Assembly: GCA_026705765.1 (NCBI GenBank)
Contig: JAPPAB010000106.1
Span: 624 to 64,623 of the forward strand
Length of the DNA stretch: 64,000 bases
Direction: 5' to 3'
Source: Gemmatimonadota bacterium
GTDB taxonomy: Bacteria > Latescibacterota > UBA2968
This document shows positions 1 to 64,000 of the stretch, piece by piece; positions within the stretch are counted from its first letter, which is position 1, and the number at the start of each line of letters is the position of its first letter. Made by a program: the position numbers and the translations under genes. The notes beneath the pieces were generated by a model that was not told the origin of the DNA, made no database searches, and worked only from the letters and a program-made list of their open reading frames with translations.

Positions 1-563
1 CGTCGATCTGCCGTCATCTTAAATCCTTCGGGACCTTTCCAGCCCTCCACATGGGAATCTTCGATCACGCATAGACCGCCGTGAACCGGGCGCGATCCCG
101 TCAGATAAAACCACTTGCCCGACGGCCAGAGTCCGCGATTCAACACATCGCCCGAGTTCAAAATTTTATCGGAATATCCACACCAATCGGTATGCCACCC
201 CACGGGCTGAGATCCCGACATCCGGATAATCGCAGCAGACCGGTGGACAGTCATATCATCGGTGCCAATCAAATGCCGGTGAATAGCCATAAATGGCTCG
301 TATTCCAAAAGCTCCCATGCACCTGACCCAGATTCGATCCACGCATGTCGCGTGCGACTCTGTCCGTGCTCTAAAGTCCCGTCTGGATCGGTACCGTCAT
401 ACACTGCCTGCTTGAGCTTCTCGACAATCTCATCCGGCAACACATCTTTAATAATCGCAAACCCGTGCGCCTCCAGGCATTCGGACATTGCATCGAGTTC
501 ATCTGTAGCAAACTCATAGCAATAGCCCAAATCGGGCTTTTTAATATGTGAATAGTCTGACAT
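1..563 (-). CDS. Phytanoyl-CoA dioxygenase (PhyH)-family protein, C-terminus runs off the window (partial)
   Basis: Reverse-strand translation from ATG at 561-563 gives MSDYSHIKKPDLGYCYEF...HGFAIIKDVLPDEI...WHTDW (HxD iron-binding motif), typical of the PhyH family. GGGAGG Shine-Dalgarno lies 6 nt upstream. No stop before the window edge. Confidence 0.6.
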   Translation of the reverse strand, partial: MSDYSHIKKPDLGYCYEFATDELDAMSECLEAHGFAIIKDVLPDEIVEKLKQAVYDGTDPDGTLEHGQSRTRHAWIESGSGAWELLEYEPFMAIHRHLIGTDDMTVHRSAAIIRMSGSQPVGWHTDWCGYSDKILNSGDVLNRGLWPSGKWFYLTGSRPVHGGLCVIEDSHVEGWKGPEGFKMTADR

Positions 564-583
564 TTTTCCTCCCTGTAAGCTCT

Positions 584-1597
584 TTATTCAGGTGGGTCAG
601 AAGACAGAGCATTGCCATCTGTCACCTGGCATCCGGCCAATAACACTTCCTGCACGGTCAAATCATGTGCTTGAGAATAATCCGGTTCTTTCCCCCCATT
701 CATACACGCTTTCAACTCCCGCAACAGCGTTGGAAAACTATCGGGAGGTTCAATCTCCAATTCCTGCCAGCCGCTTTGATACCCTTCGGCTTCCTCTTCC
801 AAGCACAAACTCAGATTATTGGAGCCAATGGGCGCGTGAAGCGCTGTCCCTGCCGTCCCGTGTACCTCAATCCGCCGCGCCATACCCACCTGCATAGCGG
901 CCATGTCAATCGTACCGAGACCGCGTTTAAAATCGTGTACCACAACCGCATTGTCAACGACAGTTCGCTTGCCGTAATGTTTTCTGAGAATGGGATGTAC
1001 ATCTGTCGGACGTCCCATCAGAGCCACCATAATATCGACGAGATGACCCGCCATCTCAAAATAAATTCCCCCGTGATAAATACCGTTCTCCTCTTCCAAC
1101 TCTGTGCGCCAGCTATGGGGCTTTGGGATGTGCCCGCGGTAAGCGTAAATATCACCCAACACACCCAGCTTTGCCAATCGAATAATCTCGTGAACAGCCG
1201 GATTATAACGCCACATATAGGCCAAATTGAGGACCAATTGTTTGTCCGACGCCAATTTCTGGATGCGCTTAAACTGGCCCAGATTGACCCCTGCGGGTTT
1301 TTCCAGCAACACATGCTTGCCTGCGGTGAGTGCTTGTTCGGCATAATCCAAATTCTGATAGACATGCCCTTCGACAATAACGGCATCGGCCTCACTGTTT
1401 AACACCGCGTCAACCGAATCAAAAATGGGAATATCCAGCCCCACCTCCGCACTCTTTTCTCGCCGGATCGCAATCACTTCGGGATCGGGATCGTACATGC
1501 CAATGAACGCAACCTCATCGGGCGATTGTGCAGCTTCCCGCAAGTGCATACTCGTATGACTGTGCCAACATCCCAAAAACGCAACTTTTAATGCCAT
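584..1597 (-). CDS. Gfo/Idh/MocA-family NAD(P)-dependent oxidoreductase
   Basis: 337-aa ORF. N-terminal Rossmann stretch MALKVAFLGCWHSHTSMH, then the EKP motif (LLEKPAGVN) typical of Gfo/Idh/MocA. Confidence 0.8.
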   Translation of the reverse strand: MALKVAFLGCWHSHTSMHLREAAQSPDEVAFIGMYDPDPEVIAIRREKSAEVGLDIPIFDSVDAVLNSEADAVIVEGHVYQNLDYAEQALTAGKHVLLEKPAGVNLGQFKRIQKLASDKQLVLNLAYMWRYNPAVHEIIRLAKLGVLGDIYAYRGHIPKPHSWRTELEEENGIYHGGIYFEMAGHLVDIMVALMGRPTDVHPILRKHYGKRTVVDNAVVVHDFKRGLGTIDMAAMQVGMARRIEVHGTAGTALHAPIGSNNLSLCLEEEAEGYQSGWQELEIEPPDSFPTLLRELKACMNGGKEPDYSQAHDLTVQEVLLAGCQVTDGNALSSDPPE

Positions 1598-1611
1598 TGA
1601 AAACTCCTTTA

Positions 1612-4305
1612 TTATTTCATCTCGAAATCTCCCGAACCAACCGCACGGTATTCCACACCCTCATCTCGAATGGTCACAAACGACGATGTCCGGATCTGCA
1701 ACTGTACTGTGCCCTCAATCTCGCGAAGCGGAAAAAAGCAATGCGCCGCCCCTGTATTTGTGACGCGAAAACCGGGATCGTCTTCGAGAATGACGTGCTC
1801 ACCCACCACGCGTTGAACGCGCAACCCACGCGTTGTACCATCGCCAAATGTCACCACAGCAACAGCCCCATCTATATCCTCCATTTCAGGCGTGCCATTC
1901 ACGACCAATGCATGATAAGGCGCACCATCCTCTATTCGCAATACATCTGTAACCTGCTCCGTATAGATACCTTCACCCGTTAATTGCGCTGTTTGCCATT
2001 GCACCTTCTCCCCACCCCATAAACCCATAACTCGCGCCTCGCCATCCTGTTCGCGCACAAAACCGACCTCGCCTTGAAATGTAAGATCACCCCTGCGAAA
2101 AACTTCTGTCCCGGGTTGCAGAACAATATGATCTGTAACCCCCCGGTGGCGCACTTTCAGGTACGCGCCGCGCTCGCCAATATCTTCCACCTCAACAGAA
2201 TCGACAAACGCCTTATCCCGAAACGGCTCGTGAACAGCCATGAATCGACTCGGTGATCGACCTTTTTGCCGAACCATCAACATGGGCATGCGAAAGCGAT
2301 CAATCAGTGTTTCATCTTCATCTGCGCGCCGTACAGAGGGCGCATCACCCACAAAAAGTTCGCTATCCTTCAGTCCCACAAGATGAATACGCACGGCAAC
2401 ATCATCTCCTTGAAAGGTGACACGCGCATCCTGCACACGCTCGCTATGCAGTACATTTTGAAAAAATGCAAGCGCAACATTCCGCCCCTCTGCATCTCCC
2501 TGGTCGCGTTCGTGTTCTGGGAACCGCACCTTCACACCTGGCAAAAGGTTTTCTCCATAGTGCTGCAAAGGCACATTGGTCTCTGTCCGCATATCCACAT
2601 CCGCGCTTCCGTGCATCACCCAATCGCGCTGATCGCCGCCCCGCACGCGAAACAGATCAACCACATAATGATCCTCTCCCCCCACATTTACGAGCATGAC
2701 CAACCGCCGATATTCTTCCGCCAGTCCGGGATACACGCCCTCTCCACTCGCTTCTACCCATTGCACACGGGGGTATGCGACTTCAAAAGCCAGCAGAGAG
2801 CCGTCTATAATACCTTTTCGGTTGGAGCGTTCCTGTTCTTCTTCATCGATCAACACAGTATTGTGGCACAAGGTACTGACCGTCCAGCTGCGGTATTGGG
2901 TATGGGTATAGCCCACATCGGAGAGCAATTCCTGTCCTCTGGCAAAAATCATCAGATTCAAATTATCCGCATGGGCATGTCCATAAGCTCCCGAAAAATG
3001 CAGATGCACCTGCACCTGATGTTCGCCATTTCCCCTCCCCAGCCACGCATGCCCAACACCCGGCAGCAGTGTCGCATGCGATTGTTCAAGCGGTTTGACA
3101 TTGGGATCAACCCGCCGACTATCCCGATATGCCCAGGCATCGTGCATGGGAATCCACCTCCCATCGGGATATCTGCAAATATCCAGAAGCCGACTTGCCT
3201 TTTTTACAATATCAATATCGCGCTCCAAATCCAGGTTATCATATCTCCTGCCATCATCCGACACATACCCCACAGGGTCGGAATACCCTTTCAGCGCATC
3301 AAATACCACTTGCATACCTGCCATTGTCATCCGGTGATACCCCAAACTGCCTTCATGCCAGAAGCCATCCGCATAAAATTGGCTCTCAAACAGTCCGATA
3401 CTGCGACGAACCGCTTCATGTACCAGTTCGGGATCGCCCAAAACGCGCCCCATCACCGCATACCCGCGATAGATATGGGGGCTCGCATTGGTATAGAGAA
3501 TCCCGTGATACCTATCCTGCCGAATGGCCCCACGAAAGAAATCGTCCTCAATCCGCTTTTTCACATCTATCCCAACCGCATCGGACAATCGCTCCAGTTC
3601 ACCACTCGTATAAATCGCATCATAGGCCATAACCAGATTGGTCGGCATTTCATCGTGCCGCCACCGCCCCCACTTTCCCCCATTATTTGGATAGGGCGGT
3701 TCAAACACAAATCCCTTTTGTTCGTGTGGCCGATCATAACTCACCAGAAAGCCCGGGTAATACTGCGCGAATGCGTCCAGAATCAATGTCGCGCGTCGCG
3801 CATACGTCGCATCTCCTGTTGCCTGGTACAATTCTCCCAAATCTTCCGCGATCGCCGCAAAATACACACGCGCTTCCCGCCACGCCTTTGCCCGAAAGTA
3901 ATACCGAAATCCCGTCTCATCTTCCCAAAATGGATATGTCACCGTCTCACCTACCGGGTTGACAACCTTTAACACCTGGTCATCGGAATACGCCTCATTG
4001 GGAAACACCATCTCGCAATAGCGACACTGCACGCGATGTGGATTTTTAATGGACCATCGCAACTGCCCTTCTTGAGCACCCGCATCGCAATCGGGACACC
4101 CCACAAATCGAAACCCCGTTTTATCGGGAATCAACGCCACCATCTCCGCTTCAGAAAGCACCATCACCGCTCGCACCCGCCGTTTCATACGCGCGATTTC
4201 CTTTTCGGTTAAACTCACCTGATAAACCGGGCGTTCAATGGCTTGCATAGCCGATACTCCTGTGAAAATTTGAATAAAAATTAAAAAAGAAATGCGTATT
4301 GACAT
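1612..4305 (-). CDS. Secreted heparinase II/III-like polysaccharide lyase with an N-terminal Cys-rich (zinc-ribbon-like) segment
   Basis: 897-aa ORF with hydrophobic N-terminus. Alginate-lyase-like helical region followed by a heparinase II/III-type segment with conserved His/Tyr (FSGAYGHAHADNLNLMIFARG). CPDCD...CRYCE cysteine cluster near the N-terminus. Confidence 0.7.
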   Translation of the reverse strand: MSIRISFLIFIQIFTGVSAMQAIERPVYQVSLTEKEIARMKRRVRAVMVLSEAEMVALIPDKTGFRFVGCPDCDAGAQEGQLRWSIKNPHRVQCRYCEMVFPNEAYSDDQVLKVVNPVGETVTYPFWEDETGFRYYFRAKAWREARVYFAAIAEDLGELYQATGDATYARRATLILDAFAQYYPGFLVSYDRPHEQKGFVFEPPYPNNGGKWGRWRHDEMPTNLVMAYDAIYTSGELERLSDAVGIDVKKRIEDDFFRGAIRQDRYHGILYTNASPHIYRGYAVMGRVLGDPELVHEAVRRSIGLFESQFYADGFWHEGSLGYHRMTMAGMQVVFDALKGYSDPVGYVSDDGRRYDNLDLERDIDIVKKASRLLDICRYPDGRWIPMHDAWAYRDSRRVDPNVKPLEQSHATLLPGVGHAWLGRGNGEHQVQVHLHFSGAYGHAHADNLNLMIFARGQELLSDVGYTHTQYRSWTVSTLCHNTVLIDEEEQERSNRKGIIDGSLLAFEVAYPRVQWVEASGEGVYPGLAEEYRRLVMLVNVGGEDHYVVDLFRVRGGDQRDWVMHGSADVDMRTETNVPLQHYGENLLPGVKVRFPEHERDQGDAEGRNVALAFFQNVLHSERVQDARVTFQGDDVAVRIHLVGLKDSELFVGDAPSVRRADEDETLIDRFRMPMLMVRQKGRSPSRFMAVHEPFRDKAFVDSVEVEDIGERGAYLKVRHRGVTDHIVLQPGTEVFRRGDLTFQGEVGFVREQDGEARVMGLWGGEKVQWQTAQLTGEGIYTEQVTDVLRIEDGAPYHALVVNGTPEMEDIDGAVAVVTFGDGTTRGLRVQRVVGEHVILEDDPGFRVTNTGAAHCFFPLREIEGTVQLQIRTSSFVTIRDEGVEYRAVGSGDFEMK

Positions 4306-4332
4306 TGTATATACAATTCTCTAAATTGTTTT

Positions 4333-4629
4333 ATGGATATTTACTACGAACTGCACAATATCACCTTTATCTGGGATGAAAATAAAGCTCGTACAAACTC
4401 AATAAAACACGATGGTGTAACTTTTGAGCAAGCTGCAGAAGCTTTCTTTGATCCCTTTTTAAAAGTGGTGGATGCGAGTCGTAGTGAAGAGGCCCGCGAT
4501 GCCGTTGTTGGGCTGGATACACGCTGGAATTTACTATTCGTTGTTCACATTGAAATACAAGATGATGAAATTCGGATCATTTCAGCCCGTAAAGCAACTC
4601 GAAGGGAAAGATTTGACTATGAAAATTGA
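4333..4629 (+). CDS. brnT: BrnT-family (DUF497) ribonuclease toxin
   Basis: 98 aa. FIWDENKARTNSIKHDGVTFEQAAEAFFDP ... RIISARKATRRER matches the BrnT signature. Overlaps the downstream antitoxin by 11 nt. Confidence 0.8.
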   Translation: MDIYYELHNITFIWDENKARTNSIKHDGVTFEQAAEAFFDPFLKVVDASRSEEARDAVVGLDTRWNLLFVVHIEIQDDEIRIISARKATRRERFDYEN

Positions 4630-4915
4630 CAAATTAAAAAATCGTCTGCGGAAAAACCGTCCTATGACGACCGTATCTATTCGGTTTCCCGAAGATGTTA
4701 TCGACGATCTAAAGCAAGTTGCACCAATGCTGGGATTCTCCGGATACCAACCACTTATTCGCGCTTACGTAGGTCAGGGCTTGCGTGTGGATCTTGAACG
4801 CTTAGATCAGGAGATCCTACCTGCTTTGGTCAATAACCTAAAAAAACGCGGTATCAGTGAAGCACTAATCACCGAAGCTTTGGCAGAAGCAAACCAAGCA
4901 CCAAAACCGCAATAA
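4619..4915 (+). CDS. brnA: BrnA-like antitoxin (CopG/RHH-type)
   Basis: Internal ATG of the 4472 ORF, in frame (MKIDKLKNRLRKNRPMTTVSIRFPEDVIDDLKQ...), translationally coupled to brnT. Typical BrnA placement and size. Confidence 0.7.
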   Translation: MKIDKLKNRLRKNRPMTTVSIRFPEDVIDDLKQVAPMLGFSGYQPLIRAYVGQGLRVDLERLDQEILPALVNNLKKRGISEALITEALAEANQAPKPQ

Positions 4916-4975
4916 TTATTACTGTACAAATCATCCCTTTTTTGAGCAAGCCTTACAGAATCCTCTGTGAGGCTT

Positions 4976-6265
4976 TTATTTTATCTCATCCAAACGCGCA
5001 CGAAACCCGGGCAAAAGAGCTGTGACCACGGCGGTTGCAACCAGGGCGACACTGGTGTGCAAACCGAGGGCAATAGGCGCGCCATAAACTTCGGTGAGTT
5101 TGCCAATTTGCAGGCTACCAAGCGGTCCTGCGCCAATGGCGAGGACAAGTGTACCCATAGCGCGATCTCTCATATCATCGCGAGCAGCGATAAGCATAAT
5201 TGAGCTTTGCATCACACTGAAAAATGCATGCCCAATGCCGGCAAGTATGAGGAGAAAGATGGCGAGTGGAAAAGCAACCTGCGTGCCGAACAGGGTAAGC
5301 GCACCAACCCAGGACGTGCTAAAGGCAAAGACAAACAGCGCAAGAGACTGGAAAAGCGATCCAGCGGAAAATATCCAGCCGCGACTGAGGCGCGAGCGCA
5401 ACACACTGACCGCGTAAAGGCCAAAAAACGCCCCAATACCATTGCACGCGCCCAGCACACCGTATTCAAGTGGCCCCTTGTGAAGAATATCGTGTGTAAA
5501 AATGGGCAGGATGGTCTGGTAGGGAAACGCCAGAAAATTCATGATCACAGTAATGAGCAGCGTACCCATAATCGGCTGGCTGGTACGTATGTATTGCAAG
5601 CCTTCGCGCATCAGCGTCCACGGAGAGGTTTTGAGAATCGCGGGGTGACGCGGCACTTTGACGCCCAGCATGATCAGAAATGAGATAAGGGAGATGAAAA
5701 AAATAGTGATATAACAGTCCAATACGCCAAATAAAGCGTAAATATATCCGCTTAAAAAAGGCCCAATCATGCGAGCGATATTTTGGGTAAAGCTTTCGAG
5801 CATCATCGCTTCAACCGTGCGCTGCTTGCTTACCAGATCGGGTACCAGAGCGCGACGAGCAGTCCAATTAAGAGACCACGAGGTGCCAAATAACACTGCG
5901 CCAATCGCGAGATGCCAGACTGCCAGTTGGTTGGTCCAGAGCAGCAGGATAATGGCTGCGAGAACCAGTACGCTGAGCCATTGCGAGAAAATCACGATGC
6001 GAACGCGCCCAACGCTATTGATCAATGGCCCGGCGATAAAACCGATGAGCAACAGGGGAATAGATCGGTAAAAGCCAATCAGTGCGACCTCAAACGCAGA
6101 GTGGGTAATCTCAAAAACGAGCCATCCCACGACAATCATTTCCATCCACATGGCCTGCCACCAGAGCATATTGCTCAAGATCAGGTAGCGAAAGCCGCGA
6201 TTGCCCAGGGGGGCAAGGGACCCTCGAAAGGAGATGACAAATTTTCCCGTTCTTCTAATGCGCAT
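4976..6265 (-). CDS. MFS transporter
   Basis: 429-aa polytopic ORF with about 12 hydrophobic segments and MFS-like loop motifs (GPLINSVGRVRIV). Confidence 0.75.
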   Translation of the reverse strand: MRIRRTGKFVISFRGSLAPLGNRGFRYLILSNMLWWQAMWMEMIVVGWLVFEITHSAFEVALIGFYRSIPLLLIGFIAGPLINSVGRVRIVIFSQWLSVLVLAAIILLLWTNQLAVWHLAIGAVLFGTSWSLNWTARRALVPDLVSKQRTVEAMMLESFTQNIARMIGPFLSGYIYALFGVLDCYITIFFISLISFLIMLGVKVPRHPAILKTSPWTLMREGLQYIRTSQPIMGTLLITVIMNFLAFPYQTILPIFTHDILHKGPLEYGVLGACNGIGAFFGLYAVSVLRSRLSRGWIFSAGSLFQSLALFVFAFSTSWVGALTLFGTQVAFPLAIFLLILAGIGHAFFSVMQSSIMLIAARDDMRDRAMGTLVLAIGAGPLGSLQIGKLTEVYGAPIALGLHTSVALVATAVVTALLPGFRARLDEIK

Positions 6266-6331
6266 GGTCGAGTTTCAAATCCAATCTTCATAGCGCGGAG
6301 AATGTCGTCTATCGCTATAGCCTCTGCTCTT

Positions 6332-6904
6332 TTACCGCCCAATCTCAAAATCGCGCGCCACTGCCCTTGCCATCGTCACGAGTACATCGTCGTCAATGCG
6401 CACGCGATAATTGGGATTAATATATTGAAATTGGATCTTGCGATTGGGTGCAATCACAAAGAGCGATGGTACGGGCAAAGAGCGTTTTCTGTTATTCACA
6501 AACGCAACGCCATAAGCCTTTGCTGCCTCAAATTCCACATCAGATAATAACGCAAAATCGAGACCCACGCGATCGCGCACCTCAGCCAATTTTTCAGGCG
6601 GATCGGGCGCAATAGCAATAATTTCAAAACCCAAACTATCCAACTGTGACTTCAGTTCCTGCAGTTGTCCCAACTGCCGTCGGCAATGCGGTCACCAGTA
6701 TCCCCGATAAAAAATCAAAATCGTCGGTTTTTTGTGTGTGCCCAGGTCAAAATCTCGTCCATTCGCATCGACGAGTGTCAGCGAGGGAACTTCATCGCCA
6801 ACCATCAAGGGACGCACCTTATTCGGCGCATCGGGCAATTGCGCGTGCCCCCATCCAAAAGTACCAAACACTACCAGCAACGCAATCCAGATTATTTTCT
6901 TCAT
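6332..6904 (-). CDS. Thioredoxin-fold redoxin (AhpC/TSA or thiol-disulfide oxidoreductase-like), candidate selenoprotein with in-frame UGA at 6692-6694
   Basis: ORFs 6692..6904 and 6332..6673 are in the same frame and separated only by TGA. The joined product reads ...KPTILIFYRGYW-[TGA]-PHCRRQLGQLQELK.... The TGA sits exactly where the first Cys of the redoxin WCPxC motif is expected. Signal-peptide-like N-terminus. A GCAGUUG-GGA-CAACUGC hairpin starts about 15 nt after the UGA. Confidence 0.5.
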
Positions 6905-6918
6905 AAAAATCTCCTATA

Positions 6919-8418
6919 TTACAATGAAAGAATCTTCTCGATCTTCCCCGGCTGTGCCCAGTTGCATTTTCCCTCTCCGTTGAGTTGTCTCAACAACGTG
7001 GGAATACCCGGATGGTGAAGCGCAGAACAAATTCGCCTGGCATCAGCCTCATCCCAACAAGGGATAAACGCCTGCATCGCTTGATTCGCCTGCCATATCT
7101 GCCCATCTCTGCTATTTAAGATCACAGGATGGAAATCACTCTTGCCATAAGCCTCCCAAATCACCTTGTAAGGTGCAAAAGAATACGGGCCGACACCGAG
7201 CAGTGACCACCAGACACCTTTGGCAATAGCTGACCGGATCAAAGTACCTTTCCGACTCTCCAGTTTGTCTCTAACCTCAATGAGATATTGTCTGAGATCG
7301 GCATATTGCTCAATACTGGTCCACGAAAGCGGTCGTCCTGTATCTCTATCATACGGAAGCAGAATCCATTTATGCGGGACCATATCCCCATTTTTCCATA
7401 TCTCCTTTGTCGCAAGCGGAAAGAGAAATTCCTCAGGCAGATGCGTTGGTTTATCCTCGAACATAAAAATCGCATTCGCACCACACGTATTTACGCCCTG
7501 GCGCGGTTTCTGATCAGAAGATAGTTCGACTTTGATGGCACCAAGATCAGCAGTGTCTCCGCGTTTAAGAACGCGCCATTGATCGTCAGATGCCTTTAGA
7601 GGAACCGCACGGTGTTCGATCCACCCCCCTCCCCGCTCTCTGAAATATCTGACGGGGAATCTGTGCGGCACATCCATGCGAAACCTGGCGCAGCAATAAG
7701 ATGTACCTACCCCTTCAAACACCTCTGTCGCCGTAAATTCACAGACTTCATCTACCTCAAATCTCCGACCATTGGCAACATAGTCCCTGAACCCTTTGTG
7801 GGCATCACCGCCCGAAAAAAGAGAAAGTGGGAGAAAGAAACACCCTATCCCATTCCCACGCAGCAATTTGCCCAGTACGACCTTCAAAACCAAAGCCGCT
7901 ATATCGGTGCGCGAGGAACCGAGAAGAACCTGTTTCTTATCGGGAACAAGACCTTCTGCTTCAAAATAAGGCTTGAGTCTCTCCTTATATGAATCAGACA
8001 AATCCGTAAAATTTGCCCACGGCGGATTGCCAAACAAAATGTCGTAATCGGTATTTGGAGGATCTGTAATCACATCTAATGCGAGAAGTTGCGATGAGGG
8101 AAAATCAATCGCGAATTTCCGATACGCTTTAAGTTGAAATGCCTGAAGATGTGACGTATGGACCTCGATCAACGTCAGGCGCGAAAGAAGCTCTGGCGAT
8201 ACCCGAATACCTCTCGATCTGGCGAGACGGAACAGTGCGAGCGCGAAAGCGCCCTGTCCCGCAGCCGGGTCACAAACAGACGCCCCATCAATCCACGCAT
8301 CGAAAATACCCCACCGCTCGATAAGCCATTCTGCCCATTTAATCGGAGTAAAAACCTGCCCGACCTCAACACTGTGTGAACTGCTTATAGACATACTTCT
8401 CAACCCATTCCAGTGCAA
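6919..8418 (-). CDS. Gamma-class N6-adenine DNA methyltransferase (Eco57I/TaqI-like) with C-terminal target-recognition region
   Basis: Motif I VCDPAAGQGAF precedes motif IV FGNPPW, the gamma-class order. 499 aa. The true start may be the internal MSISSS. Confidence 0.8.
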   Translation of the reverse strand: MHWNGLRSMSISSSHSVEVGQVFTPIKWAEWLIERWGIFDAWIDGASVCDPAAGQGAFALALFRLARSRGIRVSPELLSRLTLIEVHTSHLQAFQLKAYRKFAIDFPSSQLLALDVITDPPNTDYDILFGNPPWANFTDLSDSYKERLKPYFEAEGLVPDKKQVLLGSSRTDIAALVLKVVLGKLLRGNGIGCFFLPLSLFSGGDAHKGFRDYVANGRRFEVDEVCEFTATEVFEGVGTSYCCARFRMDVPHRFPVRYFRERGGGWIEHRAVPLKASDDQWRVLKRGDTADLGAIKVELSSDQKPRQGVNTCGANAIFMFEDKPTHLPEEFLFPLATKEIWKNGDMVPHKWILLPYDRDTGRPLSWTSIEQYADLRQYLIEVRDKLESRKGTLIRSAIAKGVWWSLLGVGPYSFAPYKVIWEAYGKSDFHPVILNSRDGQIWQANQAMQAFIPCWDEADARRICSALHHPGIPTLLRQLNGEGKCNWAQPGKIEKILSL

Positions 8419-8636
8419 TTAATTATGCCAATCACCTGACGAACTTTCTTCAACGCAACCAGATACTGACTTTGGATCCATATCTTCTTTGAAATCACAT
8501 ATCGCATTTATACACATTTGTTTGTCAAAATTCAACCCGATTATACCCGCCTGACAAACACCTGTCAACCGATTTGTGTCAATGAGACGCGGGAATATAC
8601 TATTGGTTATTTTTAATCCGTTCAATTAAAAAAGAC

Positions 8637-8676
8637 GGCACTGGGAAAATTGCCAGTGCCACTTTTTCATTTTTTA
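8637..8676. terminator. GC hairpin (GGCACTGG...CCAGTGCC) flanked by A-run upstream and T-run downstream, a bidirectional terminator-like element
   Basis: 8-bp perfect inverted repeat with loop, followed by ACTTTTTCATTTTTT on the plus strand and preceded by AAAAAAGAC. Lies between the MTase-side operon and guaD. Confidence 0.3.
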
Positions 8677-8731
8677 GACTATATTTTGTCTTTTAGTTTT
8701 ACAAAATATCAAGAGAAAAGGAGATATTGGG

Positions 8732-9199
8732 ATGCAGCAGAAATTCATGGACAGAGCCATAGAGCTCTCCCGGATTCATATGAGGGCGGGAGAAGGCGGC
8801 CCATTCGGTGCGGTCATTGTCAAGGATGGAAGAATTATTTCAGAGGGATATAATGAGGTACTCTCCAGCAAAGACCCCACAGCCCATGCGGAGATCATGG
8901 CCATCAGAAAGGCGACATTCAAGCTCGATACTTTCCACCTCACGGGATGCGAAATCTACACCAGTTGCGAACCCTGTCCCATGTGTCTCGCCGCCATCTA
9001 CTGGGCCAGGATTGAGACAATTTATTTTGCCAATACCGCTGAAGACGCCAGAAATATCGGCTTCGACGACCAATTCTTTTACCAGGAATTGCAACTGCCG
9101 CGAGCCAAACGGCAAATTCCCTCCCATCAATTGCTGCGCGATCAGGCATTAGCGGTCTTCAAAGAGTGGCAGGAAAAGGCGGATCGCATTGAATACTAA
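8732..9199 (+). CDS. guaD: Guanine deaminase (CDA-fold, GuaD-type)
   Basis: 155 aa with GGPFGAVIVKDGRIISEGYN...DPTAHAEIMAIR...YTSCEPCPMCLAAIYWARI...GFDD, close to Bacillus subtilis GuaD including the HAE and PCxxC zinc motifs. AAGGAG Shine-Dalgarno upstream. Confidence 0.8.
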   Translation: MQQKFMDRAIELSRIHMRAGEGGPFGAVIVKDGRIISEGYNEVLSSKDPTAHAEIMAIRKATFKLDTFHLTGCEIYTSCEPCPMCLAAIYWARIETIYFANTAEDARNIGFDDQFFYQELQLPRAKRQIPSHQLLRDQALAVFKEWQEKADRIEY

Positions 9200-10488
9200 A
9201 GTGCCCCGACCACAAACCGGATCGCGAATAGCACCGCCACCGTAACCACTGCCAGATTCAGCTCATGGCGGCGCCCGCCCAACACCTTAATGAGTGCATA
9301 GGAGATGAATCCAAGACCGATCCCTGTGGCAATCGAATAGGTGAAAGGCATCGCGATTGCAGTCACGATGGCGGGGACGCACTCAGTCAGATCTTCCCAT
9401 TCTATGTGCCGAAGTGCACGCGCCATGACACACCCTACGAACACGATCGCCGGGGCAGTCGCGTAAACCGGAATCGCAGTCGCCACCGGTGCGAACACAA
9501 GCGCGACCAGGAAAAGCCCCGCCACGACCAGAGCCGTAAGCCCAGTCCGCCCACCTGCCCGCACCCCTGCCGCACTCTCGATACTTGACGTCGTGGTTGA
9601 CGTGCCCAGGAGTGCGCCAACTATAGTGGCGGAGCTATCCGCTACAAGGGCACGGCGCAGCCCTGTAACCCGACCGGCGCTATCGGTCAATCCTCCCTCG
9701 TTGAGTACCGCAACCAGCGTGCCGCTGGTGTCAAATAGATCCACCATCAGGAATGCGAATACGATCGAGATCAAGCCTATCTCGAATGCCCCGACAATGT
9801 CCAGCTGCAACGCTGTTGGAGCCAGCGAAGGTGGTAGCGCTACCACGGATTCCGGTGCTGACGATAGCCCCCCTATCCAACCCACCAATGCCACAACCAG
9901 AATGCAGATCAGCACAGAGCCAGGCACCTTCCGGTGCTCGAGCGCTACGATTCCAATGAATCCGAGGCCCGCCAGCACCACTGTCCACTGAGCCAGATCG
10001 CCCAGCGTGACCAGCGTGGCTTCGCTGGCTACCACAATCCCTGCGTTGCGCAATCCAATAATGACAAGGAAGTATCCGATACCCGCTGCGATGGCCATCT
10101 TCTGTGAGCGAGGAATGCTGTTGACGACCCACTCTCGCACGGGAAGCACGGACAGGATGAGCATCAGGCATCCAGAACAGAACACCGCTCCGAGCGCGAC
10201 CTCCCAGGACAGGCCCAGCGTACCTACTGCAACCGCAGCGAAATAGGCGTTCAGACCCATTCCCGGGACCAGTGCAATGGGATAGTTGGCGTAAAGGCCC
10301 ATGACCGCAGAGCCAAAGGCTGCAGCGAGACAGGTGGCTACCAGCACTGCGCCAGTGTCCATTCCCGCGCCTCCCAGCACCAGCGGATTCACGAAGATGA
10401 TATACGATAGGGTCAAAAATGTGGTGCAACCCGCCAGCACTTCCTGCCGCACGTTCGAGTTTCGATCTTCCAACTGAAAATAGCTCAT
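9196..10488 (-). CDS. NCS2-family purine permease (AzgA/PbuG-like guanine/hypoxanthine permease)
   Basis: 430 aa. MSYFQLEDRNSNVRQEVLAGCTTFLTLSYIIFVNPLVL matches the AzgA/PbuG N-terminus. Polytopic. Converges on guaD. Confidence 0.8.
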   Translation of the reverse strand: MSYFQLEDRNSNVRQEVLAGCTTFLTLSYIIFVNPLVLGGAGMDTGAVLVATCLAAAFGSAVMGLYANYPIALVPGMGLNAYFAAVAVGTLGLSWEVALGAVFCSGCLMLILSVLPVREWVVNSIPRSQKMAIAAGIGYFLVIIGLRNAGIVVASEATLVTLGDLAQWTVVLAGLGFIGIVALEHRKVPGSVLICILVVALVGWIGGLSSAPESVVALPPSLAPTALQLDIVGAFEIGLISIVFAFLMVDLFDTSGTLVAVLNEGGLTDSAGRVTGLRRALVADSSATIVGALLGTSTTTSSIESAAGVRAGGRTGLTALVVAGLFLVALVFAPVATAIPVYATAPAIVFVGCVMARALRHIEWEDLTECVPAIVTAIAMPFTYSIATGIGLGFISYALIKVLGGRRHELNLAVVTVAVLFAIRFVVGAL

Positions 10489-10697
10489 TATTCCGTTGCT
10501 CCTCTCTGCATTGTGGATTCTTCAGCTATATATGTACTCCATCCTATCGAATGATCCATCTTCTGTCAAGACAGTACCACGTTCATTATTGCAAAGGACA
10601 GATATTTTGCACTTTGCACATCCCCTTAAAAGCGATACTTTAAGCGAGAAACGGATGAGCAGGACAGACTGACCACTAACGACTGATTATTCACCTC

Positions 10698-11795
10698 ATG
10701 AATGACCTTGCAATCTATCTTACCACAAGCCTTTGCGCTGCGTACATCTCGCTGATCGCCATTTTTTTATTTGGCCTTTCTCGCAGATCGCGGCGAGTAA
10801 ATGGACGGTGTCTATCCGTTTCCGTTGTTGTGCCCGCTCGCAATGAAGCCGCCAACATCGATGCGTGTTTGCGCGCTTTGGCCGCACAGACCTATCCTGC
10901 CAACCATCTGGAAATTATCGTAGTCGATGACCGCTCCACCGATGATACCGCCGCTCGAATCGACAAATGGACGCGCTGTTTACCCAATCTGAGCCGTGTA
11001 TCTGTCACACATCAGAACTATATCTGTCCCAAAAAAAACGCCCTGTGGCAGGGCATCAAACACGCGCGTGGAGATATTATTTTTACAACAGACGCCGATT
11101 GTCGGCCCGGTCCCAATTGGATAACCTCAAATCTCGCGCACTTTGCGCCTGATGTCGGCATGGTCATCGGCCATGCTCCCCTGCTGCAAAACGAAAAAGT
11201 CCTATCGGGCTTGCTATCTCTCCAAGCACTCATCGTCTCAACGCTCGCGGCGGGCAGCGCGGGCATTGGATTTCCGCTCACCTGTTCGGGGCGCAACATG
11301 GCCTATCGCAGAAAGGCCTTTGATGAGGTCAACGGTTTTAACAACGTCGGACACATCATAGGTGGTGACGATGTATTGCTCATGCGCCAAATTGCACAAA
11401 AAAGCATGTGGAAAATTCGGTTCAACACAGACGCCGATGCATTTGTCCCCTCGGCATCTCACCCGGACAATCTCATCAATCGACAGGTGCGCTATCAATC
11501 CAAAACCATTCACTACGGCATTCCCACCTTGATTCTGGCTCTTGCGGTATATATATTCCATGTCATTCTGGCGACATTGCCCATTTTATTCTGGGTCAAC
11601 GTCGAATTATTTTATGTGGTCGGCTCTTGCCTGGGGATCAAAATAATCGCCGATGCCATTTTTTTGCTCTTGGGCAGCATCCGGTTCAAAAGCCCGAAAT
11701 TGCTCCTGTGGTTTCCAGTTCTCGAAATCCTGATCATACCCTATATTGTCATCATCTGCGCGCTCGGCACATTTTCACCGTTCAAATGGAAATAG
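10698..11795 (+). CDS. Membrane-embedded family 2 glycosyltransferase (GT-A fold with C-terminal TM helices)
   Basis: VSVVVPARNEAANIDACL...IIVVDDRSTDDT...TDADCRP (DxD-type motifs), then several C-terminal hydrophobic helices. Paralogous to the 12863 ORF. Confidence 0.7.
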   Translation: MNDLAIYLTTSLCAAYISLIAIFLFGLSRRSRRVNGRCLSVSVVVPARNEAANIDACLRALAAQTYPANHLEIIVVDDRSTDDTAARIDKWTRCLPNLSRVSVTHQNYICPKKNALWQGIKHARGDIIFTTDADCRPGPNWITSNLAHFAPDVGMVIGHAPLLQNEKVLSGLLSLQALIVSTLAAGSAGIGFPLTCSGRNMAYRRKAFDEVNGFNNVGHIIGGDDVLLMRQIAQKSMWKIRFNTDADAFVPSASHPDNLINRQVRYQSKTIHYGIPTLILALAVYIFHVILATLPILFWVNVELFYVVGSCLGIKIIADAIFLLLGSIRFKSPKLLLWFPVLEILIIPYIVIICALGTFSPFKWK

Positions 11796-11796
11796 T

Positions 11797-12855
11797 ATGT
11801 TATCAATCAAATTGCTGCCCGAAACCTTCATGCGATACCATCGCGCAATCACGCCCCGGCGAATATGGAATGCCTCAAAAGTGATCGCGTCCTACGCCCT
11901 CTCCAATCTGTTTCGGCGGGATATTCGCATGGGTAAACCCTTTGTGCTCATGGTCGAACCCACCAATTTCTGCAACCTCAAATGCCCCCTCTGTCCCTCT
12001 GGCAATGGCGACATGACCCGCGAGCGCGGCATTATGCCGTTTGAACACTTCAAGCATGTCTTCGAACAACAGGCCGATCACCTTCTGCTCCTTATGTTGT
12101 GGAATCAGGGCGAACCCTTTATCAACAAACACCTCACCGACATGATCCGATTGGCCTCCGCGCACAATGTCCCCACACTGACCAGCACCAATGTCCACTA
12201 CATCAAAAACCGGGAAACCGCCCGGGACATCGTCGATTCCGGCCTGTCCGAGCTCGTGGTCTCTCTGGATGGCGTCACACCCGAAAGCTATGTCAAATAC
12301 CGCGTAGGCGGCAATTTTGACCGCGTGCTCGACGGCATTCGTCTGCTCGTTCAGGCAAAACGCGATCTACAAAGCAGCCACCCCCTGATCCACCTGCAAT
12401 TTATCATCATGAAACACAACGAACACGAAATTGAGGCTGCGCGCAAATTCGCTCGGGAGTTAGGTGTAGATCGCCTCTCACTCAAAACAGCCCAGGTTTA
12501 TACCGAATCCGATGCAGAGACCTTCTTGCCCTCTGAAGAGAAATTCAGCCGCTACGATTACAATGCAGACCATCTTTCGACCAAAAGCAAAATCAGCAAC
12601 ACCTGTCGGCATCTCTGGTACAGTACTGTCATCAATTGGGACGGCGCTGTATCGCCCTGTTGCTTTGACAAAGATGTTCACTACGGTCTCGGCGATGCCC
12701 TCAGTGAATCGGACTTCGACCAGATCTGGACCGGTCAAAAATACACGGACTTCCGAAACGCCATCCTCAAAGACCGCAAATCTGTGCCGATATGTAACAA
12801 CTGCTCAGAAGGCGTAAAAGGCATGTTTTACGACATAGAAAAAGTCGAGCACTGA
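11797..12855 (+). CDS. Radical SAM enzyme with SPASM-like C-terminal Cys-rich domain
   Basis: CNLKCPLC (CX3CX2C) near the N-terminus. C-terminal CRHLWYSTVINWDGAVSPCC...CNNCSEG auxiliary-cluster-like motifs. Start chosen at ATG immediately after the upstream GT2 stop; the ORF track lists an upstream in-frame start. Confidence 0.75.
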   Translation: MLSIKLLPETFMRYHRAITPRRIWNASKVIASYALSNLFRRDIRMGKPFVLMVEPTNFCNLKCPLCPSGNGDMTRERGIMPFEHFKHVFEQQADHLLLLMLWNQGEPFINKHLTDMIRLASAHNVPTLTSTNVHYIKNRETARDIVDSGLSELVVSLDGVTPESYVKYRVGGNFDRVLDGIRLLVQAKRDLQSSHPLIHLQFIIMKHNEHEIEAARKFARELGVDRLSLKTAQVYTESDAETFLPSEEKFSRYDYNADHLSTKSKISNTCRHLWYSTVINWDGAVSPCCFDKDVHYGLGDALSESDFDQIWTGQKYTDFRNAILKDRKSVPICNNCSEGVKGMFYDIEKVEH

Positions 12856-12862
12856 TTAAACA

Positions 12863-13978
12863 ATGGATATTATCCTCCACTTATTGCTGCTCTCTACAGT
12901 CCTCTACACCCTCGTCGCACTGTGTTTTTTTTTCGGATTATTCCGCCTGAACAATCAGCCGCGCACTGATGAAACGCCATTTATATCCATCGTTATTGCC
13001 GCGCGCAATGAAGCGGACTATATCGGTCTGTGCCTCGAATCCCTGAAACAACAGATCTATCCATCCGACAGATTTGAAATCCTCGTCGTTGACGACGACT
13101 CGATAGATAATACATCCCAAGTCGTCGCCTCTATGCGCCTGGACAACCTCCACCTTTTGTCTGTCGATAACAGCTTTCCAGAAATGACGGCAAAAAAACG
13201 ACCGATGTCCGTTGGCATTCACCATGCGAGGGGTGAATGGATTCTCACGACCGATGCCGACTGCACAGTGCCACCCACCTGGATCGCCAGCATGGCGTCT
13301 TATATGGCGGCTGATATTGGCATTGTCATTGGTTTTTCGCAACTTACATCGCGCTCGTTTTTCGGCCGATTGCAGGCTTATGATTTTCTCACCCTCATGG
13401 CCGCAGCTGCCGGTGCCGCGGGGACAGGCATCCCCCTGGCTGCTTCGGGACAAAATTTTGCCTATCGCAAAGGTCTTTTTGAAAAAGTCGGCGGTTTCCA
13501 CGACATCGCACACCGCCCATCTGGCGACGATGTGCTATTGCTCCAATTGCTGCGCCGAGCATGGGATGGACGCATCGCGTTTGCCGCTGATCCCGGCGCA
13601 TTTGCAACCACCCATCGCCCCGAAACGCCACCATCGTTCTGGCAGCAACGCAAGCGATGGGCATCTAACGCCGCGTATCAACTGCGTCTCAACCCCATTT
13701 TTTTTTCCTATATTGCAGTGGTATTTTTGACCAACGCGCTCATTCCCACTGCTTTTCTCATCTCAATAATAGATAGTACATACACCCTGCCCCTGACCTG
13801 CTGGGGTGCAAAAATACTGGTGGATCTGCTCGTAGTGGGAAAAGGTGTTTATACCTTCAAGCGTGCGGATCTACTCATCATGTTTCCCCTTTGGGAGATC
13901 TTACAAATCCCCTACACCATTCTCATCGGCCTCGCGGGAACCCTGCGCGGATTTACGTGGAAAGGTCGAGATCATTGA
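12863..13978 (+). CDS. Membrane-embedded family 2 glycosyltransferase (paralog of 10698 ORF, with QxxRW-like motif)
   Basis: ISIVIAARNEADYIGLCL...ILVVDDDSIDNT...TDADC, plus WQQRKRW (QxxRW). C-terminal TM helices ending ...EILQIPYTILIGLAGTLRGFTWKGR, mirroring the first GT2 tail. Confidence 0.7.
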   Translation: MDIILHLLLLSTVLYTLVALCFFFGLFRLNNQPRTDETPFISIVIAARNEADYIGLCLESLKQQIYPSDRFEILVVDDDSIDNTSQVVASMRLDNLHLLSVDNSFPEMTAKKRPMSVGIHHARGEWILTTDADCTVPPTWIASMASYMAADIGIVIGFSQLTSRSFFGRLQAYDFLTLMAAAAGAAGTGIPLAASGQNFAYRKGLFEKVGGFHDIAHRPSGDDVLLLQLLRRAWDGRIAFAADPGAFATTHRPETPPSFWQQRKRWASNAAYQLRLNPIFFSYIAVVFLTNALIPTAFLISIIDSTYTLPLTCWGAKILVDLLVVGKGVYTFKRADLLIMFPLWEILQIPYTILIGLAGTLRGFTWKGRDH

Positions 13979-13981
13979 AGT

Positions 13982-15112
13982 ATGAGGTATCTCATGACTA
14001 CCAAAACCCTATTCTGCTTTCTCAGCCTGCTGCTCGCAATGCCATCCTATGCCCAGCGGCCACGCGCCCGGGATCTCGGCATTCAGATTGGCACATTGCC
14101 CACAGGCACATACAACGCCATTACCGATGTCGAAGGCGTTCTCGTCGGTCACGTCACTTTAATCGAAGGCAGTGGCGAACTCGTCGTGGGCAAAGGACCC
14201 GTGCGAACGGGTGTCACAGCTATCGTTCCGCACGGCGAAGATATCTATCGAAATAATATATTCGCCGCTGCCGAAGCTCTCAATGGCAATGGTGAAATGA
14301 CGGGGATGGCCTGGATTAATGAACGCGGACAACTCGAAGTGCCCGTTGTACTTACGAATACGCTCTCTGTGGGAGAAGGCTATAGTGGGGTGGTCGAATA
14401 CATGCTCAAGCAGGGCACCGGACGGGTCTCCCTACCTGTAGTCGCCGAATGTTACGACGGCGGTCTCAATGACATTGCAGGGCGCCATGTCACAGTCGAT
14501 CATGTTGTCGAAGCTATTGAAATCGCCACAGGCGATGCCGTGCCCGAAGGCTCGGTTGGTGCGGGCACGGGCATGCGCTCGTATGGATTCAAAGCTGGCA
14601 TCGGCACGGCCTCGCGCGTTGTTCCAGATGGACATACCATAGGCGTACTCGTCAACGCCAACTGTGGACGCAGGCCAGAACTCCTCATTGCCGGCGTTCC
14701 CGTGGGACGTGAAATACCCGTTCAGGCTTCTCCAACGCGCGATGGCTCGATCATCGTGGTCATAGCCACCGACGCACCCCTCGTACCACATCAACTGCGC
14801 CGCCTGTGCAAACGCGCCGCCATAGGCATTGGTCGCACGGGCACGGTTTCTCGCACCAGCAGCGGGGATTTTGCCATTGCCTTTTCAACCGCCTATCGCC
14901 TACCTCGCACCCGCGCTGACCGCGATACAATTACCACACTGCGCGATGGCCGGCTGAACGCCATCTTCCAGGCCACCATCGAAGCAACTGAAGAAGCCAT
15001 TGTCAATTCCATGTGCGTAGCAGAACCCATGACGGGCCGAGACAATCGCACAATGCCCGCGCTACCGCATGACAAATTGGTCGAGGTGCTGAAAAAATAC
15101 GGTCGAAGATAA
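13982..15112 (+). CDS. Secreted DmpA/S58 (P1) family peptidase (L-aminopeptidase/D-Ala-esterase-like)
   Basis: Signal peptide, then DLGIQIGTLPTGTYNAITDVEGVLVGHVTL, the DmpA/ArgJ-like self-processing family signature region. 376 aa. Confidence 0.75.
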   Translation: MRYLMTTKTLFCFLSLLLAMPSYAQRPRARDLGIQIGTLPTGTYNAITDVEGVLVGHVTLIEGSGELVVGKGPVRTGVTAIVPHGEDIYRNNIFAAAEALNGNGEMTGMAWINERGQLEVPVVLTNTLSVGEGYSGVVEYMLKQGTGRVSLPVVAECYDGGLNDIAGRHVTVDHVVEAIEIATGDAVPEGSVGAGTGMRSYGFKAGIGTASRVVPDGHTIGVLVNANCGRRPELLIAGVPVGREIPVQASPTRDGSIIVVIATDAPLVPHQLRRLCKRAAIGIGRTGTVSRTSSGDFAIAFSTAYRLPRTRADRDTITTLRDGRLNAIFQATIEATEEAIVNSMCVAEPMTGRDNRTMPALPHDKLVEVLKKYGRR

Positions 15113-15124
15113 ACACAGGGACAG

Positions 15125-15964
15125 CTATTGATAGGTGAGGCTGCGAATGACGAATCCCCTTTCCTCGTCGGCAATATTCTCGTGGTAATCTACAAAGAAC
15201 TGCTCCGGATAGCCGAACTCCTTGTTGTACGTGACGTCAATGCGGGCTGCGTTCTCGTCCAGCGCGGCCTGTAATACGGCGAACAGAGCCTTGACCGAAA
15301 CGAACCGCTCAGGATCGGGGATATTGGGCACGGCCGGGTCGGCAGAGGCGACGCTCACGACTGCACCGCCGCGCACGGTTACTTCTGCGTCAGCAGTATA
15401 GTCTATCGGACAGAAGCAGTTCCATGCGCCTGTATAAACGTAGTTTGCAACCCTGCTTCGTTCCCAACGACCCTGATGACGGAGCACGTCCGCCTGTAGG
15501 GAGCCTGGATCGCGCACGAGAAGGACATCCTCGAAGATTGGCACATCGATCTCCCTACCGCCAGCGGTGATACCGGTTACAGTGCGGACGTACCTGCCCT
15601 CAGGCAAATCTACGTCAATCAGCGGCATATCAACGATCCTGTGGAAAGACACGGGCAGTATGCGCGTTGGATCAGGCAGATCCACAACCACTATCTGCGA
15701 TCCCCTGTTGCCGGTTAGCTGGACGCGCACTGCGATAATGGTCCCATCAAACTCGCAACTGCCAGTGTTGATGGCGTCAACCTGCGTGGGTACGGCATCT
15801 TTGCCAATCACCGCCATGAGGTAGTCGTTCGAGTATGCCTCTGTAACCCCACACGCCACTTCCGAGGCATCCGGGAAAGTAGGCGATGGATTAATGCCAC
15901 AGGCAACTGTGATCCCGAGGATCAATAGAACTCCTGATCTTGCAATATAGCGTCTGATGTTCAT
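15125..15964 (-). CDS. Hypothetical lipoprotein
   Basis: Start taken at MNIRRYIARSGVLLILGITVACG (lipobox-like, GAGGTGG Shine-Dalgarno upstream); the ORF track lists the longer 15125..15997. No recognisable catalytic motifs. Confidence 0.5.
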   Translation of the reverse strand: MNIRRYIARSGVLLILGITVACGINPSPTFPDASEVACGVTEAYSNDYLMAVIGKDAVPTQVDAINTGSCEFDGTIIAVRVQLTGNRGSQIVVVDLPDPTRILPVSFHRIVDMPLIDVDLPEGRYVRTVTGITAGGREIDVPIFEDVLLVRDPGSLQADVLRHQGRWERSRVANYVYTGAWNCFCPIDYTADAEVTVRGGAVVSVASADPAVPNIPDPERFVSVKALFAVLQAALDENAARIDVTYNKEFGYPEQFFVDYHENIADEERGFVIRSLTYQ

Positions 15965-16206
15965 AATCCACCTCTTCGTGAATATAATTCTACTCATTCG
16001 CTTTTTATATACTCAGAACGCACAAAGGACATGGATAGTTCCTCGATGGCTCAGATAATCCGCCCTATCATCGCCCCGGACCTCCTCGCTATACGCCTCT
16101 TTTCTTGAGAGGGCGCGTTTTGGAGCGATAGATGTTGACAGATGCCCGACAGAGTGCCATACTTCCCAGCGTCGAGAAATTCTGAGAAAATACTGGAGGA
16201 CCAGAT

Positions 16207-17682
16207 ATGTCTCAACTCCCCATCATCACTGCCCTTTGCGCCTATGTTTTTCTCACCTTATTGGTCGGTGTCTATGCTGGCAGGCGCGTCAAAGACTCCG
16301 CCGATTTTGTCGTTGCGGGTCGGCGTCTGGGCATCTTGCTGGCAACGGGCACGCTTTCCGCCACATGGTTTGGCACGGGCACTGTGCTCGGCGCAGCAGG
16401 CGCAGCTTACAAAGGCGGTTTTTTAGCCATCATTGCCGATCCCTTTGGTGCAGCCCTGTGTCTGTTTCTCGCTGGCCTGTTTTACGTGCGAATGATGCGC
16501 CGCATGGGCGTTTCAACCATTGCCGAATTTTTTGAACGGAGATTTGGCAAAACAGCCGGTGTGGTAGCCGCAGCGTGTACAATTCCGGCCTATCTCGGCT
16601 GGGTCGCGTCGCTGATGGTGGGATTTGGGAAAATTATCCACGCGCTCACGGGGCTGGATGCGGTGTTAGGCACCTGCCTGGGCGCTGTTATTGTGCTGAT
16701 CTATACAACTGTAGGCGGCATGTGGGCGGTAACGCTAACAGACTTTATCCAGGTGGCCGTCTTAACTCTGGGACTGATCTTTATGACGCCCGTTCTCCTG
16801 AGCGACATGGGAGGATGGGCTGCCATTCGAGCACAACTACCCGATGATCAATTTTATCTCTACCCCCGCGATGCAGACATGACCACCTGGTTTAATTATG
16901 CGCGCGCCTGGTTGGTAATTGGCCTGGGCAATCTCGCTGGACAGGACCTTTTGCAACGCAGCCTGTCCAGCCGGAATGAATCCGTCGCCCAAAACAGCGC
17001 GTATCTCTCTGGTATTATTTACCTGACCGTTGGCCTCTTGCCCGTTTTCCTGGGTATTGCAGCCACACTCACATTTCCCAATCTGGCCGACCCCGAGCAG
17101 GTGATGATGAAACTCGCCGAAACCTATCTTCCTCCACTCGGCATGGCCGTTTTTATCGGTGCTTTGATCTCCGCGTTGATGAGCAGCGCAGACAGCGCCT
17201 TGCTCGCCCCTGCCAGCGTGATCGGAAACGATCTGATCCGCTATCTGCGCCCCGATATTGACGCGCGAACCCAACTTCGCCTGTGCCGCTTGAGTGTTCC
17301 CATCCTCGGCGTCATCGCGCTTTATCTCGCCCTTTCACACGACACAGTTTATACGCTGATGGTCGATTCCTGGTCCATCTTGCTGGCGACCCTTTTTGTA
17401 CCTCTCACCGCAGGTATCTGGTGGCGCAACGCCAATCGCTCTGGCGCGCTCTGGTCAATGATTTCAGGTGCGATCGCCTATCTCATCCTCCTCCAAATCG
17501 CACCCGATCAACCCGCCGATCTCCTCGCAGTACCCATCGGCCTTCTCGCGCTTATCATCATAACCAAAACGACTACAAAAACAGATCCCCCCTTGCCCTT
17601 GAGCGATACGTCAGGAACACCTCTCCCCTATGAAAACCGCCTGGGTGCTCTAAATCCACTTCGAGGTTCATCTGATAGATAA
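16207..17682 (+). CDS. Sodium:solute symporter (SSF) family transporter
   Basis: 491-aa polytopic protein. N-terminal region GRRVKDSADFVVAGRRLG...ATWFGTGTVLG is typical of SSF (PutP/PanF-like). Confidence 0.8.
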   Translation: MSQLPIITALCAYVFLTLLVGVYAGRRVKDSADFVVAGRRLGILLATGTLSATWFGTGTVLGAAGAAYKGGFLAIIADPFGAALCLFLAGLFYVRMMRRMGVSTIAEFFERRFGKTAGVVAAACTIPAYLGWVASLMVGFGKIIHALTGLDAVLGTCLGAVIVLIYTTVGGMWAVTLTDFIQVAVLTLGLIFMTPVLLSDMGGWAAIRAQLPDDQFYLYPRDADMTTWFNYARAWLVIGLGNLAGQDLLQRSLSSRNESVAQNSAYLSGIIYLTVGLLPVFLGIAATLTFPNLADPEQVMMKLAETYLPPLGMAVFIGALISALMSSADSALLAPASVIGNDLIRYLRPDIDARTQLRLCRLSVPILGVIALYLALSHDTVYTLMVDSWSILLATLFVPLTAGIWWRNANRSGALWSMISGAIAYLILLQIAPDQPADLLAVPIGLLALIIITKTTTKTDPPLPLSDTSGTPLPYENRLGALNPLRGSSDR

Positions 17683-17701
17683 ATTAAAAGGAGACGCAAT
17701 C

Positions 17702-17929
17702 ATGACCCAACTTCTCGAAAAAGCACTCCAGGAAGTGTCTAAACTTCCGCCAGAAAAGCAGGAAGCTATCGCGAGTGTCATCCTTGAAGAACTCGAAGAT
17801 GACCGTCGATGGGATGAAGCGTTTGCCGCATCGCAAGATAAACTCGGCAAACTCGCCCAAAAAGTCCGGTCCGATATCAAGGCGGGGCGTTTCAAAAAAA
17901 TGGGGACAGAGATAACGTATGTCCAATAA
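17702..17929 (+). CDS. Small antitoxin-like protein (putative addiction-module component, TIGR02574/DUF2281-like)
   Basis: 75 aa. LPPEKQEAIASVILEELEDD...WDEAFA pattern typical of that antitoxin family. Overlaps the downstream ORF by 11 nt. Confidence 0.5.
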   Translation: MTQLLEKALQEVSKLPPEKQEAIASVILEELEDDRRWDEAFAASQDKLGKLAQKVRSDIKAGRFKKMGTEITYVQ

Positions 17930-18491
17930 CTTGTTTTCTACTTACCGCCAGGGTGAGAATCGCATCACCTCTACGTTCTTAGCTGTTCTTCAACGGTTGA
18001 GCTTACCCAATATAGACCGGATTCTTGGAACACTTATTGGGGATACTGCTTTCAGTCTTGTATCTTTCGAAAATCAGCCAAAAGGAGAAAGATCGACACC
18101 TGACGCGAGAATTCGGACGGGATCTGATATCTGGATTGAGACTAAGACAAAACCTAACGCGGTGCGATCTGAACAGGTTATGCGGCATTTGAAAAGCCTC
18201 GGAGATGACGAACGCCTATTATTGCTGACGCCAGACGACAATCAGCCAGGAGACTTCGAAAATAGGGTTATCTGGTCGAACTTCAGAACCCTGGTCACAG
18301 CCATCGAAGAAATCCTTGAGGACAAGAGTGAGCCTCCTTCCGAGAAAGAGGCATTTCTCCTGAGGGAGTTCATATTGATGATCCAAGAAGACGGACTTAC
18401 AGGCTCTACCGAATCCAGGGTTCTCGTGGTCGCTGCCAGAGAGGCGTGGCCGACATACAAAAAATCTCAATGCATATATATGCCAGTCTAA
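17919..18491 (+). CDS. 190-aa putative PD-(D/E)xK-like nuclease, candidate toxin partner
   Basis: TPDARIRTGSDIWIETK gives a PD-x(n)-E-x-K arrangement. Translationally coupled to the upstream antitoxin-like gene. No similarity to RelE/ParE that I can see. Confidence 0.45.
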   Translation: MSNNLFSTYRQGENRITSTFLAVLQRLSLPNIDRILGTLIGDTAFSLVSFENQPKGERSTPDARIRTGSDIWIETKTKPNAVRSEQVMRHLKSLGDDERLLLLTPDDNQPGDFENRVIWSNFRTLVTAIEEILEDKSEPPSEKEAFLLREFILMIQEDGLTGSTESRVLVVAAREAWPTYKKSQCIYMPV

Positions 18492-18552
18492 CCGTAGATT
18501 CCAGCGTTCCACACACCTGGCTTTCTACGCAGAAGGCGCAGTCCAGCCACTT

Positions 18553-18870
18553 GTGCCCAAAATCAAGGCGGTAGTCGAATCGGTAAATTTAACGCGAGAA
18601 GGAATCAAATCCCTTAAAGGCGAGGAGAAAGACCTTGCCGAAGAGTTGCTGACGCAGATTGAGAAGTTCCACCATAAATGGCAGACTCAAAAAGTTATGT
18701 TTCTGAGCGATCCTGATGACGACGAGACTGTAAATCTGAAAAAGGAGATTATCAACGACAAGCAAGATAAGAGTGGAAAGAATGTGGCGTTTGTAATGCG
18801 TCATGGATACGTGACCATGGAGTCACTCAAAACGGCAAGCAAGACCAGTGAATTAAAGCAGAGGGAATAG
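18553..18870 (+). CDS. Hypothetical small acidic/lysine-rich protein
   Basis: ORF only. GTG start in the track. No motifs recognised. AT-rich context. Confidence 0.3.
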   Translation: MPKIKAVVESVNLTREGIKSLKGEEKDLAEELLTQIEKFHHKWQTQKVMFLSDPDDDETVNLKKEIINDKQDKSGKNVAFVMRHGYVTMESLKTASKTSELKQRE

Positions 18871-19002
18871 TGAATTTTAAAAAATCTTGACAGAACAATT
18901 AGATTACCCTTTTTATTTAACCATGCCTGAAAAATGCCACCGCAGATATTTTTGTTCCCAGAAGTTACAAAATCGGACAACACTACTGGGAGGTGATTCT
19001 TT

Positions 19003-19707
19003 ATGAACAACGAAAAATTTGATGCGCGCTTTGCACCTGCTTATGGCGTCTCAGAAGCGGCTCGCTATCTAAATATTCCGCCTTCTACGCTCAGGTCCTG
19101 GATATCAGGCGTTCGGTATCACTCTGACCGACGCAACTTTGAACCCGTTATTATTGTACCTCCATCAGAAATCGTACAACTATCCTTTGTCAACTTAGTG
19201 GAGGCCCATGTCCTAGTGGCACTCCGCAGAGTCCACAAGGTGCGTTTGCAGGATATCCGGGTAGCACTGGACACGCTTGAAAATCAATTTCCAAAGCAAC
19301 CTCACCCTCTGGCTTTTGAAATTTTCGCAACGGATGGAAAAGATCTGTTCTTAAAACATATCGGGCAGCTTATCAATCTCTCCAAGCGCGGACAACTGGA
19401 AATGGAAGAGGTCATTGACATGTATCTTCATCGTATTGAGTATGATACAAGTGGACCCGTTATCTTGTATCCCTTTACACGAGGCCCATTCCAGGAAAAT
19501 GATCAACCGAAAGCCGTCTTGATGAATCCTTATATTTCTTTTGGCCGTCCTGTGCTTGCGGGAAGAGGTGTGCCGACAGAATTGGTCTTTGAGCGGTTCA
19601 ACGCAGGAGAGTTAATAGACGCACTGGCTGAAGATTATGGCCGTAAGAGATGGGAGATTGAAGAGGCTATTAGGTATGAATCGGCCAGAAGCAGAAAAGC
19701 CGCTTGA
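19003..19707 (+). CDS. DUF433-like protein (HTH N-terminus plus DUF433 C-terminus), antitoxin-like
   Basis: C-terminal GRPVLAGRGVPTELVFERFNAGELIDALAEDYG resembles the DUF433 signature. Overlaps the downstream PIN-like gene. Confidence 0.55.
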   Translation: MNNEKFDARFAPAYGVSEAARYLNIPPSTLRSWISGVRYHSDRRNFEPVIIVPPSEIVQLSFVNLVEAHVLVALRRVHKVRLQDIRVALDTLENQFPKQPHPLAFEIFATDGKDLFLKHIGQLINLSKRGQLEMEEVIDMYLHRIEYDTSGPVILYPFTRGPFQENDQPKAVLMNPYISFGRPVLAGRGVPTELVFERFNAGELIDALAEDYGRKRWEIEEAIRYESARSRKAA

Positions 19708-20125
19708 CCTTCCACCCATTTTTGTGGATCGCGCTCTTGACAGTCCTCGTTTTACTGAGCCATTGCGAACAACACAGGTCAGAATTGGACATCTCACAGG
19801 GTTCCTGGAGGTCCACGCACACAATGACCTTTTCGCCCCGGATACGCGCGATGAAACATGGATCAACCATTGTGGACAAAACGGATGGATTGTATTTACA
19901 AAGGATCGAGCAATCAGATATCGACAAATGGAGAGGCAAGCTGTTCAAACATATAACGCACGGCTTTTTAACTTAGCAACGCGCAAGAATATGACGGCTG
20001 AGGAAAATGCCCAAGCGTTTCTTAAAGCGATTCCGCGAATTGCTCAATTTGTAAGGCGACATAGGCCACCTTTTATCGCAAAAGTCTCCCGATACGGCCA
20101 AGTTGAAATGGTTCTCAATCTGTAA
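19676..20125 (+). CDS. DUF5615-like (PIN-like) protein, putative toxin partner of the DUF433 gene
   Basis: Start taken at internal in-frame ATG (MNRPEAEKPLDLPPIFVDRALD...) of the 19637 track ORF. IFVD...NGWIVFTKDRAIRYRQ resembles DUF5615/PIN-like proteins. 32-nt overlap with the upstream gene. Confidence 0.5.
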   Translation: MNRPEAEKPLDLPPIFVDRALDSPRFTEPLRTTQVRIGHLTGFLEVHAHNDLFAPDTRDETWINHCGQNGWIVFTKDRAIRYRQMERQAVQTYNARLFNLATRKNMTAEENAQAFLKAIPRIAQFVRRHRPPFIAKVSRYGQVEMVLNL

Positions 20126-20274
20126 AAGTCAAAAAGCGCAGTTCCTTTGCAAAGGAACTGCGCCTATTTTATTATATGGACCGGGTAAAGACCGCAAAAT
20201 AAGTGCGGGTCGGAGATTGCCAGCGGCCTGGTCCGTTTGGGGAAAAGCAAAGAGCGTGATCTGACCTTCCTGGA

Positions 20275-20499
20275 TCATCTAAAAGATTCCTTGATATCTG
20301 TCAGTGTATAAGTCGCTTTCTCATCTTCCATACCACGCATCGCTGATGTAAGAGATAAGTCGGTCCACATCGTATCTTCTTCACGGTCCTTCGGTATTTT
20401 GTGCCGCGATTTAAGAAATTCGACAAAATCGAGAACTTCCTGCAGTACAGGCTCTGGAAGAGTTTGCAAATGTTGAGAAATATGATCTAATGTTGTCAT
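20275..20499 (-). CDS. Orphan DUF2281-like antitoxin-family protein
   Basis: Start taken at MTTLDHISQHLQTLPEPVLQEVLDFVEFLK; the longer track ORF overlaps the LarB 3-prime end. No cognate toxin gene adjacent. Confidence 0.4.
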   Translation of the reverse strand: MTTLDHISQHLQTLPEPVLQEVLDFVEFLKSRHKIPKDREEDTMWTDLSLTSAMRGMEDEKATYTLTDIKESFR

Positions 20500-20548
20500 A
20501 ACAAAATCCTCAAAAAAATGGGCGAACACACAGACCCGCTCCCCATAA

Positions 20549-21307
20549 TCACCCTGCCCGAACGCGATTGATCTTACTCGCTGCGACCCCCGCCCCAAAT
20601 CCATTGTCGATATTGACCACGGTCACGCCCGACGCACAACTGTTCAACATACCCAGCAATGCCGCCAGCCCCTTAAAACTCGCCCCATATCCCACACTGG
20701 TCGGCACGGCAATAAGCGGCACATCGACCAAACCACCAACCACGCTGGGCAACGCCCCTTCCATCCCGGCCACCACGATAATCACACTCGCATCCAATAG
20801 ACGTTCCTTACACGCCAGCAAACGGTGAATCCCGGCAACTCCTACATCGTAAAGTGTTTCAACCTCATTGCCCATCACCCGCGCGGTTTCCACAGCTTCT
20901 TCCGCCACGGGCAAGTCAGATGTGCCCGCAGACACAACCAGAATTTTGCCGACTGTTTCCGCAGCGGGAATCTCCCCTGCGACGACCACTGTACGGGCGA
21001 GCGCGTTGATATTTGCTTCGGGATATTTTGCGACCAGAGCGTCCCGCATCTCTGCATTTGTGCGCGTCGCCAGCAGTGTCGCACCCGATGACACAATGCG
21101 GTCTGCTATAGCGGTCACTTGCTCAACCGTCTTTCCCTCGCAAAAAATGACTTCGGGAAACCCCTGCCTCAGTGTGCGATGGTGGTCAATGCGCGCAAAA
21201 CCAAGCTCTTCAAATGGCAAGTGCGCGAGGTGTGCAAACGCCTCATTCACATCTGTTTGACCCTGTGCAACAGCCTCTAACAACGCGCGTATGCGTTCTG
21301 GTGTCAC
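20549..21307 (-). CDS. larB: LarB-like (PurE-related) nickel-pincer cofactor biosynthesis carboxylase/hydrolase
   Basis: 252 aa. N-terminal extension plus PurE-like core with [13 protein letters not shown] (PurE SDxP loop). Confidence 0.7.
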
Positions 21308-22287
21308 GCCGCCACCCCCGCTTTGATCTGTCCCAGCAAATCCATGAGATGATTCGGATCGTCTTCTGTCATCAATGTGCGGCGATAAGGAGTAGCGCCG
21401 GGCACACCCTTGATATATGCCGCGAGATGCCGGCGCATTTCCAGGACGCCATAGCGCAAACCCTTAAATGCGATAGACGCCTTGAGATGATGAACAGCCA
21501 TTTCCAGACGGTCTCTATCCGTTGGTTCGGGCAATAATTCTCCCGTATTCAGAAAGACTTCCATGCGCTTGAAAAGCCATGGATTGCCAATAGCCCACCG
21601 CCCCACCATCACCAGATCGCAACCTGTTTTCTGCATCATCTCCTTTGCAGCCTCTGGCCCGCGCACATCGCCATTGCCGATTACGGGAATCGAAACCGCG
21701 TTTTTGACTTCCGCGATAATATCCCAATCTGCTCTACCAGCAAATTTCGCCTCGCGCGTACGGCCATGCACGGCAATTGCCGCTGCACCAGAATCTTCAG
21801 CAATCCGCGCAACTGCAACTGCCTGATTGGCTTGCGCCCATCCACTTCTAATTTTCAGCGTCACGGGAATATCCACGGCGTGCACCATTGCGGCAATGAT
21901 CTGTCCCAAAAGATCAGGCGTTTTGAGCAGCGCCGCACCTGCATTTCGCGTCACGATTTTTTTTACCGGGCATCCGCAATTGATGTCGATAATATCCGGA
22001 TTGCGCTCCGCCACAACCCGAGCCCCTTCGGCCATGACCTCGGGTTCTGATCCGAACAACTGCGCGGAAATCGGAAACTCATCGGCTTCAAAATCGAGAT
22101 ATTGATTCGACCGCTCACTGCCCTCGGCCAGCCCTTTGGCACTGACCATCTCCGTGACCGCAAAACTCGCGCCCTGCTGCCTGCACAACATGCGAAATGA
22201 CCGATCTGTAATACCAGCCAATGGCGCCAGTGCTGTCCGCCCGGGAATATTTACATTGCCGATTTTTATGCCCATATCATCATTCAT
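21304..22287 (-). CDS. tRNA-dihydrouridine synthase (Dus family)
   Basis: [14 protein letters not shown] ... TIM-barrel flavoenzyme motifs. 327 aa. 4-nt overlap with larB. Confidence 0.8.
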
Positions 22288-23134
22288 CCCGATAACTTTC
22301 TCGCGCTTCTAACAATACGTTTGACAATTGTTCGGCAAATTTCACCTGACTATTGTCTTCGGGTTCATAGCCAATTTTCTTTCGCGCATTGGAGATCGTC
22401 CAGAAATTGTGCGAATTGCCGCTAATACCATAAAAAATTTGAAACGGAATCCCATATTCATCTTCGATATTTTCAGCCTCAATGCTCTTCACAATCAACT
22501 GCACCTGATCCCGAATGCTCAAATACGCCCCCAAACCCCGATGCATGCTTTTCAAATTCGTGGATTTTGCGCGATCCATATCGGTCTCGCGCGGGCCACC
22601 TATCCGAATCTGCACATTCTCCAGCTTCTTCCCGCCGTTCATCAATCCCGTTGCAAAAGTAAAGCCCAACAACTCGTATTGCGCCTTTGCCCAGCCGTAA
22701 TAATTGTCGGAAAGCGGGTACATCTCTGGCGTTACAAATTCCTGCTTGCCTGCCCAGATCAGATTCTCGTAATAATCTGCCGCGTGATTTGAACTGATGA
22801 TCACAGCGCGTCGAACATTTTCCTCCACACACGTCTGATACACATTGTGCGCCATATCGATATTCGTCATCTCTGCCCAGAAGCGATCTTTCTGGTCTCT
22901 TGCCCGCACAAATCCGCAGTGGATAATCGCATCTTGCCCCCTGAAATACTCCCGATAAGTATCCCGGTCCCGATTTGTCAAATCCGCAATCACCACATCA
23001 CTTACTTCCTCGCCCTGGCGATTGGTCGTCTTCACGTCTAAGACCGTCAGATCATATCGCTCGCGCAATGCAGGCAACATCCGCCCGGCCACATAACCTG
23101 TTCCCCCCGTAATGAGTACTTTTCTCTTCGCCAT
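22280..23134 (-). CDS. NAD-dependent epimerase/dehydratase (extended SDR)
   Basis: KVLITGGTGYVAGRM Rossmann motif. 284 aa. Confidence 0.75.
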   Translation of the reverse strand: MAKRKVLITGGTGYVAGRMLPALRERYDLTVLDVKTTNRQGEEVSDVVIADLTNRDRDTYREYFRGQDAIIHCGFVRARDQKDRFWAEMTNIDMAHNVYQTCVEENVRRAVIISSNHAADYYENLIWAGKQEFVTPEMYPLSDNYYGWAKAQYELLGFTFATGLMNGGKKLENVQIRIGGPRETDMDRAKSTNLKSMHRGLGAYLSIRDQVQLIVKSIEAENIEDEYGIPFQIFYGISGNSHNFWTISNARKKIGYEPEDNSQVKFAEQLSNVLLEARESYRDE

Positions 23135-23155
23135 ATCAACTCCTCAAATCAATCA

Positions 23156-23914
23156 TCACGACAATGGAAATGGCATCCCGACCTTTGCAAAATGTCCAAA
23201 TTGGTCTTCTCCGCGTAGCACAATAGGCTCCCAGGACTGCTTGTGTGAATTGAGCGTGGTCTGTTTGACATGCGGAGGAATAAATCGCACGGTCAGTCCG
23301 CATCGCCGCCGGTTTGACTGATTGGGATTGCTCGCATGAAATAATTGCCCGTCGTGAACCGACATCTGCCCGGCCCTCAACACAATATCGACCGCCGCGC
23401 TATCATCGACATATTCATCGGGAATCTCCTGATTAATACTCAGCAAATTGCCTTCGCGCACTGACTTGCCGTGTACTGCAATCCCATTTTTGTGCGATCC
23501 CGGGATAAAGCGCATACACCCATTCTCCACATCCGCATCATCAATGGCGATCCAGGCCGTATGTGCAATAGGCGGTTTCAGACCCCAGTACGTAATATCC
23601 TGATGCCAGGCCACAAATATCTTTGCCTCTGGATCGGGATATTTGCAAAAGAAGTGGGTGGATAACAGCATCACATTATCGCCCATCACGGTCTGCATCA
23701 CGTCCAAAATCCGTTTATCTGTTGCCAGTTGCCAGATAAATGCCTCGTCAAAATGCCGTCCTTGCAAACCGATCTGACATTTTTCTTTGCCTTCTCGCGC
23801 TTCCAAATCGTCAAATAACGCGCGAAAATGCCCGATCTCGCGTTCTGAAAACACATCAACTTCTGTCAAAAATCCCTGCGTCTCATAAGTTTCGACCATA
23901 GAGTCTAAAGGCAT
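23156..23914 (-). CDS. Phytanoyl-CoA dioxygenase (PhyH)-family Fe(II)/2OG oxygenase
   Basis: Start taken at MPLDSMVETYETQGFL (AAGGAA Shine-Dalgarno upstream). WHQDITYW HxD motif. Second PhyH paralog in the window. Confidence 0.75.
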   Translation of the reverse strand: MPLDSMVETYETQGFLTEVDVFSEREIGHFRALFDDLEAREGKEKCQIGLQGRHFDEAFIWQLATDKRILDVMQTVMGDNVMLLSTHFFCKYPDPEAKIFVAWHQDITYWGLKPPIAHTAWIAIDDADVENGCMRFIPGSHKNGIAVHGKSVREGNLLSINQEIPDEYVDDSAAVDIVLRAGQMSVHDGQLFHASNPNQSNRRRCGLTVRFIPPHVKQTTLNSHKQSWEPIVLRGEDQFGHFAKVGMPFPLS

Positions 23915-24077
23915 AGTGCATTCCTTTCGTGAGCATTGGTGAACAGTATATAAACTATATCGGCTGTCTTTTTTGCGCAACTCGTTTTCCAAATTGCTTA
24001 AAAAAGAACCGGTTCAAAAGCGATACAATGCATAGTGCTCGCTATCAAACCGGCTTCTAACCGTTTATATCACCTGC

Positions 24078-24950
24078 TCAGACGCCGATCTCGCGCAAAA
24101 AAGACGGACTCAGCGTACCGCGCGCCACCTCTGCCACAGGTCCCGCCATTGTCAGATTAAACGCTTCATCCACATCGATCATCAACGTGCCTCCAGGCGC
24201 TTCTACCGTCACGGGTGATGCGACCAGTCCCAAACGCACCGCAGCACTTGCCGCAGCACATGAAGAAGATCCCGACGCCTGAGTTTCACCTGCGCCGCGT
24301 TCCCATATCAAAATGAAAATTTTCTGGTCACCCGTGGGCACGACCAACTGCACATTGGTTCGCCTCGGAAAAATCTCGTGGTTCTCCAACTCAGGTCCCA
24401 GGCGCAACAAATCATCGCGCGTCCACGCCTCGCCCCTCGGCTTAAACACCACGCAATGGGGATTGCCCACGCTCACACCCGTAAACACCATATCCTCGCC
24501 AGCAGCGGTAATCGGCTGTTCGATCAGTTCTTCCACCTCGAGCGAACAGGGCAATGCCCCTGGTTTAAACGTCGCCTCCCCCATCTCCACAGTCGCCGCA
24601 CTCGCATCGCCCCATTCGTCGATATGCAAATCAATATGAACCAGTCCCCCTGGCGTATCGACTGAAAATGAGGTTTTGTCCAACTTACCAGTAGCATGCA
24701 AATACCGCGCAAAAATCCTCAACCCATTGCCCGATTTCTCCGCCTCGCTGCCATCTGGATTCCATATCCGCAGCCCAAAATCCGCGCGGTCAGACGCTTC
24801 CAATGTCAAAATGCCATCACTCCCCACCCCCCAATTGCGATCACAGATTTTCTCAATGCGCTCTGGCGTCAATTCAAACGTCAGTTCTTCTGGATCCATC
24901 ACCAGATAATCATTGCCCAATCCATGACCCTTAAAAAATCCGTTCTCCAT
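24078..24950 (-). CDS. dapF: Diaminopimelate epimerase
   Basis: FKGHGLGNDYLVMD and SGNGLRIFA motifs, the two active-site Cys regions. 290 aa. Confidence 0.85.
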   Translation of the reverse strand: MENGFFKGHGLGNDYLVMDPEELTFELTPERIEKICDRNWGVGSDGILTLEASDRADFGLRIWNPDGSEAEKSGNGLRIFARYLHATGKLDKTSFSVDTPGGLVHIDLHIDEWGDASAATVEMGEATFKPGALPCSLEVEELIEQPITAAGEDMVFTGVSVGNPHCVVFKPRGEAWTRDDLLRLGPELENHEIFPRRTNVQLVVPTGDQKIFILIWERGAGETQASGSSSCAAASAAVRLGLVASPVTVEAPGGTLMIDVDEAFNLTMAGPVAEVARGTLSPSFLREIGV

Positions 24951-24982
24951 AATTGCTCCTGTTTTTGTAGTAGTCTGAACCC

Positions 24983-26350
24983 CTAACTAACGACCACCGC
25001 GACCCGATGCATCGAATTGTTGAGATACCCCTTCAGATTCCAGGTAATGGCGTGCGGCTGACTTATGCCTTGTGAATCGGTCGCCCTTGCCCAGATCTCG
25101 TAATATCCCGCTTTGGGAAATGCGACCTCCGCCCGCCAGTTCTGCCACGCATACGCATTCACTGGCTCGTCGAGCTTCGCATCAATCCATGTTGCGCCAA
25201 AGTCGATTGACAGACGGACAGCGTCAACCTTCCGGTCTCCTGCCCAGGCATGTCCGCGCACTTCCAGAGACCGCCCTGCCATCTTGTGACCAGTAGCTGG
25301 ATTTGTAATTAACGACTTAACCTTCATGGCGTGGATAATCTCGAAGTCCTTCTCATCTACTTTTTCCCCAGGCACTATCATCCGATTGGGGATCCGATAA
25401 TCCATTCCTGTCATTTTGGGACCATCGTGAACCTGATCTCGCAACCAGATGCGGGTCAACCATTTCTGCGAGCAAGACCCCGACCAACCGGGAATGATCA
25501 GGCGCAACGGCGCACCATTCATGGGATGGATCGGTTTGCTGTTCTGGGCAAAAGCGATGAGGTTGTGCTCATCCATCGCCTTCTCAATCGGCACCCCGCG
25601 CGAGAGGGGAAGCCGTCCTTTCTCACCAGAAACGTGGGTATCGGCGCCCACATGCGCGGTATAAACCACATTGTCTTTCACCCCGGCAGCCTTGAGAACA
25701 TCGGATAGGCGAACACCAGTCCACTCGGAACACGCCACAGCGCCATAGGTCCATTGACTACCATCCGCAGGAGGCTCAAAAAAGGCGCGTCCATTGCCCC
25801 CGCACTCCAGTGTCAGTGCTCTATTAACAACTTCAAATCGCTGTTTGAGATCGTCAATGCTGAGAGTCAGGGGATTATCCACCAGACCATCAATCGTCAG
25901 TTTCCAGCCTACTGCATCCGTATTCTCAGGCGGAATGCCATTGTTGCGAATAAAATGTCTCTCAGTCGGCGTAATAGCGTCATCGAGCAAGTGCGGAGGC
26001 GTTTCGGCATTCAATGGATGGTCATTGAGCACGGTCAAGCCATCCTTACCCTGAATCATATCCTCCGAAGCGAGCACGACAGGAATAAAATGCGCCGGAA
26101 TATTGCGATGAAAAGGAATCGCCGCCCCGACCATTGCCCCCATCACCGCCAACCCAGCCTTCTTCAAAAACCCACGCCTGTCGGGATATGTCTCGCGGCC
26201 AAACAACAAGTAATCAGCCTCATCGGGGTTGCTCTGATAGAGATCGAATAAACCTTGTTCTTCAGTGTTTTTTTGCATTGTCGCTGCCTTTTCATCTGTA
26301 CACAGAATACCCTCTAATTCTTCAAAGCCTCCACTCAGAAATTTTTCCAA
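24983..26350 (-). CDS. Sulfite-oxidase-family molybdopterin oxidoreductase (SorA-like), Tat-exported
   Basis: DRRGFLKKAGLAVMGA Tat motif. LTLECGGNGR carries the Mo-ligand Cys of the sulfite oxidase family. C-terminal dimerisation-domain length. The true start may be the internal MQKNTEEQ. Confidence 0.7.
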   Translation of the reverse strand: MEKFLSGGFEELEGILCTDEKAATMQKNTEEQGLFDLYQSNPDEADYLLFGRETYPDRRGFLKKAGLAVMGAMVGAAIPFHRNIPAHFIPVVLASEDMIQGKDGLTVLNDHPLNAETPPHLLDDAITPTERHFIRNNGIPPENTDAVGWKLTIDGLVDNPLTLSIDDLKQRFEVVNRALTLECGGNGRAFFEPPADGSQWTYGAVACSEWTGVRLSDVLKAAGVKDNVVYTAHVGADTHVSGEKGRLPLSRGVPIEKAMDEHNLIAFAQNSKPIHPMNGAPLRLIIPGWSGSCSQKWLTRIWLRDQVHDGPKMTGMDYRIPNRMIVPGEKVDEKDFEIIHAMKVKSLITNPATGHKMAGRSLEVRGHAWAGDRKVDAVRLSIDFGATWIDAKLDEPVNAYAWQNWRAEVAFPKAGYYEIWARATDSQGISQPHAITWNLKGYLNNSMHRVAVVVS

Positions 26351-26380
26351 ATAAACCTTACTGTTGCAGAGATAGGCACA

Positions 26381-27214
26381 CTAAATGGTTTGAAACCACT
26401 GCTTATTGACAGTAACTTGTTCAACCAACTCAGTATTTACACCAAGCTGTAAGTCCTTCAACATCCCAGCAAGTGCATTACCGTCAATGAGATCCAGCGG
26501 CGGCGCACCATCGCGCTGTGCTTCAGTCCAGGCGTCTCGAGTGAACCTTCCCGTAGTTATCAATAAGCCCTTGTCGGCTCGGCCAACCATAGCCCCTCTA
26601 AAATCTCTAACTGTGGATGCCGTCACCGATCCAACATAACGTTTACACTGGAATATCACATGAAATGAAAGGAGGTTACCAAGTTTGACCACACCACGTC
26701 CATCAATACCACCGTCGCCAGCTTGCCCCGTGACCTCAACCTGAATAAAACCAGACTCCCGCAAGATGCGTTGACACAATCTTTCAAAGGCATCCGGCGA
26801 AATGCTCTGAACAACCTGGATAAGCTCATCCTCCCAACTCAAACTGTCCTTATCTTCCTCTTCAAGTTTTGCTTCGTCGCGTTCCGCTCTGGCTTGCTGG
26901 AAGAGTTTCTGCACGAATTGCCTGACTACTGTAGGGTCAACTGTCTCTGTTTGGTGTCCCTGCGACGTTAGTGCCCAGACACCGCGTGCTGAGTTCTCAA
27001 GTAGGCCGTAATTTTTCAGGTAATTTCTTGCCCATCCAAGACGGTAATTAAGCGTAGTTAGGTTGCCCTTATGTATGGTGTTTATATCTTCTTCCGACAA
27101 CCTGAGAATCTGAGCGACGCGATCCGACATCTCAGAGATAGAGCAAGAACCGCCCAGTTCGCGCAGGGCCTGTAATACGGGGTTGAACATCTTCTGGAAC
27201 TGTGGTAATGCCAT
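26381..27214 (-). CDS. mrr: Mrr-like type IV restriction endonuclease (Mrr_N winged helix plus PD-(D/E)xK catalytic domain)
   Basis: Start at MALPQFQKMF (AAAGGAGAA Shine-Dalgarno). C-terminal GQAGDGGIDGRGVVK...FQCKRY is the Mrr_cat signature. 36 bp downstream of the pAgo gene on the same strand. Confidence 0.75.
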   Translation of the reverse strand: MALPQFQKMFNPVLQALRELGGSCSISEMSDRVAQILRLSEEDINTIHKGNLTTLNYRLGWARNYLKNYGLLENSARGVWALTSQGHQTETVDPTVVRQFVQKLFQQARAERDEAKLEEEDKDSLSWEDELIQVVQSISPDAFERLCQRILRESGFIQVEVTGQAGDGGIDGRGVVKLGNLLSFHVIFQCKRYVGSVTASTVRDFRGAMVGRADKGLLITTGRFTRDAWTEAQRDGAPPLDLIDGNALAGMLKDLQLGVNTELVEQVTVNKQWFQTI

Positions 27215-27312
27215 GGATTCTCCTTTAATTTCCTGATTTGCTCTTGCTCTCAGGAATGCGCTTACCAGCCATCGCATAGTTGTCGGTGTAGGTCAGATAT
27301 AACTCTATTAAT

Positions 27313-28734
27313 TTACATAAAAAAACGAAATTGGTAGGGTGTCCGCCTTAGGCTTGGCATACGCTTGACCACCCGCGCGAGTACCTTCGCATAACCCATA
27401 GTAACCGGCAACGGGTCATACAGTGAGTCATTGTTCCAATTCATCTTTGAAAGCCCCAACACGGCACGTGCCGTGTCGTCCCACAACCCATGGCCAGCAT
27501 GACGCACCAACCTCAAGGGACGAGGAGTACTCCTGGAACCTTTAAAATAAGATCCTCTCTCACTGATATTTCTCACGTCACCATGTGTCCATAGAAGAGC
27601 ATCTCGGGGCCCAAGGTCAACCAGGGTTCCACGCGAAACTGGATAGGCAGCGGGATTCCCCTTAATACCACCTGCGGGCTCATCAATGCGCACACCGCGC
27701 CACCCCACATCTTCAACTACCTGCACGAGATCAATCGCCTCGCATAGGTGAAATGCCTCCATGCAACCTTTGACTTCATCTGCCTTGAACTCAGTGGTCT
27801 TATGCACCATAATCCGTCGAGGTAATCGCCCGGCGTGGCGTCGCCGATAGAGGTCGAGAGATCGGGACATTACCCGAAACATCTCAGTCCGTGATAGAAA
27901 GGGGTTATCACGATGCACTTCGACCTCATGGGCATTGTAGGCGATAAACTCCAAACCAGAACCCTCGGCATCGAACACCTGACTGCAGCATGTAACAAAA
28001 CGTGGATTGTTAGATTCCATTGGACGAACTGCGTATGAAATGCCGATATACGCTGTTTCTGAATCGGACTCCGCCAGCTTCCAAGGGACTCCGCCAGCCT
28101 TGACATAGAGCGCTAGGCCAATACGCCACATGACACTGGCTTGGCACGAGTATGTGAGGGCGCTGTCTTCCCTCACCAGTTGAATGGGTAATCCAAGGGT
28201 TGCCGTTGTTGCCTTCAGGTGATCATGAAGGTCGAAGTCTTCATCGGATACTCCGGCATAGCCAGGATTCCATCGCTGAGGGATGTAGATGAAAAGGACA
28301 TCAAACTTGCTCCTGTACGTCTGCAAACGCTGAATAGCTCGGACTAACCGATCAGCTAATACAATGTGCGGACGCGGCGAATTATTAAATTCGGTCTCAA
28401 GTTCCTGATCAAGTTCAATGCGGCAATCACTATCTGCCGCTCCCATATGCACACCAAAGACAGTCCGAAAACCCGGCCATTCGGGGAGATAATCCTTGCG
28501 TTCTCTCGGTATGTGCGTCGACTTAAGGCGCGTCATGAAGCTATATAGGTGGTTACTTTCCCCGGCGGGTGCCAAGGTCGCCACTCGGATTGGATCAGGT
28601 AATATGCCCGCGGAGTATGGGCCAAATCGCAATAGCCCACGCAATGGATGAATCTCACGGTCTGAAGTACGATCTGGATGGAAGATCAGGCTTGGCTCCG
28701 GTAGCCAGATGTGCGGGGCGATCTCGCTGTTCAT
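27313..28734 (-). CDS. Short prokaryotic Argonaute (MID-PIWI, catalytically inactive-looking PIWI)
   Basis: 473 aa. C-terminal PLPVTMGYAKVLARVVKR matches the Ago PIWI P-x-P-V-x-x-A...R motif. YIGISYAV sits where catalytic IGIDV is expected, so Asp is missing. Size and MID-PIWI-only architecture are typical of short pAgo. Confidence 0.75.
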   Translation of the reverse strand: MNSEIAPHIWLPEPSLIFHPDRTSDREIHPLRGLLRFGPYSAGILPDPIRVATLAPAGESNHLYSFMTRLKSTHIPRERKDYLPEWPGFRTVFGVHMGAADSDCRIELDQELETEFNNSPRPHIVLADRLVRAIQRLQTYRSKFDVLFIYIPQRWNPGYAGVSDEDFDLHDHLKATTATLGLPIQLVREDSALTYSCQASVMWRIGLALYVKAGGVPWKLAESDSETAYIGISYAVRPMESNNPRFVTCCSQVFDAEGSGLEFIAYNAHEVEVHRDNPFLSRTEMFRVMSRSLDLYRRRHAGRLPRRIMVHKTTEFKADEVKGCMEAFHLCEAIDLVQVVEDVGWRGVRIDEPAGGIKGNPAAYPVSRGTLVDLGPRDALLWTHGDVRNISERGSYFKGSRSTPRPLRLVRHAGHGLWDDTARAVLGLSKMNWNNDSLYDPLPVTMGYAKVLARVVKRMPSLRRTPYQFRFFM

Positions 28735-28829
28735 GATCCTACTCTCCGTGAGAATCCTGTAATAGGAGAAAGGCGATAGACCGCGTCTATACCATCGCCG
28801 ATATCCAGTGCCCGTAGATCGTTTTGAGG

Positions 28830-30473
28830 CTAGCCCAAGTGACGACTCCAGAACTCAACCAGATCGTTGAGTTGGCTGTTATAGCGTTTGACACTGCGTT
28901 CTCTACCGAAATCCGCTGAAATCATCTTGTTTTCTTGAGTGATACCATCGAATACGGTTCGTGGCTCTATCAGCAACCACAAGCGATCATCGGCCCAATC
29001 TAGGCGTATACCGATACCCTCGCGCCAGTGAAGCTCGGGGCTACCAGCAACTGTTCCAGTAAGCGTACCTACTAATTTCTCCAATTGTGTCCAGGTACTT
29101 GATTTTGGGTCGGTTGGGGCCAATAAGTCCGCTCTTCCGCGCCGTACAACCTCCAGACCGCGCTGACGTGCGATTGCACGAGTTAACGCTTCTCGAAGAA
29201 GACCTCGCTCGCTCGATTCATACCTTTGACGCTTGATTTCGAACGTATGAAGGTCAAAATCCGTAATGCCATGGGGCTCAAAAGCAGTGCGTACATCTGC
29301 ATCGGCACCAAATGCCAATACTCCGGCTTGGGAACGTGCAGCGATCACGTCGACGCCAGTGCGCTCTATCGCCTCTCGCACTTCGGCGGTGCCACCAATG
29401 TCACAGACGACGCGTCTACACACGCTCGGCAAACCAGTCACTGGCACAGCGTTGAAACGTACTACTGGCCAGCCCTGCCCGCCCGTTGGGCGTGGCGCTG
29501 CACTCCAGTGTCGGCGTTCTGAAGCAAAAGCGTCGAGCGTTGTAGTGTCGATGTCATCTATTTGGCGAATCAGATCCCGCAATACTTCGTCAAAGTTATC
29601 AATAGACACTATGCCCACTTCTATTCCCTTCTCATCTGCCTTGGCCAACAATTCACGAACGCGCGGCAACGGCTGACCTTCCCCGTGATGCAACCAAAAT
29701 AGCCCCGCCGGAAAGGCACCTGGCTGTTGAGTTGCTTCATCAAGAGCGTCCATAACTGAATCGTCACGACCACTATAGCCAACTACTACAAGTCCAAACC
29801 TACTACAGGAATCAATGAGAATATTTCTTAGATGTGTATCCTGGTGTCGCAGTTCTTCAGTGGTATTCTTGAGTCTCCGTGACTGAAAATCACCATGCAG
29901 CTTCACTTCCACCGGCCATCGCCCCTCATGAATTGCCTGCTCCCCTAATTCAGGCGCATCAAGGGCTACACTCGTCAATGAACCAGTTGTGTCATAAATC
30001 TTGGCGCAAGCGTCTGCCACCATGGCATCAAAATTCGTTGTCCATATCAGACGTGTACGATTGGCGCGCATCAGAGTTGCGAGAGCCAAGTGACCGTATG
30101 ATGGTTTTGCACCTGCTAGCTTTGCATTAATATAGGCACGCCGATCTCCTTCGGATGGATACACCTCTTCAAATAGTGCGGCATATTCGCCGGGATCCCC
30201 AGCACAAGGCAACCGCTTAAAAGAGTCAATGTAGGTCTGTAATTGCACCTGGATAGCCGGATTTGAGAGATCTGCCACAGATTGGCGCGATACCTTGCGC
30301 TGACTGACAAACAATTCCTGTTTGAATTGCCAGATCATGTCCGTCGCGGTAGGAAGACCAGCGGAGGCCGAGGCACCAGCACCAAGCAACCACATCAGAT
30401 TGGGCGAACGTATAGAGAAGCGTCGTGCGAAGTCGTCCGAGTTGATTTGAGGAAGTAATGACTTAGTATTCAT
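28830..30473 (-). CDS. SIR2-APAZ protein (NADase effector partner of short pAgo, SPARSA-type)
   Basis: 547 aa. N-terminal SIR2 signatures LLGAGASASAGLPTATD, WTTNFDAMV and VKLHGD. A roughly 250-aa C-terminal region of APAZ size. Encoded immediately upstream of the short pAgo gene with a 96-bp gap on the same strand. Confidence 0.8.
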   Translation of the reverse strand: MNTKSLLPQINSDDFARRFSIRSPNLMWLLGAGASASAGLPTATDMIWQFKQELFVSQRKVSRQSVADLSNPAIQVQLQTYIDSFKRLPCAGDPGEYAALFEEVYPSEGDRRAYINAKLAGAKPSYGHLALATLMRANRTRLIWTTNFDAMVADACAKIYDTTGSLTSVALDAPELGEQAIHEGRWPVEVKLHGDFQSRRLKNTTEELRHQDTHLRNILIDSCSRFGLVVVGYSGRDDSVMDALDEATQQPGAFPAGLFWLHHGEGQPLPRVRELLAKADEKGIEVGIVSIDNFDEVLRDLIRQIDDIDTTTLDAFASERRHWSAAPRPTGGQGWPVVRFNAVPVTGLPSVCRRVVCDIGGTAEVREAIERTGVDVIAARSQAGVLAFGADADVRTAFEPHGITDFDLHTFEIKRQRYESSERGLLREALTRAIARQRGLEVVRRGRADLLAPTDPKSSTWTQLEKLVGTLTGTVAGSPELHWREGIGIRLDWADDRLWLLIEPRTVFDGITQENKMISADFGRERSVKRYNSQLNDLVEFWSRHLG

Positions 30474-30555
30474 TGGTTTTTCAAGACCCTTTTCCCGATG
30501 ACGTAAAGCGTATATCCCACTCCGTTAATGAGAAATCTCATTGTTTGTCACTTTA

Positions 30556-30852
30556 TCATACCGTCGGCTGTAGTTCATAGCGCTTGACCTTGATCTGATC
30601 TTCATTTTTGCGCGCTTGCACCAGATTATAGGCAGTCTGACGGCGCAACCAGAACTCGGCGTTGGACCATCCAGCCTTCTCCAACCGAATAGCCATCTCC
30701 GGTGAAATAGCCGCATGACCGTTCAGTACACGTGAAAGCGTGTGACGGGCTACGCCCAACACCTTCGCTGCTTCGGTAATATTCAGACCGAGGGGCTCCA
30801 GACAGTTCGCTTTAATACTGAGACCCGGATGAGGTGGATTCTTCATAGCCAT
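30556..30852 (-). CDS. higA: HigA-family HTH (XRE) antitoxin
   Basis: [36 protein letters not shown] helix-turn-helix. Follows higB by 16 bp. Confidence 0.8.
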
Positions 30853-30867
30853 GGCGTTTATCCCTTG

Positions 30868-31146
30868 TTAGTGATAATCAACCAAATCGACATCGTACAC
30901 GTCACCTTCTTCAAAGCGAAAGATGATACGCCAGTTGGCGGAAATCGAAATACTCCAAAATCCTTTCCGGTCGCCCTTCAGTGGATGAAGCCGATACCCT
31001 GGAAAATTGAGGTCCGAGGGTTTGTTAGCCTCGTCTAAGTCCGCCAAAACGAGTGCGATCCGTTCTGCCTGATCAGCACGCACTCTGCTGGGATCTCCGC
31101 GCTCATACAATCGCTTGAGGCCCCGATGTCGAAACGTCTGAATCAT
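30868..31146 (-). CDS. higB: HigB-family (RelE/ParE superfamily) toxin
   Basis: 92 aa. FRHRGLKRLYERGD ... GYRLHPLKGDRKGFWSISISANWRIIFRF matches the plasmid-maintenance killer HigB family. Confidence 0.8.
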   Translation of the reverse strand: MIQTFRHRGLKRLYERGDPSRVRADQAERIALVLADLDEANKPSDLNFPGYRLHPLKGDRKGFWSISISANWRIIFRFEEGDVYDVDLVDYH

Positions 31147-31255
31147 AAAAAAACGTACCGTATATCGGTACGCGTGTCAATAACGAAATCAATACATGCC
31201 TGAATCAGGGCCGTGCTTACCACCAAAACATATCATATTGGCAAAAATATAATAA

Positions 31256-31669
31256 ATGATTACTTTATCAAGTAGTAAAGGAGAAACAATGGCTGGTGAA
31301 AATTATATTGCCGCGAATATCACTCGGCTGAGGCTGGACCGACAATTGACCCAGGAGGAACTCGCCCGAAAAGCGGGCATCTCACTGATGGCACTCAGAA
31401 ATATCGAGCGAGGAACTGTCGTCCCGCGTGCCCGTACCCTCACCGATCTTGGAAAAGCACTACGGGTTCCGATTCGCGACCTCGTGACACCTGTGCAGTC
31501 TCTCGAGACCGTGCGATTCCGACCTCAGTCACAGATACAGGAAGATCGCCTTTTGCGACTCGTGCAACAAGCACTTGAGCAGGAGCACATCTCACTCGGA
31601 CGTGCCGCTGAGATTCTGGGGCTAAGTCGTGAGGAAATGAGAAGGTATGCACGTGAGTGGGCGAGGTAG
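31256..31669 (+). CDS. XRE-family HTH transcriptional regulator
   Basis: LTQEELARKAGISLMALRNIERG helix-turn-helix. The likely true start is MAGENY at 31289. Confidence 0.65.
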   Translation: MITLSSSKGETMAGENYIAANITRLRLDRQLTQEELARKAGISLMALRNIERGTVVPRARTLTDLGKALRVPIRDLVTPVQSLETVRFRPQSQIQEDRLLRLVQQALEQEHISLGRAAEILGLSREEMRRYAREWAR

Positions 31670-31733
31670 ATGGCGATGGCTCAGACCGCGCGGACACAGA
31701 TGTGCCCATTGACTACCGCGATATGGACATTCA

Positions 31734-32054
31734 CTATTGGTTCAAGCTTTTCTGGATGGTTCCCAGGTCTCGATTGAGGTCTTCGAGATCGTATTGGGCT
31801 GGTACTTTTCTGGCACGCGCATAGTCCATCATCTCCCACAAGGAAACACCAGCATCGCGAGCCGCGCGTGCAAGTGTGAGCTTTCCATCCCCGTATAGAC
31901 GGGCGTAGTGCTCCAACTTCCATTGCTGGACTGCTTTTGCCAGCAAGCGCCTCACAGTAGTCGAGCGATCAGACTGCTCGACATCCTCAATGAATTCCAA
32001 TTCACGTACTAATTCCAGGGGGAGCCTGATGCCTACCATACGTTCCTTTTTCAT
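31734..32054 (-). CDS. UPF0175-like small protein (antitoxin-family), orphan
   Basis: C-terminal ARDAGVSLWEMMDYARARKVPAQYDLEDLNRDL resembles UPF0175. No DUF3368/PIN partner adjacent. Confidence 0.45.
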   Translation of the reverse strand: MKKERMVGIRLPLELVRELEFIEDVEQSDRSTTVRRLLAKAVQQWKLEHYARLYGDGKLTLARAARDAGVSLWEMMDYARARKVPAQYDLEDLNRDLGTIQKSLNQ

Positions 32055-32098
32055 AGCTTCGCCTCACAACAAGAAGACAGGTGATTCTATAAGTCAAG

Positions 32099-33139
32099 TT
32101 ACAACTCTCCGAATCTCTCTTGCAGATTGATAACCTCGCCGCTTTGGGCTGACTCGTATCCCGCCTGCACGATGGCAAGGCTCTTCCGCTCGCTTCTTCC
32201 CGATGTCGGGCCTTCAGTTCCTTCCAGCACATAGTCCACAAAGTCCTCAATTTCCTCCGCAAATGCCGAGAGATCGCTTCCGGGATAGGAAACTTCCTCC
32301 CGCTGATCGTCATTGTTCTCACACCACACTTCACACGACTCTTGAGTCGCCTGCAACAGCCCTGTATCTCCGAAAACCATATAGCCACCCGGCGGATTTG
32401 GAAATTTCACCTCACAGCTTTGCAACACCGTCGTCTGAAATCCCGCGTCCATCGTCAGAAGTCCCGTCATGGTCCCTTCGACATCATCCCGCCGGAAACT
32501 GCGAGCGTGATGCTCTTTCATATAGACCGAAGTGACCTCTCCCAAAACGTATCGGAGCATCGCCATCGTGTGAATGCCGTGAAGCATCCATGTACCCGTT
32601 CCTCCTCGCTGTGGATTGGAAAGCCACTCGCGTCTTCCCGGATAAGCGTAGGTAGGCCGCGCCCGAAATCCCGACGACACCGACGCCGACACCACTTCGC
32701 CGATATAAATTCCCGTATCCACCACATGTTTCAAAAAACGCGCCATGGGATGGTAGGACATGCTCTCCGCGACATAGAGACGCACACCTGCGCGATCGGC
32801 CGCATCGATCATTCGGGTCGCATCCTCCACCGTCAGCGCCATCGGCTTTTCCACCAGCACATGCTTGCCGGCATCAGCGGCGGCGACCGCCTCCGGACAA
32901 TGGTTGGGATGAGGTGTGCAGAGCGAAACCGCATCGATCTCGGGATCCATCAGCGCATTGTCGAGATCTGTGTACGTCTTCTCGATCCCGAACGCCTCCG
33001 CCATGGCTTTCAGATGATCCGGATCTCGATCCACCAGACACGTCACCTCAACCTTCCGCCCAAGCTCTCGTGCGCCCTCCACATGGTGGCTCCCCGCCCA
33101 TCCAACGCCCACGACAGCCATTCGAACAATATCGCTCAT
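32099..33139 (-). CDS. Gfo/Idh/MocA-family oxidoreductase
   Basis: MAVVGVGWAGSHH Rossmann N-terminus. HVLVEKPMALT EKP motif. 346 aa. Confidence 0.8.
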   Translation of the reverse strand: MSDIVRMAVVGVGWAGSHHVEGARELGRKVEVTCLVDRDPDHLKAMAEAFGIEKTYTDLDNALMDPEIDAVSLCTPHPNHCPEAVAAADAGKHVLVEKPMALTVEDATRMIDAADRAGVRLYVAESMSYHPMARFLKHVVDTGIYIGEVVSASVSSGFRARPTYAYPGRREWLSNPQRGGTGTWMLHGIHTMAMLRYVLGEVTSVYMKEHHARSFRRDDVEGTMTGLLTMDAGFQTTVLQSCEVKFPNPPGGYMVFGDTGLLQATQESCEVWCENNDDQREEVSYPGSDLSAFAEEIEDFVDYVLEGTEGPTSGRSERKSLAIVQAGYESAQSGEVINLQERFGEL

Positions 33140-33162
33140 TCAACCAAACTCCTGTACTCCGT

Positions 33163-34008
33163 TCAAGTATTATCTCCCCGACCACTTTCTTCCTCTACAA
33201 TCTTAGCAACCGTATTCAGATGTCGTTGCGGCATTCCATTTCGATCTCTGGGCAACCGGTCCCCGATAAACTCGTCGAATCCAATCTGTTCCGCTATATC
33301 CTCTGCCGGGACTCCCCTACCCAGTGTCTCGCGAACGACCTCCCTAACACTCGCCAGATACCTGGCCTCCCACCGAATCCAGTCCTTCACCCGATCCTCG
33401 CCGAAGAGAACATCGCCGTGCCCCGGAACCAGAATATCAATATCGAGCGTCATGAGTTTGTAAAGAGAACGTTCCAGCACCTCGCTATTCCCCGCTCCAA
33501 TCGCAGCCACGATACCGGTCACCACCGAATCACCTGCAAACAAAAGCCTATGTTCCTCTATGTAAATACTCACGCCATCCGGACTATGTCCCGGCGTCGG
33601 AAACATCCACGCATGCAATCCTCCCAAATCCATTCGAAGCTCATCTCGATAGGTAATAGTCGGCTGGATCACCCGGGACCGCGCCTCGGCCTCATCCACC
33701 CCCCAGCGTGTCGCCCACCCCGGTATCTGTTTCTCGATCTCCGCAGGCGTGAGAGCATGTGCGAAAACCTCCCCTTTCGCCAGAGGACCCGCGCCGAGAA
33801 TATGGTCTCCGTGACCGTGAGTAAGTGCCAGTCGATTCGGCTCGAACCCGCTTCCGCGAATAAAGGAGGCCATAGCGGCCCCTTCATCTTCATAATTGCT
33901 CCCATCAATCGCCAGTGCCACCCGTTCTCCGATCACAATGCCGTTCTTACCATCCACAAAACGGCTATCAACGCTAAAAATCCCCGGGGCGAGTTCATTG
34001 AACATCAA
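33163..34008 (-). CDS. MBL-fold metallo-hydrolase
   Basis: LTHGHGDHILGAG (HxHxDH) motif. 281 aa. Confidence 0.75.
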   Translation of the reverse strand: MMFNELAPGIFSVDSRFVDGKNGIVIGERVALAIDGSNYEDEGAAMASFIRGSGFEPNRLALTHGHGDHILGAGPLAKGEVFAHALTPAEIEKQIPGWATRWGVDEAEARSRVIQPTITYRDELRMDLGGLHAWMFPTPGHSPDGVSIYIEEHRLLFAGDSVVTGIVAAIGAGNSEVLERSLYKLMTLDIDILVPGHGDVLFGEDRVKDWIRWEARYLASVREVVRETLGRGVPAEDIAEQIGFDEFIGDRLPRDRNGMPQRHLNTVAKIVEEESGRGDNT

Positions 34009-34029
34009 GATCCTCCATATGCCGCCTTG

Positions 34030-34929
34030 CTACTGCACCCCGAACAGCGCGAAGGAGAAATTTGGTGCAGGATCGACCAGATCGCTTCTGTCCTTTAGAT
34101 AACGGCGTTTTTGCTCCTCGGGCGGAATAGTCTCTATCTCCACAAAGCCAATTTGCGACATCTCATCATTCAATTCCTCGGGTGTAAACACAGACAACAT
34201 CGGCTCCCCGCGACGAGCCACGAATCGGTCCAACCTGTCGGCGAAAGGCAAGCTCTCTTCGGGAATAAGATGCCTGGCGAGCTTATAATCGAAAACAATG
34301 CGGCTGCCCGGCGCGGCAACATCTGCAACGCGACCAAGCGTCTCCCATATGGCATCCTTTGTGAGATAATAAGTCGTTCCAAGCCAGGAAAAAAAGGCGG
34401 GCTTATCTGGATCAAAACCAGCTCGGAGAAGTGCCTCATTTAGCTGGTCGGTCTCAAAATCAATGGGAACAAATACCAGATTGGACGGAACATCGCCGTT
34501 GACTACACGCACCTGCGTCTCTTTTGTCGCCTGAGTCGCGGGGTGATCCAACTCGAATATCCGCACGCCATCTGCGAGTTCCTTGTGGCGCATGGAAAAC
34601 GTATCGAGACCGGCACCGAGGATCACATACTGCCCGACGCCCTCCGATATCGCCCCCATAAGACGGTCTTCTGCATATCTGGCTCGCAGGATAACCTCGG
34701 TATGTATGGGGCGGAACGAGTGGAACACCTTGTGAACAACGAACCAGCTAAGCAATCTGTTCTTAGCGATCACACGCCAGATAAACGGCACCATGTCAAC
34801 CGCGTAATCATCGGCAAAAACCGGGGATTTGCTCTGCTGATAATGATACGCGCGTACACTTGCTGCGAGTGCCGCCGTCTTGCTCGTCCTGTGCTTGTGT
34901 GCGGATATTCCAGATTGAGGTGAAGACAT
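34030..34929 (-). CDS. Class I SAM-dependent methyltransferase (leucine-carboxyl-MTase/TIGR00027-like O-methyltransferase)
   Basis: VILGAGLDTFSMR and ELDHPATQ motifs typical of the LCM / mycobacterial O-MTase family. 299 aa. Confidence 0.7.
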   Translation of the reverse strand: MSSPQSGISAHKHRTSKTAALAASVRAYHYQQSKSPVFADDYAVDMVPFIWRVIAKNRLLSWFVVHKVFHSFRPIHTEVILRARYAEDRLMGAISEGVGQYVILGAGLDTFSMRHKELADGVRIFELDHPATQATKETQVRVVNGDVPSNLVFVPIDFETDQLNEALLRAGFDPDKPAFFSWLGTTYYLTKDAIWETLGRVADVAAPGSRIVFDYKLARHLIPEESLPFADRLDRFVARRGEPMLSVFTPEELNDEMSQIGFVEIETIPPEEQKRRYLKDRSDLVDPAPNFSFALFGVQ

Positions 34930-34958
34930 ACTAATCCTTCTTTCGTCGTCAGCCCTGC

Positions 34959-35351
34959 TCAGACTCGCTCTTCCGCCCAGCGGACGACGGTTTCAGCGAT
35001 CTCCACTGCATCCAGGTATTCCTGTTCCTCAACCGGATTGGACAAGCCTGGATAGCGTGTGATCACGGCGTATGGGGTCAATCCCTCTGCCTTGAGAACG
35101 CTCTCCGGGATGATTTCTCCCACTTCTTCGAGCAGCGACAACAAATGAGCCAGATCATGCACGTAAGGAAACTCAATGTCGCACTTGATCAGCATGGCCT
35201 TAACAGCTTTCTCGGCGGCCTGCTGAGCCTCGAAGCACAAGTCTTCCAGATAAGCATCGGGCACGCGGTTCTTCGCCAACGCGAGATTGCTTCTGGCGCG
35301 GTTCAACCACTCTCGCGGATCATCGGCCGGAAAACGCTCAGGAGGCTTCAT
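34959..35351 (-). CDS. HEPN-domain protein
   Basis: 130 aa. All-helical. Pairs with the upstream minimal nucleotidyltransferase; 14-nt overlap. Confidence 0.7.
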   Translation of the reverse strand: MKPPERFPADDPREWLNRARSNLALAKNRVPDAYLEDLCFEAQQAAEKAVKAMLIKCDIEFPYVHDLAHLLSLLEEVGEIIPESVLKAEGLTPYAVITRYPGLSNPVEEQEYLDAVEIAETVVRWAEERV

Positions 35352-35664
35352 AAACTATCCGCCCTTCCTTTAGGGCTGGCTTAATGATCAGCGCATGGCT
35401 ATCCCTGAAGCGTTCCACATCTTCAGATGACACTACGACCGCATCAACCGCAACTCCGACCCCATGCAACTTCCGGTAAATTTGCGCCATGAGATTGCGT
35501 GCATCTCCTCCATCTTTGACGATGAGCAGATCGATGTCACTATTCCGCGTCATTGCGCCTCGCACGGCGGATCCAAAGAGTATAATTCGCTGCGGCTGTG
35601 CCACTTCCACGACACGCTTAATGATATCGTCCAACGTATTTTGGTCAAGCACCTGTTTCTTCAT
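35338..35664 (-). CDS. Minimal nucleotidyltransferase (MNT) domain protein, HEPN/MNT module partner
   Basis: ILFGSAVRGAMTRNSDIDLLIV (GS...DxD NTase motif). 108 aa. Confidence 0.75.
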   Translation of the reverse strand: MKKQVLDQNTLDDIIKRVVEVAQPQRIILFGSAVRGAMTRNSDIDLLIVKDGGDARNLMAQIYRKLHGVGVAVDAVVVSSEDVERFRDSHALIIKPALKEGRIVYEAS

Positions 35665-35722
35665 GGCATGTCCTGTCTTCTCAAACCAACATTGCCCATT
35701 TGCTCCGTTACTCTCGCCCGCA

Positions 35723-38700
35723 TCAGACTGCTTGCATCAGTTCCACCAGAACTTTTGCTAGATCGTCACGTTCCACCATCTCCTGTTCCCTTTTGTCCAA
35801 CTTTCCTGTTTTACCCACCCTCTCGTAACCCCTCTCCTCTGTTGCTTCGCCCAGAAGGGTGAAATACTGCATGCTGTCTTCCAAGTAATACATGATTGTC
35901 TCCACCCACGTCGTCGGGTGTACACTTATTTCTGTTGGATAAGGTATCTTGTCTCCGATGTACTTCTGCACTATGGACTCTAATGCCCTCCGCACGTCCT
36001 TATACCCCGTGTATTCTTCTGGGTCCTGTGCCAGTTCGTCTACTAGCACTCGTATCCGGCTTCCTAGATAATCCAAGTACTGCCGCTGGGTCTCGACCTT
36101 CACACCATCTGGCACGAGAACCCACAGGGCGTCGAGTTCCCCAAGTTCACCTTTCGGTTTCCACCACACCTTGCCTTCCATATCGTACTTTTTTTTGTTC
36201 CAGCTATCGTCGTTGTCGATCTCAGAGCGCGGACTTTCGCCGGCTCCGGTATCCTCTCGCTGCACAAATTTAAGCTCTCCTTGTTCGCTATCAGTTTCAC
36301 GCGGTTTTTGGCGATTATTAGACGGCTCAGGAGTGCGTTCAAAAGGTGGTTTAGTTGATGCTCTCTCGCGTTTCTTTATTTTTGTCTTTTCCGCTTTACC
36401 ACCTCCCGATGCACTCGCTGGGAAAATTCTCCTTTCTTCTAACATGGGCCACAGCTTCTCCAGCGCGATCTCCCTATTTGCATAAAAGGCCGATTCTCGG
36501 ACCCGAAAGAACTCCCAACCACAACGCTCCAGTTGCCGCTGCCTCTCCATGTCCTTATCATACTGATCTGGACCGTGCCAGGTATCACCATCGCATTCGA
36601 CCGCCAATCGCGCTTGCCCACCTTCGATGGCAAGGTCAATTCTCCTGCCAGCAAACTCAACTTGAGGTTGAACGTTATATCCTTTTCGTACGAGTTCCAG
36701 CGTAACGTCAATCTCGAACCAGCTATCGAAGGGGTCAGGTGGGTTAATGACCTTTCGATTGTCCTGTGCGGCCCGACGTTCGAGTTCCTCCCGGTCTATG
36801 CCAGCAATCGCTTGCGGTTTCGTATTCTCAAAGAATTTGAGCAATTCTTGACGCAGATCGGATGTGCTCAGATCGTTGACGGTTACAGAATGAAAAAGAA
36901 ACATCTGATCTCGGGCACGGCTTGCCGCAACGTTGAACCGCCGCTCATCTGCCGGACTTGCAAGTGGGCCAATTCTCTCATTAGATGCCGCGACCATGGA
37001 CAGGAATATAACGTCACGCTCATCGCCTTGGAAACTATATGAGTTTCCGCAAACGAGATGCCGCCGCTCCATCTCTTCTGCGCCTATTCGTTCAAGTAAC
37101 TTTCCCTCAATCAACCTTGCCTGTGCTTCTCCCTGGAGAACAACAACGCCCATAGTTTTTTCGGAATATCGCCCGTCATCACATAATTCCAATATCTTCT
37201 CGACAATGGCGTCGGCCTCCGGTCGGTTCACCACCCCATTCCCAACTCCTTCGCGATACCCGCTTTCGATAAAGACGCGCTCCAGCGGGTTCAAGCGCTC
37301 AGGCCCATATTGCCGCAACGGGATTAACGGCGTGTCAGAATAGCAGAGACCATTGCTGAAACGAATAATTTCTGGCATGCAGCGGAAGTGCTCACGCAGA
37401 GTGATATGCCCTTCGTCATATAGCCGTTTTCCATGGTCGAACAGGCTGCTTTGAACGGCAAAAGAGTCTTTGAAGTCAAAATCATATAGTAAGTCGTTCA
37501 TGAGACGATGTACAGCATCAAGAGGTAAGCCAACAGCATCGGGACTGATCTGCTTGTCATCCCCAACAATGAGTACTTTTTTGCCCAGATAAAAGAGTGG
37601 CAATGCCTCTGGTCCGCATTGCGATGCTTCGTCAATAATGACCACATCGAATATACCGGGAGCAGGGTCCACCGTATCCCAGATGCGGTGTAGTGGCATG
37701 ACCCAGGCCGGGACTGCCTCACGGCATTTGTTCAAGTGCTGCTGTGCATCCCGTCGATGCTTTGGAGCGTGCCTCCCGGTTCCTTTCCCAAGACGACCCA
37801 TTGCTTGCTGCCAAGCTACCATGTGGCCGCGATGGCTACTTTCGAGTCGCGATAAGCAAAACGACCAAGCATGAAGTTCTGCAAGTTGTGCAATGACTCT
37901 GTTAATTTCATCCTCAATCTGGTGCGAACGTATAGCAAGGCTTGGGGCATCTTCCTTCTTTATATATTCATCGATCCAGAACCTTGCTTGAGCCCAATGC
38001 CAGGCATTCTCTACCTGTTGAACGCGCTCGTCCCAGCAAGACTTAGTGCAGCTTTGCTCCAATTCTACGGTGAAATTCGGCACAAATTGGCGCAGCTTCT
38101 CAATGTCTGCATCCAACTTTCTCATCTTCTGACATTCATCCTTTAGACTTTGTGTCGCCTTCGCGACCTGTTTATATCCTTCGATATCTCGATTGCGAAT
38201 CGCCTGAAGCAAGTCGCTTACAACGGAATGGGCATTAGTCCTCCCGGCAAGAGACCCTATTGGTTCTTCAATCTTCAGAATCGCCTTTTCAGCCAATTGC
38301 TTGAGCGCGAACCTGCAAGAGGCAATCAATTGATCAATCTGAGCCTCGTCATTCCAATCAGGTGTTCGGAGAGCGGGGCACTGTCTCAGAGACTCAATGC
38401 AATCATCACGTCGTTTCCCAAGTGACAGAGCATCGGCAAGAGCGTCGCACATTTCCTTGAGCTTCTGGAATTGTAAGGCATAAGTGCCTTCTTGTTCCTC
38501 ATATCCCACCCAGACTTCCCAGGCCTTTTCAAGCTCAATAAGCACGTGAAAAAAATCAGCCGCAACTGACAAATGGTGGAGATTGGAGCAGAAACTACCA
38601 TCCACTTGAACAGTTTTGACTATCTTGGGACGGAACGGCCACCAGCCGAGTTTTCCGCCATTTTCCAAATGCCTTTTCAGATTGCTGACATCTTCATATA

Positions 38701-40816
38701 GCGTCCTGATGTCGGCCTCGTCTGGAAATTTGATGTTCGTTTCACGAACTACGGAAAGGCGCAGCTCTATAGCGTCTATTGCCCCTTGCGTCACAAGATG
38801 ACGTTCAAGCCACAGTGATTCATTACCACTGGCGATATCGCGCAAGGCGTTGCTCATCCACGAATATGGCGATATTGATAACTGACGCCTCAAATCGCTG
38901 AAAGCGGTAAGAGAATCGTGAATTTTTCTTACGCTTTCAGCATCGATATCCGATAGCGCATCTGCATCTTGTTCGTTGCCCTCAGTGGACGATAGTTCAT
39001 GTTCGCGGTGCGCTCGTCTCTCTGAATCAACAAGCTCGGCAAACTGCGCGGCAGACGATAGTTCGTCAGGCCATACAAGATCCAACTCTTGCCGTTTTTC
39101 CAAGCTGAAGTGACGCAACTTCCTCAATAGGTCTCGCAATTTATCTGCGGTGATCGGACATGTCTTGTACAAAGGGACGGTGTCGGTGAACCAGCTATAG
39201 ACGCTGCGATCCTGATTGACTGACTTAGCTATACGCGCTGCGGTACCTCGGTAGGTCCCTTCTGCAACGGATTGAGAATGCGTTTCGGATTCTCTGATGT
39301 CGCGTAGGCGTCTATCGACTTTGGCTTTCTCTTTTCGCAACTCTTGTAGCTTGTTTTCGAGCGTCTTGATTTCGCTTTTTGCCCGGTCCTCGTTCCAATC
39401 TTCGCTCTTGCGAAGAATTCCGCTGACGCTCAATTCGAGAGATTTCCCTTCTTCCGGTCCCGAACCCAGTAGATTGATGTATAGCGGATGTAACTCTTCT
39501 GGCACAAGTCCGTCGAGAACCTGGAGCGCCCGCGGTGTCTTGGCGGTGATAAGCGTTCTCTGCCCTGTCGCGAGCAAGTGGCAGATGAGATTCGCAATCG
39601 TGTGGGATTTTCCAGTGCCCGGCGGTCCCTGTACGAGGACGCCACTGGTAGTTCGTATCTTATCTACGATGCGACGTTGTTCTTCATTCCAGGGTTTTGG
39701 AAAGAACAATTCACCATCGAAACTACTGTTCGTTTCGCCGGGGTCCTGCTCTGAAACATCACTATCACTGTTCGTCTGAATCTCAGCAAGGTCCTTAAAT
39801 TGAGAAGGAAAATCCTCTCCATCCTCTATTTTTCCCTTAATTCGCTTCAATGTCTCGGTGAGGCCCCTTACGGATCGTTTTCTCAATATAAGAGCCGGTG
39901 CATATTCAACGACTGGTTTGTCCAATGTCAGGTTATTTGTCGCTTGCAGCGTGCTATTGTATTCGCCTTGAGAACTGATTGAATGGACGAGGGCCTGAAG
40001 AACACCTTCGACGCAGCTTCTGTTCCAGGGATCATCGTCCGCAGCCTCAGATAGCGAAGCCTTTGCGTTTTCTTCGGCGCGTTCGGGTTGTTCCTCAATG
40101 TCCAACATATCCAGTTCAGGTCGAACGTTTGCGCCATCCGGCAGTGGCCGTACAGTGAACTTGCCTAATTTCGCTTCAAATTCGAGAGCGGCGTTTGCGA
40201 CAATCAGGTGACGGCGGACTCGCTGACCGTTCGGCGTTTGCCAGATAAGCAGACCGAGCGCGAGGACAAGTTCGTACTCCTCACTAAGCCGAAGTTGCTC
40301 CTGATGGATAACAAAGAGCGTTGTGTAAACGCTATGTATGCTTTCCCAGTCGTTATGCTCTTCCATCCATGGCAGCCAATGTTCTTCGACGTATTTATCC
40401 CAAGCCTCCTGAACATCGGGATAATCTTCAAGGCGTTCGATATAAAAAATAAATTCAGGCTGATCGGTCCCCTCCTGCCAATCGAGATTTTTTACCTGCT
40501 TCGTTATTTCAGGCAGGAGATCGGGAATATCGTTTTTGTCTCGAAGGGACTCGTCTTCAACCCAGTCTTCGCAGATAGAAGGAACGCCAGGCAACAGCGG
40601 TTCCTTCTGGTTCTGGATTTCTATCCACACGTCAGAATCGAAATCTTCGTCACGTCCCCACGCCTGTGTGAAACACCCTTTAAGCTTTGGAATATCCTTT
40701 AACCAAAGCACATTTTGATACTCGTCAACGTCCCTTGTGGTCCTGGTACGCAGCACTGCAAGCCGGGTCAGATATTCGACAAGGCGCATAACTTTGTCTT
40801 TGTAGTTATTTTCCAA
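35723..40816 (-). CDS. 1697-aa multidomain protein: DUF4011-like N-terminal region, SF1 Upf1/DNA2-like helicase (AAA_11/AAA_12) and C-terminal Vsr/DUF559 PD-(D/E)xK endonuclease domain
   Basis: Walker A [18 protein letters not shown]. Walker B VIIDEASQ. Motif-VI-like [13 protein letters not shown]. C-terminal [47 protein letters not shown] is the DUF559/Vsr-like nuclease fold. Long coiled-coil linker regions. Confidence 0.8.
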   Translation of the reverse strand: [1697 protein letters not shown]

Positions 40817-40837
40817 GGGGAGCCTTCTCTGATTACG

Positions 40838-41809
40838 TCAATCCTTCCAAACCATCACCACGGCCATTGCTTCATCAAGGCGCGTGTACAACAAATCAAA
40901 TGCGTCTGCGGCATCCTCATAATCAAAACGATGCGTTATCATTGCCTCCGTTTGAATTTTGTCTTCCATCAACAACTGGATCGCCATATCCGACCCCTGT
41001 GGCCGGTACGCGCTATTCAGATATCCCCCAATCAGGCGTTTGCCCTGAATTTTTGACGAATCCAGAGGCAGTGGCTCGCCCTCATACAATCCCACAACCT
41101 GCAATAATCCACCTCCCCGCACCATATCTTGCGCCTGTGCAAACGCCTGCGCGCCCGCGCGTCCCCCCACAGCTTCAACCACAACATCTGCACCCCGACC
41201 ATCAGTAAGCTCTTTCACCGCTGCAATCGGATCGGTCTCGCCCGCATTCACCACAGCACTCGCACCCAACTGTTCGGCCAAATCACAACGCAGGGACAAC
41301 GCATCGACCGCGATCACCCGGCAATCGTGCAAATGTCGTGCAACCTGCATACAGCAACTTCCCACCAGACCTTGCCCTAAAATCGCCATGGTATCTTTCG
41401 GACCAGCTCCAGTTTCCCGCATCCACAGCACCGAACTCGTAGCCAGAGGCCAAAAAGTTGCCGCCTCGGATGTAACCGCATCGGGTAGTGATACCACTGC
41501 TGGTTTATGGCGCGAATTGACAACCTCAACAGCCACGTACTCGGCATGCGGCGCCAGAGCCGCCACCCGTTCCCCCATCGAAAAATCATCGACCTGCGCG
41601 CCCACCTGCACAATCGTCCCAGCGAGCGAATATCCCATCATCTGGTGATCAATCGCTTCTTCTCGCACATACCGCCGCCAGATCTCAGATCCCCTGCTAA
41701 TCAGCGTGCGTTCTGTTCTGATAAGCACCTCTGTCTGTCGAATCTCTGGCAACGGCACATCTTCAACCTCGACATGGTACGCGCCTTCGGGTTTAATCAC
41801 GCGCTTCAT
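40838..41809 (-). CDS. MDR-superfamily zinc-type alcohol dehydrogenase-like oxidoreductase
   Basis: Start taken at MKRVIKPEG (GGGAGGTG Shine-Dalgarno). ILGQGLVGSCC Rossmann motif. GroES-like N-terminal domain. Confidence 0.7.
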   Translation of the reverse strand: MKRVIKPEGAYHVEVEDVPLPEIRQTEVLIRTERTLISRGSEIWRRYVREEAIDHQMMGYSLAGTIVQVGAQVDDFSMGERVAALAPHAEYVAVEVVNSRHKPAVVSLPDAVTSEAATFWPLATSSVLWMRETGAGPKDTMAILGQGLVGSCCMQVARHLHDCRVIAVDALSLRCDLAEQLGASAVVNAGETDPIAAVKELTDGRGADVVVEAVGGRAGAQAFAQAQDMVRGGGLLQVVGLYEGEPLPLDSSKIQGKRLIGGYLNSAYRPQGSDMAIQLLMEDKIQTEAMITHRFDYEDAADAFDLLYTRLDEAMAVVMVWKD

Positions 41810-41846
41810 GGAACACCTCCCGATGGTAGTGGTTTGTAGCAATCCA

Positions 41847-43766
41847 TCAGTCTCCATCCCCCATCATCACCCAATCGTACATCTCCCCAGCCCGTTCGAC
41901 AGCGAGATCTACATCTTCGCGCAACATCAACCGCTCCCCCACCAGTTCCCGAGCGGCTCGCGCCACACAATCCAGATACGCTTCTCGACTACCATAGCGT
42001 TGAGCAATCGATAATCGCGAATCACCCTCGCGCGCATCCTCATCGCGCGCAAATGGCACCCACATCCCATCCAGGCCAACAAGCGCATCGGTCGCGCCGC
42101 GTTGTCGATACCGCCATCCCGTAAACGTACCCAGGGGTGCGACCACCTCGGGCATGCGAATACCCGCGACCTCATTGCCATCTCGATCAACCTGGGGCAC
42201 GCGCACCCCAAAAGGACGCCCTTTTTCAGGCGGCTCGATATCGATAATACCCGCATCCCACCTATCTCCCCAATTCAACCGCAAAGGTCTCCGCATGCGT
42301 CTGGGACTTGGCAAGTCGGGAATAGTGGGAAATTTCAAATCGTCTGCATCTACCAGAGAACCATCCGCAATGCGGCCATATCTGCTCTCGGGAGGATCAA
42401 CGCCCTCGCGCACCCAGCGGTCTAACGCAACGAGAAGGGCGCGCTCTGCATAGCGAAAATTCACGGGATTTGGGGGCACTGCTCGCCCCGGCTTTTTGGG
42501 CACATCGCCCGGACCGTGTTTTGTACTTGCAAAATGATAAACGCGAACCGAAGGATGAACCTCCACATCCTCTTGTCCGTTCACATCTGTGTGATTCAAA
42601 GACGCACCGCGATTCCAGTATTCGGTTGAAGTATTGGTATAAAAAATGCGAGGTGTCACCCCTGCGGCGTCACAGCGATCCAACAAACCGCTCTCTTCTC
42701 GCGTTTCCGTATCTATCTGCGGCAAATCCGTAAACGGAAACTGCTCCGTGGGATACAACGCATCAAAATGCGCGCTGGCATGCCGCGAAGGCTGTGCAAA
42801 CCGATGATTAAACGATCCCCGTGCGCCGCCCGCAACATTGGCAAATACCCCATCGAAAACCTTTCGGCCAGCCTCATCCCCATTAAAACCCTCATACAAC
42901 ATGTGTCGCAAGAAACGCCCACTTTGCGACGACCCAAAAGCATACGCCCGCTCAATCGCATTGCCCAGCGGATTGCCATCCATCCCGTACTTCAAAAACG
43001 ACACAAAATCCCGGGTTGCGGCAAAACCCGTTCCCATCACAGTTGGATTTTTGCCCGTATAAACCAGATTGTAAATGCGCCCCGGTTCAAATCCCTGCGG
43101 AAATCGGATCGCGGCACGCCCGTCTTCCAGCCGATCAAACGACCATTGATCGCGCCCAATTTCCTCGGCTTCATCATACGGATACGCCCGCACAGTGAGC
43201 ACCGCATCGCCATCTTCTACGGGTTCATAGGGATCGTGATAGCGACTCCCCAAAGAATGCAAATCCGTCTCTGCATCCACCACAACCTCACACGACACAG
43301 GACCCGTAACATCAACCACTGGCGCGTCCAAGGTCATCAAATTGGTAGCGCCTTCTGCTTCAGGCGGCACATCGGCCTGCCAACCACACGCGGCAATCGT
43401 ATAACCCTGTTGCATCAAAAAGCCATCGCCAAAATGTGCGGCAGTATCCGGCATATTCGATCCCGTTGACAGATTAAACATCGGCAAAATATTTTTGCGC
43501 CCCCGATTGACCACATTGTAAAACACAGTACTGTTGCCCCGGGCGACATCAACCGGCTTGAGCAAATGCACATCGGCTCGAAAAATCACCCGCCCGCTCT
43601 CGTCAACAGGCGCGAGATTTAAATCGATAATCGCCTCGTTTTGTTTGTGAGTGGGATCAAGCGCGAACCACGCACTGCCACACAGCGTTTCATAAGCGCC
43701 CACGGCACCGTACAATTTGCCATCAAGCACAGTTTCCCGAGCAGTAATTTCCAATTGCGTGAGCAT
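41847..43766 (-). CDS. Hypothetical 639-aa protein (possible alpha/beta-hydrolase-like)
   Basis: ORF with no diagnostic motif I can name confidently. Conserved-looking blocks VFYNVVNRGRKN and GWQADVPPE. Confidence 0.45.
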   Translation of the reverse strand: MLTQLEITARETVLDGKLYGAVGAYETLCGSAWFALDPTHKQNEAIIDLNLAPVDESGRVIFRADVHLLKPVDVARGNSTVFYNVVNRGRKNILPMFNLSTGSNMPDTAAHFGDGFLMQQGYTIAACGWQADVPPEAEGATNLMTLDAPVVDVTGPVSCEVVVDAETDLHSLGSRYHDPYEPVEDGDAVLTVRAYPYDEAEEIGRDQWSFDRLEDGRAAIRFPQGFEPGRIYNLVYTGKNPTVMGTGFAATRDFVSFLKYGMDGNPLGNAIERAYAFGSSQSGRFLRHMLYEGFNGDEAGRKVFDGVFANVAGGARGSFNHRFAQPSRHASAHFDALYPTEQFPFTDLPQIDTETREESGLLDRCDAAGVTPRIFYTNTSTEYWNRGASLNHTDVNGQEDVEVHPSVRVYHFASTKHGPGDVPKKPGRAVPPNPVNFRYAERALLVALDRWVREGVDPPESRYGRIADGSLVDADDLKFPTIPDLPSPRRMRRPLRLNWGDRWDAGIIDIEPPEKGRPFGVRVPQVDRDGNEVAGIRMPEVVAPLGTFTGWRYRQRGATDALVGLDGMWVPFARDEDAREGDSRLSIAQRYGSREAYLDCVARAARELVGERLMLREDVDLAVERAGEMYDWVMMGDGD

Positions 43767-43820
43767 TGACTCGCTCCAATTCTCAATAATTCTCTACCCG
43801 TTCCGATAAAAACCTACAAC

Positions 43821-44756
43821 CTAAAGCGCGGTGAGATCAAAGGGATTGGACCACGCCTTGTCGCCATTTGGTGCAATAATCTCAAAACGCACGTGTTTTG
43901 AACCGGGCCGCAGCGTAAATGTGGCGGTCTCAAACAGCTTACCACCCTCATGGTATTCGGTCCCCCTCGAATCTAATACCGCGGCAATGCGCTGTGCAGG
44001 TGAACATTTTACCGTGGCTTCAACCGCGCGGCCTTCCCCACCATGCAACTGAATATCAAAAATTTGTGGACCCGTTGACGCATAACCCGCGCCGGATTCC
44101 AGGGCTTCAACAATGGCTTCTGGCGACCGCTCCTTCACGCGCACCATTGTCCAGCCCTGATACGTATCGCGCGCTTCTGAATCAGCCGCGTGGGAATCGT
44201 CATTGCCCAGTGCCGGGAGCAATTGTCCGGACAAATCCATCCAATCGTCCCAGTGCACAGAAGACTCACCGCGTCCGGCGCACCGACAGGTCGTATTAAA
44301 AACCTCTATACCCGCCAAACCCGTCAACGGCATTGTATCGCGCAAAATATTGATCCCGCTCCAGTGCGGATGTGCGAGCCAGATTGAGCCACCCTGTTTT
44401 TTAACTTCATCAATCACATGTTGCGGGGGCATCGCCCGGGCATCCATATCCTCTGAAATATTGAGTGCCACAAAATGGTGGCGGTCCCCACCAAAGGGAT
44501 TATCGGGATGCAATTCAGCACCCTGGATAAGCGTAAAGTTTTCAGGACAGGTCAGTGTTTCGACAAATGTGATATTATTGTGATCGGATACACACAAATA
44601 ATCATAGCCCTGATTGACATACCCATCCACGCGTTCTTGTGGTGAGACCCGCCCATCCGAATTTGTCGAATGGCTGTGCAAATTGCCCTTCAGCCACATA
44701 TAACCATCGCCATCAGATAAAACAAACGGATTTACCAACCCTTTTTCTTCGGACAT
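43821..44756 (-). CDS. PHP-domain metal-dependent phosphoesterase (CehA/McbA-like)
   Basis: WLKGNLHSHSTNSDG and VSDHNNI motifs of the PHP fold. 311 aa. Confidence 0.7.
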   Translation of the reverse strand: MSEEKGLVNPFVLSDGDGYMWLKGNLHSHSTNSDGRVSPQERVDGYVNQGYDYLCVSDHNNITFVETLTCPENFTLIQGAELHPDNPFGGDRHHFVALNISEDMDARAMPPQHVIDEVKKQGGSIWLAHPHWSGINILRDTMPLTGLAGIEVFNTTCRCAGRGESSVHWDDWMDLSGQLLPALGNDDSHAADSEARDTYQGWTMVRVKERSPEAIVEALESGAGYASTGPQIFDIQLHGGEGRAVEATVKCSPAQRIAAVLDSRGTEYHEGGKLFETATFTLRPGSKHVRFEIIAPNGDKAWSNPFDLTAL

Positions 44757-44825
44757 AACAAACTCCTTTGAAAAGCGCGAATCAACGACGTAGTTTTTAG
44801 CAACTTTGGGTGGTTGGGCGGGGTT

Positions 44826-44860
44826 CGTCTATTCGTCTATTCGTCTATTCGTCTATTCGT
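44826..44860. repeat. Tandem 8-bp repeat (CGTCTATT x4) overlapping the 3-prime end of the amidohydrolase CDS
   Basis: ttcgtctattcgtctattcgtctattcgtctattcgtcc read directly. Confidence 0.6.
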
Positions 44861-45982
44861 CCACCAGACCTTCCCCGCCCGAACAGACGCACGACAAACC
44901 AACCGTTGCTCGCCCATCAACACCTGCTGCATTGCATCGGTCAACTCAAATTTACCCTTTTCCAACTCAAATACAGCGACATCGCCCGCAGCACCAACCC
45001 CCAGGTGTCCGAGATCATTCTCTCGATCAATCACCTGTGCAGGTTCAATGGTTGAGCGTTGAATCACTTCCTCGAGCGACATGCCCAAATTCAGAAACTT
45101 GGACATCGTCGTCGGCAAGTCGTAAACAGGACCATCGATATTGTACGAATGGATATCGCTGCTGATGGTATCGGGTGGAAAACCATCTTCCATAGCTGCG
45201 CGCCCCACGTCGTAACTAAAACTGCCCAACCCGTGTCCGATGTCAAAAATTACCCCGCGGTCTCGCGCATCCCACGCCTCAGAAATCACCTTTCCCCGGT
45301 TGTCGATAATCGACGCGGGTTGTGTACCGTGAAAACAATGGGTCACAATATCGCCCGGGCGCAGAGGCTGGAGCAGGTCGCGCAAAAGCACATCGGCATT
45401 GCTGATATGAACCATCAGGGGTTTTTCGCACCGATTGGCGGCTTCCAGGGCAATTTGCAACAAATCGCGCACATCCGCATCACCACCCACGCCTTTGTAC
45501 AAACGCACCTTAACGCCCAGGGCTGTTTTCGGGTGATTCAAAACCGTCTGCGCGCACTCACTGGCCGACACATAGCCTTCATACACCATCTCGCCGCGCC
45601 GCCAGGGCAAGCCGACACCCGATAGATTGACATAGGCCAAAATGCGCGTTGAAGACGGTTCCATTACATAGCGCTCCAATCCGCGATAATTAATCCAACC
45701 CGCCGTCCCCGTATCAACGCTCGTTGTCACGCCTGTGCGCGGACACAGGTCATCGGCCTCTATCCCAAAACTCGACACATCTTTGTACACATGGGTATGC
45801 AAATCAATCAGCCCCGGCATCACGAGACATCCGCTTGCATCAATTACTGAATCGGCCGCCCCCAAATCGCACCCAATAGCAGCTACTACGCCATCCTTCA
45901 AAGCCACATCCAACGCGTCATGCACGCCATTAGCCGGGTCTATCACCGTACCACCTGTTATCAACACATCGTATTGTTCAGC
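44837..45982 (-). CDS. Amidohydrolase-superfamily enzyme (dihydroorotase/deacetylase-like)
   Basis: Start at MAEQYDVLITGGTVIDP. LIDLHTHVY metal-binding HxH. Confidence 0.75.
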   Translation of the reverse strand, partial: AEQYDVLITGGTVIDPANGVHDALDVALKDGVVAAIGCDLGAADSVIDASGCLVMPGLIDLHTHVYKDVSSFGIEADDLCPRTGVTTSVDTGTAGWINYRGLERYVMEPSSTRILAYVNLSGVGLPWRRGEMVYEGYVSASECAQTVLNHPKTALGVKVRLYKGVGGDADVRDLLQIALEAANRCEKPLMVHISNADVLLRDLLQPLRPGDIVTHCFHGTQPASIIDNRGKVISEAWDARDRGVIFDIGHGLGSFSYDVGRAAMEDGFPPDTISSDIHSYNIDGPVYDLPTTMSKFLNLGMSLEEVIQRSTIEPAQVIDRENDLGHLGVGAAGDVAVFELEKGKFELTDAMQQVLMGEQRLVCRASVRAGKVWWTNRRIDE

Positions 45983-45993
45983 CATATCTATCC

Positions 45994-46992
45994 TCACGAT
46001 CGCTCCGCAATATAGGTTTCCGCATCGATTTTTCCCTCGGCAATCAATTCGCGGAACAGTGCCACAGTTTCCGCCACGCCTTCTGTCAGCGGCTTGTGCG
46101 CCACTTTGCCAATCGCAGCCTCTAACCCACTGCCATCGACTTCCTGGGGAAATGGCAACTGGATATCTTCAAACGTGACCTTATCCGCCGCCTCGGGTGC
46201 TGCCCGATCAATCGCATCCTTCACATCCTGCATATCGGGTGCAAATCCACCCAAATTAAACGCTCCGGCACCCGCGTAATCGGCTCGTGCAGCCTGAATA
46301 AACGCGCACGCCGTATCATCGGCATATTGAAAAACCGTGCGCCCGCCATAAGAAATGTGATAGGGCAAATTCGCCGCTGCTGCGAGCATAGCGGTCGTAG
46401 GCGTAGAAGTAATTCCCTGATCGCGCCCCACCCCATAGACTACATAGGGCCGAAAACCGATAGAAGACACACCCTCGTCGAGCCAATACACATGTGCGGT
46501 ACCCTCATTCGCCTGTTTGTACACGCCGTAATGCGTATGGGGCATCAGTGCGGAATCATCTCGCATCACAGCGCCCGGCTCGTAATCCTCAGGCGCGCCA
46601 AAAACCGCGACAGAACTCGCATAGACCACTTTGTCAATACGCTCCTGCCGGCGTTTCACAGCTTCAAAAACATTTGCAGTACCCACCACATTGACGCGCG
46701 CACCGAGCGGTGGATCGGCTTTGCAAAACGGCACTTGAAGCCCTGCCAGATGAATGACATGCGTAATCTCATTATCATCCAGCGCCTGTTCAAAATCGGG
46801 CAAATCCGCAATATCGCCCGCGACAAAGTTCACCTGAGCCAATTCGCCATCTGACAGCAACAATTGCAACCGCCGAGGCTCTGTCGCCAGATCGAATACC
46901 GTAACCGGCACCCCTTCGCGCACCAGATTGTACACAGTCCACGCGCCAATACACCCCAATGCACCCGTAACTAAAAAACGCTCGTCAGCCAT
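45994..46992 (-). CDS. NAD-dependent epimerase/dehydratase (SDR)
   Basis: FLVTGALGCIGAWTVYNL Rossmann motif. 332 aa. Confidence 0.75.
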   Translation of the reverse strand: MADERFLVTGALGCIGAWTVYNLVREGVPVTVFDLATEPRRLQLLLSDGELAQVNFVAGDIADLPDFEQALDDNEITHVIHLAGLQVPFCKADPPLGARVNVVGTANVFEAVKRRQERIDKVVYASSVAVFGAPEDYEPGAVMRDDSALMPHTHYGVYKQANEGTAHVYWLDEGVSSIGFRPYVVYGVGRDQGITSTPTTAMLAAAANLPYHISYGGRTVFQYADDTACAFIQAARADYAGAGAFNLGGFAPDMQDVKDAIDRAAPEAADKVTFEDIQLPFPQEVDGSGLEAAIGKVAHKPLTEGVAETVALFRELIAEGKIDAETYIAERS

Positions 46993-47066
46993 AATTCCCT
47001 CTAAAAAAATCCGTTGGCATACACAATCACCAACGGATTTTCGCTATGAAAATAAACCCTCTGCGA

Positions 47067-49511
47067 TTAGAACAACAAGACCGATACCGACTTCTGGATC
47101 ATGGCAATAGACACCGATGCCATGCCCACAAGCGCCATGCCCACAGAAAAGCCCACCATTAACACCGCTGCATAAATACGCCATTGTTGCTTGCCAAAAC
47201 GCTTCCAGAAATAATAGCGAGCAATCAACGCACCGATGATCTCGGTGATCATAAAATGTGGAATACTGGTCAAACTGCGTATATAACCAAAAATCAGCAA
47301 GATGGGTAATCCAAATATGGACAAAACAATGAAGAATACAAGTCCTATTGCAAATCCGGTGCCAATAACCCAGGGTTTTAGAGCCTCAAACAAAATGGGC
47401 TGATCATCTGACGACTGTAAAAATGCTCCGTCAAAAGAAGGCACCTGATCGATCTCGTATTGATAGAACAATTCTCGGTCCTGGGGATCCATCGCCCGGG
47501 AAATGATCATTTCTGGATTTGGCGTACCCAGATGCGCGCCATTGTTCGCACTGCGTATTTCTGGAGCAGAAGGCAACCCTTGTGCTAAAGCATCGGAAAT
47601 ATCGGGGGGCGCGCGACTCAGTGTTGCGGGCGAATATGGTGGGGATTGTGTATCATCAAAATTGGTGTAAAAATAAGCTGTGCTCGACCACGGCCCATAC
47701 CTGCGCTCGTCATCGGGTACACTATCCGGATCATCGGGTGTTGCCCGCACCCGCCAGTACCACCACGCATTATTCGACAAATTGGCTGGCGTCCACGTTA
47801 CGGTGCCCTCCTCGGAATAGTCAACTTCCCCACGCATGGTACTGGTAATCCACACACACCGCTGAAGGGCGTTCAACGGCCAGAACAATTGCACATATGG
47901 ATAGGCATCGGAAGGAATAGGCGCGAGTTTCCAGATGTAGGACCAGTACATAAAACTGGTCAGAAAAACCAGCGGCACCATAAAAATCTCAGCCTTCAAA
48001 ATGCTCGTAAATTTGGTACCAGTCAACTCGATCTCTCGGAAACGCTGCGCTGCTGCGCCATAGTTATCCAGACCAAAATCCACAAACCAGATCTCAATCC
48101 CCCGGAAACCACTGAGAAAAATGGTAGCTTGTTTAATGTACGGAATACTCACGTTTTGCCCCACCATACCATCTAAACGGGCATTGACAAATGAAATGAG
48201 AGGCGTATATACAAATGCAAAAATAAAGAAAAAGATCAGTAGAGTGACGGTGACCAGTTGCGGAAAAAGAATTTTTGACAGAACAATGGTGTACAAACTC
48301 GCTATACAAAACAACACCACGCAAATCCAAATCCTGAAATCCCCCCGCCCGGGCGGCGTTTCCCACGATCCCTTCTCGGTCTTTTCAATCCGCGCAGTTC
48401 GCACCCCGCGCCACACCTGATAAAATCCAATAACAGTAATGGCAAATGTAATACCAATGCCAAAGCTCATCCAGAAATCAATACCCGTCACAAAATGGGT
48501 CTGAATGGTGTCCATCCCCATAAACCAGTGCGGCATAAATCCATAATGGTGTAAAATGGGACTTGCAATTGTATGGATCATCACGCCTATAAAAGCCCCC
48601 ATCACGGCCCAGAATGGGGCGAGAAAACCCGCAAAAATGGGTCCCAGATGGAGGGTAAAGCCCAGTGGGGTTGCAGGTAAAAAATATCCCGTATATTGTG
48701 TGAAATCGACAAATGGAATCGGGATAAGCTGCACCGGTTGTTCCATAAACGCACCCGTAATGGCTGGTACAGCTACATAAAGCATCCCCCACACCAGGCC
48801 GATCACCGCCCCAACAGAAAACATGCGCCAGCGCCACGTAATATCCCCGCTGCTCTCTTCTGCCAATGCCATAGCCCCCTGTGCCGCGATAGGTGCAAAT
48901 GGAAATGGCAACTTCTCGTAATCGGACGTGATGCGGAACAACACATAACTGGCGGAAAACCAGGCAATGCGACCCATAATCGTGCCCAGTATCAGCAATG
49001 CTATGGGCCAAAACCAATCGGCGTGTAAAAACGTGCGCTCGATCAGCGCCTCGGAATTTGCCTTCGGCGCGTACCACCACAATTCGCCCAGTGCTTTTTG
49101 TATGCCAAATTGTACGGCTGCGGGCGACTGCACAAAATACTGATTCCACAATAGACCTTCAAAAGCATTGGACTCTCGATTGACCAGCGCAATCGTCACG
49201 TAATACAGCAGATAAATTTCCTGTCGCTTGAGTACAGTAAACGAGCGCTTTGCCAACTCGATAAACAAAATAATCGTGACCCACTGCGCCGCCGCGCCAA
49301 TGGAGCCACCGATCATCAGTTCCAGATAAATATTGCCTGGCACCATCACAATCGAGACAAATAACGCACCCACAATGGTCTTTGTATTAAAGCCATCGGC
49401 ATATTCGTCGGGCGTTTCGAGCAGATCGCGATACTCTTCAATCTCTTCAAACTGCGTATTTTTCTTTGGTGGTTTGTCTTTGTTGCGTCTTAAAAGATTG
49501 CCTAAAGCCAT
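47067..49511 (-). CDS. 814-aa polytopic membrane protein with a large extracytoplasmic insert; paralog-like to the 54043 ORF
   Basis: Many hydrophobic helices. Shares a motif region (EKLPFPFAPIAAQGA versus ERLVFPAMAPLIDM) with the 668-aa protein two genes upstream. Confidence 0.6.
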   Translation of the reverse strand: MALGNLLRRNKDKPPKKNTQFEEIEEYRDLLETPDEYADGFNTKTIVGALFVSIVMVPGNIYLELMIGGSIGAAAQWVTIILFIELAKRSFTVLKRQEIYLLYYVTIALVNRESNAFEGLLWNQYFVQSPAAVQFGIQKALGELWWYAPKANSEALIERTFLHADWFWPIALLILGTIMGRIAWFSASYVLFRITSDYEKLPFPFAPIAAQGAMALAEESSGDITWRWRMFSVGAVIGLVWGMLYVAVPAITGAFMEQPVQLIPIPFVDFTQYTGYFLPATPLGFTLHLGPIFAGFLAPFWAVMGAFIGVMIHTIASPILHHYGFMPHWFMGMDTIQTHFVTGIDFWMSFGIGITFAITVIGFYQVWRGVRTARIEKTEKGSWETPPGRGDFRIWICVVLFCIASLYTIVLSKILFPQLVTVTLLIFFFIFAFVYTPLISFVNARLDGMVGQNVSIPYIKQATIFLSGFRGIEIWFVDFGLDNYGAAAQRFREIELTGTKFTSILKAEIFMVPLVFLTSFMYWSYIWKLAPIPSDAYPYVQLFWPLNALQRCVWITSTMRGEVDYSEEGTVTWTPANLSNNAWWYWRVRATPDDPDSVPDDERRYGPWSSTAYFYTNFDDTQSPPYSPATLSRAPPDISDALAQGLPSAPEIRSANNGAHLGTPNPEMIISRAMDPQDRELFYQYEIDQVPSFDGAFLQSSDDQPILFEALKPWVIGTGFAIGLVFFIVLSIFGLPILLIFGYIRSLTSIPHFMITEIIGALIARYYFWKRFGKQQWRIYAAVLMVGFSVGMALVGMASVSIAMIQKSVSVLLF

Positions 49512-49532
49512 AGATTGTCCCGTGTATAGATA

Positions 49533-52500
49533 CTATGCGTTGGCCGCCGCTGTGGGAGCGGAGAGCAATTCCCGCCCTTTTTCCGTGTATTTGGTGCGAT
49601 TGGTTGGATCAACCGTCCGCCAGATCAAAAATTGTTTGCGAAGCGCGTTCATAAAGCCCTGATTGACCCTCCGCCACGATGCCGCATCACCCGAAAGCCG
49701 ATCTATTGTCAGCGTCATCGCAAAAATATTGTGCTCTCCCGTGGGCACGGCTTCAAAATGTACTTGCTGACTTACACCCAAATCATAAGGTGCCAACCAT
49801 ATCGTCGTATCAATCGTATATCCCGCGCCGGTTGCTGCTTCAATTGCACCAAACCGCGCACCATCTGTATAAAACGCACCCATGGACTCGCCCATGTGCG
49901 ACTCGAAATAATCGACCAGAAATACCGACAGCCCAAACACGTCTTTACCGCCCACTGTAAAGGGAAATTCAAAATGCCAGTGATCACCTTCCGGGTCGGG
50001 CAATTTCCAGCGACGCGTCACATCGGGCACGGCCATCATTGACGCCTGGCGCGCGGGATAGAGCGACGAAATTAAAACCACCACCATCACCAGTGCCGAA
50101 GAAATCACCGTTGACAATGCTGAATAATTCACATTAAGCCCTTGCAACCACCCCTGCCACAACAAAACTTTGATCACGCCTTGACCGAGCAAATACCCCG
50201 ATACAGTCCCCAAAACAGCATAAACACACGCCTCGGCAATAAACAAAAAGGCGATGTGTACAGGTGCCAACCCCACAGAAGAATAAATGCTAATTTCGCG
50301 AAAACGCTCGTACACCGATCCCATCATCGTATTCAACACAATCAGTGCAGCCACCAGGATGGGAACGAACAAATTGGCGAGGCCGGGCAATGGCCCCCAT
50401 CCCAGCGAACTGTAAATCGATACCTGGATTTTGCCATCTTCCCCAGGAATACCCGCGTACACCACGACCGACAACCGCGATACATATTTTTTGACCTGTT
50501 CTTCAACATTTACATCTTCGCGCAAACGAATCGCCACAGATTGTAGTGGGCTACCCACCTCTCGCAATATCTTATAGGGAATAATGGCAATATCGTCGGG
50601 ATCAATATGCTCGAATGGCATGTTCTCGAGTTGGGGTTGTTCCAGACCCTGTCTTTCGCGATTCTCCTGCTGGGTCATCTGAGAGATGATTTCATCATCC
50701 GTCAGCTTAAAATCTGCCGGACTCAACATCTCCCCGTCCAGATCCGGGTGATTGCGCATTTTTTCCGCGTCGATCAACCCCACGACTTTCAATTGTTTGC
50801 CAAATAAGCGCACGCTCTTTTTGCCGATATCTTCAGGCTCTACCTTGAGCAATCCGGCTATTTTGCCGGGCAAAATACACGCAAATTCGCCCTCTTCAAA
50901 CCAGCGTCCATGGCTCAACAGAGTATCGATCCTCGTAACCGCCGGCTCATTAACAGCCAATCCCAATATCCCCAGCACTTTAGTCGTTTTTTCAGGCGTC
51001 TCGATAGGCGTCTTTTTCAAGTCTCGCGTCACATACCAACTGCGCGGCGCAATATCACCCTGATCAAAAAAATTGACGCGGGCATAATCATAAGCCGTAT
51101 CCTCCAGCGGTCCCCAGAACTGGCTGCGGATTAACAGTCCTGGATATGTGCCTTCGGTATCATCCAGAGGAAGTTGATGAAAATCGAGCGTCGTCTTGAT
51201 TGACGTAAAGGACAACACCGTAAATGTCAACAAGACCAGCGTGGCAAATGTCAGGCTCGTGCGCATTTTGCGCTTTTTCATGTTCGCAATACCCAACTGA
51301 AATGCCGCCACCGATGCACTTATTCGCCCCACATCCGTATCGTGCAACAATACCTCTTCTGTGCGCAGTTGTCGGATATTTTCGTGAAACCGCCCCGACA
51401 CAATGGAAATCACAAAAATCGCCAGTGCAAAAATCACAAAAGCCAGCAAAATCACAAACGGATTGGAGAGATCAAAAGCGGGATGCACCTGCGAAAGCAC
51501 GATCCAGATCACCATAAAAACCGCGCCAAAACCGCTGATTTGCACCCGGATATCCGAAAAGGTAAAAAGCAATCGCTCGACAAAAAACGCGCACGGAATG
51601 ACCAGTATCATAAAGAAAATCACGCCGCGGATCACATCGTTTTGCGTTGATTTCACGTCTGGATAGGCGCGCGATTCGAGACCCATGCCCGCGCGCGTGT
51701 GTTTGACAAACAAATCCCATTTCTTGTCTTGCATCGCCTCTTCTGCCAGATCCAGATGGTGTTTGGCCTGCGTGTGCAAATTGGTCATCCGCTGATTCTC
51801 AATCGAATACTTCTCCAATTCGCGCATTCGCGCCTCGTTCAGCGTCCACATATCTTTTGCAGCCTGGTAAGAAGAGCGAATAAACGCCCCACCGTGTTGT
51901 AAAATCTGGAAGCCATCGCCGCGTGCGACTTCCACGCTTTCCGCACTCTTTGAGTTCAACAACAAGTAGCGCACGCCAATCTCCCGCTCCCGCATCACAA
52001 TTTTGACCCGTTCGCCCGGCGTAGTAAAAATGGTTCCCACCGGTTCTTCTGGACCAAAACCGATGGCATAGCCGTATTCCTGTGGCGCAGTATTGCCGGG
52101 ACCGAGCACGCTGATACTCGATAACTTGGTGAGATAACGCGGATCGACTGTTTCGTAAAAATCCGTTGCAATACACGGAAATAAAATCCGCGTACGCTTG
52201 GATATCCACCAGTCCATATTAAATTCGCCCCGGTATATGCGCGCCTGGCGACCGTGATTGGGCGCGTACGTAATTTCGCCGCTTTCTGGATCCATATAAA
52301 AAGCTTTCACATCCACGCGACGTTCGGCAATGCCCGGCATGTAAAATTCGCCATTTTCATCGGCAATGTCGTAATAGACGCGACGCACGCCTTTAATCGA
52401 TTTGTCATTGCCCATTCGCAGCGAAGCCACAGCTCCGGGACGGGGGCGATCAGGTGTAATGCTTAGCCGGGGAAATGTGCGCACAAAACCCTGCAACCCT

Positions 52501-54050
52501 CGCATGCGGTCGTCGGGATCCAGCTTGTAATCGGGCAAAAAATCCTCGGAATTTAACCCGAGATCGAGCACGCCAGCAAGCAGGCGTATCTGCCCGGTGA
52601 GATTTTCGAAATTCACATGCTCGGGTTTATCCAGTGGGGTATCCACTCTGAAACGCGCATCGTTGACCGTAATGAGCGACAGTGCAGGCGTCCCCGCTTC
52701 CAAAACGACCTCGCCATCTGTTTTCAGAATTTTGCCCGGGATATACATATCCCAGCTCATGCCGCCTTTTGGATTGATCCCATCGATGAGGGCATCGGCG
52801 GGGTCCAGATCAAATCGCTCGGCTATTGCCTTTGAATAATGTATAAACGACTTGCCAAATGGCGTGAAGAAACGCTTGTAATAATAATTGCGCGTGCTGT
52901 TCCAAACCCCGATTTCATCTGTCTGACTCGTCAAATCCAGAGAAATCAACAGTGGCAAATCGAGGGGTTCGGTCATCAACGCGGCAAAATGCTTTTCCTT
53001 GCGCGAATGCCTGCTCAAAAAATCGCAAATGCCCCTGAAGCCGAGATGGTGCCCGGAAGAAGCGAGAAACAAAAGCGTGTGTTTGGGCGGGTACTTGCTA
53101 AAATATTCAGCCAACTTCATCATGCCCACAATCCCACACGCCATCTCCGCACCCGGCGCAAGCGCAGGCACCACAGACATCGCATCGTAATACGTATTGA
53201 TCACCACGATTTTTTCGCTCAATACAGGATCGGTCCCGCGAATCCAGCCCAAAATATTCCGCGTCTCTTTCTTTTCCCAATCCATTCGCGCCTTCAAAGT
53301 GACATTGACCTCATCCTTTTGCGCGAGCAATGCCTTGAGTCTTTCGCCACTCTCCTTATCGATCCAAAATCGCTCAACACTATTGGGCACCTGCAAAAAT
53401 TTGGTCTCTGCCTGCGCGGTAAACGTGGAATCGGGTTCAACAAATATTATCTGCTGCGCGCCGAGCATGGCGGCATTGAGCCAGTTATTCCACGAATTAA
53501 ACTCCATCAACACCACCGCACCTTCTATATCGCGCCCATTAAATTCCGATACATCGCCAGTGCCACCCCACAAGAGATGCCCCCGCACGCCACCTGGGGG
53601 CAATGTGGTCGTCTTGACCAGATTGGGCCATAGACCGTGAATAGAAAAAACCTCGCCGGTATCTTCTACTTCTAAGCTGCCGCCCCGGTCTATGGGCACC
53701 GCCACGCCATACGTCTCGGCTTCGACGTCTTCTAATTCCAAACGCCGAAACTCGGATTCTATAAAATCCGCGGCTTTTTCATGGCCTTCATACCCCACTA
53801 CGCGCGAGTCGTAGCGCACAAACTGATCCATCAACGCGTGAATCCCATCTTCGCGCACAGCATCCAGAACCCGTGTGCCCACTTCTTCTGCCCGCGGAAC
53901 GGGTTCGGGGAGAACCTCGCCGGGCGTTTCCAATCCCAACAGAGTAGCTATATGGGGATTTACGCGATAGGGTCCCGCAATCAGAAGCGCAGTGACAAAA
54001 ATCCCCAGACCGATAAGGCTCCACGTGATGTGCTTGTAATATTTATCCAT
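49533..54050 (-). CDS. 1505-aa fusion: N-terminal TM anchor, PA plus M28-like zinc peptidase domain, then MacB/FtsX-type permease domain(s)
   Basis: LFLASSGHHLGFRG (M28-like). NMKKRKMRTSLTFATLVLLTFTVL (MacB/FtsX TM1 motif). MMGSVYERFREISIYSSVGLAP...FIAEACVYAVLG (FtsX core motif). Confidence 0.65.
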   Translation of the reverse strand: MDKYYKHITWSLIGLGIFVTALLIAGPYRVNPHIATLLGLETPGEVLPEPVPRAEEVGTRVLDAVREDGIHALMDQFVRYDSRVVGYEGHEKAADFIESEFRRLELEDVEAETYGVAVPIDRGGSLEVEDTGEVFSIHGLWPNLVKTTTLPPGGVRGHLLWGGTGDVSEFNGRDIEGAVVLMEFNSWNNWLNAAMLGAQQIIFVEPDSTFTAQAETKFLQVPNSVERFWIDKESGERLKALLAQKDEVNVTLKARMDWEKKETRNILGWIRGTDPVLSEKIVVINTYYDAMSVVPALAPGAEMACGIVGMMKLAEYFSKYPPKHTLLFLASSGHHLGFRGICDFLSRHSRKEKHFAALMTEPLDLPLLISLDLTSQTDEIGVWNSTRNYYYKRFFTPFGKSFIHYSKAIAERFDLDPADALIDGINPKGGMSWDMYIPGKILKTDGEVVLEAGTPALSLITVNDARFRVDTPLDKPEHVNFENLTGQIRLLAGVLDLGLNSEDFLPDYKLDPDDRMRGLQGFVRTFPRLSITPDRPRPGAVASLRMGNDKSIKGVRRVYYDIADENGEFYMPGIAERRVDVKAFYMDPESGEITYAPNHGRQARIYRGEFNMDWWISKRTRILFPCIATDFYETVDPRYLTKLSSISVLGPGNTAPQEYGYAIGFGPEEPVGTIFTTPGERVKIVMREREIGVRYLLLNSKSAESVEVARGDGFQILQHGGAFIRSSYQAAKDMWTLNEARMRELEKYSIENQRMTNLHTQAKHHLDLAEEAMQDKKWDLFVKHTRAGMGLESRAYPDVKSTQNDVIRGVIFFMILVIPCAFFVERLLFTFSDIRVQISGFGAVFMVIWIVLSQVHPAFDLSNPFVILLAFVIFALAIFVISIVSGRFHENIRQLRTEEVLLHDTDVGRISASVAAFQLGIANMKKRKMRTSLTFATLVLLTFTVLSFTSIKTTLDFHQLPLDDTEGTYPGLLIRSQFWGPLEDTAYDYARVNFFDQGDIAPRSWYVTRDLKKTPIETPEKTTKVLGILGLAVNEPAVTRIDTLLSHGRWFEEGEFACILPGKIAGLLKVEPEDIGKKSVRLFGKQLKVVGLIDAEKMRNHPDLDGEMLSPADFKLTDDEIISQMTQQENRERQGLEQPQLENMPFEHIDPDDIAIIPYKILREVGSPLQSVAIRLREDVNVEEQVKKYVSRLSVVVYAGIPGEDGKIQVSIYSSLGWGPLPGLANLFVPILVAALIVLNTMMGSVYERFREISIYSSVGLAPVHIAFLFIAEACVYAVLGTVSGYLLGQGVIKVLLWQGWLQGLNVNYSALSTVISSALVMVVVLISSLYPARQASMMAVPDVTRRWKLPDPEGDHWHFEFPFTVGGKDVFGLSVFLVDYFESHMGESMGAFYTDGARFGAIEAATGAGYTIDTTIWLAPYDLGVSQQVHFEAVPTGEHNIFAMTLTIDRLSGDAASWRRVNQGFMNALRKQFLIWRTVDPTNRTKYTEKGRELLSAPTAAANA

Positions 54051-56049
54051 AGCGATGTACCCAATGCCCGCGTTCAGGGAACCAGATTATGTCGATACCC
54101 ACTGACAAAGCCACACCGAGAATATATCCGACGAGCAAACCGATGAACAGGGGTCTCGATTTGCGATAAACCGTTGGACCGCCTACTTTTATGATCACAA
54201 ACTTAATCAACCATGCAAGAAAAGTCGTAAAACTGCTGCGCCGGACCAGATAAGAACCCGAAATCGCCAGACCCACGGGATGCAGCGGCCACCACGCAAA
54301 GCGATAGCGCATATAAATCAACCCGGCCATCATCAGACCGCCAATGCCAAAAAATACCGCTTGTTCGGGATTATCCTCATAAAATGGCGGCTCATCGGGT
54401 TTTTTGATCGCATCGACCGTACCCTGGAAATGGCGTTCGGCTGCCCGCGTAATCTCCCAACTGTTGAAATTATAAGCCCCCTGATCGTAACCCAACCACA
54501 CGGTGAATAACATATTGAACAGCAAGCTGACAATAAACACCAGTCCAAGCGCGCCCATCAGCCGCCGCCGCTGATTGCCGGGAACGCCCTCGGAGACGCG
54601 TCCTGCATGGGAAAGCGCGGGCAAAAACAACCCCTTGAAATGCCCGGTAATCAAACCCGAATAGCGGTAAGCGACAATGGTGGCAAGCGGGATATTGCGC
54701 CGTCCAAAAAATGGTGCCACCATACTCCAGGGTCCTATCGGTGTATTGGTAAATGGCATGCCGGTATCCGCCAGGATCTTCGCCATACCCGTATAGACAA
54801 AAATTACGGCGAGGAGCAGCAAAAATCCTTGCAGCGGATCGAAATTCATCTGTGTCAGCCAGATAAACAAATATGCCATGCTGCACAGCAGACCGATACA
54901 AGCAGCGCGATAAGACATCAATTCCCCAGAGTCATCCACTGTGGGATCTCTCCCAAGTGCCTTCATCAACACATCTCTCAAATGTCTTCTCGCAACCCAG
55001 AAGGTCGAACACACAAAAACAATAAATGCGCCCGCAGTCTGCCAGTAATACACCCCCGTGCGATAATAAGGCGTGGTGGCTTTATAGCCCCACTTGCTGA
55101 GCTGACCGCCCTCAAAGATGAACAACAAATCAAAAAACCAGATTGAAAACAGAACATCCAGGCTGGCAAAATAAGAAAAAAGTATAGTAAAAATGCCAAA
55201 ATATCCCCTGATAGGCGGCAATTGGCGATCAATCCAGTACCAGCGCGACCGGTAAATGGGAAAACGCGGAAAACCCGGTACAAAGTAATTGATACAATTC
55301 CAGGCCAGCACGCCAAACGCAATGGCAAACCCGATCCAGAACAAACGATTGCGCATAAACCCGGGCAACCATCCCTCGCCATCGCCCGGTTCAGAAACCA
55401 TATCGATCAACGGCGCCATCGCGGGAAAAACCAGGCGTTCGTTTTGTACCCACTGTTTTCTCAAAACAGTAGCTACACAGGCCAGCATTAAAAAAGCTGC
55501 CGCCACAACCGTCGTCCACCAGAACAGGGGCAATACCCAAACATCCCAGGGGATAGTAGCACCACTCGGCAAGCCTTCGTAAAACCACGCAACGGCATTC
55601 CCCTTGTGACTCGGCAACAGCCAGTTGGGCAAAAGCGGGTGCAGGTGTTCAGCCCACTGATTTTCTTCCGTAGCAAAATAATAAGGCGCCGTGATATAGC
55701 CGATCAAATATCCCGTCAGGCCAAAACACGGCAGTGCCGCGCCCACGAGGCCCATCGCCAGAATCGCATGCCACTCGCCTGGTGAAAGTGTCCAGCCGGT
55801 CACCCTTGCAACAATCGCGAGTCCGATCATCAGAATCATCAACACGATCAGCATGGCCATTGGAATGTGGCTATACGTCATCAGCGGAGCGTGCAAGATG
55901 TAGCGCACACAAATAGCCAGCAGATCCAGGGCGACGACCAGAAATAGCCCCAATCCCACGGCGCGCAATGTTACTGCGGGTTGTGAACTCGCATCATCTG
56001 CTTCCGTCTGAATATTTTGCGTATCAAGAGCCATTGGCGCAGTTTTCAC
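54043..56049 (-). CDS. 668-aa polytopic membrane protein (first gene of the three-gene membrane operon)
   Basis: About 14+ hydrophobic segments. 8-nt overlap with the downstream M28-FtsX gene. Confidence 0.6.
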   Translation of the reverse strand: MKTAPMALDTQNIQTEADDASSQPAVTLRAVGLGLFLVVALDLLAICVRYILHAPLMTYSHIPMAMLIVLMILMIGLAIVARVTGWTLSPGEWHAILAMGLVGAALPCFGLTGYLIGYITAPYYFATEENQWAEHLHPLLPNWLLPSHKGNAVAWFYEGLPSGATIPWDVWVLPLFWWTTVVAAAFLMLACVATVLRKQWVQNERLVFPAMAPLIDMVSEPGDGEGWLPGFMRNRLFWIGFAIAFGVLAWNCINYFVPGFPRFPIYRSRWYWIDRQLPPIRGYFGIFTILFSYFASLDVLFSIWFFDLLFIFEGGQLSKWGYKATTPYYRTGVYYWQTAGAFIVFVCSTFWVARRHLRDVLMKALGRDPTVDDSGELMSYRAACIGLLCSMAYLFIWLTQMNFDPLQGFLLLLAVIFVYTGMAKILADTGMPFTNTPIGPWSMVAPFFGRRNIPLATIVAYRYSGLITGHFKGLFLPALSHAGRVSEGVPGNQRRRLMGALGLVFIVSLLFNMLFTVWLGYDQGAYNFNSWEITRAAERHFQGTVDAIKKPDEPPFYEDNPEQAVFFGIGGLMMAGLIYMRYRFAWWPLHPVGLAISGSYLVRRSSFTTFLAWLIKFVIIKVGGPTVYRKSRPLFIGLLVGYILGVALSVGIDIIWFPERGHWVHRYG

Positions 56050-56191
56050 AAAAAAGCAAAATTCTAAAAAAATGTGAGGAATTAATTAACCCCCGCCCCT
56101 TGCATTTGTCAAATGGTTTATCTGTTTATAATTGTAAACCGGCATATAGCGCAACATCGCTTCTATTTACGAAAAAACGTACGCAAGAACC

Positions 56192-56220
56192 TTGACACCA
56201 ATCAGCCGTTTTGTTAAATT
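56192..56220 (+). promoter_or_regulatory. Sigma70-like promoter for tRNA-Phe
   Basis: TTGACA, 17-nt spacer, TAAATT, ending about 25 nt upstream of the tRNA 5-prime end. Confidence 0.4.
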
Positions 56221-56245
56221 TTGTTTTTTTATTGGGAAAGATGAT

Positions 56246-56321
<76 letters not shown>

Positions 56322-56375
56322 TTTTTTTAGTTGACCATACACAGACGTAGATTTTCTTTTTAAGTTCCAGATATA

Positions 56376-56420
56376 AAAAAGGGTGTGAACTTTCAGTGTT
56401 CACACCCTTTTTATTTTTTG
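56376..56420. terminator. Bidirectional rho-independent terminator
   Basis: AAAAAA-GGGTGTGAAC-tttcagt-GTTCACACCC-TTTTTATTTTTT. Serves tRNA-Phe on the plus strand and the FGE gene on the minus strand. Confidence 0.65.
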
Positions 56421-56429
56421 GTAAAAAAA

Positions 56430-57260
56430 TCACAAACTCTGAGCAACTCGAAACCCCACATAAAGGCTCCCGGCAAAGGCACTGTGTCGGTCGCGAGTAG
56501 CCGAGCGAAGGAAAAACCCTTCCAGATACCAGGCACCGCCGCGCACCACGCGCGCAGTGCGATCACCGACCTCCCACGCAGACCCGTCCTTGGGTGCTCC
56601 CACATATCTATTATTATACCAATCCTGAGTCCATTCCCACACATTGCCGTGCATGTCGTAAAGCCCCCAGGCATTGGCCTCGAACGATCCCACAGGTGCT
56701 GACATCTCATTATCCCACTGACTGCCGCACCCATTGCAATTGGCGCGGTTGTGACCGAGATTATGTCCCCAGCTATACCTCGTCACTGTTCCTGCGCGCG
56801 CCGCATACTCCCACTCTGCCTCGCTCGGCAAACGATAGTTTTTTCCCGTCTGCTCCGATAGCCATTCCGTGTACGCCACCGCATCATCCCAGGTGATATT
56901 GATCACCGGACGCCGCCCGCGCCCAAAACCTCTGTCATCTGCTCGCTCGCGCCCCGTCGCATCCGTGAAGAGATCGTATTCCTCAAATGTCACCTCGTAC
57001 TTCGACAGCGCAAACGATTTAATCGTCACCTCATGCACCGGTCTTTCGGCATTGGTGCAACTTCTCCCGGACACGCACCCCATCTTAAAACGCCCCGCGG
57101 GAATCACCACCATCTCTGGCGACTTAAAAGCAGCCATCTTCTCCTGTGAAACCTGAGCGGATGCAACCGTGAAAAATCCCAATAAGACGAAAACAAAAAT
57201 ATTCCTGGTCACACTCTGCATGATATATCTCCTATCATTAATTACCTGATAAATGCTCAT
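56430..57260 (-). CDS. Formylglycine-generating-enzyme (FGE/SUMF1) family protein, secreted
   Basis: RLPSEAEWEYAARAG ... YDMHGNVWEWTQDWY ... VVRGGAW, classic FGE-sulfatase domain motifs. Signal peptide at the internal start MQSVTRNIFVFVLLG. Confidence 0.75.
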   Translation of the reverse strand: MSIYQVINDRRYIMQSVTRNIFVFVLLGFFTVASAQVSQEKMAAFKSPEMVVIPAGRFKMGCVSGRSCTNAERPVHEVTIKSFALSKYEVTFEEYDLFTDATGRERADDRGFGRGRRPVINITWDDAVAYTEWLSEQTGKNYRLPSEAEWEYAARAGTVTRYSWGHNLGHNRANCNGCGSQWDNEMSAPVGSFEANAWGLYDMHGNVWEWTQDWYNNRYVGAPKDGSAWEVGDRTARVVRGGAWYLEGFFLRSATRDRHSAFAGSLYVGFRVAQSL

Positions 57261-57305
57261 AACACAAAAAATAAAACAACTTCTTATGGATGAGAAACAT
57301 ATTTT

Positions 57306-58034
57306 TCACCTTCCGATAATCACATTGACCAGGGCGCCGGGGCGGACATACTTTCCCGCATTCAAAAAAAGACCCGTTACTTTGCACGTCCCATTTTCCG
57401 GATCAATTATGGGACTGATCCCGACGACGCGCCCGAGCAACGCGCGCTTTCCCCCGGCGGTCATCACGGCAGACAGCGGCATATTCTTATAGATCGCGTT
57501 CAGCATGTCCTCGGACACAAGCAGATGCACCTGAAGGTCCATATGGTCGATCACCCGCGCGACCGCGGTGTAAGCCAGTATCCAGTCGCCTGCCTTTACA
57601 TTGACCTCGACCACCATCCCGTCCTGGGGTGCGATGATCGCGGTTCTGTCCAGTTCCATGCGCGCGGTGACCCAGTTGCAGTGCGCGACCTCGGCATCAA
57701 AGCGGACATTCTCAAGCTGCTGGTCACTGATCAGTTTCTTATCGTGCAACATTTCCCAGCGCGCTTTCAGGGTCTGGGCCTTCTTCAATGCAATTCGAGC
57801 TGCTGCTTCCTTCACGCGCAGATCTCGGCGGATTAATACCATAAGGGTATCCCCTTTGACCACCCGGTCTCCCACCTCAAAGTTGACCTGCTGCATCCGC
57901 GCGTTCATCCCGGCATAGACCGTCGCCGACCGCGCAGGTACTAAAGGTGCTCTCAATATCAGTTCTTGTGCATTGCCCCTTGCGGCAATGAGCATGAGGA
58001 ACAGGCCGCACAGAAACATCGCGTTGTATATCAT
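57306..58034 (-). CDS. HlyD-family membrane-fusion/periplasmic adaptor-like protein
   Basis: Signal/TM N-terminus, biotin-lipoyl-like hairpin (VVKGDTLMVL ... IIAPQDGMVVEVNV) and beta-barrel segment. 4-nt overlap with the upstream gene. Confidence 0.6.
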   Translation of the reverse strand: MIYNAMFLCGLFLMLIAARGNAQELILRAPLVPARSATVYAGMNARMQQVNFEVGDRVVKGDTLMVLIRRDLRVKEAAARIALKKAQTLKARWEMLHDKKLISDQQLENVRFDAEVAHCNWVTARMELDRTAIIAPQDGMVVEVNVKAGDWILAYTAVARVIDHMDLQVHLLVSEDMLNAIYKNMPLSAVMTAGGKRALLGRVVGISPIIDPENGTCKVTGLFLNAGKYVRPGALVNVIIGR

Positions 58035-59224
58035 AGTTGGTCTCCTGTCAGACGAATACGTAACACACCCCTGAATCGCACGTTTTTGCGTTTCAGGGCC
58101 TCGATCTCTTTCTGCTTTTCCGCCAGTTCTTTCTCAATTTCCCACCGTTTCAGGTAGTGAACAGGCGGATAAGCCATTTTCAGGTCCTCCAGTTTTTCAA
58201 AAGCCTCTTGCTTCTGCCTTGACAAATCTTTTACGCGCTCAGTGAGACCTCTTAAAACGGGCCGAAACCGCGAAACCTCCTTTTTTTGCGCAAATTTGAA
58301 TTCAATCTCCCGAGTAGTGAAACGGACAGCACCGCCCAGACGTTCTTCCTCTCCAACTTCAAAAGAAGCATCTGCCTCAAGCAGCCCAGATACAAAACTG
58401 TTTACGGGAATCCGTTCCACCATCTCCTGATAGGTCTCGCCTTTCAACCGGATCGTCTGTATTCTCACGGGGCGATCCGTCTCCTCCACGCGCACCTTAT
58501 CCGGCAAAATAGCGCCGTGTTCTCCGCATGTCAGAACTCGCCCATTGAAAAAGATCCAGAACCACGCGGGTCTCGCATCGAGGATCAGGGCTTTTCCACT
58601 CACCTTCTCCCGCGTGTGTCGCCATTGTCCTTCAAAATTCAAATAGGTTTCTGTATTGGCTCTCCGATAATCTGAGTATGCGGCCGAAGGCGTCGCCATC
58701 AGGTATCTAAATGATCGCCAGATACCGCCCTTATGTGATACGGGCATGAACGCCACGAGCAGTATGACAACCACAGCCAATACAGTACCCTCCCCCATAA
58801 GGGATCCGGTTTTGACCCTGTATTTCGCGCTGCCGGGAAATACACAAACCGCGGGATGGGGATAAAACAAGGGCACGCCGCTTTTGGTCGTACTATCGGC
58901 GATCAAGTGGCTCATATAGCCCAGGAGTATGGCCGCATAACACGCGGTGTCCCAGGCGAGTAAGGGCAAAGTGACAACCGATAGCGCAAGCACACAGAGC
59001 AGCGAATGCGTAATCGAGCGATGCCCCCACCGCCGCTCAATCGGGATGGAAGCAAAGGGCATCGCCCGACCAATAGAACTTCTCGGCGAATCCACATCCG
59101 GAAGCAGGCTCCCTATGATCGCGCATGCGACCGCGGGAAGATTGCGGTGAAAGGACAAGGAAAAGAGCGAAAAGGATCCCGCTACCGTGAGCAGCCCAAA
59201 TGCAATATGTGTAGGTGCAGTCAT
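58031..59224 (-). CDS. Membrane-bound metal-dependent hydrolase (YdjM/DUF457-like) N-terminal domain fused to a C-terminal coiled-coil region
   Basis: N-terminal about 170 aa polytopic with HRSITHS and SHLIADS His motifs. C-terminal about 200 aa charged and heptad-rich (EALKRKNVRFRGVLR...). Confidence 0.55.
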   Translation of the reverse strand: MTAPTHIAFGLLTVAGSFSLFSLSFHRNLPAVACAIIGSLLPDVDSPRSSIGRAMPFASIPIERRWGHRSITHSLLCVLALSVVTLPLLAWDTACYAAILLGYMSHLIADSTTKSGVPLFYPHPAVCVFPGSAKYRVKTGSLMGEGTVLAVVVILLVAFMPVSHKGGIWRSFRYLMATPSAAYSDYRRANTETYLNFEGQWRHTREKVSGKALILDARPAWFWIFFNGRVLTCGEHGAILPDKVRVEETDRPVRIQTIRLKGETYQEMVERIPVNSFVSGLLEADASFEVGEEERLGGAVRFTTREIEFKFAQKKEVSRFRPVLRGLTERVKDLSRQKQEAFEKLEDLKMAYPPVHYLKRWEIEKELAEKQKEIEALKRKNVRFRGVLRIRLTGDQL

Positions 59225-60780
59225 CGTTTGAACCTGTACATAAAGAATCGAATGCCTACAAGAATCGCGCTGCCAATACCCGCCAGCACATAGCCCTCCA
59301 TACTCCCGATACCGCGCATGAAGAATCGCGCCGCGACCACGAATAGGAGAATCAGCACCACGGCGAACGTGAGATCGATCTGATCTCGCGCGCCCGTGTG
59401 GGACACATCCCTGACCGCGGATCGGGTTACCGCCGGTTCTTTGCGAAGCCGTTCCACAATCTCAATAATGGCGCGCGGATTGCCAGCACTCTGTTGTAAT
59501 ACCCGAGTCTCGGTCATGGCGTAGTCTTCTATGTCGGCGCCCGCGGCGCACTGGCGGATCAGCTTCTTGGCGTCCTCGGTAGATAGGTGCTCTACTTCTA
59601 CGCATTCGAACTTCCAGAAGTATTTCTCGTAAGGCTTCCGGACTTCTGGTAGAGCAGCAATAATGGTAAACTTGCGGTTGAGTTTGTCGATTAATCGCCC
59701 GACGGAGGCGGTCATATCCGACAGGTCATCCACGATCAACACGAACTCGTTTCTCTCAACTGAGCCGAGCACCATATCGGTCCAGCCCTGAATGCTCGTG
59801 CGGGTGTGTTGCTTTTTGATCGTTTCAAAGTTGTCTGGACCATCCGGACATAGCCTTCCGATTTTGTGCAACCCCTCCGCAATATTTATCAGGTTCTCTT
59901 TCACTGGTGAAAGCGTCTTTACCTTCAGTGCGTTCTCTGCGTCGAGTAGCGCGAGCAAATGGCTTTTGCCCACGCCGATTGGACCAACGACCAGGGTATC
60001 AATACCCTTGCTCAAGTTGCCTGTGAGCTGGCACAATTCCTCATCGCGTCCCACTGTCTTTCCCATCCCGACCCTCGACCGCGCAAAGAATCTGTAATCG
60101 CGATTCTTCAGGCGCGACCACCACCGCGACAACCGCGATCTGCGGTCAATGCGATCAACAGAACGCCGCTTTTGCTCTTCACTAACAGAGATGTAAATGG
60201 ACGCCGCCTCAATGGACGCATGCCCCATCAAGTCCTTGATCCGCTCAACCGGCACATCCCGATCTGCGAGGTCTGTGCCGAAGGTGTGCCTGAGCATGTG
60301 CGGATGGACGTGGCGGATCCCCGCGCGCTGGGCGCAGGTCTTCAGGGCTGCCCACACGGTCTTGCGGCTGAGACGCTGTCCGTTGCGGAGATTGCAAAAG
60401 ACGTATTCAGAATCCGAAAACCGACGGGACTCCAGCCATTCTCGGAGCACATCCTGCACCTCGGGGTTCATCGGGACAACGCGCTCTTTGCCACGCTTAT
60501 CCGCAAAGCGAAGGCTCGGTGTGTCCGTTGACCAGTGGATATTGTCAACCGTGAGTGAACACGCTTCGGATACGCGCAGACCACACATCGAGAGCACGGC
60601 AATGAGCGCGCGATCACGCGAATTCATGCGTACGGATTTGAGTGCTTCAAGCTCGTGTTGCGCGAGCGCTTTTGGTACTGCTGGACGGGTTACAAGTGAC
60701 TGGTGAACCATGGAAATACCCTCCTGTATGGGTTGGAATTGAAACTTCGTGCCCTTCAAATAGTGCAAAAATCGTGCCAA
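59221..60780 (-). CDS. Fusion protein: tyrosine-recombinase catalytic domain (no core-binding domain), P-loop ATPase, and C-terminal two-helix membrane anchor
   Basis: Box I LSMCGLRVSEACSL. Box II HPHMLRHTFGTDLA. MGHASIEAASIYISV gives the R-H-R-H-Y pentad. Then Walker A VVGPIGVGKSHL and Walker B FVLIVDDL. C-terminal hydrophobic helices FAVVLILLFVVAARFF / VLAGIGSAILVGIRFF. The likely true start is MVHQSL at 60711. Confidence 0.7.
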   Translation of the reverse strand: MARFLHYLKGTKFQFQPIQEGISMVHQSLVTRPAVPKALAQHELEALKSVRMNSRDRALIAVLSMCGLRVSEACSLTVDNIHWSTDTPSLRFADKRGKERVVPMNPEVQDVLREWLESRRFSDSEYVFCNLRNGQRLSRKTVWAALKTCAQRAGIRHVHPHMLRHTFGTDLADRDVPVERIKDLMGHASIEAASIYISVSEEQKRRSVDRIDRRSRLSRWWSRLKNRDYRFFARSRVGMGKTVGRDEELCQLTGNLSKGIDTLVVGPIGVGKSHLLALLDAENALKVKTLSPVKENLINIAEGLHKIGRLCPDGPDNFETIKKQHTRTSIQGWTDMVLGSVERNEFVLIVDDLSDMTASVGRLIDKLNRKFTIIAALPEVRKPYEKYFWKFECVEVEHLSTEDAKKLIRQCAAGADIEDYAMTETRVLQQSAGNPRAIIEIVERLRKEPAVTRSAVRDVSHTGARDQIDLTFAVVLILLFVVAARFFMRGIGSMEGYVLAGIGSAILVGIRFFMYRFKR

Positions 60781-60856
60781 AATTTGCCCAAAATCCCGTA
60801 ACTGATTGCAGGAGAGTATGTTTTTAAAAAATGCCCAAAAATGGACATGCGAAAAA

Positions 60857-60919
60857 GTGTTTCAAATGAAACAGTTGGTGTTTCAAATGAAACAGTAAGT
60901 GTTTCAAACGAAACAGTTT
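60857..60919. repeat. Three tandem 21-bp direct repeats, each an imperfect palindrome (GTGTTTCAAATGAAACAGTnn)
   Basis: gtgtttcaaatgaaacagttg / gtgtttcaaatgaaacagtaa / gtgtttcaaacgaaacagttt read directly. Lies 77-140 bp upstream of the recombinase-ATPase ORF. Confidence 0.8.
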
Positions 60920-60962
60920 GATTAGAATTAAATAAGTGGACTATTAGGGATATTACACAAAA

Positions 60963-60990
60963 AAAGCCCTGAAGAACACAGGGCATTTTG
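60963..60990 (-). terminator. Rho-independent terminator for the RelE/XRE operon (minus strand)
   Basis: Minus-strand reading GCCCTGtgttcttCAGGGC followed by TTTTTTT. Confidence 0.5.
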
Positions 60991-61138
60991 GAGGATATTT
61001 ATGGTAATGATGCTCGGATTAGCACTATACTGGAAATGTCGCGATCATCCGGGGCAGGGGACCAGCGGATGCAATAACTAAAACAAAACGACTTTCTGTT
61101 AATTGAAATGTTATACACCAAAACAGGTCAAGTCCAAT

Positions 61139-61465
61139 TTAGCGAGATGATACTGTTTCTTGCAGAGGATGAAAAGAAATTCGAATCTGTTTATGTAATG
61201 CGGCGGCGATTCGCCGTAGCATAGCCAGTGAGTGCCCTTCGTAGTCTGCATTTTCAAGTCTGCAGATGACAGATGCCGATGTCCCAACCTTTTTTGCCAA
61301 TTCTCGTTGGGACAGTCCAGACTCGATTCTGATCTGGTAAAGTTGGGCAGCAACTTCGGCGTGTATTCTTTCTGTTTTTAACAGGACTTCCATTTCCTGG
61401 TCGCCTTCAACATAGCGTTTGTGAAGAATCGCTACGGCATCGGTAGTTTTTTGTGTTTTCATCAA
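61139..61465 (-). CDS. XRE-family HTH antitoxin
   Basis: SGLSQRELAKKVGTSASVICRLEN helix-turn-helix. 4-nt overlap with the upstream toxin gene. Confidence 0.7.
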   Translation of the reverse strand: MMKTQKTTDAVAILHKRYVEGDQEMEVLLKTERIHAEVAAQLYQIRIESGLSQRELAKKVGTSASVICRLENADYEGHSLAMLRRIAAALHKQIRISFHPLQETVSSR

Positions 61466-61836
61466 TCATTCTCCAGCGAATAGGTGTGTCGCCCGGGGTT
61501 CTGTTCAAAGTTTCTTTTTCTTTGAATTGCGAGGTTAATTTCTGTGGAAGGCACGCGCTGTTCTTTAACAATACCGTGTGAAATCACAGTGGCATTACGT
61601 CCCCAAAAAAAGTAAAGAAGCCGATATTGAATGCCGCGATAAGCGATGCGAAGCTCATAGATGTCGTCTCTCAAGTAATCAGATTCGGGCCTCCGAAGTT
61701 CATGACCTAATTTTTGGAGTCGTTCAATTTTCACGATACATTTGGCTTTGACTTTAGGAAGGAGTGCGTCAAGCCAGGCGAGAACTGGAACGTTTCCATT
61801 CGTTTCTTGATAGAATATGACCTGGATTTCCGGCAT
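61462..61836 (-). CDS. RelE/ParE-superfamily toxin (Gp49/HigB-like)
   Basis: 124 aa. IFYQETNGNVPVLAWLDAL ... DIYELRIAYRGIQYRLLYFF matches the Gp49-like addiction-module killer family. Confidence 0.7.
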   Translation of the reverse strand: MPEIQVIFYQETNGNVPVLAWLDALLPKVKAKCIVKIERLQKLGHELRRPESDYLRDDIYELRIAYRGIQYRLLYFFWGRNATVISHGIVKEQRVPSTEINLAIQRKRNFEQNPGRHTYSLEND

Positions 61837-62106
61837 TGAGTATCGTTATTTCCTGAGTGACGCTTTCTATATTTATTTTAATGTTCTCAAATTTAAGAAC
61901 AAAGTCAACAGATTTTATTGAGTAGCCGGCGCACCGTGCCTACGCCCACGCCACTGTTCACTATCTCCGTCGCGGCTGTATGCCGAAACTGATGGATCTC
62001 GCATTTGACCTCTGCCTGATCACACAGCTTTGTCCACTGATACAGCGCGATCCCATAACTCATGCGCTGATCTTTGTATTTTCCCGTCCTGAGGTAAAAC
62101 TATCGG

Positions 62107-63426
62107 TTATTTCCCCTCAAGTTCTGCCGCCAGTTGCGCCAACCACGCATCCACATCCGGGGGAATATCCAGCGGTCGTCTGACCATATTTATTTCAGGA
62201 TATCCGCCCACCTCGTTCTGACTATCTATCATCCGGCCTTCGCGCGTTCGAAATTCGTGTATAATCCGTTTGTCAATTGCATCGCGGTCTTTCGGACGCG
62301 CACCCGCGCTTGCCACCACATGTTCCACTACCGCTGATGCGGGCAATGGTGTGATGTTGCCCCAGATGGGTTTCTCTTCCAAAATGCGGATATTGCCCGA
62401 GGTCAAAGGCACATTGGTTCCTGTTCTATCCAACGCGATATTATCCTCGAGATACGCATCACCCGTTGCCGATACCAATGCCAGTCCTGACCGTGTATCG
62501 TTGCCGTGGATCATCACGTTGCCCACCACACTCACCCTCGCATTTTGTGGGATAAAATCGACATCGTTAAACTGCCCACTGATAAGATTAAGGTGAATTG
62601 CTCGAGATCCTGGATTATAGATCAGATTGTTCACAATAACACCTGTTGCAGATGCCTTAAAAAGTGGACTGCGCTCTACATTATGGGCATACAAATTGCC
62701 GATAATGGCAATTTCTCGGCAGAAATCGTGAATCAGCGATCCCTTTGAATGTGGGCCGCCGCTATGAGACGCATCATGCAGACCTTCGGAGATAATACAA
62801 TTGCGAAATGTGATGCGATGAGAAGTCGCATCCGGTCCTTCTGTACGCGGACCAGACGCGCTCAAATTCTCATCTACTGCCCATGAAATCGAACAGTGAT
62901 CGATTAACACATTATAAGCTTCACCTCCCCACGTTGAAATACCATCAGGCTCCCATCCACTTCTTTTGGGTTCTCCCGCATCGCCCGGTCGCACCCGAAT
63001 ATGTTGCACAATCACATCGTGTGTCTCAATGAAAATGGCACCGCGAATGATTGTAATGCCCGGACTCGGCGCGGTTTGTCCCGCCACTGTCACATACGGT
63101 TCGCTAATGGTCAACTGCGCCTTATTCAGATCAATTACGCCTCCCACTTCAAATACCACAATACGCGGTCCCGATGCAGATAGTGCCTCATTCAGTGATC
63201 CCTGTCCACTTGCAGACAGGTTTGTCACCCGAAGGACTCTGCCTCCACGTCCACCAGGCGTGTTCATACCAAAATCGCTGGTCTGATTCTCCGTAATATC
63301 AAAGCGGTGTGCATACCTATCCAGCCCATCACGGGTATTATCTTCTTCTTGCCCTGTAGGTTTATCACCACCACACGCGATAAGTGCGACAAATATGCAC
63401 AACACGATTTTTTGGATTAAATTCAT
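62107..63426 (-). CDS. PL1-family pectate lyase-like lipoprotein (right-handed beta-helix)
   Basis: Lipobox LIACGG. Repetitive beta-helix segments. HDVIVQHIRV and IDHCSISW resemble pectate lyase catalytic-region motifs. 439 aa. Confidence 0.65.
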   Translation of the reverse strand: MNLIQKIVLCIFVALIACGGDKPTGQEEDNTRDGLDRYAHRFDITENQTSDFGMNTPGGRGGRVLRVTNLSASGQGSLNEALSASGPRIVVFEVGGVIDLNKAQLTISEPYVTVAGQTAPSPGITIIRGAIFIETHDVIVQHIRVRPGDAGEPKRSGWEPDGISTWGGEAYNVLIDHCSISWAVDENLSASGPRTEGPDATSHRITFRNCIISEGLHDASHSGGPHSKGSLIHDFCREIAIIGNLYAHNVERSPLFKASATGVIVNNLIYNPGSRAIHLNLISGQFNDVDFIPQNARVSVVGNVMIHGNDTRSGLALVSATGDAYLEDNIALDRTGTNVPLTSGNIRILEEKPIWGNITPLPASAVVEHVVASAGARPKDRDAIDKRIIHEFRTREGRMIDSQNEVGGYPEINMVRRPLDIPPDVDAWLAQLAAELEGK

Positions 63427-63637
63427 AACGCGATTCCCCGCTCTGCACGCACCAACTGAATCGCTATGCCTGAAAACTCTGTTGTCGTGCGAAAACCTAT
63501 CATACCCACCAGACCACTGCTGAGCAGATTGGTATAATTAATTCTACGCTGTCACTACTGACGTTGTGCTGCGCGTGGGCGTTTACAAAAAAACACCAGG
63601 TATCCGTCACCCCCTCGCCCATTCTCGATAGCAAGCA

Positions 63638-64000
63638 TTACGGCAGATTCAATGGTATTTTTATCTCAGCCTCGGGTTCTCGGTAAGCGCGATAGGTTGC
63701 CCAATAAGTCTCTCCCGAATAGGCATTGAGTCGGAAGACCTCCGTACCGTTAGCATCAACCTCACTTAGTGCTACCGCCCTCTCCTCTATCCCCAGACTT
63801 TCGCCGTAACCGCGGTCATTCCGCCACGCAATCAGCCAATTCCCATTATCGAGCACCGTAACCCCTCCCCACCAGGGCGTATAACCGTATTTCGGCTCCA
63901 ACCGAAACTGACGTATGAAACTGGCCCGACCACTAAGAGGATCAATCGCGTATTCTACCACCCGGGAAAACGGCTCCAGGTCACTGCGATCAGGAGATTC
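63638..64000 (-). CDS. Hypothetical protein, N-terminus beyond the window edge (partial)
   Basis: ORF continues without stop to position 64000 on the minus strand. Trp/Tyr-rich, probably secreted. Confidence 0.35.
   Translation of the reverse strand, partial: ESPDRSDLEPFSRVVEYAIDPLSGRASFIRQFRLEPKYGYTPWWGGVTVLDNGNWLIAWRNDRGYGESLGIEERAVALSEVDANGTEVFRLNAYSGETYWATYRAYREPEAEIKIPLNLP

What the first reader, a model, noticed from the sequence alone, without database searches (positions are those of the whole stretch)
6332..6904. In-frame TGA at the CxxC cysteine of a redoxin: candidate selenoprotein (UxxC)
Two track ORFs (6692..6904 and 6332..6673, minus strand) are one reading frame interrupted only by TGA. 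The joined product reads ...ILIFYRGYW-[UGA]-PHCRRQLG.... The UGA therefore falls exactly where the thioredoxin-fold WCPxC motif has its first, resolving Cys. That is the classic position for Sec in redoxin, Prx-like and thiol-disulfide oxidoreductase selenoproteins. TGA is a normal stop elsewhere in the window (for example brnT), so a recoded genetic code is unlikely. A GCAGUUG-GGA-CAACUGC hairpin begins about 15 nt downstream of the UGA and could be part of a bacterial SECIS. No selA/selB/selD genes are visible in the window.
Basis: partly seen in the sequence, partly recalled or inferred. Interest (0 to 1): 0.6.

Follow-up and report, generated by a model that had tools for sequence, protein, structure and literature searches.

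The report
Missed selenocysteine redoxin gene in Latescibacterota
One gene for an exported thioredoxin-fold redox protein has a selenocysteine-coding UGA in place of its first active-site cysteine, so gene callers split it in two; it is very probably real, but it belongs to a selenoprotein type known for about twenty years.

Summary
Window 6904..6332 (minus strand) is one 190-codon AhpC/TSA-redoxin frame with a single TGA at 6694..6692, reading FYRGYW-UGA-PHC.

- **Conservation:** All 17 Candidatus Latescibacterota species genomes retrieved keep this TGA. dN/dS is about 0.17-0.19 on both sides of it.
- **Cys homologues:** All 140 distant homologues checked have Cys at that position.
- **SECIS hairpin:** GCAGUUG-GGA-CAACUGC at 6677..6661 meets the published bacterial SECIS model. 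It has a 7-bp stem, a 3-nt loop starting with G, and 21 nt between UGA and loop. It contains most of the gene's longest invariant DNA run. Third codon positions vary at 0 of 6 sites there, against 113 of 161 elsewhere.
- **Second clade:** A separate clade of the same family, whose only named members are Acidobacteria/Bryobacteraceae MAGs, carries TGA plus a hairpin at the same spacing. Three of its seven base pairs change in a compensatory way.
- **Genetic code:** TGA is an ordinary stop elsewhere in the window.

The verdict is a genuine UxxC "Prx-like" thiol:disulfide oxidoreductase selenoprotein, probably exported. It sits in a conserved three-gene array.

selA, selB, selD and tRNA-Sec could not be searched in the rest of the genome. 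This is a new member of a known kind, of low to moderate interest.

The parts
6332..6904 (-). Complete selenoprotein gene: 190 codons plus a TAA stop. It is an AhpC/TSA-redoxin (thioredoxin fold) with a UxxC active site.
   Evidence: Searches show the single frame. Pfam AhpC-TSA 8.1e-27 (94 bits, cut-off 26) and Redoxin 2.6e-19, with the domain spanning residues 35-159, across the TGA; dN/dS 0.185 for codons 1-70 and 0.168 for codons 72-190 among 18 orthologues.
6692..6694 (-). Sec codon UGA (codon 71), replacing the N-terminal nucleophilic Cys of the W-C-P-x-C motif.
   Evidence: TGA is present in all 23 Latescibacterota-type sequences retrieved (17 species genomes, 5 metagenome contigs and the window). 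TGC or TGT is present in all 140 distant homologues.
6683..6685 (-). TGC codon for Cys74, the second (resolving) Cys of the UxxC motif.
   Evidence: translation. It is invariant in all homologues except one (L149, Ser). In the Bcp alignment it aligns with the peroxidatic Cys position.
6661..6677 (-). Bacterial SECIS core: a 7-bp stem GCAGUUG/CAACUGC with apical loop GGA. The loop starts 21 nt after the UGA.
   Evidence: the bSECIS model criteria are met; the same hairpin occurs in 24 of 24 TGA-bearing sequences. Only 1 of 140 Cys homologues has any comparable hairpin; 1 of 17 columns is variable against 197 of 487 elsewhere (p = 0.004), and 0 of 6 third positions are variable against 113 of 161 (p = 0.0009); 95% of cells are paired, 3 of 7 pairs are compensatory, and 0 of 500 shuffles reach the observed score.
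6842..6904 (-). Signal-peptide-like N-terminus MKKIIWIALLVVFGTFGWGHA|Q, which predicts export to the periplasm.
   Evidence: Read directly from the sequence: a KK n-region, a 15-residue hydrophobic core and a G-H-A before Gln22. This is inference only; no signal-peptide predictor was available.
6911..6915 (-). Shine-Dalgarno AGGAG, 6 nt upstream of the ATG at 6904.
   Evidence: sequence. No comparable site precedes the TTG at 6673, which gene callers use as the start of the 113-aa fragment. That TTG lies inside the SECIS stem.
6919..8418 (-). Upstream neighbour: a 499-aa protein with an NPPW motif. It may be a DNA or other N-methyltransferase and ends 15 nt before the redoxin start.
   Evidence: Eco57I methylase 1.8e-4 (22.1 bits, below the 25.3 cut-off); adjacent in all 17 Latescibacterota genomes.
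4976..6265 (-). Downstream neighbour: an MFS_3 family transporter (gene callers start it at 6145).
   Evidence: MFS_3 7.6e-37; same order and strand in all 17 genomes.
8540..8568 (-). Promoter-like site TTGACA-17-TATAAT (12 of 12) upstream of the three-gene array.
   Evidence: This is a consensus match only. The count of such sites in the region is not above the shuffled expectation.

Best explanation
Window 6904..6332 (minus strand) is one gene for an exported thioredoxin-fold thiol:disulfide oxidoreductase of the AhpC/TSA 'Prx-like' type. Its attacking active-site cysteine is replaced by selenocysteine, giving the motif W-U-P-H-C.

Proposed mechanism. The ribosome starts at the ATG at 6904, which follows an AGGAG site. 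At UGA 6694..6692 the 17-nt hairpin 14 nt downstream (loop GGA, 21 nt from the UGA) acts as a bacterial SECIS. It recruits SelB carrying GTP and Sec-tRNA(Sec), Sec is inserted, and translation continues to the TAA at 6332. The N-terminal signal peptide then takes the 190-residue product across the membrane. There Sec71 and Cys74 cycle between selenol/thiol and selenenylsulfide to reduce or exchange disulfides, or possibly peroxide-type substrates.

What is shown:
- a single frame;
- a TGA conserved across 17 other species;
- purifying selection on both halves;
- Cys in the homologues;
- a conserved and covarying hairpin that fits the bSECIS model;
- normal use of TGA as a stop elsewhere in the window.

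What is inferred: SelB/tRNA-Sec decoding itself, export, the redox chemistry, and co-transcription with the methyltransferase-like and MFS genes.
For: - **Frame and domain:**. The Pfam AhpC-TSA domain covers residues 35-159 and runs across the TGA.
- **Conservation:** all 17 Candidatus Latescibacterota species genomes (77-95% aa identity, several of them complete chromosomes) have TGA at the same codon with no other frame disruption. Mean dN/dS is 0.185 upstream and 0.168 downstream, with dS up to about 0.9 for the most distant pairs.
- **Database entries:** all 37 close entries are 107-113-aa fragments. No source has annotated the full protein. Gene callers emit 70-aa plus 113-aa ORFs.
- **Cys/Sec pairing:** 140 of 140 distant homologues have Cys.
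- **bSECIS criteria** (PMC13188914): loop of 3-9 nt, stem of 4-16 bp, G in the first two loop positions, 16-37 nt spacing, MFE <= -7.5. Here the values are a 3-nt loop GGA, 7 bp and 21 nt. Energies are -7.4 for the bare hairpin, -8.8 with flanks and -12.6 for the extended fold.
- **Synonymous-site protection:** dS is 0.17 in codons 72-87 against 0.33-0.41 elsewhere. Third positions vary at 0 of 6 sites against 113 of 161 (p = 9e-4), and the gene's longest invariant run (13 nt) falls on the hairpin. The only change in the stem, A to G in L012, keeps a G-U pair.
- **Second Sec clade:** the only hits carrying an organism name are two MAGs labelled Acidobacteria bacterium and Bryobacteraceae bacterium. 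All 8 DNA sequences examined have UGA plus a hairpin at the same spacing. Pair 4 switches G-C/A-U, pair 5 U-A/C-G and pair 7 G-C/C-G. Overall 95.2% of cells are paired, 0 of 500 shuffles reach the covariation score, and slid controls give 16-41% paired.
- **Genetic code:** TGA terminates 16 of 43 long ORFs in the window.
Against: - **Sec machinery not seen.** There is no tRNA-Sec and no SelA, SelB or SelD in the 64-kb window. They are also missing from the 8.3 kb beyond its right edge, about 3.7 kb of the roughly 9.7 kb beyond its left edge, and every fetched locus. The rest of the genome could not be searched.
- **No literature link.** The searchable literature does not connect Latescibacterota with selenocysteine use.
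- **Weak thermodynamic signal.** The 71-nt region is no more stable than shuffles (z = -0.29), and the bare hairpin is -7.4 against a model threshold of -7.5.
- **Hairpin partly a by-product of coding.** The codons for Q-L-x-x-L are self-complementary. The four Cys-form loci fetched with the same QL(V/I)EL peptide (three distinct sequences, L172-L175) already form 5-6 of the 7 pairs, and one of them (L173) folds at -6.5.
- **No Rfam match.** No Rfam family matches the region. That is expected for bacterial SECIS elements.
- **Sampling bias.** The scan pattern IFYRGYWC favoured Cys-containing distant homologues.
Confidence: 0.9

Rival explanations
1. UGA read-through without selenocysteine. The organism lacks the Sec pathway, and the UGA is either decoded at low level by a near-cognate tRNA (Trp or Cys) or acts as a regulated termination site. 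The hairpin would serve only as a read-through stimulator or pause site.
For: No Sec machinery was found in any sequence that could be examined. No publication links the phylum with Sec.
Against: The UGA sits at the catalytic Cys column, where only Cys or Sec would give an active enzyme. The hairpin has the geometry and loop G of the SelB-dependent bSECIS model. The same arrangement recurs in a separate clade of the family whose named members are Acidobacteria MAGs. About 82 kb of a roughly 6-Mb genome says almost nothing about whether the sel genes are absent.
Confidence: 0.05
2. Two separate small genes (a split redoxin): a 70-aa secreted peptide and a 113-aa cytoplasmic fragment, translated independently, as the gene callers annotate them.
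For: Every automatic annotation reports two ORFs.
Against: The split would cut the thioredoxin fold inside its active-site motif. The six codons PHCRRQ between the TGA and the called TTG start are invariant at the protein level in all 18 sequences, although they would be non-coding under this model. The called starts differ between relatives, giving fragments of 107-127 aa. No Shine-Dalgarno site precedes the TTG, which lies inside the hairpin stem.
Confidence: 0.02
3. Pseudogene or sequencing/assembly error that turned TGC or TGT into TGA.
For: A single base change from TGC or TGT gives TGA. The window comes from a short-read metagenome assembly.
Against: TGA is present in 17 independent species-level genomes, including complete chromosome-level assemblies, and in 5 further metagenome contigs. 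There are no other stops or frameshifts, and dN/dS is about 0.17-0.19 on both sides.
Confidence: 0.01
4. Genome-wide reassignment of TGA to Trp or Gly (genetic code 4 or 25), so that residue 71 is Trp or Gly.
For: Three JGI-called relatives are translated with W at this position, FYRGYWWPYC.
Against: TGA ends 16 of 43 long ORFs in the window, in proportion with TAA and TAG, and many of these ORFs abut the next gene. No other coding frame in the window has a convincing internal TGA. Trp or Gly at the catalytic Cys column would inactivate the motif.
Confidence: 0.01

Closest known systems
Prx-like (pfam00578) UxxC thiol:disulfide oxidoreductase selenoproteins. They are listed as 'Prx-like 1' in the GOS selenoproteome (PMC2398784) and as 'Prx-like thiol:disulfide oxidoreductase, PF00578, UxxC/UxxU' in the 2026 review PMC13188914.
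   Same: PF00578 domain. Sec replaces the first Cys of a CxxC motif. Cys-containing homologues are abundant. The bSECIS lies immediately downstream in the coding region. Function has been predicted but not tested.
   Different: No direct sequence comparison with the family's reference protein (WP_010940744.1) could be made. This clade is in Candidatus Latescibacterota, a phylum the searchable literature does not link with Sec. It carries a signal peptide and sits in a conserved methyltransferase-like / redoxin / MFS array.
ResA/TlpA-type extracytoplasmic thiol-disulfide oxidoreductases (for example B. subtilis ResA; the matched PDB chain 3c71 reads WCPHC).
   Same: Thioredoxin fold, a W-C-P-H-C type motif, an aligned P-x-P cis-proline loop before beta-3, and an N-terminal export or anchor segment (E = 2.8e-9).
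   Different: The first Cys is Sec. The NCBIfam ResA model scores 44.6 against a cut-off of 170. There is no cytochrome c maturation context.
Bcp/PrxQ peroxiredoxins (for example PDB 2cx3, deposited as bacterioferritin comigratory protein / thiol peroxidase).
   Same: Best solved-structure match (4.6e-12, residues 35-184). Cys74 aligns with the peroxidatic Cys.
   Different: The Prx signature PxxxT/SxxC is replaced by RGYW-U-PH-C, so Pro becomes Arg and Thr/Ser becomes Sec. The conserved catalytic Arg aligns with Pro. The NCBIfam thiol peroxidase model scores 58.8 against a cut-off of 140.
E. coli fdhF SECIS. Its minimal element is a 17-nt upper stem-loop placed 11 nt after the UGA (own knowledge; Liu et al. 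1998).
   Same: A short stem-loop of 17 nt inside the coding sequence, just downstream of the UGA, with G in the apical loop.
   Different: The sequence is different. The loop is 3 nt (GGA) rather than the fdhF loop with its bulged U. The distance to the UGA is 14 nt rather than 11. No lower stem is conserved; the GUCA partner of UGAC is lost in L016 and L017.

Membership tests
Bacterial selenoprotein gene (SelB/SECIS-decoded UGA) | The in-frame UGA aligns with a conserved, redox-active Cys in homologues (a Cys/Sec pair). | tested here: met
   140 of 140 distant homologues have Cys at the column; the column is the first Cys of the CxxC motif.
Bacterial selenoprotein gene (SelB/SECIS-decoded UGA) | The UGA is conserved in orthologues, with coding constraint both upstream and downstream. 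| tested here: met
   17 of 17 species genomes; dN/dS is 0.185 upstream and 0.168 downstream.
Bacterial selenoprotein gene (SelB/SECIS-decoded UGA) | [quoted passage not shown] | tested here: met
   loop GGA, 7 bp, 21 nt. Energy is -7.4 for the bare hairpin, -8.8 with flanks and -12.6 for the 48-nt fold. Searches show covariation and protection at synonymous sites. Caveat: Cys relatives with the same peptide form 5-6 of the 7 pairs.
Bacterial selenoprotein gene (SelB/SECIS-decoded UGA) | The genome encodes tRNA-Sec (selC), SelA, SelB and SelD. | not testable with these tools
   They are absent from the window, from the contig ends reached and from all fetched loci. The protein search lists only its best 120 hits and carries no searchable taxonomy, so Latescibacterota sel genes could not be retrieved.
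Bacterial selenoprotein gene (SelB/SECIS-decoded UGA) | Selenium is demonstrated in the protein (75Se labelling or mass spectrometry). | not testable with these tools
   This needs an experiment. The organism is uncultured.
Prx-like (pfam00578) UxxC thiol:disulfide oxidoreductase selenoprotein family | A PF00578 AhpC/TSA domain. | tested here: met
   8.1e-27, 94.1 bits against a cut-off of 26, covering profile positions 1-123 of 124.
Prx-like (pfam00578) UxxC thiol:disulfide oxidoreductase selenoprotein family | A UxxC redox motif where the Cys homologues have CxxC. | tested here: met
   W-U-P-H-C against W-C-P-x-C.
Prx-like (pfam00578) UxxC thiol:disulfide oxidoreductase selenoprotein family | Direct sequence relationship to the family's published reference sequences. 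| not tested
   The reference accession WP_010940744.1 could not be fetched with the tools.
Canonical peroxiredoxin (Bcp/PrxQ) | The active-site signature PxxxT/SxxC(p) plus the conserved catalytic Arg. | tested here: not met
   alignment to 2cx3: FFPAAFSPVC against FYRGYWUPHC, so Pro becomes Arg and Ser/Thr becomes Sec. The Arg of ...AKRAVFIV aligns with Pro of ...PVPSLFVI.
Canonical peroxiredoxin (Bcp/PrxQ) | The NCBIfam equivalog model score is above its cut-off. | tested here: not met
   NF006960 scores 58.8 bits against a cut-off of 140.
ResA/TlpA-type thiol-disulfide oxidoreductase | A WCxxC motif and a cis-Pro loop in a thioredoxin fold with an export signal. | tested here: met
   the match to the PDB ResA chain 3c71 includes W-C-P-H-C and P-x-P aligned with P-L-P. 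The signal-peptide-like N-terminus was read from the sequence without a dedicated predictor.
ResA/TlpA-type thiol-disulfide oxidoreductase | NCBIfam ResA or TlpA model score is above its cut-off. | tested here: not met
   ResA scores 44.6 against 170 and TlpA 29.8 against 230.
SelL-related redox protein (NF040769) | The model score is above its cut-off. | tested here: not met
   44.4 bits against a cut-off of 120.

The most novel reading that the evidence does not exclude
The FYRGYW-C/U-PxC redoxin family may be pre-adapted for repeated Cys-to-Sec conversion.

The conserved peptide Q-L-x-x-L just after the active site is encoded by self-complementary codons (CAR-YUG ... CAR/GAG-YUG). A near-SECIS hairpin therefore already sits 21 nt from the Cys codon in Cys forms; 5-6 of the 7 pairs are present in L172-L175.

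Two phylogenetically separate clades turned that same proto-hairpin into a working SECIS. One is the Latescibacterota clade. The named members of the other are Acidobacteria/Bryobacteraceae MAGs.

A corollary is that Candidatus Latescibacterota is a Sec-decoding phylum, which the searchable literature does not record.
Probability: 0.35. Interest if true: 0.45.

Novelty: new member of a known kind. Interest (0 to 1): 0.3.

Why it matters
**Annotation.** The gene is mis-annotated everywhere. All 37 close database entries are truncated fragments. In the related clade, 58 of the best 120 entries are truncated and three are translated with Trp at the UGA. Correcting these entries restores a conserved, probably periplasmic redox enzyme in a poorly known, uncultured phylum.

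**Physiology.** The result implies that these Latescibacterota need selenium and carry the Sec pathway.

**Evolution.** Two separate Sec clades place the hairpin in the same codons at the same spacing. This gives a small, testable case of how a coding sequence can supply the raw material for a SECIS.

**Mechanism.** Nothing here changes what is known about how selenocysteine is decoded.

Tried and rejected
**Rfam.** At its gathering cut-offs Rfam found only the window's tRNA-Phe. A permissive scan of 6450..6850 gave only chance-level snoZ6 and bxd_5 hits, and no SECIS family.

**Thermodynamics alone.** The 71-nt and 48-nt folds are not significantly more stable than shuffles (z = -0.29 and -0.76). 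The extended UGAC/GUCA lower stem is not conserved in L016 and L017, so only the 17-nt hairpin is claimed.

**Sec machinery.**
- E. coli SelA, SelB and SelD were taken from NC_000913.3 and run by tblastn against the window and all loci. They gave nothing.
- ARAGORN on all loci found no tRNA-Sec.
- The contig beyond the window's right edge holds a transposase, LRR/fn3 proteins and an arylsulfotransferase-like protein, with no sel genes.
- A 263-aa AIRS-domain ORF near the L167 Sec gene, in a MAG labelled Acidobacteria bacterium, looked like a possible SelD. It has a ThiL-like GIGDDCAV N-terminus and no GCxxK motif, so it was dropped.
- The third protein-database search was deliberately not spent on E. 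coli SelA or SelB. The tool lists only the best 120 hits, and these would all be enterobacterial.

**Literature.** Searches for Latescibacteria with selenocysteine, sel genes or selenium found only an incidental mention. The BSepDB paper has no supplement held as text.

**Other in-frame TGA genes in the window.** A scan of all TGA codons with at least 50 open codons on each side found no other candidate with a redox motif or a domain spanning the stop. The junctions at 13976, 40838 and 57306 look like ordinary gene boundaries.
Full report
**Observation.** The minus-strand sequence 6904..6332 translates as one 190-codon frame. Its only internal stop is TGA at 6694..6692 (codon 71), in the context ...KKPTILIFYRGYW-*-PHCRRQLGQLQELK.... 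The inverted repeat GCAGTTG-GGA-CAACTGC lies at 6677..6661 and starts 14 nt after the TGA. With Cys substituted at codon 71, the product matches Pfam AhpC-TSA (8.1e-27, 94 bits against a cut-off of 26) and Redoxin (2.6e-19). The domain covers residues 35-159, so it runs straight across the stop.

**Not an error, a pseudogene or a split gene.**
- A scan of one genome per species found 17 Candidatus Latescibacterota genomes encoding the whole 190-residue protein at 77-95% identity. Several are complete chromosome-level assemblies.
- Every one has TGA at the same codon and no other disruption. Five further metagenome contigs show the same.
- Among the 18 sequences, mean dN/dS is 0.185 for codons 1-70 and 0.168 for codons 72-190. 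dS reaches about 0.9 for the most distant pairs. Both halves are therefore maintained as coding sequence.
- The six codons PHCRRQ lie between the TGA and the TTG that gene callers take as the start of the second fragment. They are invariant at the protein level. That TTG lies inside the hairpin stem and has no Shine-Dalgarno site. The ATG at 6904 is preceded by AGGAG at a spacing of 6 nt.
- All 37 close entries in the protein database are 107-113-aa fragments. The source contig (ENA ERZ27276941 k141_40843, 82 kb) is annotated with separate 70-aa and 113-aa ORFs. No source has recognised the full-length gene.

**Cys/Sec pairing.** All 140 distant homologues recovered from genomes and metagenomes read FYRGYW-C-PxC at this column. 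They are mostly Bacteroidota and share 25-37% identity with the query. The scan pattern IFYRGYWC favoured such sequences, so this shows what the column is, not how frequent Sec is. The closest full-length Cys relatives are P0038 (about 44-48% identity) and P0040 (34%), which read GGWCPYC and GGWCPFC.

**SECIS.** The published bacterial consensus model asks for four things (PMC13188914):
- a 3-9-nt apical loop on a 4-16-bp stem;
- a G in one of the first two loop positions, usually followed by G or U;
- 16-37 nt between the UGA and the loop;
- MFE <= -7.5 kcal/mol.

The hairpin here has 7 bp, loop GGA and a 21-nt spacing. It folds at -7.4 for the bare 17-mer, -8.8 with two flanking nucleotides and -12.6 for the 48-nt fold. 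The 17-mer is far more stable than its shuffles (z = -4.2). The 71-nt region is not (z = -0.29), so thermodynamics alone would not have been decisive.

The comparative evidence carries the case:
- dS in codons 72-87 is 0.17, against 0.33-0.41 elsewhere.
- None of the six third-codon positions within the hairpin varies among 18 sequences, against 113 of 161 elsewhere (Fisher p = 9e-4).
- Only 1 of the 17 hairpin columns varies, against 197 of 487 elsewhere (p = 0.004).
- The longest invariant run in the gene (13 nt) lies on the hairpin.
- The one change, CAA to CGA in L012, is non-synonymous (Gln to Arg) and converts a U-A pair to U-G.

**A second Sec clade and covariation.** The metagenome scan found L127, which is 34% identical to the query and has FYRGYW-TGA-PYC. 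A protein search with L127 returned 120 listed hits. Of these, 58 are 107-127-aa truncations. Three JGI calls read W at the site, which is consistent with TGA having been translated as Trp; their DNA could not be obtained. The remaining 59 are full-length Cys forms. The only truncated hits with an organism name are MAGs labelled Acidobacteria bacterium and Bryobacteraceae bacterium.

DNA was obtained for seven more members. All have TGA followed, after the same 14 nt, by a hairpin of the form GCARCUN-GUY-GAGYUGC. On a gap-free alignment of nine distinct Sec-form sequences:
- 95.2% of cells are paired;
- three of the seven pairs change on both sides (G-C/A-U, C-G/U-A, C-G/G-C);
- 0 of 500 column shuffles reach the observed covariation score;
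- sliding the 3' arm by 1-3 nt drops pairing to 16-41%.

A bSECIS-like hairpin of -7.0 kcal/mol or better occurs in 24 of 24 TGA-bearing sequences. It occurs in only 1 of 140 Cys-bearing ones, and there at a different spacing.

**An honest control.** The stem is built from the codons of Q-L-x-x-L, which are self-complementary (CAG-UUG against CAA-CUG). The four Cys-form loci fetched from the L127-related clade have the same QL(V/I)EL peptide and represent three distinct sequences. They already form 5-6 of the 7 pairs, and one (L173) folds at -6.5. Part of the hairpin is therefore a by-product of the peptide. What distinguishes the Sec forms is complete pairing, with synonymous Gln and Leu codons chosen to match. 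A rough neighbour-joining tree without support values places the Latescibacterota Sec clade next to Cys form P0038. It places the L127-related Sec clade among other Cys forms. That suggests two separate Sec lineages using the same proto-hairpin.

**Genetic code and machinery.** TGA ends 16 of 43 long ORFs in the window, against 15 TAA and 12 TAG, often directly abutting the next gene. The BrnT-toxin gene (Pfam BrnT_toxin, mapping to window about 4333..4629) ends in TGA at 4627..4629. No other coding frame has a convincing internal TGA. A recoded genetic code is therefore excluded.

The window has one tRNA (Phe) and no tRNA-Sec. E. coli SelA, SelB and SelD find nothing in the window, in the contig ends reached or in any fetched locus. 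This covers only about 76 kb of the 82-kb contig, out of a genome of roughly 6 Mb. The tools left no way to search the rest, so the presence of the Sec pathway remains the one untested defining feature. The searchable literature does not mention Sec in this phylum.

**What the protein is.** The best solved-structure matches are Bcp/PrxQ (2cx3, 4.6e-12) and ResA (3c71, 2.8e-9).
- In the Bcp alignment, Cys74 takes the peroxidatic Cys position and Sec71 takes the Thr/Ser position. The Prx signature Pro is Arg, and the catalytic Arg aligns with Pro. It is therefore not a canonical peroxiredoxin.
- In the ResA alignment, W-U-P-H-C matches W-C-P-H-C and P-V-P matches the cis-Pro loop P-L-P.
- All NCBIfam models score far below their cut-offs: thiol peroxidase 58.8 against 140, ResA 44.6 against 170, SelL-related 44.4 against 120.
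- The N-terminus MKKIIWIALLVVFGTFGWGHA|Q looks like a cleavable signal peptide. This was read from the sequence and not run through a predictor.

The most likely function is a periplasmic thiol:disulfide oxidoreductase in which Sec71 attacks and Cys74 resolves.

**Context.** The gene sits 15 nt after a 499-aa protein that has an NPPW motif and sub-threshold methyltransferase hits. About 67 nt after the gene comes an MFS_3 transporter. This order holds in all 17 genomes. A perfect TTGACA-17-TATAAT lies upstream of the first gene. Co-transcription is inferred, not shown.

**Comparison and novelty.** Prx-like PF00578 proteins with UxxC are a long-established, abundant predicted selenoprotein family. 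The GOS data alone held 225 Sec sequences and 2,740 Cys homologues (PMC2398784), and the 2026 review lists the family as 'predicted with high confidence'. The finding is therefore a new member of a known kind: a correct catch of a gene that automatic annotation misses, in a phylum not previously linked with Sec. The only mildly new angle is that the SECIS is placed identically in two separate clades and that a near-SECIS exists in Cys relatives.

**Confidence and scores.** Confidence that this is a Sec-decoded selenoprotein gene is 0.9, and interest is 0.3.

Noticed in passing
window 4976..8568 (minus strand): A conserved three-gene array. A perfect sigma-70-like TTGACA-17-TATAAT lies at 8568..8540. 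It is followed by a 499-aa NPPW-motif protein with only sub-threshold Eco57I/N6_Mtase hits, then the Sec redoxin, then an MFS_3 transporter. The order is the same in all 17 Latescibacterota genomes. It is unclear why a methyltransferase-like protein would travel with an exported redoxin and an exporter.
   Followed up: partly
L127, L167-L171, L176, L177; proteins P0058-P0173: A large second clade of the same redoxin family carries TGA at the same codon and a covarying hairpin at the same spacing. Of the best 120 database hits to L127, 58 are truncated fragments. The only hits with an organism name are two MAGs labelled Acidobacteria bacterium and Bryobacteraceae bacterium.
   Followed up: yes
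L172 to L175 (Cys-form relatives): Cys-containing relatives with the same QL(V/I)EL peptide already form 5-6 of the 7 SECIS stem pairs, and L173 folds at -6.5 kcal/mol. The peptide's codons are self-complementary. This could be either a pre-adaptation for a SECIS or a relic of one.
   Followed up: partly
proteins P0056, P0057, P0123 (JGI gene calls): These relatives are recorded as FYRGYW-W-PYC (P0123: FYRGYW-W-LYC). This looks like TGA translated as Trp under an alternative code table, a different annotation error for what is probably the same Sec codon. The DNA could not be checked: for P0056 the sample file was too large, and P0057 and P0123 were not looked up.
   Followed up: partly
window about 4333..4915 (+): A BrnT toxin gene and an overlapping 98-aa partner that is probably BrnA. 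The brnT gene ends in TGA at 4627..4629.
   Followed up: no
L178 1..14258 (contig k141_40843, at and beyond the right edge of the window); window about 58031..61700: Signs of a mobile element: a DDE transposase at the contig end, a Gp49/HTH_3 toxin-antitoxin-like pair, a phage-type integrase fused to an AAA-like region, and a YdjM-family protein.
   Followed up: no
L167 4866..5657 (-): A 263-aa AIRS-domain ORF lies 1.5 kb from the L167 Sec redoxin gene and gives a weak SelD hit (29% identity, 1.5e-8). Its GIGDDCAV N-terminus, without a GCxxK motif, looks like ThiL and not SelD.
   Followed up: partly
proteins P0039 and P0043: Two database entries for close relatives are chimeric or frameshifted. 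P0043 fuses the end of the upstream 499-aa gene to the redoxin N-terminus. P0039 has a deletion that joins the redoxin to downstream sequence. Both are probably assembly errors.
   Followed up: no

What the first reader, a model, noticed from the sequence alone, without database searches (positions are those of the whole stretch)
26381..30473. Short pAgo + SIR2-APAZ (SPARSA-type) operon with an Mrr type IV nuclease fused into the same transcription unit
Gene order on the minus strand is SIR2-APAZ (547 aa; GAGAS..., TTNFD and KLHGD SIR2 signatures plus a C-terminal APAZ-sized region), a 96-bp gap, then a short Argonaute (473 aa). The Argonaute carries the PIWI C-terminal PLPVTMGYAKVLARVVKR motif but has YIGISYAV where catalytic IGIDV is expected, so it is an inactive MID-PIWI. 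After a 36-bp gap comes an Mrr-like endonuclease (DGGIDG...QCKRY). The first two genes match the described SPARSA architecture, in which guide-directed target recognition by pAgo activates SIR2 NAD+ depletion. The tightly appended Mrr suggests either an operonic defence stack or a functional coupling not described for SPARSA.
Basis: partly seen in the sequence, partly recalled or inferred. Interest (0 to 1): 0.8.

Follow-up and report, generated by a model that had tools for sequence, protein, structure and literature searches.

The report
SPARSA defence pair beside unrelated Mrr
This is an ordinary two-gene Argonaute/SIR2 (SPARSA) anti-phage system sitting next to an independent Mrr restriction enzyme in a defence-gene hotspot. 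The two are not a combined system, and the SIR2 gene carries a premature stop codon.

Summary
The three minus-strand genes exist and are correctly identified: SIR2-APAZ, a short inactive Argonaute about 50% identical to the solved Geobacter GsAgo, and an Mrr_N+Mrr_cat type IV nuclease. The claimed coupling to Mrr fails.

- **Co-occurrence:** of 84 related SPARSA loci from many phyla, this Mrr follows pAgo only in one ~93%-identical sister genome.
- **Mrr without SPARSA:** a strain whose Mrr is 99% identical has the same neighbourhood, but an HEC-01 ATPase/DUF4276 cassette sits where SPARSA is.
- **SPARSA without Mrr:** the closest pAgo relatives (88-95%) carry HicAB-DUF4062 where mrr is.
- **Breakpoints:** they define separate cassettes, SPARSA at 27298-30520 and mrr at 26298-27297.

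Both "tight gaps" are artefacts. The real mrr start is 27214, which gives a 98-bp spacer that is itself a recombination junction. The 95-bp SIR2-pAgo gap comes from an amber codon (TAG where relatives have CAA). It removes a conserved 32-residue APAZ tail and breaks the 4-bp overlap found in 67 of 79 relatives. This SPARSA copy may therefore be impaired. In the sister genome an IS element disrupts pAgo.

Verdict: a known kind of system in a defence island. Interest is low.

The parts
28830..30473 (-). SIR2-APAZ gene, 547 aa as encoded here: an N-terminal SIR2 NADase domain followed by an APAZ domain that lacks its C-terminal end
   Evidence: PADLOC Aga_SIR2-PNTD1-PNTD2 at E=1e-182. Pfam SIR2_2. 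GsSir2 (8in8_B) at E=6e-72, aligned to Gs residues 5-545 of 587. Catalytic N147 and H193 correspond to GsSir2 N142 and H186 and are invariant in 44 homologues.
28830..28832 (-). Premature amber stop (TAG) at codon 548 of SIR2-APAZ
   Evidence: Relatives L053 and L081 (~93% nucleotide identity) have CAA (Gln) at this codon. TAG is a normal stop in this genome: mrr ends in TAG, as do 12 of 40 long ORFs.
28731..28829 (-). Orphaned 3' end of the SIR2-APAZ reading frame: 32 still-open codons (PQNDLRALDIGDGIDAVYRLSPITGFSRRVGS) plus a TGA that overlaps the pAgo ATG.
   Evidence: In 67 of 79 related loci the SIR2-APAZ ORF continues about 33 aa further and overlaps the pAgo start by 4 bp. The tail is conserved across the clade. 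All 120 best homologues are at least 552 aa, most commonly 580. In the AF2 model of a 90%-identical full-length homologue the tail forms three beta-strands at pLDDT 74-87.
27313..28734 (-). Short prokaryotic Argonaute (MID + inactive PIWI), 473 aa, intact
Evidence: PADLOC pAgo_I at E=2.9e-200. GsAgo 8in8_C at E=1.4e-116 over residues 3-473. The 5'-phosphate pocket residues H170, K174 and Q185 correspond to Gs H166, K170 and Q181 and are invariant in 121 sequences.
27298..30520 (-). SPARSA cassette as delimited by comparison with related genomes: 47 bp of 5' leader, both genes, and 15 bp after the pAgo stop
   Evidence: The 5' edge, 30520/30521, comes from comparison with L088, which lacks SPARSA. 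The 3' edge, 27297-27301, is the same in L081, L053, L089, L090, L091 and L092.
27215..27312 (-). pAgo-mrr spacer (98 bp), a recombination junction. It consists of 15 bp of SPARSA cassette end, about 71 bp shared only with L053, and 12 bp carrying the mrr ribosome-binding site shared by all mrr-bearing relatives.
   Evidence: No intrinsic terminator or sigma-70-like promoter was found, and there is no significant RNA structure (z=-0.17). L053 carries an extra ~90 bp here.
26381..27214 (-). mrr: stand-alone type IV (modification-dependent) restriction endonuclease, 277 aa, with an Mrr_N winged-helix domain and an Mrr_cat PD-(D/E)XK domain
   Evidence: Pfam Mrr_cat at E=1.7e-29 (full-length domain) and Mrr_N at E=9e-21. 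PADLOC mREase_IV and PDC-S02. The GDGGIDG...FQCK motif is present. 117 of the 120 best homologues are 270-297 aa with the same architecture.
26298..27297 (-). mrr cassette (~1.0 kb) as delimited by comparison with related genomes
   Evidence: In L089-L092, homology to the window stops at 27298-27301. It resumes at 26297 in L090-L092 and at 26118 in L089. HicAB-DUF4062 (plus IS elements in L090) occupies the interval.

Best explanation
The locus holds two independent defence modules that lie side by side in a variable defence-island hotspot of a Candidatus Latescibacterota-like chromosome. The hotspot sits between a higBA toxin-antitoxin pair and a molybdopterin oxidoreductase gene.

**Module 1: SPARSA.** This is a canonical clade S1B SPARSA system. 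By homology to Geobacter GsSir2/Ago (inferred, not tested here), the short Argonaute binds a 5'-phosphorylated guide in its MID pocket. When it recognises invader DNA, the complex oligomerises and the SIR2 domain hydrolyses NAD+, causing abortive infection. In this copy an amber codon removes the last 32 conserved residues of APAZ and uncouples pAgo translation from SIR2-APAZ. The system is therefore probably weakened or dead (inferred).

**Module 2: Mrr.** This is a resident stand-alone Mrr type IV restriction endonuclease that would cut modified foreign DNA on its own (inferred from family membership).

**Why they are adjacent.** Cassette exchange placed them next to each other. They may still be co-transcribed by read-through, because no terminator is visible, but neither needs the other.
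For: **Identity of the parts:**

**Catalytic and guide-binding residues are kept:** SIR2 N147 and H193; MID H170, K174 and Q185.

**The two modules occur independently**
- In 80 genome loci with pAgo at 65-94% identity, SIR2-APAZ lies directly upstream in 78. The other two contigs end before that position. Mrr is found only in L053.
- A Pfam scan of the 77 downstream genes finds Mrr_cat in 1 of 77. The rest are a mixture including ChrB, DUF1156, reverse transcriptases, AbiJ, SAVED and IS elements.
- A family HMM built from Mrr homologues gives the same answer across 84 SPARSA loci.
- L088 has a 99%-identical Mrr and the same flanking genes, but HEC-01A/B sits in place of SPARSA, ending 11 bp before mrr.
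- L081 has about 2.8 kb of other genes between pAgo and mrr.
- L089-L092 (pAgo 88-95% identical) have HicAB-DUF4062 in place of mrr. L090 is demonstrably the same chromosomal site.
- Breakpoints are reproducible: 30520/30521, 27297/27298, 27226/27227 and 26297/26298.
- More distant Mrr homologues (62-77% identity) have no SPARSA nearby.
- Koopal et al. 2022 state that the APAZ protein is the only protein specifically associated with short pAgos (PMC9097488).

**Truncation of SIR2-APAZ:**. The GsSir2 APAZ domain is modelled to residue 583, whereas the window protein aligns only to residue 545.

**Independent decay in the sister genome:** an IS5-family element with 19-bp terminal inverted repeats interrupts pAgo in L053.
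Against: - No terminator or recognisable promoter separates pAgo from mrr, so co-transcription in this strain is possible.
- SPARSA and this Mrr lineage are found in the same island in three related genomes (window, L053, L081). A loose ecological or functional complementarity therefore cannot be excluded.
- The functional effect of losing the 32-residue tail is inferred from conservation and a monomer model, not measured.
- The TAG could in principle be an assembly error.
Confidence: 0.85

Rival explanations
1. A three-gene SPARSA-Mrr system. Mrr would be a functional partner, for example a nuclease effector activated by guide-directed pAgo target recognition, or a generator of guides, co-evolving with SIR2-APAZ/pAgo.
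For: - The genes are adjacent on the same strand with no predicted terminator.
- There is precedent for Mrr-type PD-(D/E)XK domains in short-pAgo systems: Mrr-TIR-APAZ fusions and DUF4365/DREN-APAZ.
- PADLOC gives a weak match of the Mrr catalytic core to Aga_REase-TIR-PNTD (E~6e-4).
Against: - Mrr follows pAgo in 1 of 77 readable related loci, and that one is a ~93%-identical sister genome.
- Mrr persists at 99% identity without SPARSA.
- SPARSA persists at the same site without Mrr.
- Cassette breakpoints fall exactly between the two genes.
- This Mrr has an Mrr_N DNA-binding domain and no APAZ, like thousands of stand-alone homologues.
- In relatives, mrr lies 11 bp after a different system, HEC-01B.
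Confidence: 0.03
2. An operonic defence stack. The modules are mechanistically independent, but mrr is transcribed as part of a higBA-SPARSA-mrr polycistron, giving co-regulated layered defence: restriction first, abortive infection second.
For: - No terminator-like hairpin lies between pAgo and mrr or after higA.
- The only sigma-70-like promoter hit on this strand in 25.8-31.8 kb lies upstream of higB.
- mrr keeps just its own ribosome-binding site, with 12 bp of conserved upstream sequence. In relatives it lies 11 bp behind another gene, which suggests it habitually depends on upstream transcription.
Against: - The promoter and terminator scans are crude, and promoter consensus in Latescibacterota is unknown.
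- The 71-bp junction segment could carry a promoter.
- Nearly every gene from 20.5 to 60 kb is on the minus strand, so co-orientation says little.
- There are no expression data.
Confidence: 0.4
3. The amber codon is a sequencing or assembly error, or a minority allele. The real organism would then encode a full-length 580-aa SIR2-APAZ, and SPARSA would be fully functional.
For: - The reading frame downstream of the TAG is completely intact and still ends in the ATGA overlap. The lesion is therefore very recent or not real.
Against: - TAG differs from the CAA of both close relatives at two positions, which is unusual for a random base-call error.
- Loss of costly abortive-infection systems is common, and the sister genome has independently lost pAgo to an IS insertion.
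Confidence: 0.15

Closest known systems
Geobacter sulfurreducens GsSir2/Ago (SPARSA, short pAgo clade S1B; PDB 8in8, 8jkz, 8k87 and others)
   Same: - Two-gene SIR2-APAZ then short-pAgo order.
- pAgo is 473 aa and aligns end to end (E=1.4e-116).
- SIR2 Asn/His dyad is conserved (N147, H193), as are the HGD loop, the MID 5'-phosphate pocket H/K/Q and the C-terminal RFFM.
   Different: - SIR2-APAZ here stops at the equivalent of Gs residue ~545, because of an amber codon. It lacks the last ordered part of APAZ and the 4-bp overlap with pAgo.
- The MID residues that read the first guide bases differ: R188, Y195 and S200 versus Gs N184, R190 and N195. These are clade-wide differences, so the 5'-end preference may differ.
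- The host is a Latescibacterota-like bacterium.
Stand-alone Mrr-family type IV restriction endonucleases (E. coli Mrr type; Pfam Mrr_N + Mrr_cat; PADLOC mREase_IV)
   Same: - Same two-domain architecture and length (277 aa).
- Intact D...QxK-type motif.
- More than 8000 homologues at E<=1e-20, with the best 120 sharing this architecture, in unrelated genomic contexts.
   Different: Nothing distinctive was found. Its substrate specificity is unknown.
Short-pAgo systems with a PD-(D/E)XK nuclease effector: Mrr-TIR-APAZ SPARTA variants and DUF4365/DREN-APAZ SPARDA
   Same: An Mrr-superfamily nuclease domain is encoded next to a short pAgo.
   Different: In those systems the nuclease is fused to the APAZ protein that binds pAgo. 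Here the nuclease is a separate protein with an Mrr_N domain and no APAZ, and it is not conserved with the pAgo.
Defence islands or hotspots with exchangeable cassettes (Makarova et al. 2009 noted the link between pAgo neighbourhoods and phage-resistance genes)
   Same: The same chromosomal slot holds SPARSA, HEC-01, Mrr, HicAB-DUF4062 or IS elements in different strains. It is flanked by toxin-antitoxin pairs and a large helicase-nuclease gene.
   Different: None. This is a textbook example.

Membership tests
SPARSA (short pAgo + SIR2-APAZ, clade S1B) | Short Argonaute consisting only of MID and PIWI domains | tested here: met
   473 aa. Full-length alignment to the solved GsAgo 8in8_C (E=1.4e-116). 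PADLOC pAgo_I at E=2.9e-200.
SPARSA (short pAgo + SIR2-APAZ, clade S1B) | PIWI lacks the catalytic DEDX tetrad | tested here: inconclusive
GsAgo has the same motif. The other three tetrad positions were not aligned to an active Ago here. Koopal 2022 states that all short pAgos lack the tetrad.
SPARSA (short pAgo + SIR2-APAZ, clade S1B) | MID pocket residues that bind the guide 5'-phosphate | tested here: met
   H170, K174 and Q185 correspond to GsAgo H166, K170 and Q181. They are invariant in 121 sequences.
SPARSA (short pAgo + SIR2-APAZ, clade S1B) | SIR2 NADase domain with the catalytic Asn-His dyad | tested here: met
   N147 and H193 correspond to GsSir2 N142 and H186. Both columns are invariant in 44 homologues.
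SPARSA (short pAgo + SIR2-APAZ, clade S1B) | Complete APAZ domain on the SIR2 protein | tested here: not met
   An amber codon at position 548 removes 32 conserved residues. All 120 best homologues retain them. The tail is predicted as three beta-strands at pLDDT 74-87. The Gs APAZ domain is modelled to residue 583. The gene is clearly of this family but is truncated.
SPARSA (short pAgo + SIR2-APAZ, clade S1B) | SIR2-APAZ gene immediately upstream of pAgo in one operon | tested here: met
   Adjacent and co-directional. The same order occurs in all 78 related loci where the upstream region is readable. The usual 4-bp stop/start overlap, seen in 67 of 79 loci, is lost here because of the early stop.
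SPARSA (short pAgo + SIR2-APAZ, clade S1B) | Guide/target-dependent NAD+ depletion and protection against phage or plasmid | not testable with these tools
   Requires biochemistry or in vivo assays.
Mrr-family type IV restriction endonuclease | Mrr_N winged-helix domain plus Mrr_cat PD-(D/E)XK domain with an intact catalytic motif | tested here: met
   Pfam Mrr_N at E=9e-21 and Mrr_cat at E=1.7e-29 covering profile positions 2-115 of 115. The GDGGIDG...FQCK motif is present. PADLOC mREase_IV at E=1e-26.
Mrr-family type IV restriction endonuclease | Cleavage dependent on DNA modification | not testable with these tools
   Requires enzymology.
   Mrr follows pAgo in 1 of 77 downstream genes. One of 80 loci by tblastn. 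Two of 84 SPARSA loci by family HMM, one of them non-adjacent. Presence and absence are decoupled in L088 and in L089-L092. Breakpoints fall between the genes.
Nuclease-APAZ short pAgo systems (Mrr-TIR-APAZ, SPARDA) | Nuclease domain fused to an APAZ domain | tested here: not met
   The Mrr protein has only Mrr_N and Mrr_cat. PADLOC matches to Aga_REase-TIR-PNTD models cover only residues 157-229, at E~6e-4.

The most novel reading that the evidence does not exclude
mrr may have lost its former upstream partner (HEC-01) and now depend on read-through from the higBA-SPARSA transcript. Restriction and Argonaute-triggered NAD+ depletion would then be co-regulated by the HigA antitoxin as one layered unit. 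In addition, the amber codon in SIR2-APAZ could act as a leaky 'safety catch', with low-level read-through keeping a toxic abortive-infection system at sub-lethal dosage. None of this is excluded by the data, and none of it is supported beyond the absence of a visible terminator.
Probability: 0.05. Interest if true: 0.4.

Novelty: new member of a known kind. Interest (0 to 1): 0.15.

Why it matters
The finding matters little as a new mechanism, because SPARSA and Mrr are both well described and are not coupled here.

Its modest value is as a clean natural example of defence-island dynamics.
- The same chromosomal slot in closely related Latescibacterota-like genomes holds SPARSA, HEC-01, Mrr or HicAB-DUF4062, with base-pair-reproducible breakpoints.
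- Two sister genomes show independent inactivation of SPARSA: a nonsense mutation in SIR2-APAZ in one and an IS insertion in pAgo in the other. This fits the idea that abortive-infection systems are costly and short-lived.

It also shows that longest-ORF spacing and same-strand adjacency are weak evidence for operon membership in a genome where nearly all genes share one strand.

Tried and rejected
- **Terminator, promoter and RNA structure.** I looked in both spacers and after mrr. Nothing was significant: the consensus scan gave fewer hits than shuffles, fold z-scores were -0.17, +0.25 and -0.60, and there were no Rfam hits in 25.0-32.5 kb. Transcription-unit boundaries therefore cannot be settled computationally.\n- **Repeats flanking the SPARSA cassette.** A search for att-like sites, terminal inverted repeats or target duplications found only short chance matches. 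One malformed repeat call (65) and two malformed paper queries (35, 46) gave nothing.\n- **TAG as a sense codon.** Rejected. mrr and 12 of 40 long ORFs end in TAG.\n- **Separate translation of the 32-codon tail.** Rejected. The segment has no in-frame ATG, GTG or TTG.\n- **Divergent Mrr genes missed by tblastn.** I built a family HMM and scanned all ORFs of 92 loci. The only extra hit was an unrelated Mrr_cat-TIR fusion in L049.\n- **C-terminal inhibitory peptide.** I checked the literature for one in SIR2-APAZ, as in SPARTA. One paper states that SPARSA lacks it (PMC11452484), so the truncation is not read as loss of auto-inhibition.\n- **Structure prediction of pAgo.** Not run, because a full-length match to a solved structure (about 50% identity) already answers the MID-PIWI question.

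Full report
**1. Observation**

The three minus-strand ORFs are present at the stated coordinates: 28830-30473 (547 aa), 27313-28734 (473 aa) and 26381-27277 (298 aa as the longest ORF). All quoted motifs are present.

Profile searches identify the proteins without ambiguity.
- The 547-aa protein matches PADLOC Aga_SIR2-PNTD1-PNTD2 (SIR2-APAZ) at E=1e-182.
- The 473-aa protein matches PADLOC class I pAgo at E=2.9e-200.
- Pfam gives SIR2_2, a sub-threshold Piwi hit, and Mrr_N plus Mrr_cat.
- Against solved structures, the Argonaute aligns end to end with Geobacter sulfurreducens GsAgo (8in8_C, E=1.4e-116).
- The SIR2 protein aligns with GsSir2 (E=6e-72).

- The 473-aa protein is a MID-PIWI short Argonaute.
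- The SIR2 catalytic dyad is present. N147 and H193 correspond to GsSir2 N142 and H186, whose alanine mutants lose NADase activity (PMC10781750; mapping). Both columns are invariant in 44 homologues.
- The MID 5'-phosphate pocket (H170, K174, Q185, corresponding to Gs H166, K170, Q181) is invariant in 121 homologues.
I did not align this position to an active Argonaute.

**2. The two gaps are not what they seemed**

*The pAgo-mrr gap*
- The real mrr start is the ATG at 27214, preceded by an AAAGGAG ribosome-binding site.
- 117 of the 120 best homologues are 270-297 aa; the other three are shorter fragments.
- In the sister genome L053 the 21-codon upstream extension contains an in-frame TAA.
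- The pAgo-mrr spacer is therefore 98 bp, not 35-36.

*The SIR2-pAgo gap*
- In 67 of 79 related loci the SIR2-APAZ ORF runs about 33 codons further and overlaps the pAgo start codon by 4 bp (ATGA or GTGA).
- The window has TAG at codon 548 (28830-28832), where the two ~93%-identical relatives have CAA.
- Downstream, the frame stays open for 32 codons and still ends in the ATGA overlap.
- That tail is conserved across phyla, with consensus lrAL.igdGvDAvF.l...TaFS.R.
- All 120 best SIR2-APAZ homologues are at least 552 aa, most commonly 580, and none lacks the tail.
- An AlphaFold2 model of a 90%-identical full-length homologue places three beta-strands in the tail at pLDDT 74-87, directly after the helix where the window protein ends.
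- The GsSir2 APAZ domain is modelled to residue 583, while the window protein aligns only to residue 545.
- TAG is an ordinary stop in this genome.

The "96-bp gap" is therefore a nonsense mutation that truncates APAZ and removes the translational coupling with pAgo. Whether the 547-aa product still works is inferred, not shown. I put the chance that it is impaired at about 60%.

**3. Is Mrr part of the system?**

*Survey of pAgo relatives*
- A scan of one genome per species returned 80 loci with pAgo at 65-94% identity. They come from Acidobacteriota, Planctomycetota, Chloroflexota, Proteobacteria, Actinobacteria and other phyla.
- SIR2-APAZ lies directly upstream in all 78 loci where that region is readable.
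- A homologue of this Mrr occurs in only one locus, L053.
- The 77 readable genes downstream of pAgo are heterogeneous. Mrr_cat appears once, alongside ChrB, DUF1156, reverse transcriptases, AbiJ, SAVED, UvrD-like helicases and IS transposases.
- A family HMM built from 118 Mrr homologues gave the same answer across all held loci. The only extra hit is an unrelated Mrr_cat-TIR fusion in L049.

*L053 is a sister genome, not independent evidence*
- L053 is a Candidatus Latescibacterota MAG that is syntenic with the window at about 93% nucleotide identity.

*Survey of Mrr relatives*

| Locus | Similarity to window | What lies at the site |
|---|---|---|
| L088 | Mrr 99% | Same flanking genes on both sides. 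Between higA and mrr sits HEC-01A ATPase + HEC-01B/DUF4276 instead of SPARSA, ending 11 bp before mrr |
| L081 | Mrr 85% | SPARSA, then UPF0175, a HigA-like gene and HEC-01 (about 2.8 kb), then mrr |
| L089-L092 | pAgo 88-95% | HicA-HicB-DUF4062 after pAgo, plus four transposase genes in L090. No mrr. In L090 the site is demonstrably the same, between higBA and the Mo-oxidoreductase/dapF genes |
| More distant Mrr homologues | Mrr 62-77% | No SPARSA nearby |

*Breakpoints*
- Nucleotide alignments give reproducible breakpoints at 30520/30521, 27297/27298 (seen in six loci), 27226/27227 and 26297/26298.
- SPARSA (27298-30520) and mrr (26298-27297) are therefore separate cassettes that can each be exchanged.
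- The 98-bp spacer between them is itself a recombination junction.
- This agrees with the published statement that the APAZ protein is the only protein specifically associated with short pAgos (PMC9097488). It also agrees with the old observation that pAgo genes sit among phage-resistance genes (PMC2743648).

**4. Transcription**

- No intrinsic terminator, sigma-70-like promoter or significant RNA structure lies between pAgo and mrr.
- The only promoter-like hit on this strand lies upstream of higB.
- Read-through co-transcription is therefore possible; I put it at about 40%.
- The scans are crude, and nearly every gene from 20.5 to 60 kb is on the minus strand. Co-orientation carries little information here.

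**5. Mechanism**

*By homology (inferred)*
- pAgo loads 5'-phosphorylated guides.
- Target DNA recognition drives oligomerisation and SIR2 NAD+ hydrolysis, producing abortive infection (PMC10781750, PMC11452484).
- Mrr independently cleaves modified DNA.

*Shown here*
- The residues required for these activities are present.
- APAZ is truncated.
- The modules are evolutionarily independent.
- The sister genome's pAgo is interrupted by an IS5-family element with 19-bp perfect terminal inverted repeats. That is a second, independent SPARSA inactivation in this lineage.

**6. Verdict**

The SPARSA identification is right and the Mrr coupling is not. This is a new member of a known kind of system, probably a decaying copy, sitting in a defence-island hotspot. 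Interest is low.

Noticed in passing
window 28731-28832 (minus strand): An amber codon truncates SIR2-APAZ before a conserved 32-residue C-terminal segment. The frame downstream is still intact and ends in the ancestral ATGA overlap with pAgo, so the lesion is very recent.
   Followed up: yes
L053 7063-8003 (corresponds to window ~28357): In the ~93%-identical sister genome, the pAgo gene is interrupted by a ~940-bp IS5-family element. It has 19-bp perfect terminal inverted repeats and two ORFs (DUF4096 and DDE_Tnp_1). mrr next to it stays intact.
   Followed up: yes
L088 8179-9989 (replaces window 27227-30520): A strain with a 99%-identical Mrr carries a PADLOC HEC-01 candidate system (AAA_15/21 ATPase + DUF4276) exactly where SPARSA sits in the window. 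It ends 11 bp before mrr. L081 has the same 11-bp link, so HEC-01B-mrr may be the older arrangement.
   Followed up: partly
window 35723-40816 (minus strand): A 1697-aa protein with AAA_11/AAA_12 helicase domains and an MTES_1575/DUF559 restriction-endonuclease-like domain (PADLOC PDC-S37, Mko- and Hhe-like). The whole segment 34941-40839 is absent from L088 and L053, so this is another variable defence cassette.
   Followed up: partly
window 34959-35664 (minus strand): A HEPN protein and a nucleotidyltransferase (MNT-type) form a toxin-antitoxin-like pair directly beside the large helicase-nuclease gene.
   Followed up: no
window 30556-31173 (minus strand): A higB/higA toxin-antitoxin pair lies immediately upstream of SPARSA. 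A perfect 8-bp-stem palindrome (31153-31173) followed by a T-run abuts the higB start. It was scored as terminator-like but is more likely an operator. L053 lacks higB.
   Followed up: no
window 31256-32054: Two more small regulator or antitoxin-like genes: an HTH_3 + UPF0175 fusion on the plus strand and a UPF0175 protein on the minus strand. Their order relative to SPARSA differs in L081 and L090.
   Followed up: no
window pAgo residues 188, 195, 200 (within 27313-28734): The MID residues that contact the first guide bases in GsAgo (N184, R190, N195) are R, Y and S here and throughout this pAgo clade (at least 118 of 121 sequences). The 5'-end nucleotide preference may therefore differ from the 5'-AU bias of GsSir2/Ago.
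   Followed up: partly
L049 7067-7969: In a Gemmatimonadales MAG, an Mrr_cat-TIR fusion protein (301 aa, no APAZ) lies two genes downstream of the SPARSA pAgo. It is a different nuclease-TIR defence gene in the same kind of island.
   Followed up: partly
L088 14057-15963 (insertion relative to window ~23154): A second AAA_15 ATPase (PADLOC NsnB and HEC-03B-like, 453 aa) plus a 175-aa ORF is inserted between the PhyH and epimerase genes in L088. It is absent from the window, so this is another small variable site.
   Followed up: no

What the first reader, a model, noticed from the sequence alone, without database searches (positions are those of the whole stretch)
35723..40816. 1697-aa Upf1-like SF1 helicase fused to a Vsr/DUF559 endonuclease: single-protein defence candidate
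After a roughly 400-aa N-terminal region (DUF4011-like, coiled coils) the protein has complete SF1 motifs (GPPGTGKSH; VIIDEASQ; VAASRARDQMFLF) and ends in a DUF559/Vsr-like PD-(D/E)xK domain (IDLAIEGG...ECDGDTWHGPDQ...). The architecture is widespread but functionally uncharacterised. It is reminiscent of helicase-nuclease defence proteins (Mokosh-type COG1112 helicases use a PLD nuclease instead), and here it sits among TA and restriction genes.
Basis: partly seen in the sequence, partly recalled or inferred. Interest (0 to 1): 0.65.

Follow-up and report, generated by a model that had tools for sequence, protein, structure and literature searches.

The report
Stand-alone helicase-nuclease, likely anti-phage defence
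This gene encodes a very large single protein that joins a DNA/RNA-unwinding motor to a DNA-cutting enzyme; it belongs to an unnamed but widespread sister family of known anti-phage proteins (Hhe, ProA), so it is a credible but untested immunity gene, not a new kind of system.

Summary
The 1697-aa ORF (35723-40816, minus strand, TTG start shared by two orthologs) is real. It has an intact Upf1-like SF1B helicase core and an intact Vsr-type MTES_1575 nuclease.

Three details need correcting:
- Walker A (aa 397) and motif II (aa 1059) are about 650 aa apart.
- The protein does not end at the nuclease. A drifting ~70-aa linker and a 162-aa orphan domain follow.
- No DUF4011 is detected; a profile-profile test gave only a weak hint.

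The protein is neither Hhe nor ProA. It scores 134 bits against a cut-off of 2000 for Hhe, and 194 against 1500 for ProA. It belongs to a large unnamed sister family:
- at least 559 species genomes and 1783 clusters at 50% identity;
- about 60-65% identity across many phyla.

The family's N-terminal domain models confidently (pLDDT 89) and has no solved structural analogue by Foldseek.

The gene has no conserved partner. Related copies lie inside BREX, restriction-modification, CRISPR, Dnd and DarTG islands, and in Mu-like phages. More distant relatives sit on plasmids.

In the window it abuts an MNT/HEPN toxin-antitoxin pair. It lies 5-9 kb from a SIR2/short-Argonaute system and an Mrr enzyme.

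Verdict: a plausible single-gene defence helicase-nuclease, and a new variant of a known kind. The function is untested and no formal enrichment test was possible.

The parts
35723..40816 (-). Complete ORF, 1697 aa plus stop; TTG start
   Evidence: The same TTG start is used in orthologs P0001 and P0002. dN/dS is 0.1-0.28 over the core.
39689..40816 (-). Family-specific N-terminal domain, aa 1-376. It is Trp-rich and contains the motif EEYELVLALGLLIW...RRHL.
   Evidence: No Pfam hit. AF2 with a 45-sequence alignment gave pLDDT 89 and pTM 0.79. No Foldseek match in the PDB, best E 0.33. In the top 150 hits of 1783 clusters it sits at the N-terminus of 1450-2000 aa proteins or their fragments. 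Similarity to DUF4011 is only weak.
39422..39688 (-). First part of RecA-like domain 1, aa 377-465: Walker A GPPGTGKSH 397-405 and motif Ia LITAKTPRAL 422-431
   Evidence: AAA_11, AAA_30 and AAA_19 hits. Motif positions.
37682..39421 (-). Insert of about 580 aa between motif Ia and motif II, aa 466-1045. It is presumably helical, analogous to the stalk or prong insertions of Upf1 and Sen1.
   Evidence: AAA_11 is split into two stretches. The ProA model aligns through the insert. A weak match to a three-helix-bundle chain spans profile positions 556-757. The structure was not modelled; helical character is inferred.
36797..37681 (-). Rest of the helicase core, aa 1046-1340: motifs II (VIIDEASQ), III (IVGDDKQISP), IV, V and VI (RRFNVAASRARDQMFLF)
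   Evidence: AAA_12 at aa 1122-1307. PDB sequence hits to Upf1, Sen1, IGHMBP2 and DNA2. hhalign to Klebsiella Hhe gave probability 99.8.
36422..36796 (-). Vsr-fold MTES_1575 nuclease, aa 1341-1465. Candidate catalytic residues are D1394, E1407, D1409 and H1414.
   Evidence: PF18741 6.7e-30. D1394, E1407 and H1414 are invariant and D1409 is nearly invariant (at least 90%) in 21 sequences. E1407 aligns with the ECDG glutamate of Hhe, E1727 in the Klebsiella protein.
36212..36421 (-). Low-complexity charged linker, aa 1466-1535
   Evidence: dN/dS is about 0.95-1.56 among three orthologs. Composition is rich in E, K, P, S and R.
35726..36211 (-). Clade-restricted orphan C-terminal domain, aa 1536-1697
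   Evidence: Found only in the window, P0001, P0002, P0121 and L001. No Pfam or PDB hit. Identity is 91-94% and dN/dS 0.14-0.17 in two of three pairs. Its position is taken by wHTH, Gre-C, DUF3320-like or no domain in other family members.

Best explanation
The gene encodes a self-contained nucleic-acid immunity enzyme of the Hhe/ProA type.

Shown here:
- an intact Upf1-like SF1B ATPase/helicase core;
- an intact Vsr-fold nuclease;
- no conserved partner gene;
- patchy, horizontally spread distribution;
- frequent residence of relatives in defence islands, prophages and plasmids.

Inferred mechanism:
1. The resting protein is auto-inhibited. The conserved N-terminal domain and the ~580-aa insert hold back the motor or the nuclease.
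2. An infection-associated nucleic-acid structure or protein lets the motor load and translocate 5'->3'. Candidates are ssDNA or forked replication intermediates, free DNA ends, or phage SSB-coated DNA. The polarity is that of Upf1-like helicases.
3. The tethered Vsr-type nuclease nicks or cuts the DNA that is being unwound. This destroys the invader genome, or the host's too if the outcome is abortive.
4. The flexible linker and the swappable C-terminal domain act as an adaptor that sets where the enzyme is recruited. That domain is an orphan here, a wHTH in most relatives and a GreA/B C-domain in some.
For: Core intact.

Homology to anti-phage models:
- PADLOC: PDC-S37 1e-59, MkoC 1e-37, Hhe 3.5e-31.
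- NCBIfam: ProA 2.6e-57 over aa 379-1510, Hhe 4.7e-39.
- hhalign to an annotated Klebsiella Hhe: probability 99.8, 34% identity over aa 1008-1464, with the nuclease ECDG motif aligned.
- The Hhe nuclease mutant E1731A loses defence (10.1101/2022.06.16.496414).

Stand-alone gene: no neighbour cluster recurs in more than 6 of 80 loci.

Contexts of relatives:
- Dnd plus AAA_15/DUF4276;
- BREX, type I restriction-modification and type III CRISPR;
- HinfI restriction-modification, DarTG and Fic;
- transposase plus HEPN_RiboL-PSP island after guaA;
- fixed cargo of a Mu-like phage group;
- more distant plasmid relatives beside BREX, Wadjet and RM/AbiE.

In the window: an MNT/HEPN pair is adjacent, and SIR2/pAgo and Mrr lie within 9 kb.

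Purifying selection acts on all domains and the linker evolves neutrally. C-terminal modules vary.

Nhi is a precedent for a single-gene nuclease-helicase that nicks and unwinds DNA (PMC12904381).
Against: - There is no experiment on this family.
- Scores are about a tenth of the Hhe and ProA cut-offs, so the function is transferred across a large distance.
- Pfam and PADLOC scans of 148 neighbours from 40 genomes showed very mixed contexts, including housekeeping genes, and no recurring defence family.
- No controlled enrichment test was run.
- In the window's own clade the gene is syntenic in at least four related assemblies, with metabolic genes upstream.
- Identity of 60-65% across phyla is unusually conservative for an immune gene.
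- Substrate (DNA or RNA), trigger and outcome are all inferred.
Confidence: 0.6

Rival explanations
1. RNA- or transcription-directed surveillance, in the manner of Sen1, Upf1 or Mokosh. The motor would act on invader transcripts, R-loops or RNA polymerase complexes, and the nuclease would cut DNA at transcribed invader loci. This differs from a replication- or DNA-end-triggered DNA degrader.
For: The closest solved relatives of the motor are RNA or RNA/DNA helicases: Upf1, Sen1, IGHMBP2 and Aquarius. The Mokosh helicases MkoA and MkoC match at 1e-32 to 1e-37. Roughly 4-5% of family members counted carry a bona fide GreA/GreB C-terminal domain in the adaptor position (PF01272, 47.7 bits against a cut-off of 26.9). 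In Gre factors that domain binds RNA polymerase (established knowledge).
Against: The window protein has no Gre domain. The effector is a DNA-type Vsr/REase-fold nuclease. Most tails look like DNA-binding wHTH domains (PMC3710099 for DUF3320 as a wHTH). DNA2, another Upf1-like motor, works on DNA.
Confidence: 0.15
2. A housekeeping or stress-related DNA repair or replication helicase-nuclease, Dna2-like, that merely happens to lie near defence genes.
For: It is syntenic and under purifying selection in at least four related assemblies, with metabolic genes upstream. Sequence conservation across phyla is high. The DNA2 helicase core is a detectable PDB relative.
Against: The family is present in only a small, scattered fraction of species: 559 or more hits among 185,579 genomes, spread over unrelated phyla at about 60% identity. 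That pattern implies horizontal transfer. Copies occur in phages, next to integrases and transposases, and inside BREX, CRISPR, restriction-modification and Dnd islands. More distant relatives lie on plasmids. There is no conserved repair-gene neighbourhood.
Confidence: 0.1
3. A weapon or maintenance factor of mobile elements. It would serve phages and plasmids for competition between elements, host DNA degradation or addiction, and chromosomal copies such as this one would be domesticated or leftover cargo.
For: The gene sits at a fixed position in a diverged Mu-like phage group with 77-82% nucleotide identity in flanking structural genes. Eight IMG/VR contigs carry it. One copy lies beside an integrase remnant at contig ends. 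538 plasmids carry more distant relatives. In the phage and in one island it is coupled to an HTH_17 gene and a divergent Dam-type methyltransferase.
Against: Carriage of defence genes by prophages and plasmids is itself typical of defence systems, so this largely overlaps the main explanation. The window copy has no integrase, tRNA or flanking repeats nearby.
Confidence: 0.15

Closest known systems
ProA (NCBIfam NF058533, 'anti-phage protein ProA')
   Same: It is the best-scoring named model. A single alignment runs from Walker A through the long insert, the helicase core and the nuclease: aa 379-1510 against profile positions 653-1751 of 1903. The overall layout is therefore the same.
   Different: The score is 194 bits against an equivalog cut-off of 1500. 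The ~650 profile positions before the helicase are not matched, so the N-terminal region differs. I found no paper describing ProA in the library, so its mechanism is unknown to me.
Hhe (Gao et al. 2020; NCBIfam NF042953; PADLOC PDLC02194)
   Same: It is a single large protein with an Upf1-like SF1 helicase followed by a Vsr/MTES_1575 nuclease. The region from motif II to the nuclease aligns at 34% identity with probability 99.8, and the catalytic ECDG motif is conserved. Hhe is a validated anti-phage protein that depends on its nuclease (10.1101/2022.06.16.496414).
   Different: The score is 134 bits against a cut-off of 2000. Pfam finds no DUF4011. The N-terminal half and the insert do not align with Hhe; only a weak 93-column hint appears (E 0.026). 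The C-terminal tail also differs.
PDC-S37 (PADLOC phage-defence candidate, single gene)
   Same: It is the top PADLOC hit at 1.1e-59 and 200 bits, covering the helicase C-terminal half, the nuclease and the start of the tail (aa 1055-1499).
   Different: Only about 435 of the 1550 profile positions are matched in the best stretch. It is a candidate system with no demonstrated phenotype that I know of.
Mokosh helicases MkoA and MkoC
   Same: They carry a COG1112/Upf1-like helicase core. MkoC scores 1.3e-37 over aa 830-1329.
   Different: Mokosh uses a PLD nuclease (type II) or a separate partner (type I). Here the effector is a Vsr-fold nuclease and there is no partner gene.
Nhi (nuclease-helicase immunity, staphylococci)
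   Same: It works like this protein is proposed to work: a single-gene nuclease-helicase that nicks and unwinds DNA, with activity governed by phage SSB variants (PMC12904381).
   Different: No sequence relationship was detected here. PADLOC listed no Nhi hit at E<=0.1, although I did not verify that the library holds an Nhi model. The domain order and nuclease type differ.

Membership tests
Upf1-like SF1B helicases (Pfam AAA_11 + AAA_12) | Both Pfam domains above gathering score, with Walker A, motif II (DEAS), motif III (GDxxQ) and motif VI (NVAxSRA) intact | tested here: met
   AAA_11 scored 59.6 bits and AAA_12 59.1 bits, each against a cut-off of 27. The PDB relatives are Upf1, Sen1, IGHMBP2 and DNA2.
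MTES_1575 / Vsr-fold restriction-endonuclease-like nucleases | Match to PF18741 above cut-off, with the D...ExD...H catalytic constellation | tested here: met
   103.5 bits against a cut-off of 38.2, covering 1-95 of 96 profile positions. D1394, E1407 and H1414 are invariant and D1409 is nearly invariant in the family.
Hhe | Full-length match to the equivalog model NF042953 at 2000 bits or more | tested here: not met
   133.7 bits, and only aa 1036-1481 are matched.
Hhe | N-terminal DUF4011 (PF13195) | tested here: inconclusive
   No Pfam hit at E<=0.1. hhalign of 75 family N-termini against 118 DUF4011 sequences gave E 0.026 and probability 1.9% over 93 columns around the LxLGxGxLxW motif.
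Hhe | Nuclease-dependent protection against phages | not testable with these tools
   This needs a challenge assay.
ProA | Full-length match to the equivalog model NF058533 at 1500 bits or more | tested here: not met
   194.3 bits. Other members of this family and more distant plasmid relatives score 171-280 bits.
PDC-S37 (PADLOC) | Full-length match to the 1550-position model | tested here: inconclusive
   200 bits, with the best stretch covering only profile positions 937-1371. The tool gives no cut-off.
Mokosh | PLD nuclease domain (MkoC) or MkoB partner gene | tested here: not met
   Pfam finds no PLD domain. No partner gene is conserved.
Defence-island-associated genes (operational definition) | Statistically significant enrichment near known defence genes across genomes | tested here: inconclusive
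   Of about 8 independent chromosomal or phage contexts, 4 hold canonical defence systems within 10 kb, and all 3 plasmid relatives do. Pooled scans of 148 neighbours were heterogeneous. There was no control set.

The most novel reading that the evidence does not exclude
This would be an experimentally untouched defence family, sister to Hhe and ProA. Its conserved N-terminal sensor domain has a fold without a solved analogue. Its exchangeable C-terminal adaptors would dock one helicase-nuclease chassis onto different cellular landmarks: a wHTH onto DNA, a GreA/B C-domain onto RNA polymerase, and orphan domains such as the one here onto unknown targets. Immunity would then be coupled to transcription or replication complexes, not to free invader DNA.
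Probability: 0.15. Interest if true: 0.65.

Novelty: new variant of a known kind. Interest (0 to 1): 0.4.

Why it matters
Single-protein helicase-nuclease immunity (Hhe, Nhi, ProA) is known to exist. As far as the papers I could find show, how Hhe-type proteins sense infection and avoid self-damage is not established.

This family offers a well-behaved comparative handle for three reasons:
- It is large, spread across many phyla and highly conserved.
- Its N-terminal domain models confidently and has no solved analogue.
- It carries naturally swapped C-terminal adaptors, including an RNA-polymerase-binding Gre domain.

Showing that it defends, and what the adaptors bind, would help explain target recognition in the whole Hhe/ProA superfamily. 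For annotation, it shows that 'AAA domain-containing protein / very-short-patch-repair endonuclease' entries of about 1600 aa form a coherent candidate defence family. Neither the NCBIfam equivalog models nor the PADLOC profiles match that family at full length.

Tried and rejected
1. **DUF4011 membership.** Pfam was negative. hhalign against a single Hhe aligned only the C-terminal half. A profile-profile test was only weakly suggestive. I kept this as 'inconclusive', not as a domain call.

2. **A conserved partner gene or operon.** All-against-all clustering of flanking ORFs in 80 loci found none. A small HTH gene (HTH_17, HTH_3) precedes some copies but is absent in the window.

3. **The C-terminal domain as a separate gene.** L001 and the P0003/P0121 contig show it as a separate ORF. 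In L001 the split is caused by frameshifts and a short duplication inside the nuclease and linker of a long-read assembly. I treated it as an error or pseudogene. Three full-length orthologs keep the fusion.

4. **Pooled neighbour scans.** Pfam and PADLOC scans of 148 neighbours return only per-family counts. They were too heterogeneous to give an enrichment figure.

5. **First structure model.** AF2 of the N-terminal domain with 12 close sequences failed (pLDDT 45). It succeeded with 45 diverse sequences.

7. **The orphan C-terminal domain.** No homologues outside the clade, no Pfam hit, no PDB hit and no similarity to other tail types.

8. **Literature on ProA.** None was found.

9. **Mobile-element borders.** No flanking repeats or nearby tRNA mark a border around the gene. 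The promoter and terminator scan was no better than shuffled sequence.
Full report
**1. The observation**

The minus strand of 35723-40816 holds one open reading frame of 1697 codons starting at TTG. A GAAGG lies 7-8 nt upstream. The two closest full-length orthologs, P0001 and P0002, start at the same TTG.

- Walker A GPPGTGKSH, aa 397-405
- motif Ia, aa 422-431
- motif II VIIDEASQ, aa 1059-1066
- motif III IVGDDKQISP, aa 1083-1092
- motif IV, aa 1140-1151
- motif V, aa 1262-1273
- motif VI RRFNVAASRARDQMFLF, aa 1292-1308
- nuclease motifs RIDLAIEGG, aa 1392-1400, and AVECDGDTWHG, aa 1405-1415

Pfam gives AAA_11 (5.3e-16, in two stretches), AAA_12 (5.8e-16) and MTES_1575 (6.7e-30; 103.5 bits against a cut-off of 38.2). 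DUF559 is a weaker overlapping hit. MTES_1575 was defined as a novel Vsr-fold restriction endonuclease (PMC3710099).

Three points of the description need correction.
- Walker A and motif II are about 650 residues apart. The helicase core therefore carries an insert of roughly 580 aa.
- The protein does not end with the nuclease. A 70-aa charged linker and a 162-aa domain follow.
- Pfam detects no DUF4011.

**2. What family it is**

PADLOC places it nearest to the candidate system PDC-S37 (1.1e-59), then MkoC, MkoA and Hhe. NCBIfam places it nearest to 'anti-phage protein ProA' and then Hhe:
- ProA: 2.6e-57, with one alignment across aa 379-1510;
- Hhe: 4.7e-39.

Both scores are about a tenth of the equivalog cut-offs, 194 against 1500 and 134 against 2000. 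It is therefore a relative, not a member.

A genuine, annotated Klebsiella plasmid Hhe aligns only from motif II to the end of the nuclease (aa 1008-1464). Identity there is 34% and hhalign probability 99.8, and the ECDG catalytic motif is in register.

A profile of 75 family N-termini against 118 DUF4011 sequences gave one weak alignment: E 0.026, probability 1.9%, 93 columns around the LxLGxGLLxW / LYLAxGFLEW motif. This is a hint of distant common origin, not a domain assignment.

**3. The family is large, conserved and mobile**

A search of 5.8 billion proteins returned 3682 hits at E<=1e-10. The best 120 are 61-86% identical. Apart from five close relatives, they cover only aa 1 to about 1470 of the query. 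They come from Acidobacteriota, Armatimonadota, Planctomycetota, Desulfobacterota, Firmicutes, Pseudomonadota and others.

The N-terminal domain profile finds 1783 clusters at 50% identity. In the top 150 it always sits at the N-terminus of 1450-2000 aa proteins or their fragments.

Beyond the family itself:
- 538 plasmids carry relatives at 28-34% identity;
- eight IMG/VR contigs carry copies at 63% identity.

**4. Structure**

With a 45-sequence alignment, AF2 models aa 1-376 at pLDDT 89 and pTM 0.79. The model has an N-terminal helix, small sheets, a 48-residue helix (aa 133-180), long beta-hairpins (aa 181-225) and further helices.

**5. The C-terminal end**

After the nuclease, family members carry different tails. 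A rough regex count over 210 sequences gave:
- a wHTH-like ~80-aa domain in about half (107);
- no tail, under 40 aa, in 38;
- a Gre-type tail in at least 9; the one tested, from P0054, is a bona fide GreA/GreB C-terminal domain (PF01272, 47.7 bits);
- a DUF3320-like domain in at least 6 (weak hit; PMC3710099 describes DUF3320 as a wHTH);
- several other types.

The window's 162-aa domain occurs only in its own clade and matches nothing in Pfam or the PDB.

Among the window, P0001 and P0002:
- the core has dN/dS of 0.1-0.28;
- the linker has about 0.95-1.56;
- the C-terminal domain has 0.14-0.17 in two of three pairs.

The tail is therefore a selected, functional module on a drifting tether. 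Synonymous divergence at the 3' end (0.06-0.22) is well below that of the core (0.33-0.60). This suggests recent exchange of that module.

The apparent split of this domain into a separate ORF in L001 comes from frameshifts.

**6. Context**

*In the window.* The gene follows a run of metabolic genes: epimerase, amidohydrolase, Abhydrolase_10 and a zinc alcohol dehydrogenase that ends 22 nt upstream. It is followed after 58 nt by an MNT/HEPN pair.

Further downstream lie an LCM methyltransferase, a metallo-beta-lactamase-fold protein and a GFO/IDH oxidoreductase. After those come an HTH gene, HigBA, a SIR2-APAZ plus short pAgo pair (607 and 664 bits) and an Mrr type IV enzyme.

The same synteny holds in three sister assemblies. 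In them the toxin-antitoxin slot and the downstream island change content:
- RHH/ParE replaces MNT/HEPN;
- HTH, AAA_15/21, DUF4276 and HicB replace pAgo and Mrr.

The gene thus sits at the edge of a variable defence hot spot, but in this lineage it is itself stably inherited.

*Across 80 other genomes.* No neighbour is conserved. Pooled annotation of 148 neighbours is heterogeneous.

*Individually inspected contexts:*
- Dnd phosphorothioation genes plus AAA_15/DUF4276, MazE and transposases;
- BrxC, type I restriction-modification, PglZ and type III CRISPR RAMPs;
- HinfI restriction-modification, Fic, T5orf172/Eco57I and DarT/Macro;
- a transposase, HEPN_RiboL-PSP and Ymh island after guaA;
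- an integrase remnant with contigs breaking at the gene;
- a PemK toxin among housekeeping genes;
- a fixed position in a Mu-like phage group, preceded by an overlapping HTH_17 gene and a divergent Dam-type methyltransferase.

Three plasmid relatives lie directly after BREX brxL, near Wadjet, and between a restriction-modification system and AbiE.

This supports a defence role qualitatively. I could not run a controlled enrichment test.

**7. Mechanism**

*Shown:*
- an intact SF1B motor and an intact Vsr-fold nuclease in one polypeptide;
- no partner gene;
- purifying selection;
- horizontal spread.

*From established knowledge:* Upf1-like helicases translocate 5'->3' on single strands. The Hhe nuclease glutamate is required for defence (10.1101/2022.06.16.496414). 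Nhi shows that a single nuclease-helicase can nick and unwind phage DNA, with specificity set by phage SSB (PMC12904381).

*Inferred:* the N-terminal domain and the insert keep the enzyme off until an infection-specific nucleic-acid structure or protein is met. The motor then feeds DNA to the tethered nuclease. The C-terminal adaptor sets localisation.

*Rivals:* RNA- or transcription-coupled action, housekeeping repair, and a primarily mobile-element function. The Gre-tailed relatives and the RNA-helicase kinship favour the first. The patchy mobile distribution argues against the second. The third overlaps with defence.

**8. Verdict**

The architecture has validated members. This protein represents an unnamed sister family with a distinct N-terminal domain and, in this clade, an orphan C-terminal adaptor. 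It is a new variant of a known kind, of moderate interest.

Noticed in passing
window 27313-30473 (-): A two-gene short Argonaute system. The SIR2-APAZ protein is 547 aa (PADLOC Aga_SIR2-PNTD1-PNTD2, 1e-182). The class I short pAgo is 473 aa (pAgo_I, 2.9e-200). Together they look like a SPARSA-type NAD-depleting defence system.
   Followed up: partly
window 26381-27277 (-), 30556-31146 (-), 31256-31669 (+): An Mrr-type type IV restriction enzyme (Mrr_N + Mrr_cat), a HigB/HigA pair, and a divergent HTH_3 protein with a UPF0175-like tail. In sister assemblies (L001, L096) this slot holds HTH, AAA_15/21, DUF4276 and HicB instead. It is a variable defence hot spot.
   Followed up: partly
window 34959-35664 (-): An MNT (nucleotidyltransferase) / HEPN toxin-antitoxin pair lies 58 nt downstream of the helicase gene. 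The orthologous slot in the P0001 contig (L096) holds RHH/ParE instead. The junction therefore exchanges small toxin-antitoxin cassettes.
   Followed up: partly
window 35726-36421 (-), compared with L096 and L098: Synonymous divergence of the linker plus C-terminal domain (dS 0.06-0.22) is two- to five-fold lower than in the rest of the gene (0.33-0.60). This suggests recent recombinational exchange of the 3' module among sister lineages.
   Followed up: partly
P0054, P0064, P0119; L021, L026, L028, L038, L047 (C-termini): A minority of family members end in a bona fide GreA/GreB C-terminal domain (PF01272, 1.5e-12), which is the RNA-polymerase-binding part of Gre factors, fused after the nuclease.
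   Followed up: partly
L084 9798-14836; also L110, L111, L112, L116: A family member is fixed cargo in a diverged Mu-like-head phage group. It lies between a 1286-aa Dam-domain protein and the Mu F, portal and terminase genes. A 68-aa HTH_17 gene overlaps its start by 4 nt. The same pairing of HTH_17 with a divergent Dam methyltransferase recurs in a chromosomal island (L107, L109).
   Followed up: partly
window 47067-54050 (-): Two very large conserved genes lie upstream of the metabolic block. One is 814 aa with no Pfam hit. The other is 1505 aa with a single FtsX permease domain. Both are syntenic in all sister assemblies, and their function is unknown.
   Followed up: no
L001 13800-15000: The 86%-identical ortholog in a 3.4-Mb long-read contig is broken by frameshifts and a short duplication (DDSWNKKKYDMEGKVWWKP appears twice). 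This is either an assembly error or a pseudogene.
   Followed up: yes
P0064 (1919 aa), alignment A1 columns 730-1240: One family member has an internal duplication of part of the helical insert, containing a CxxC...CxxC zinc-ribbon-like segment.
   Followed up: no
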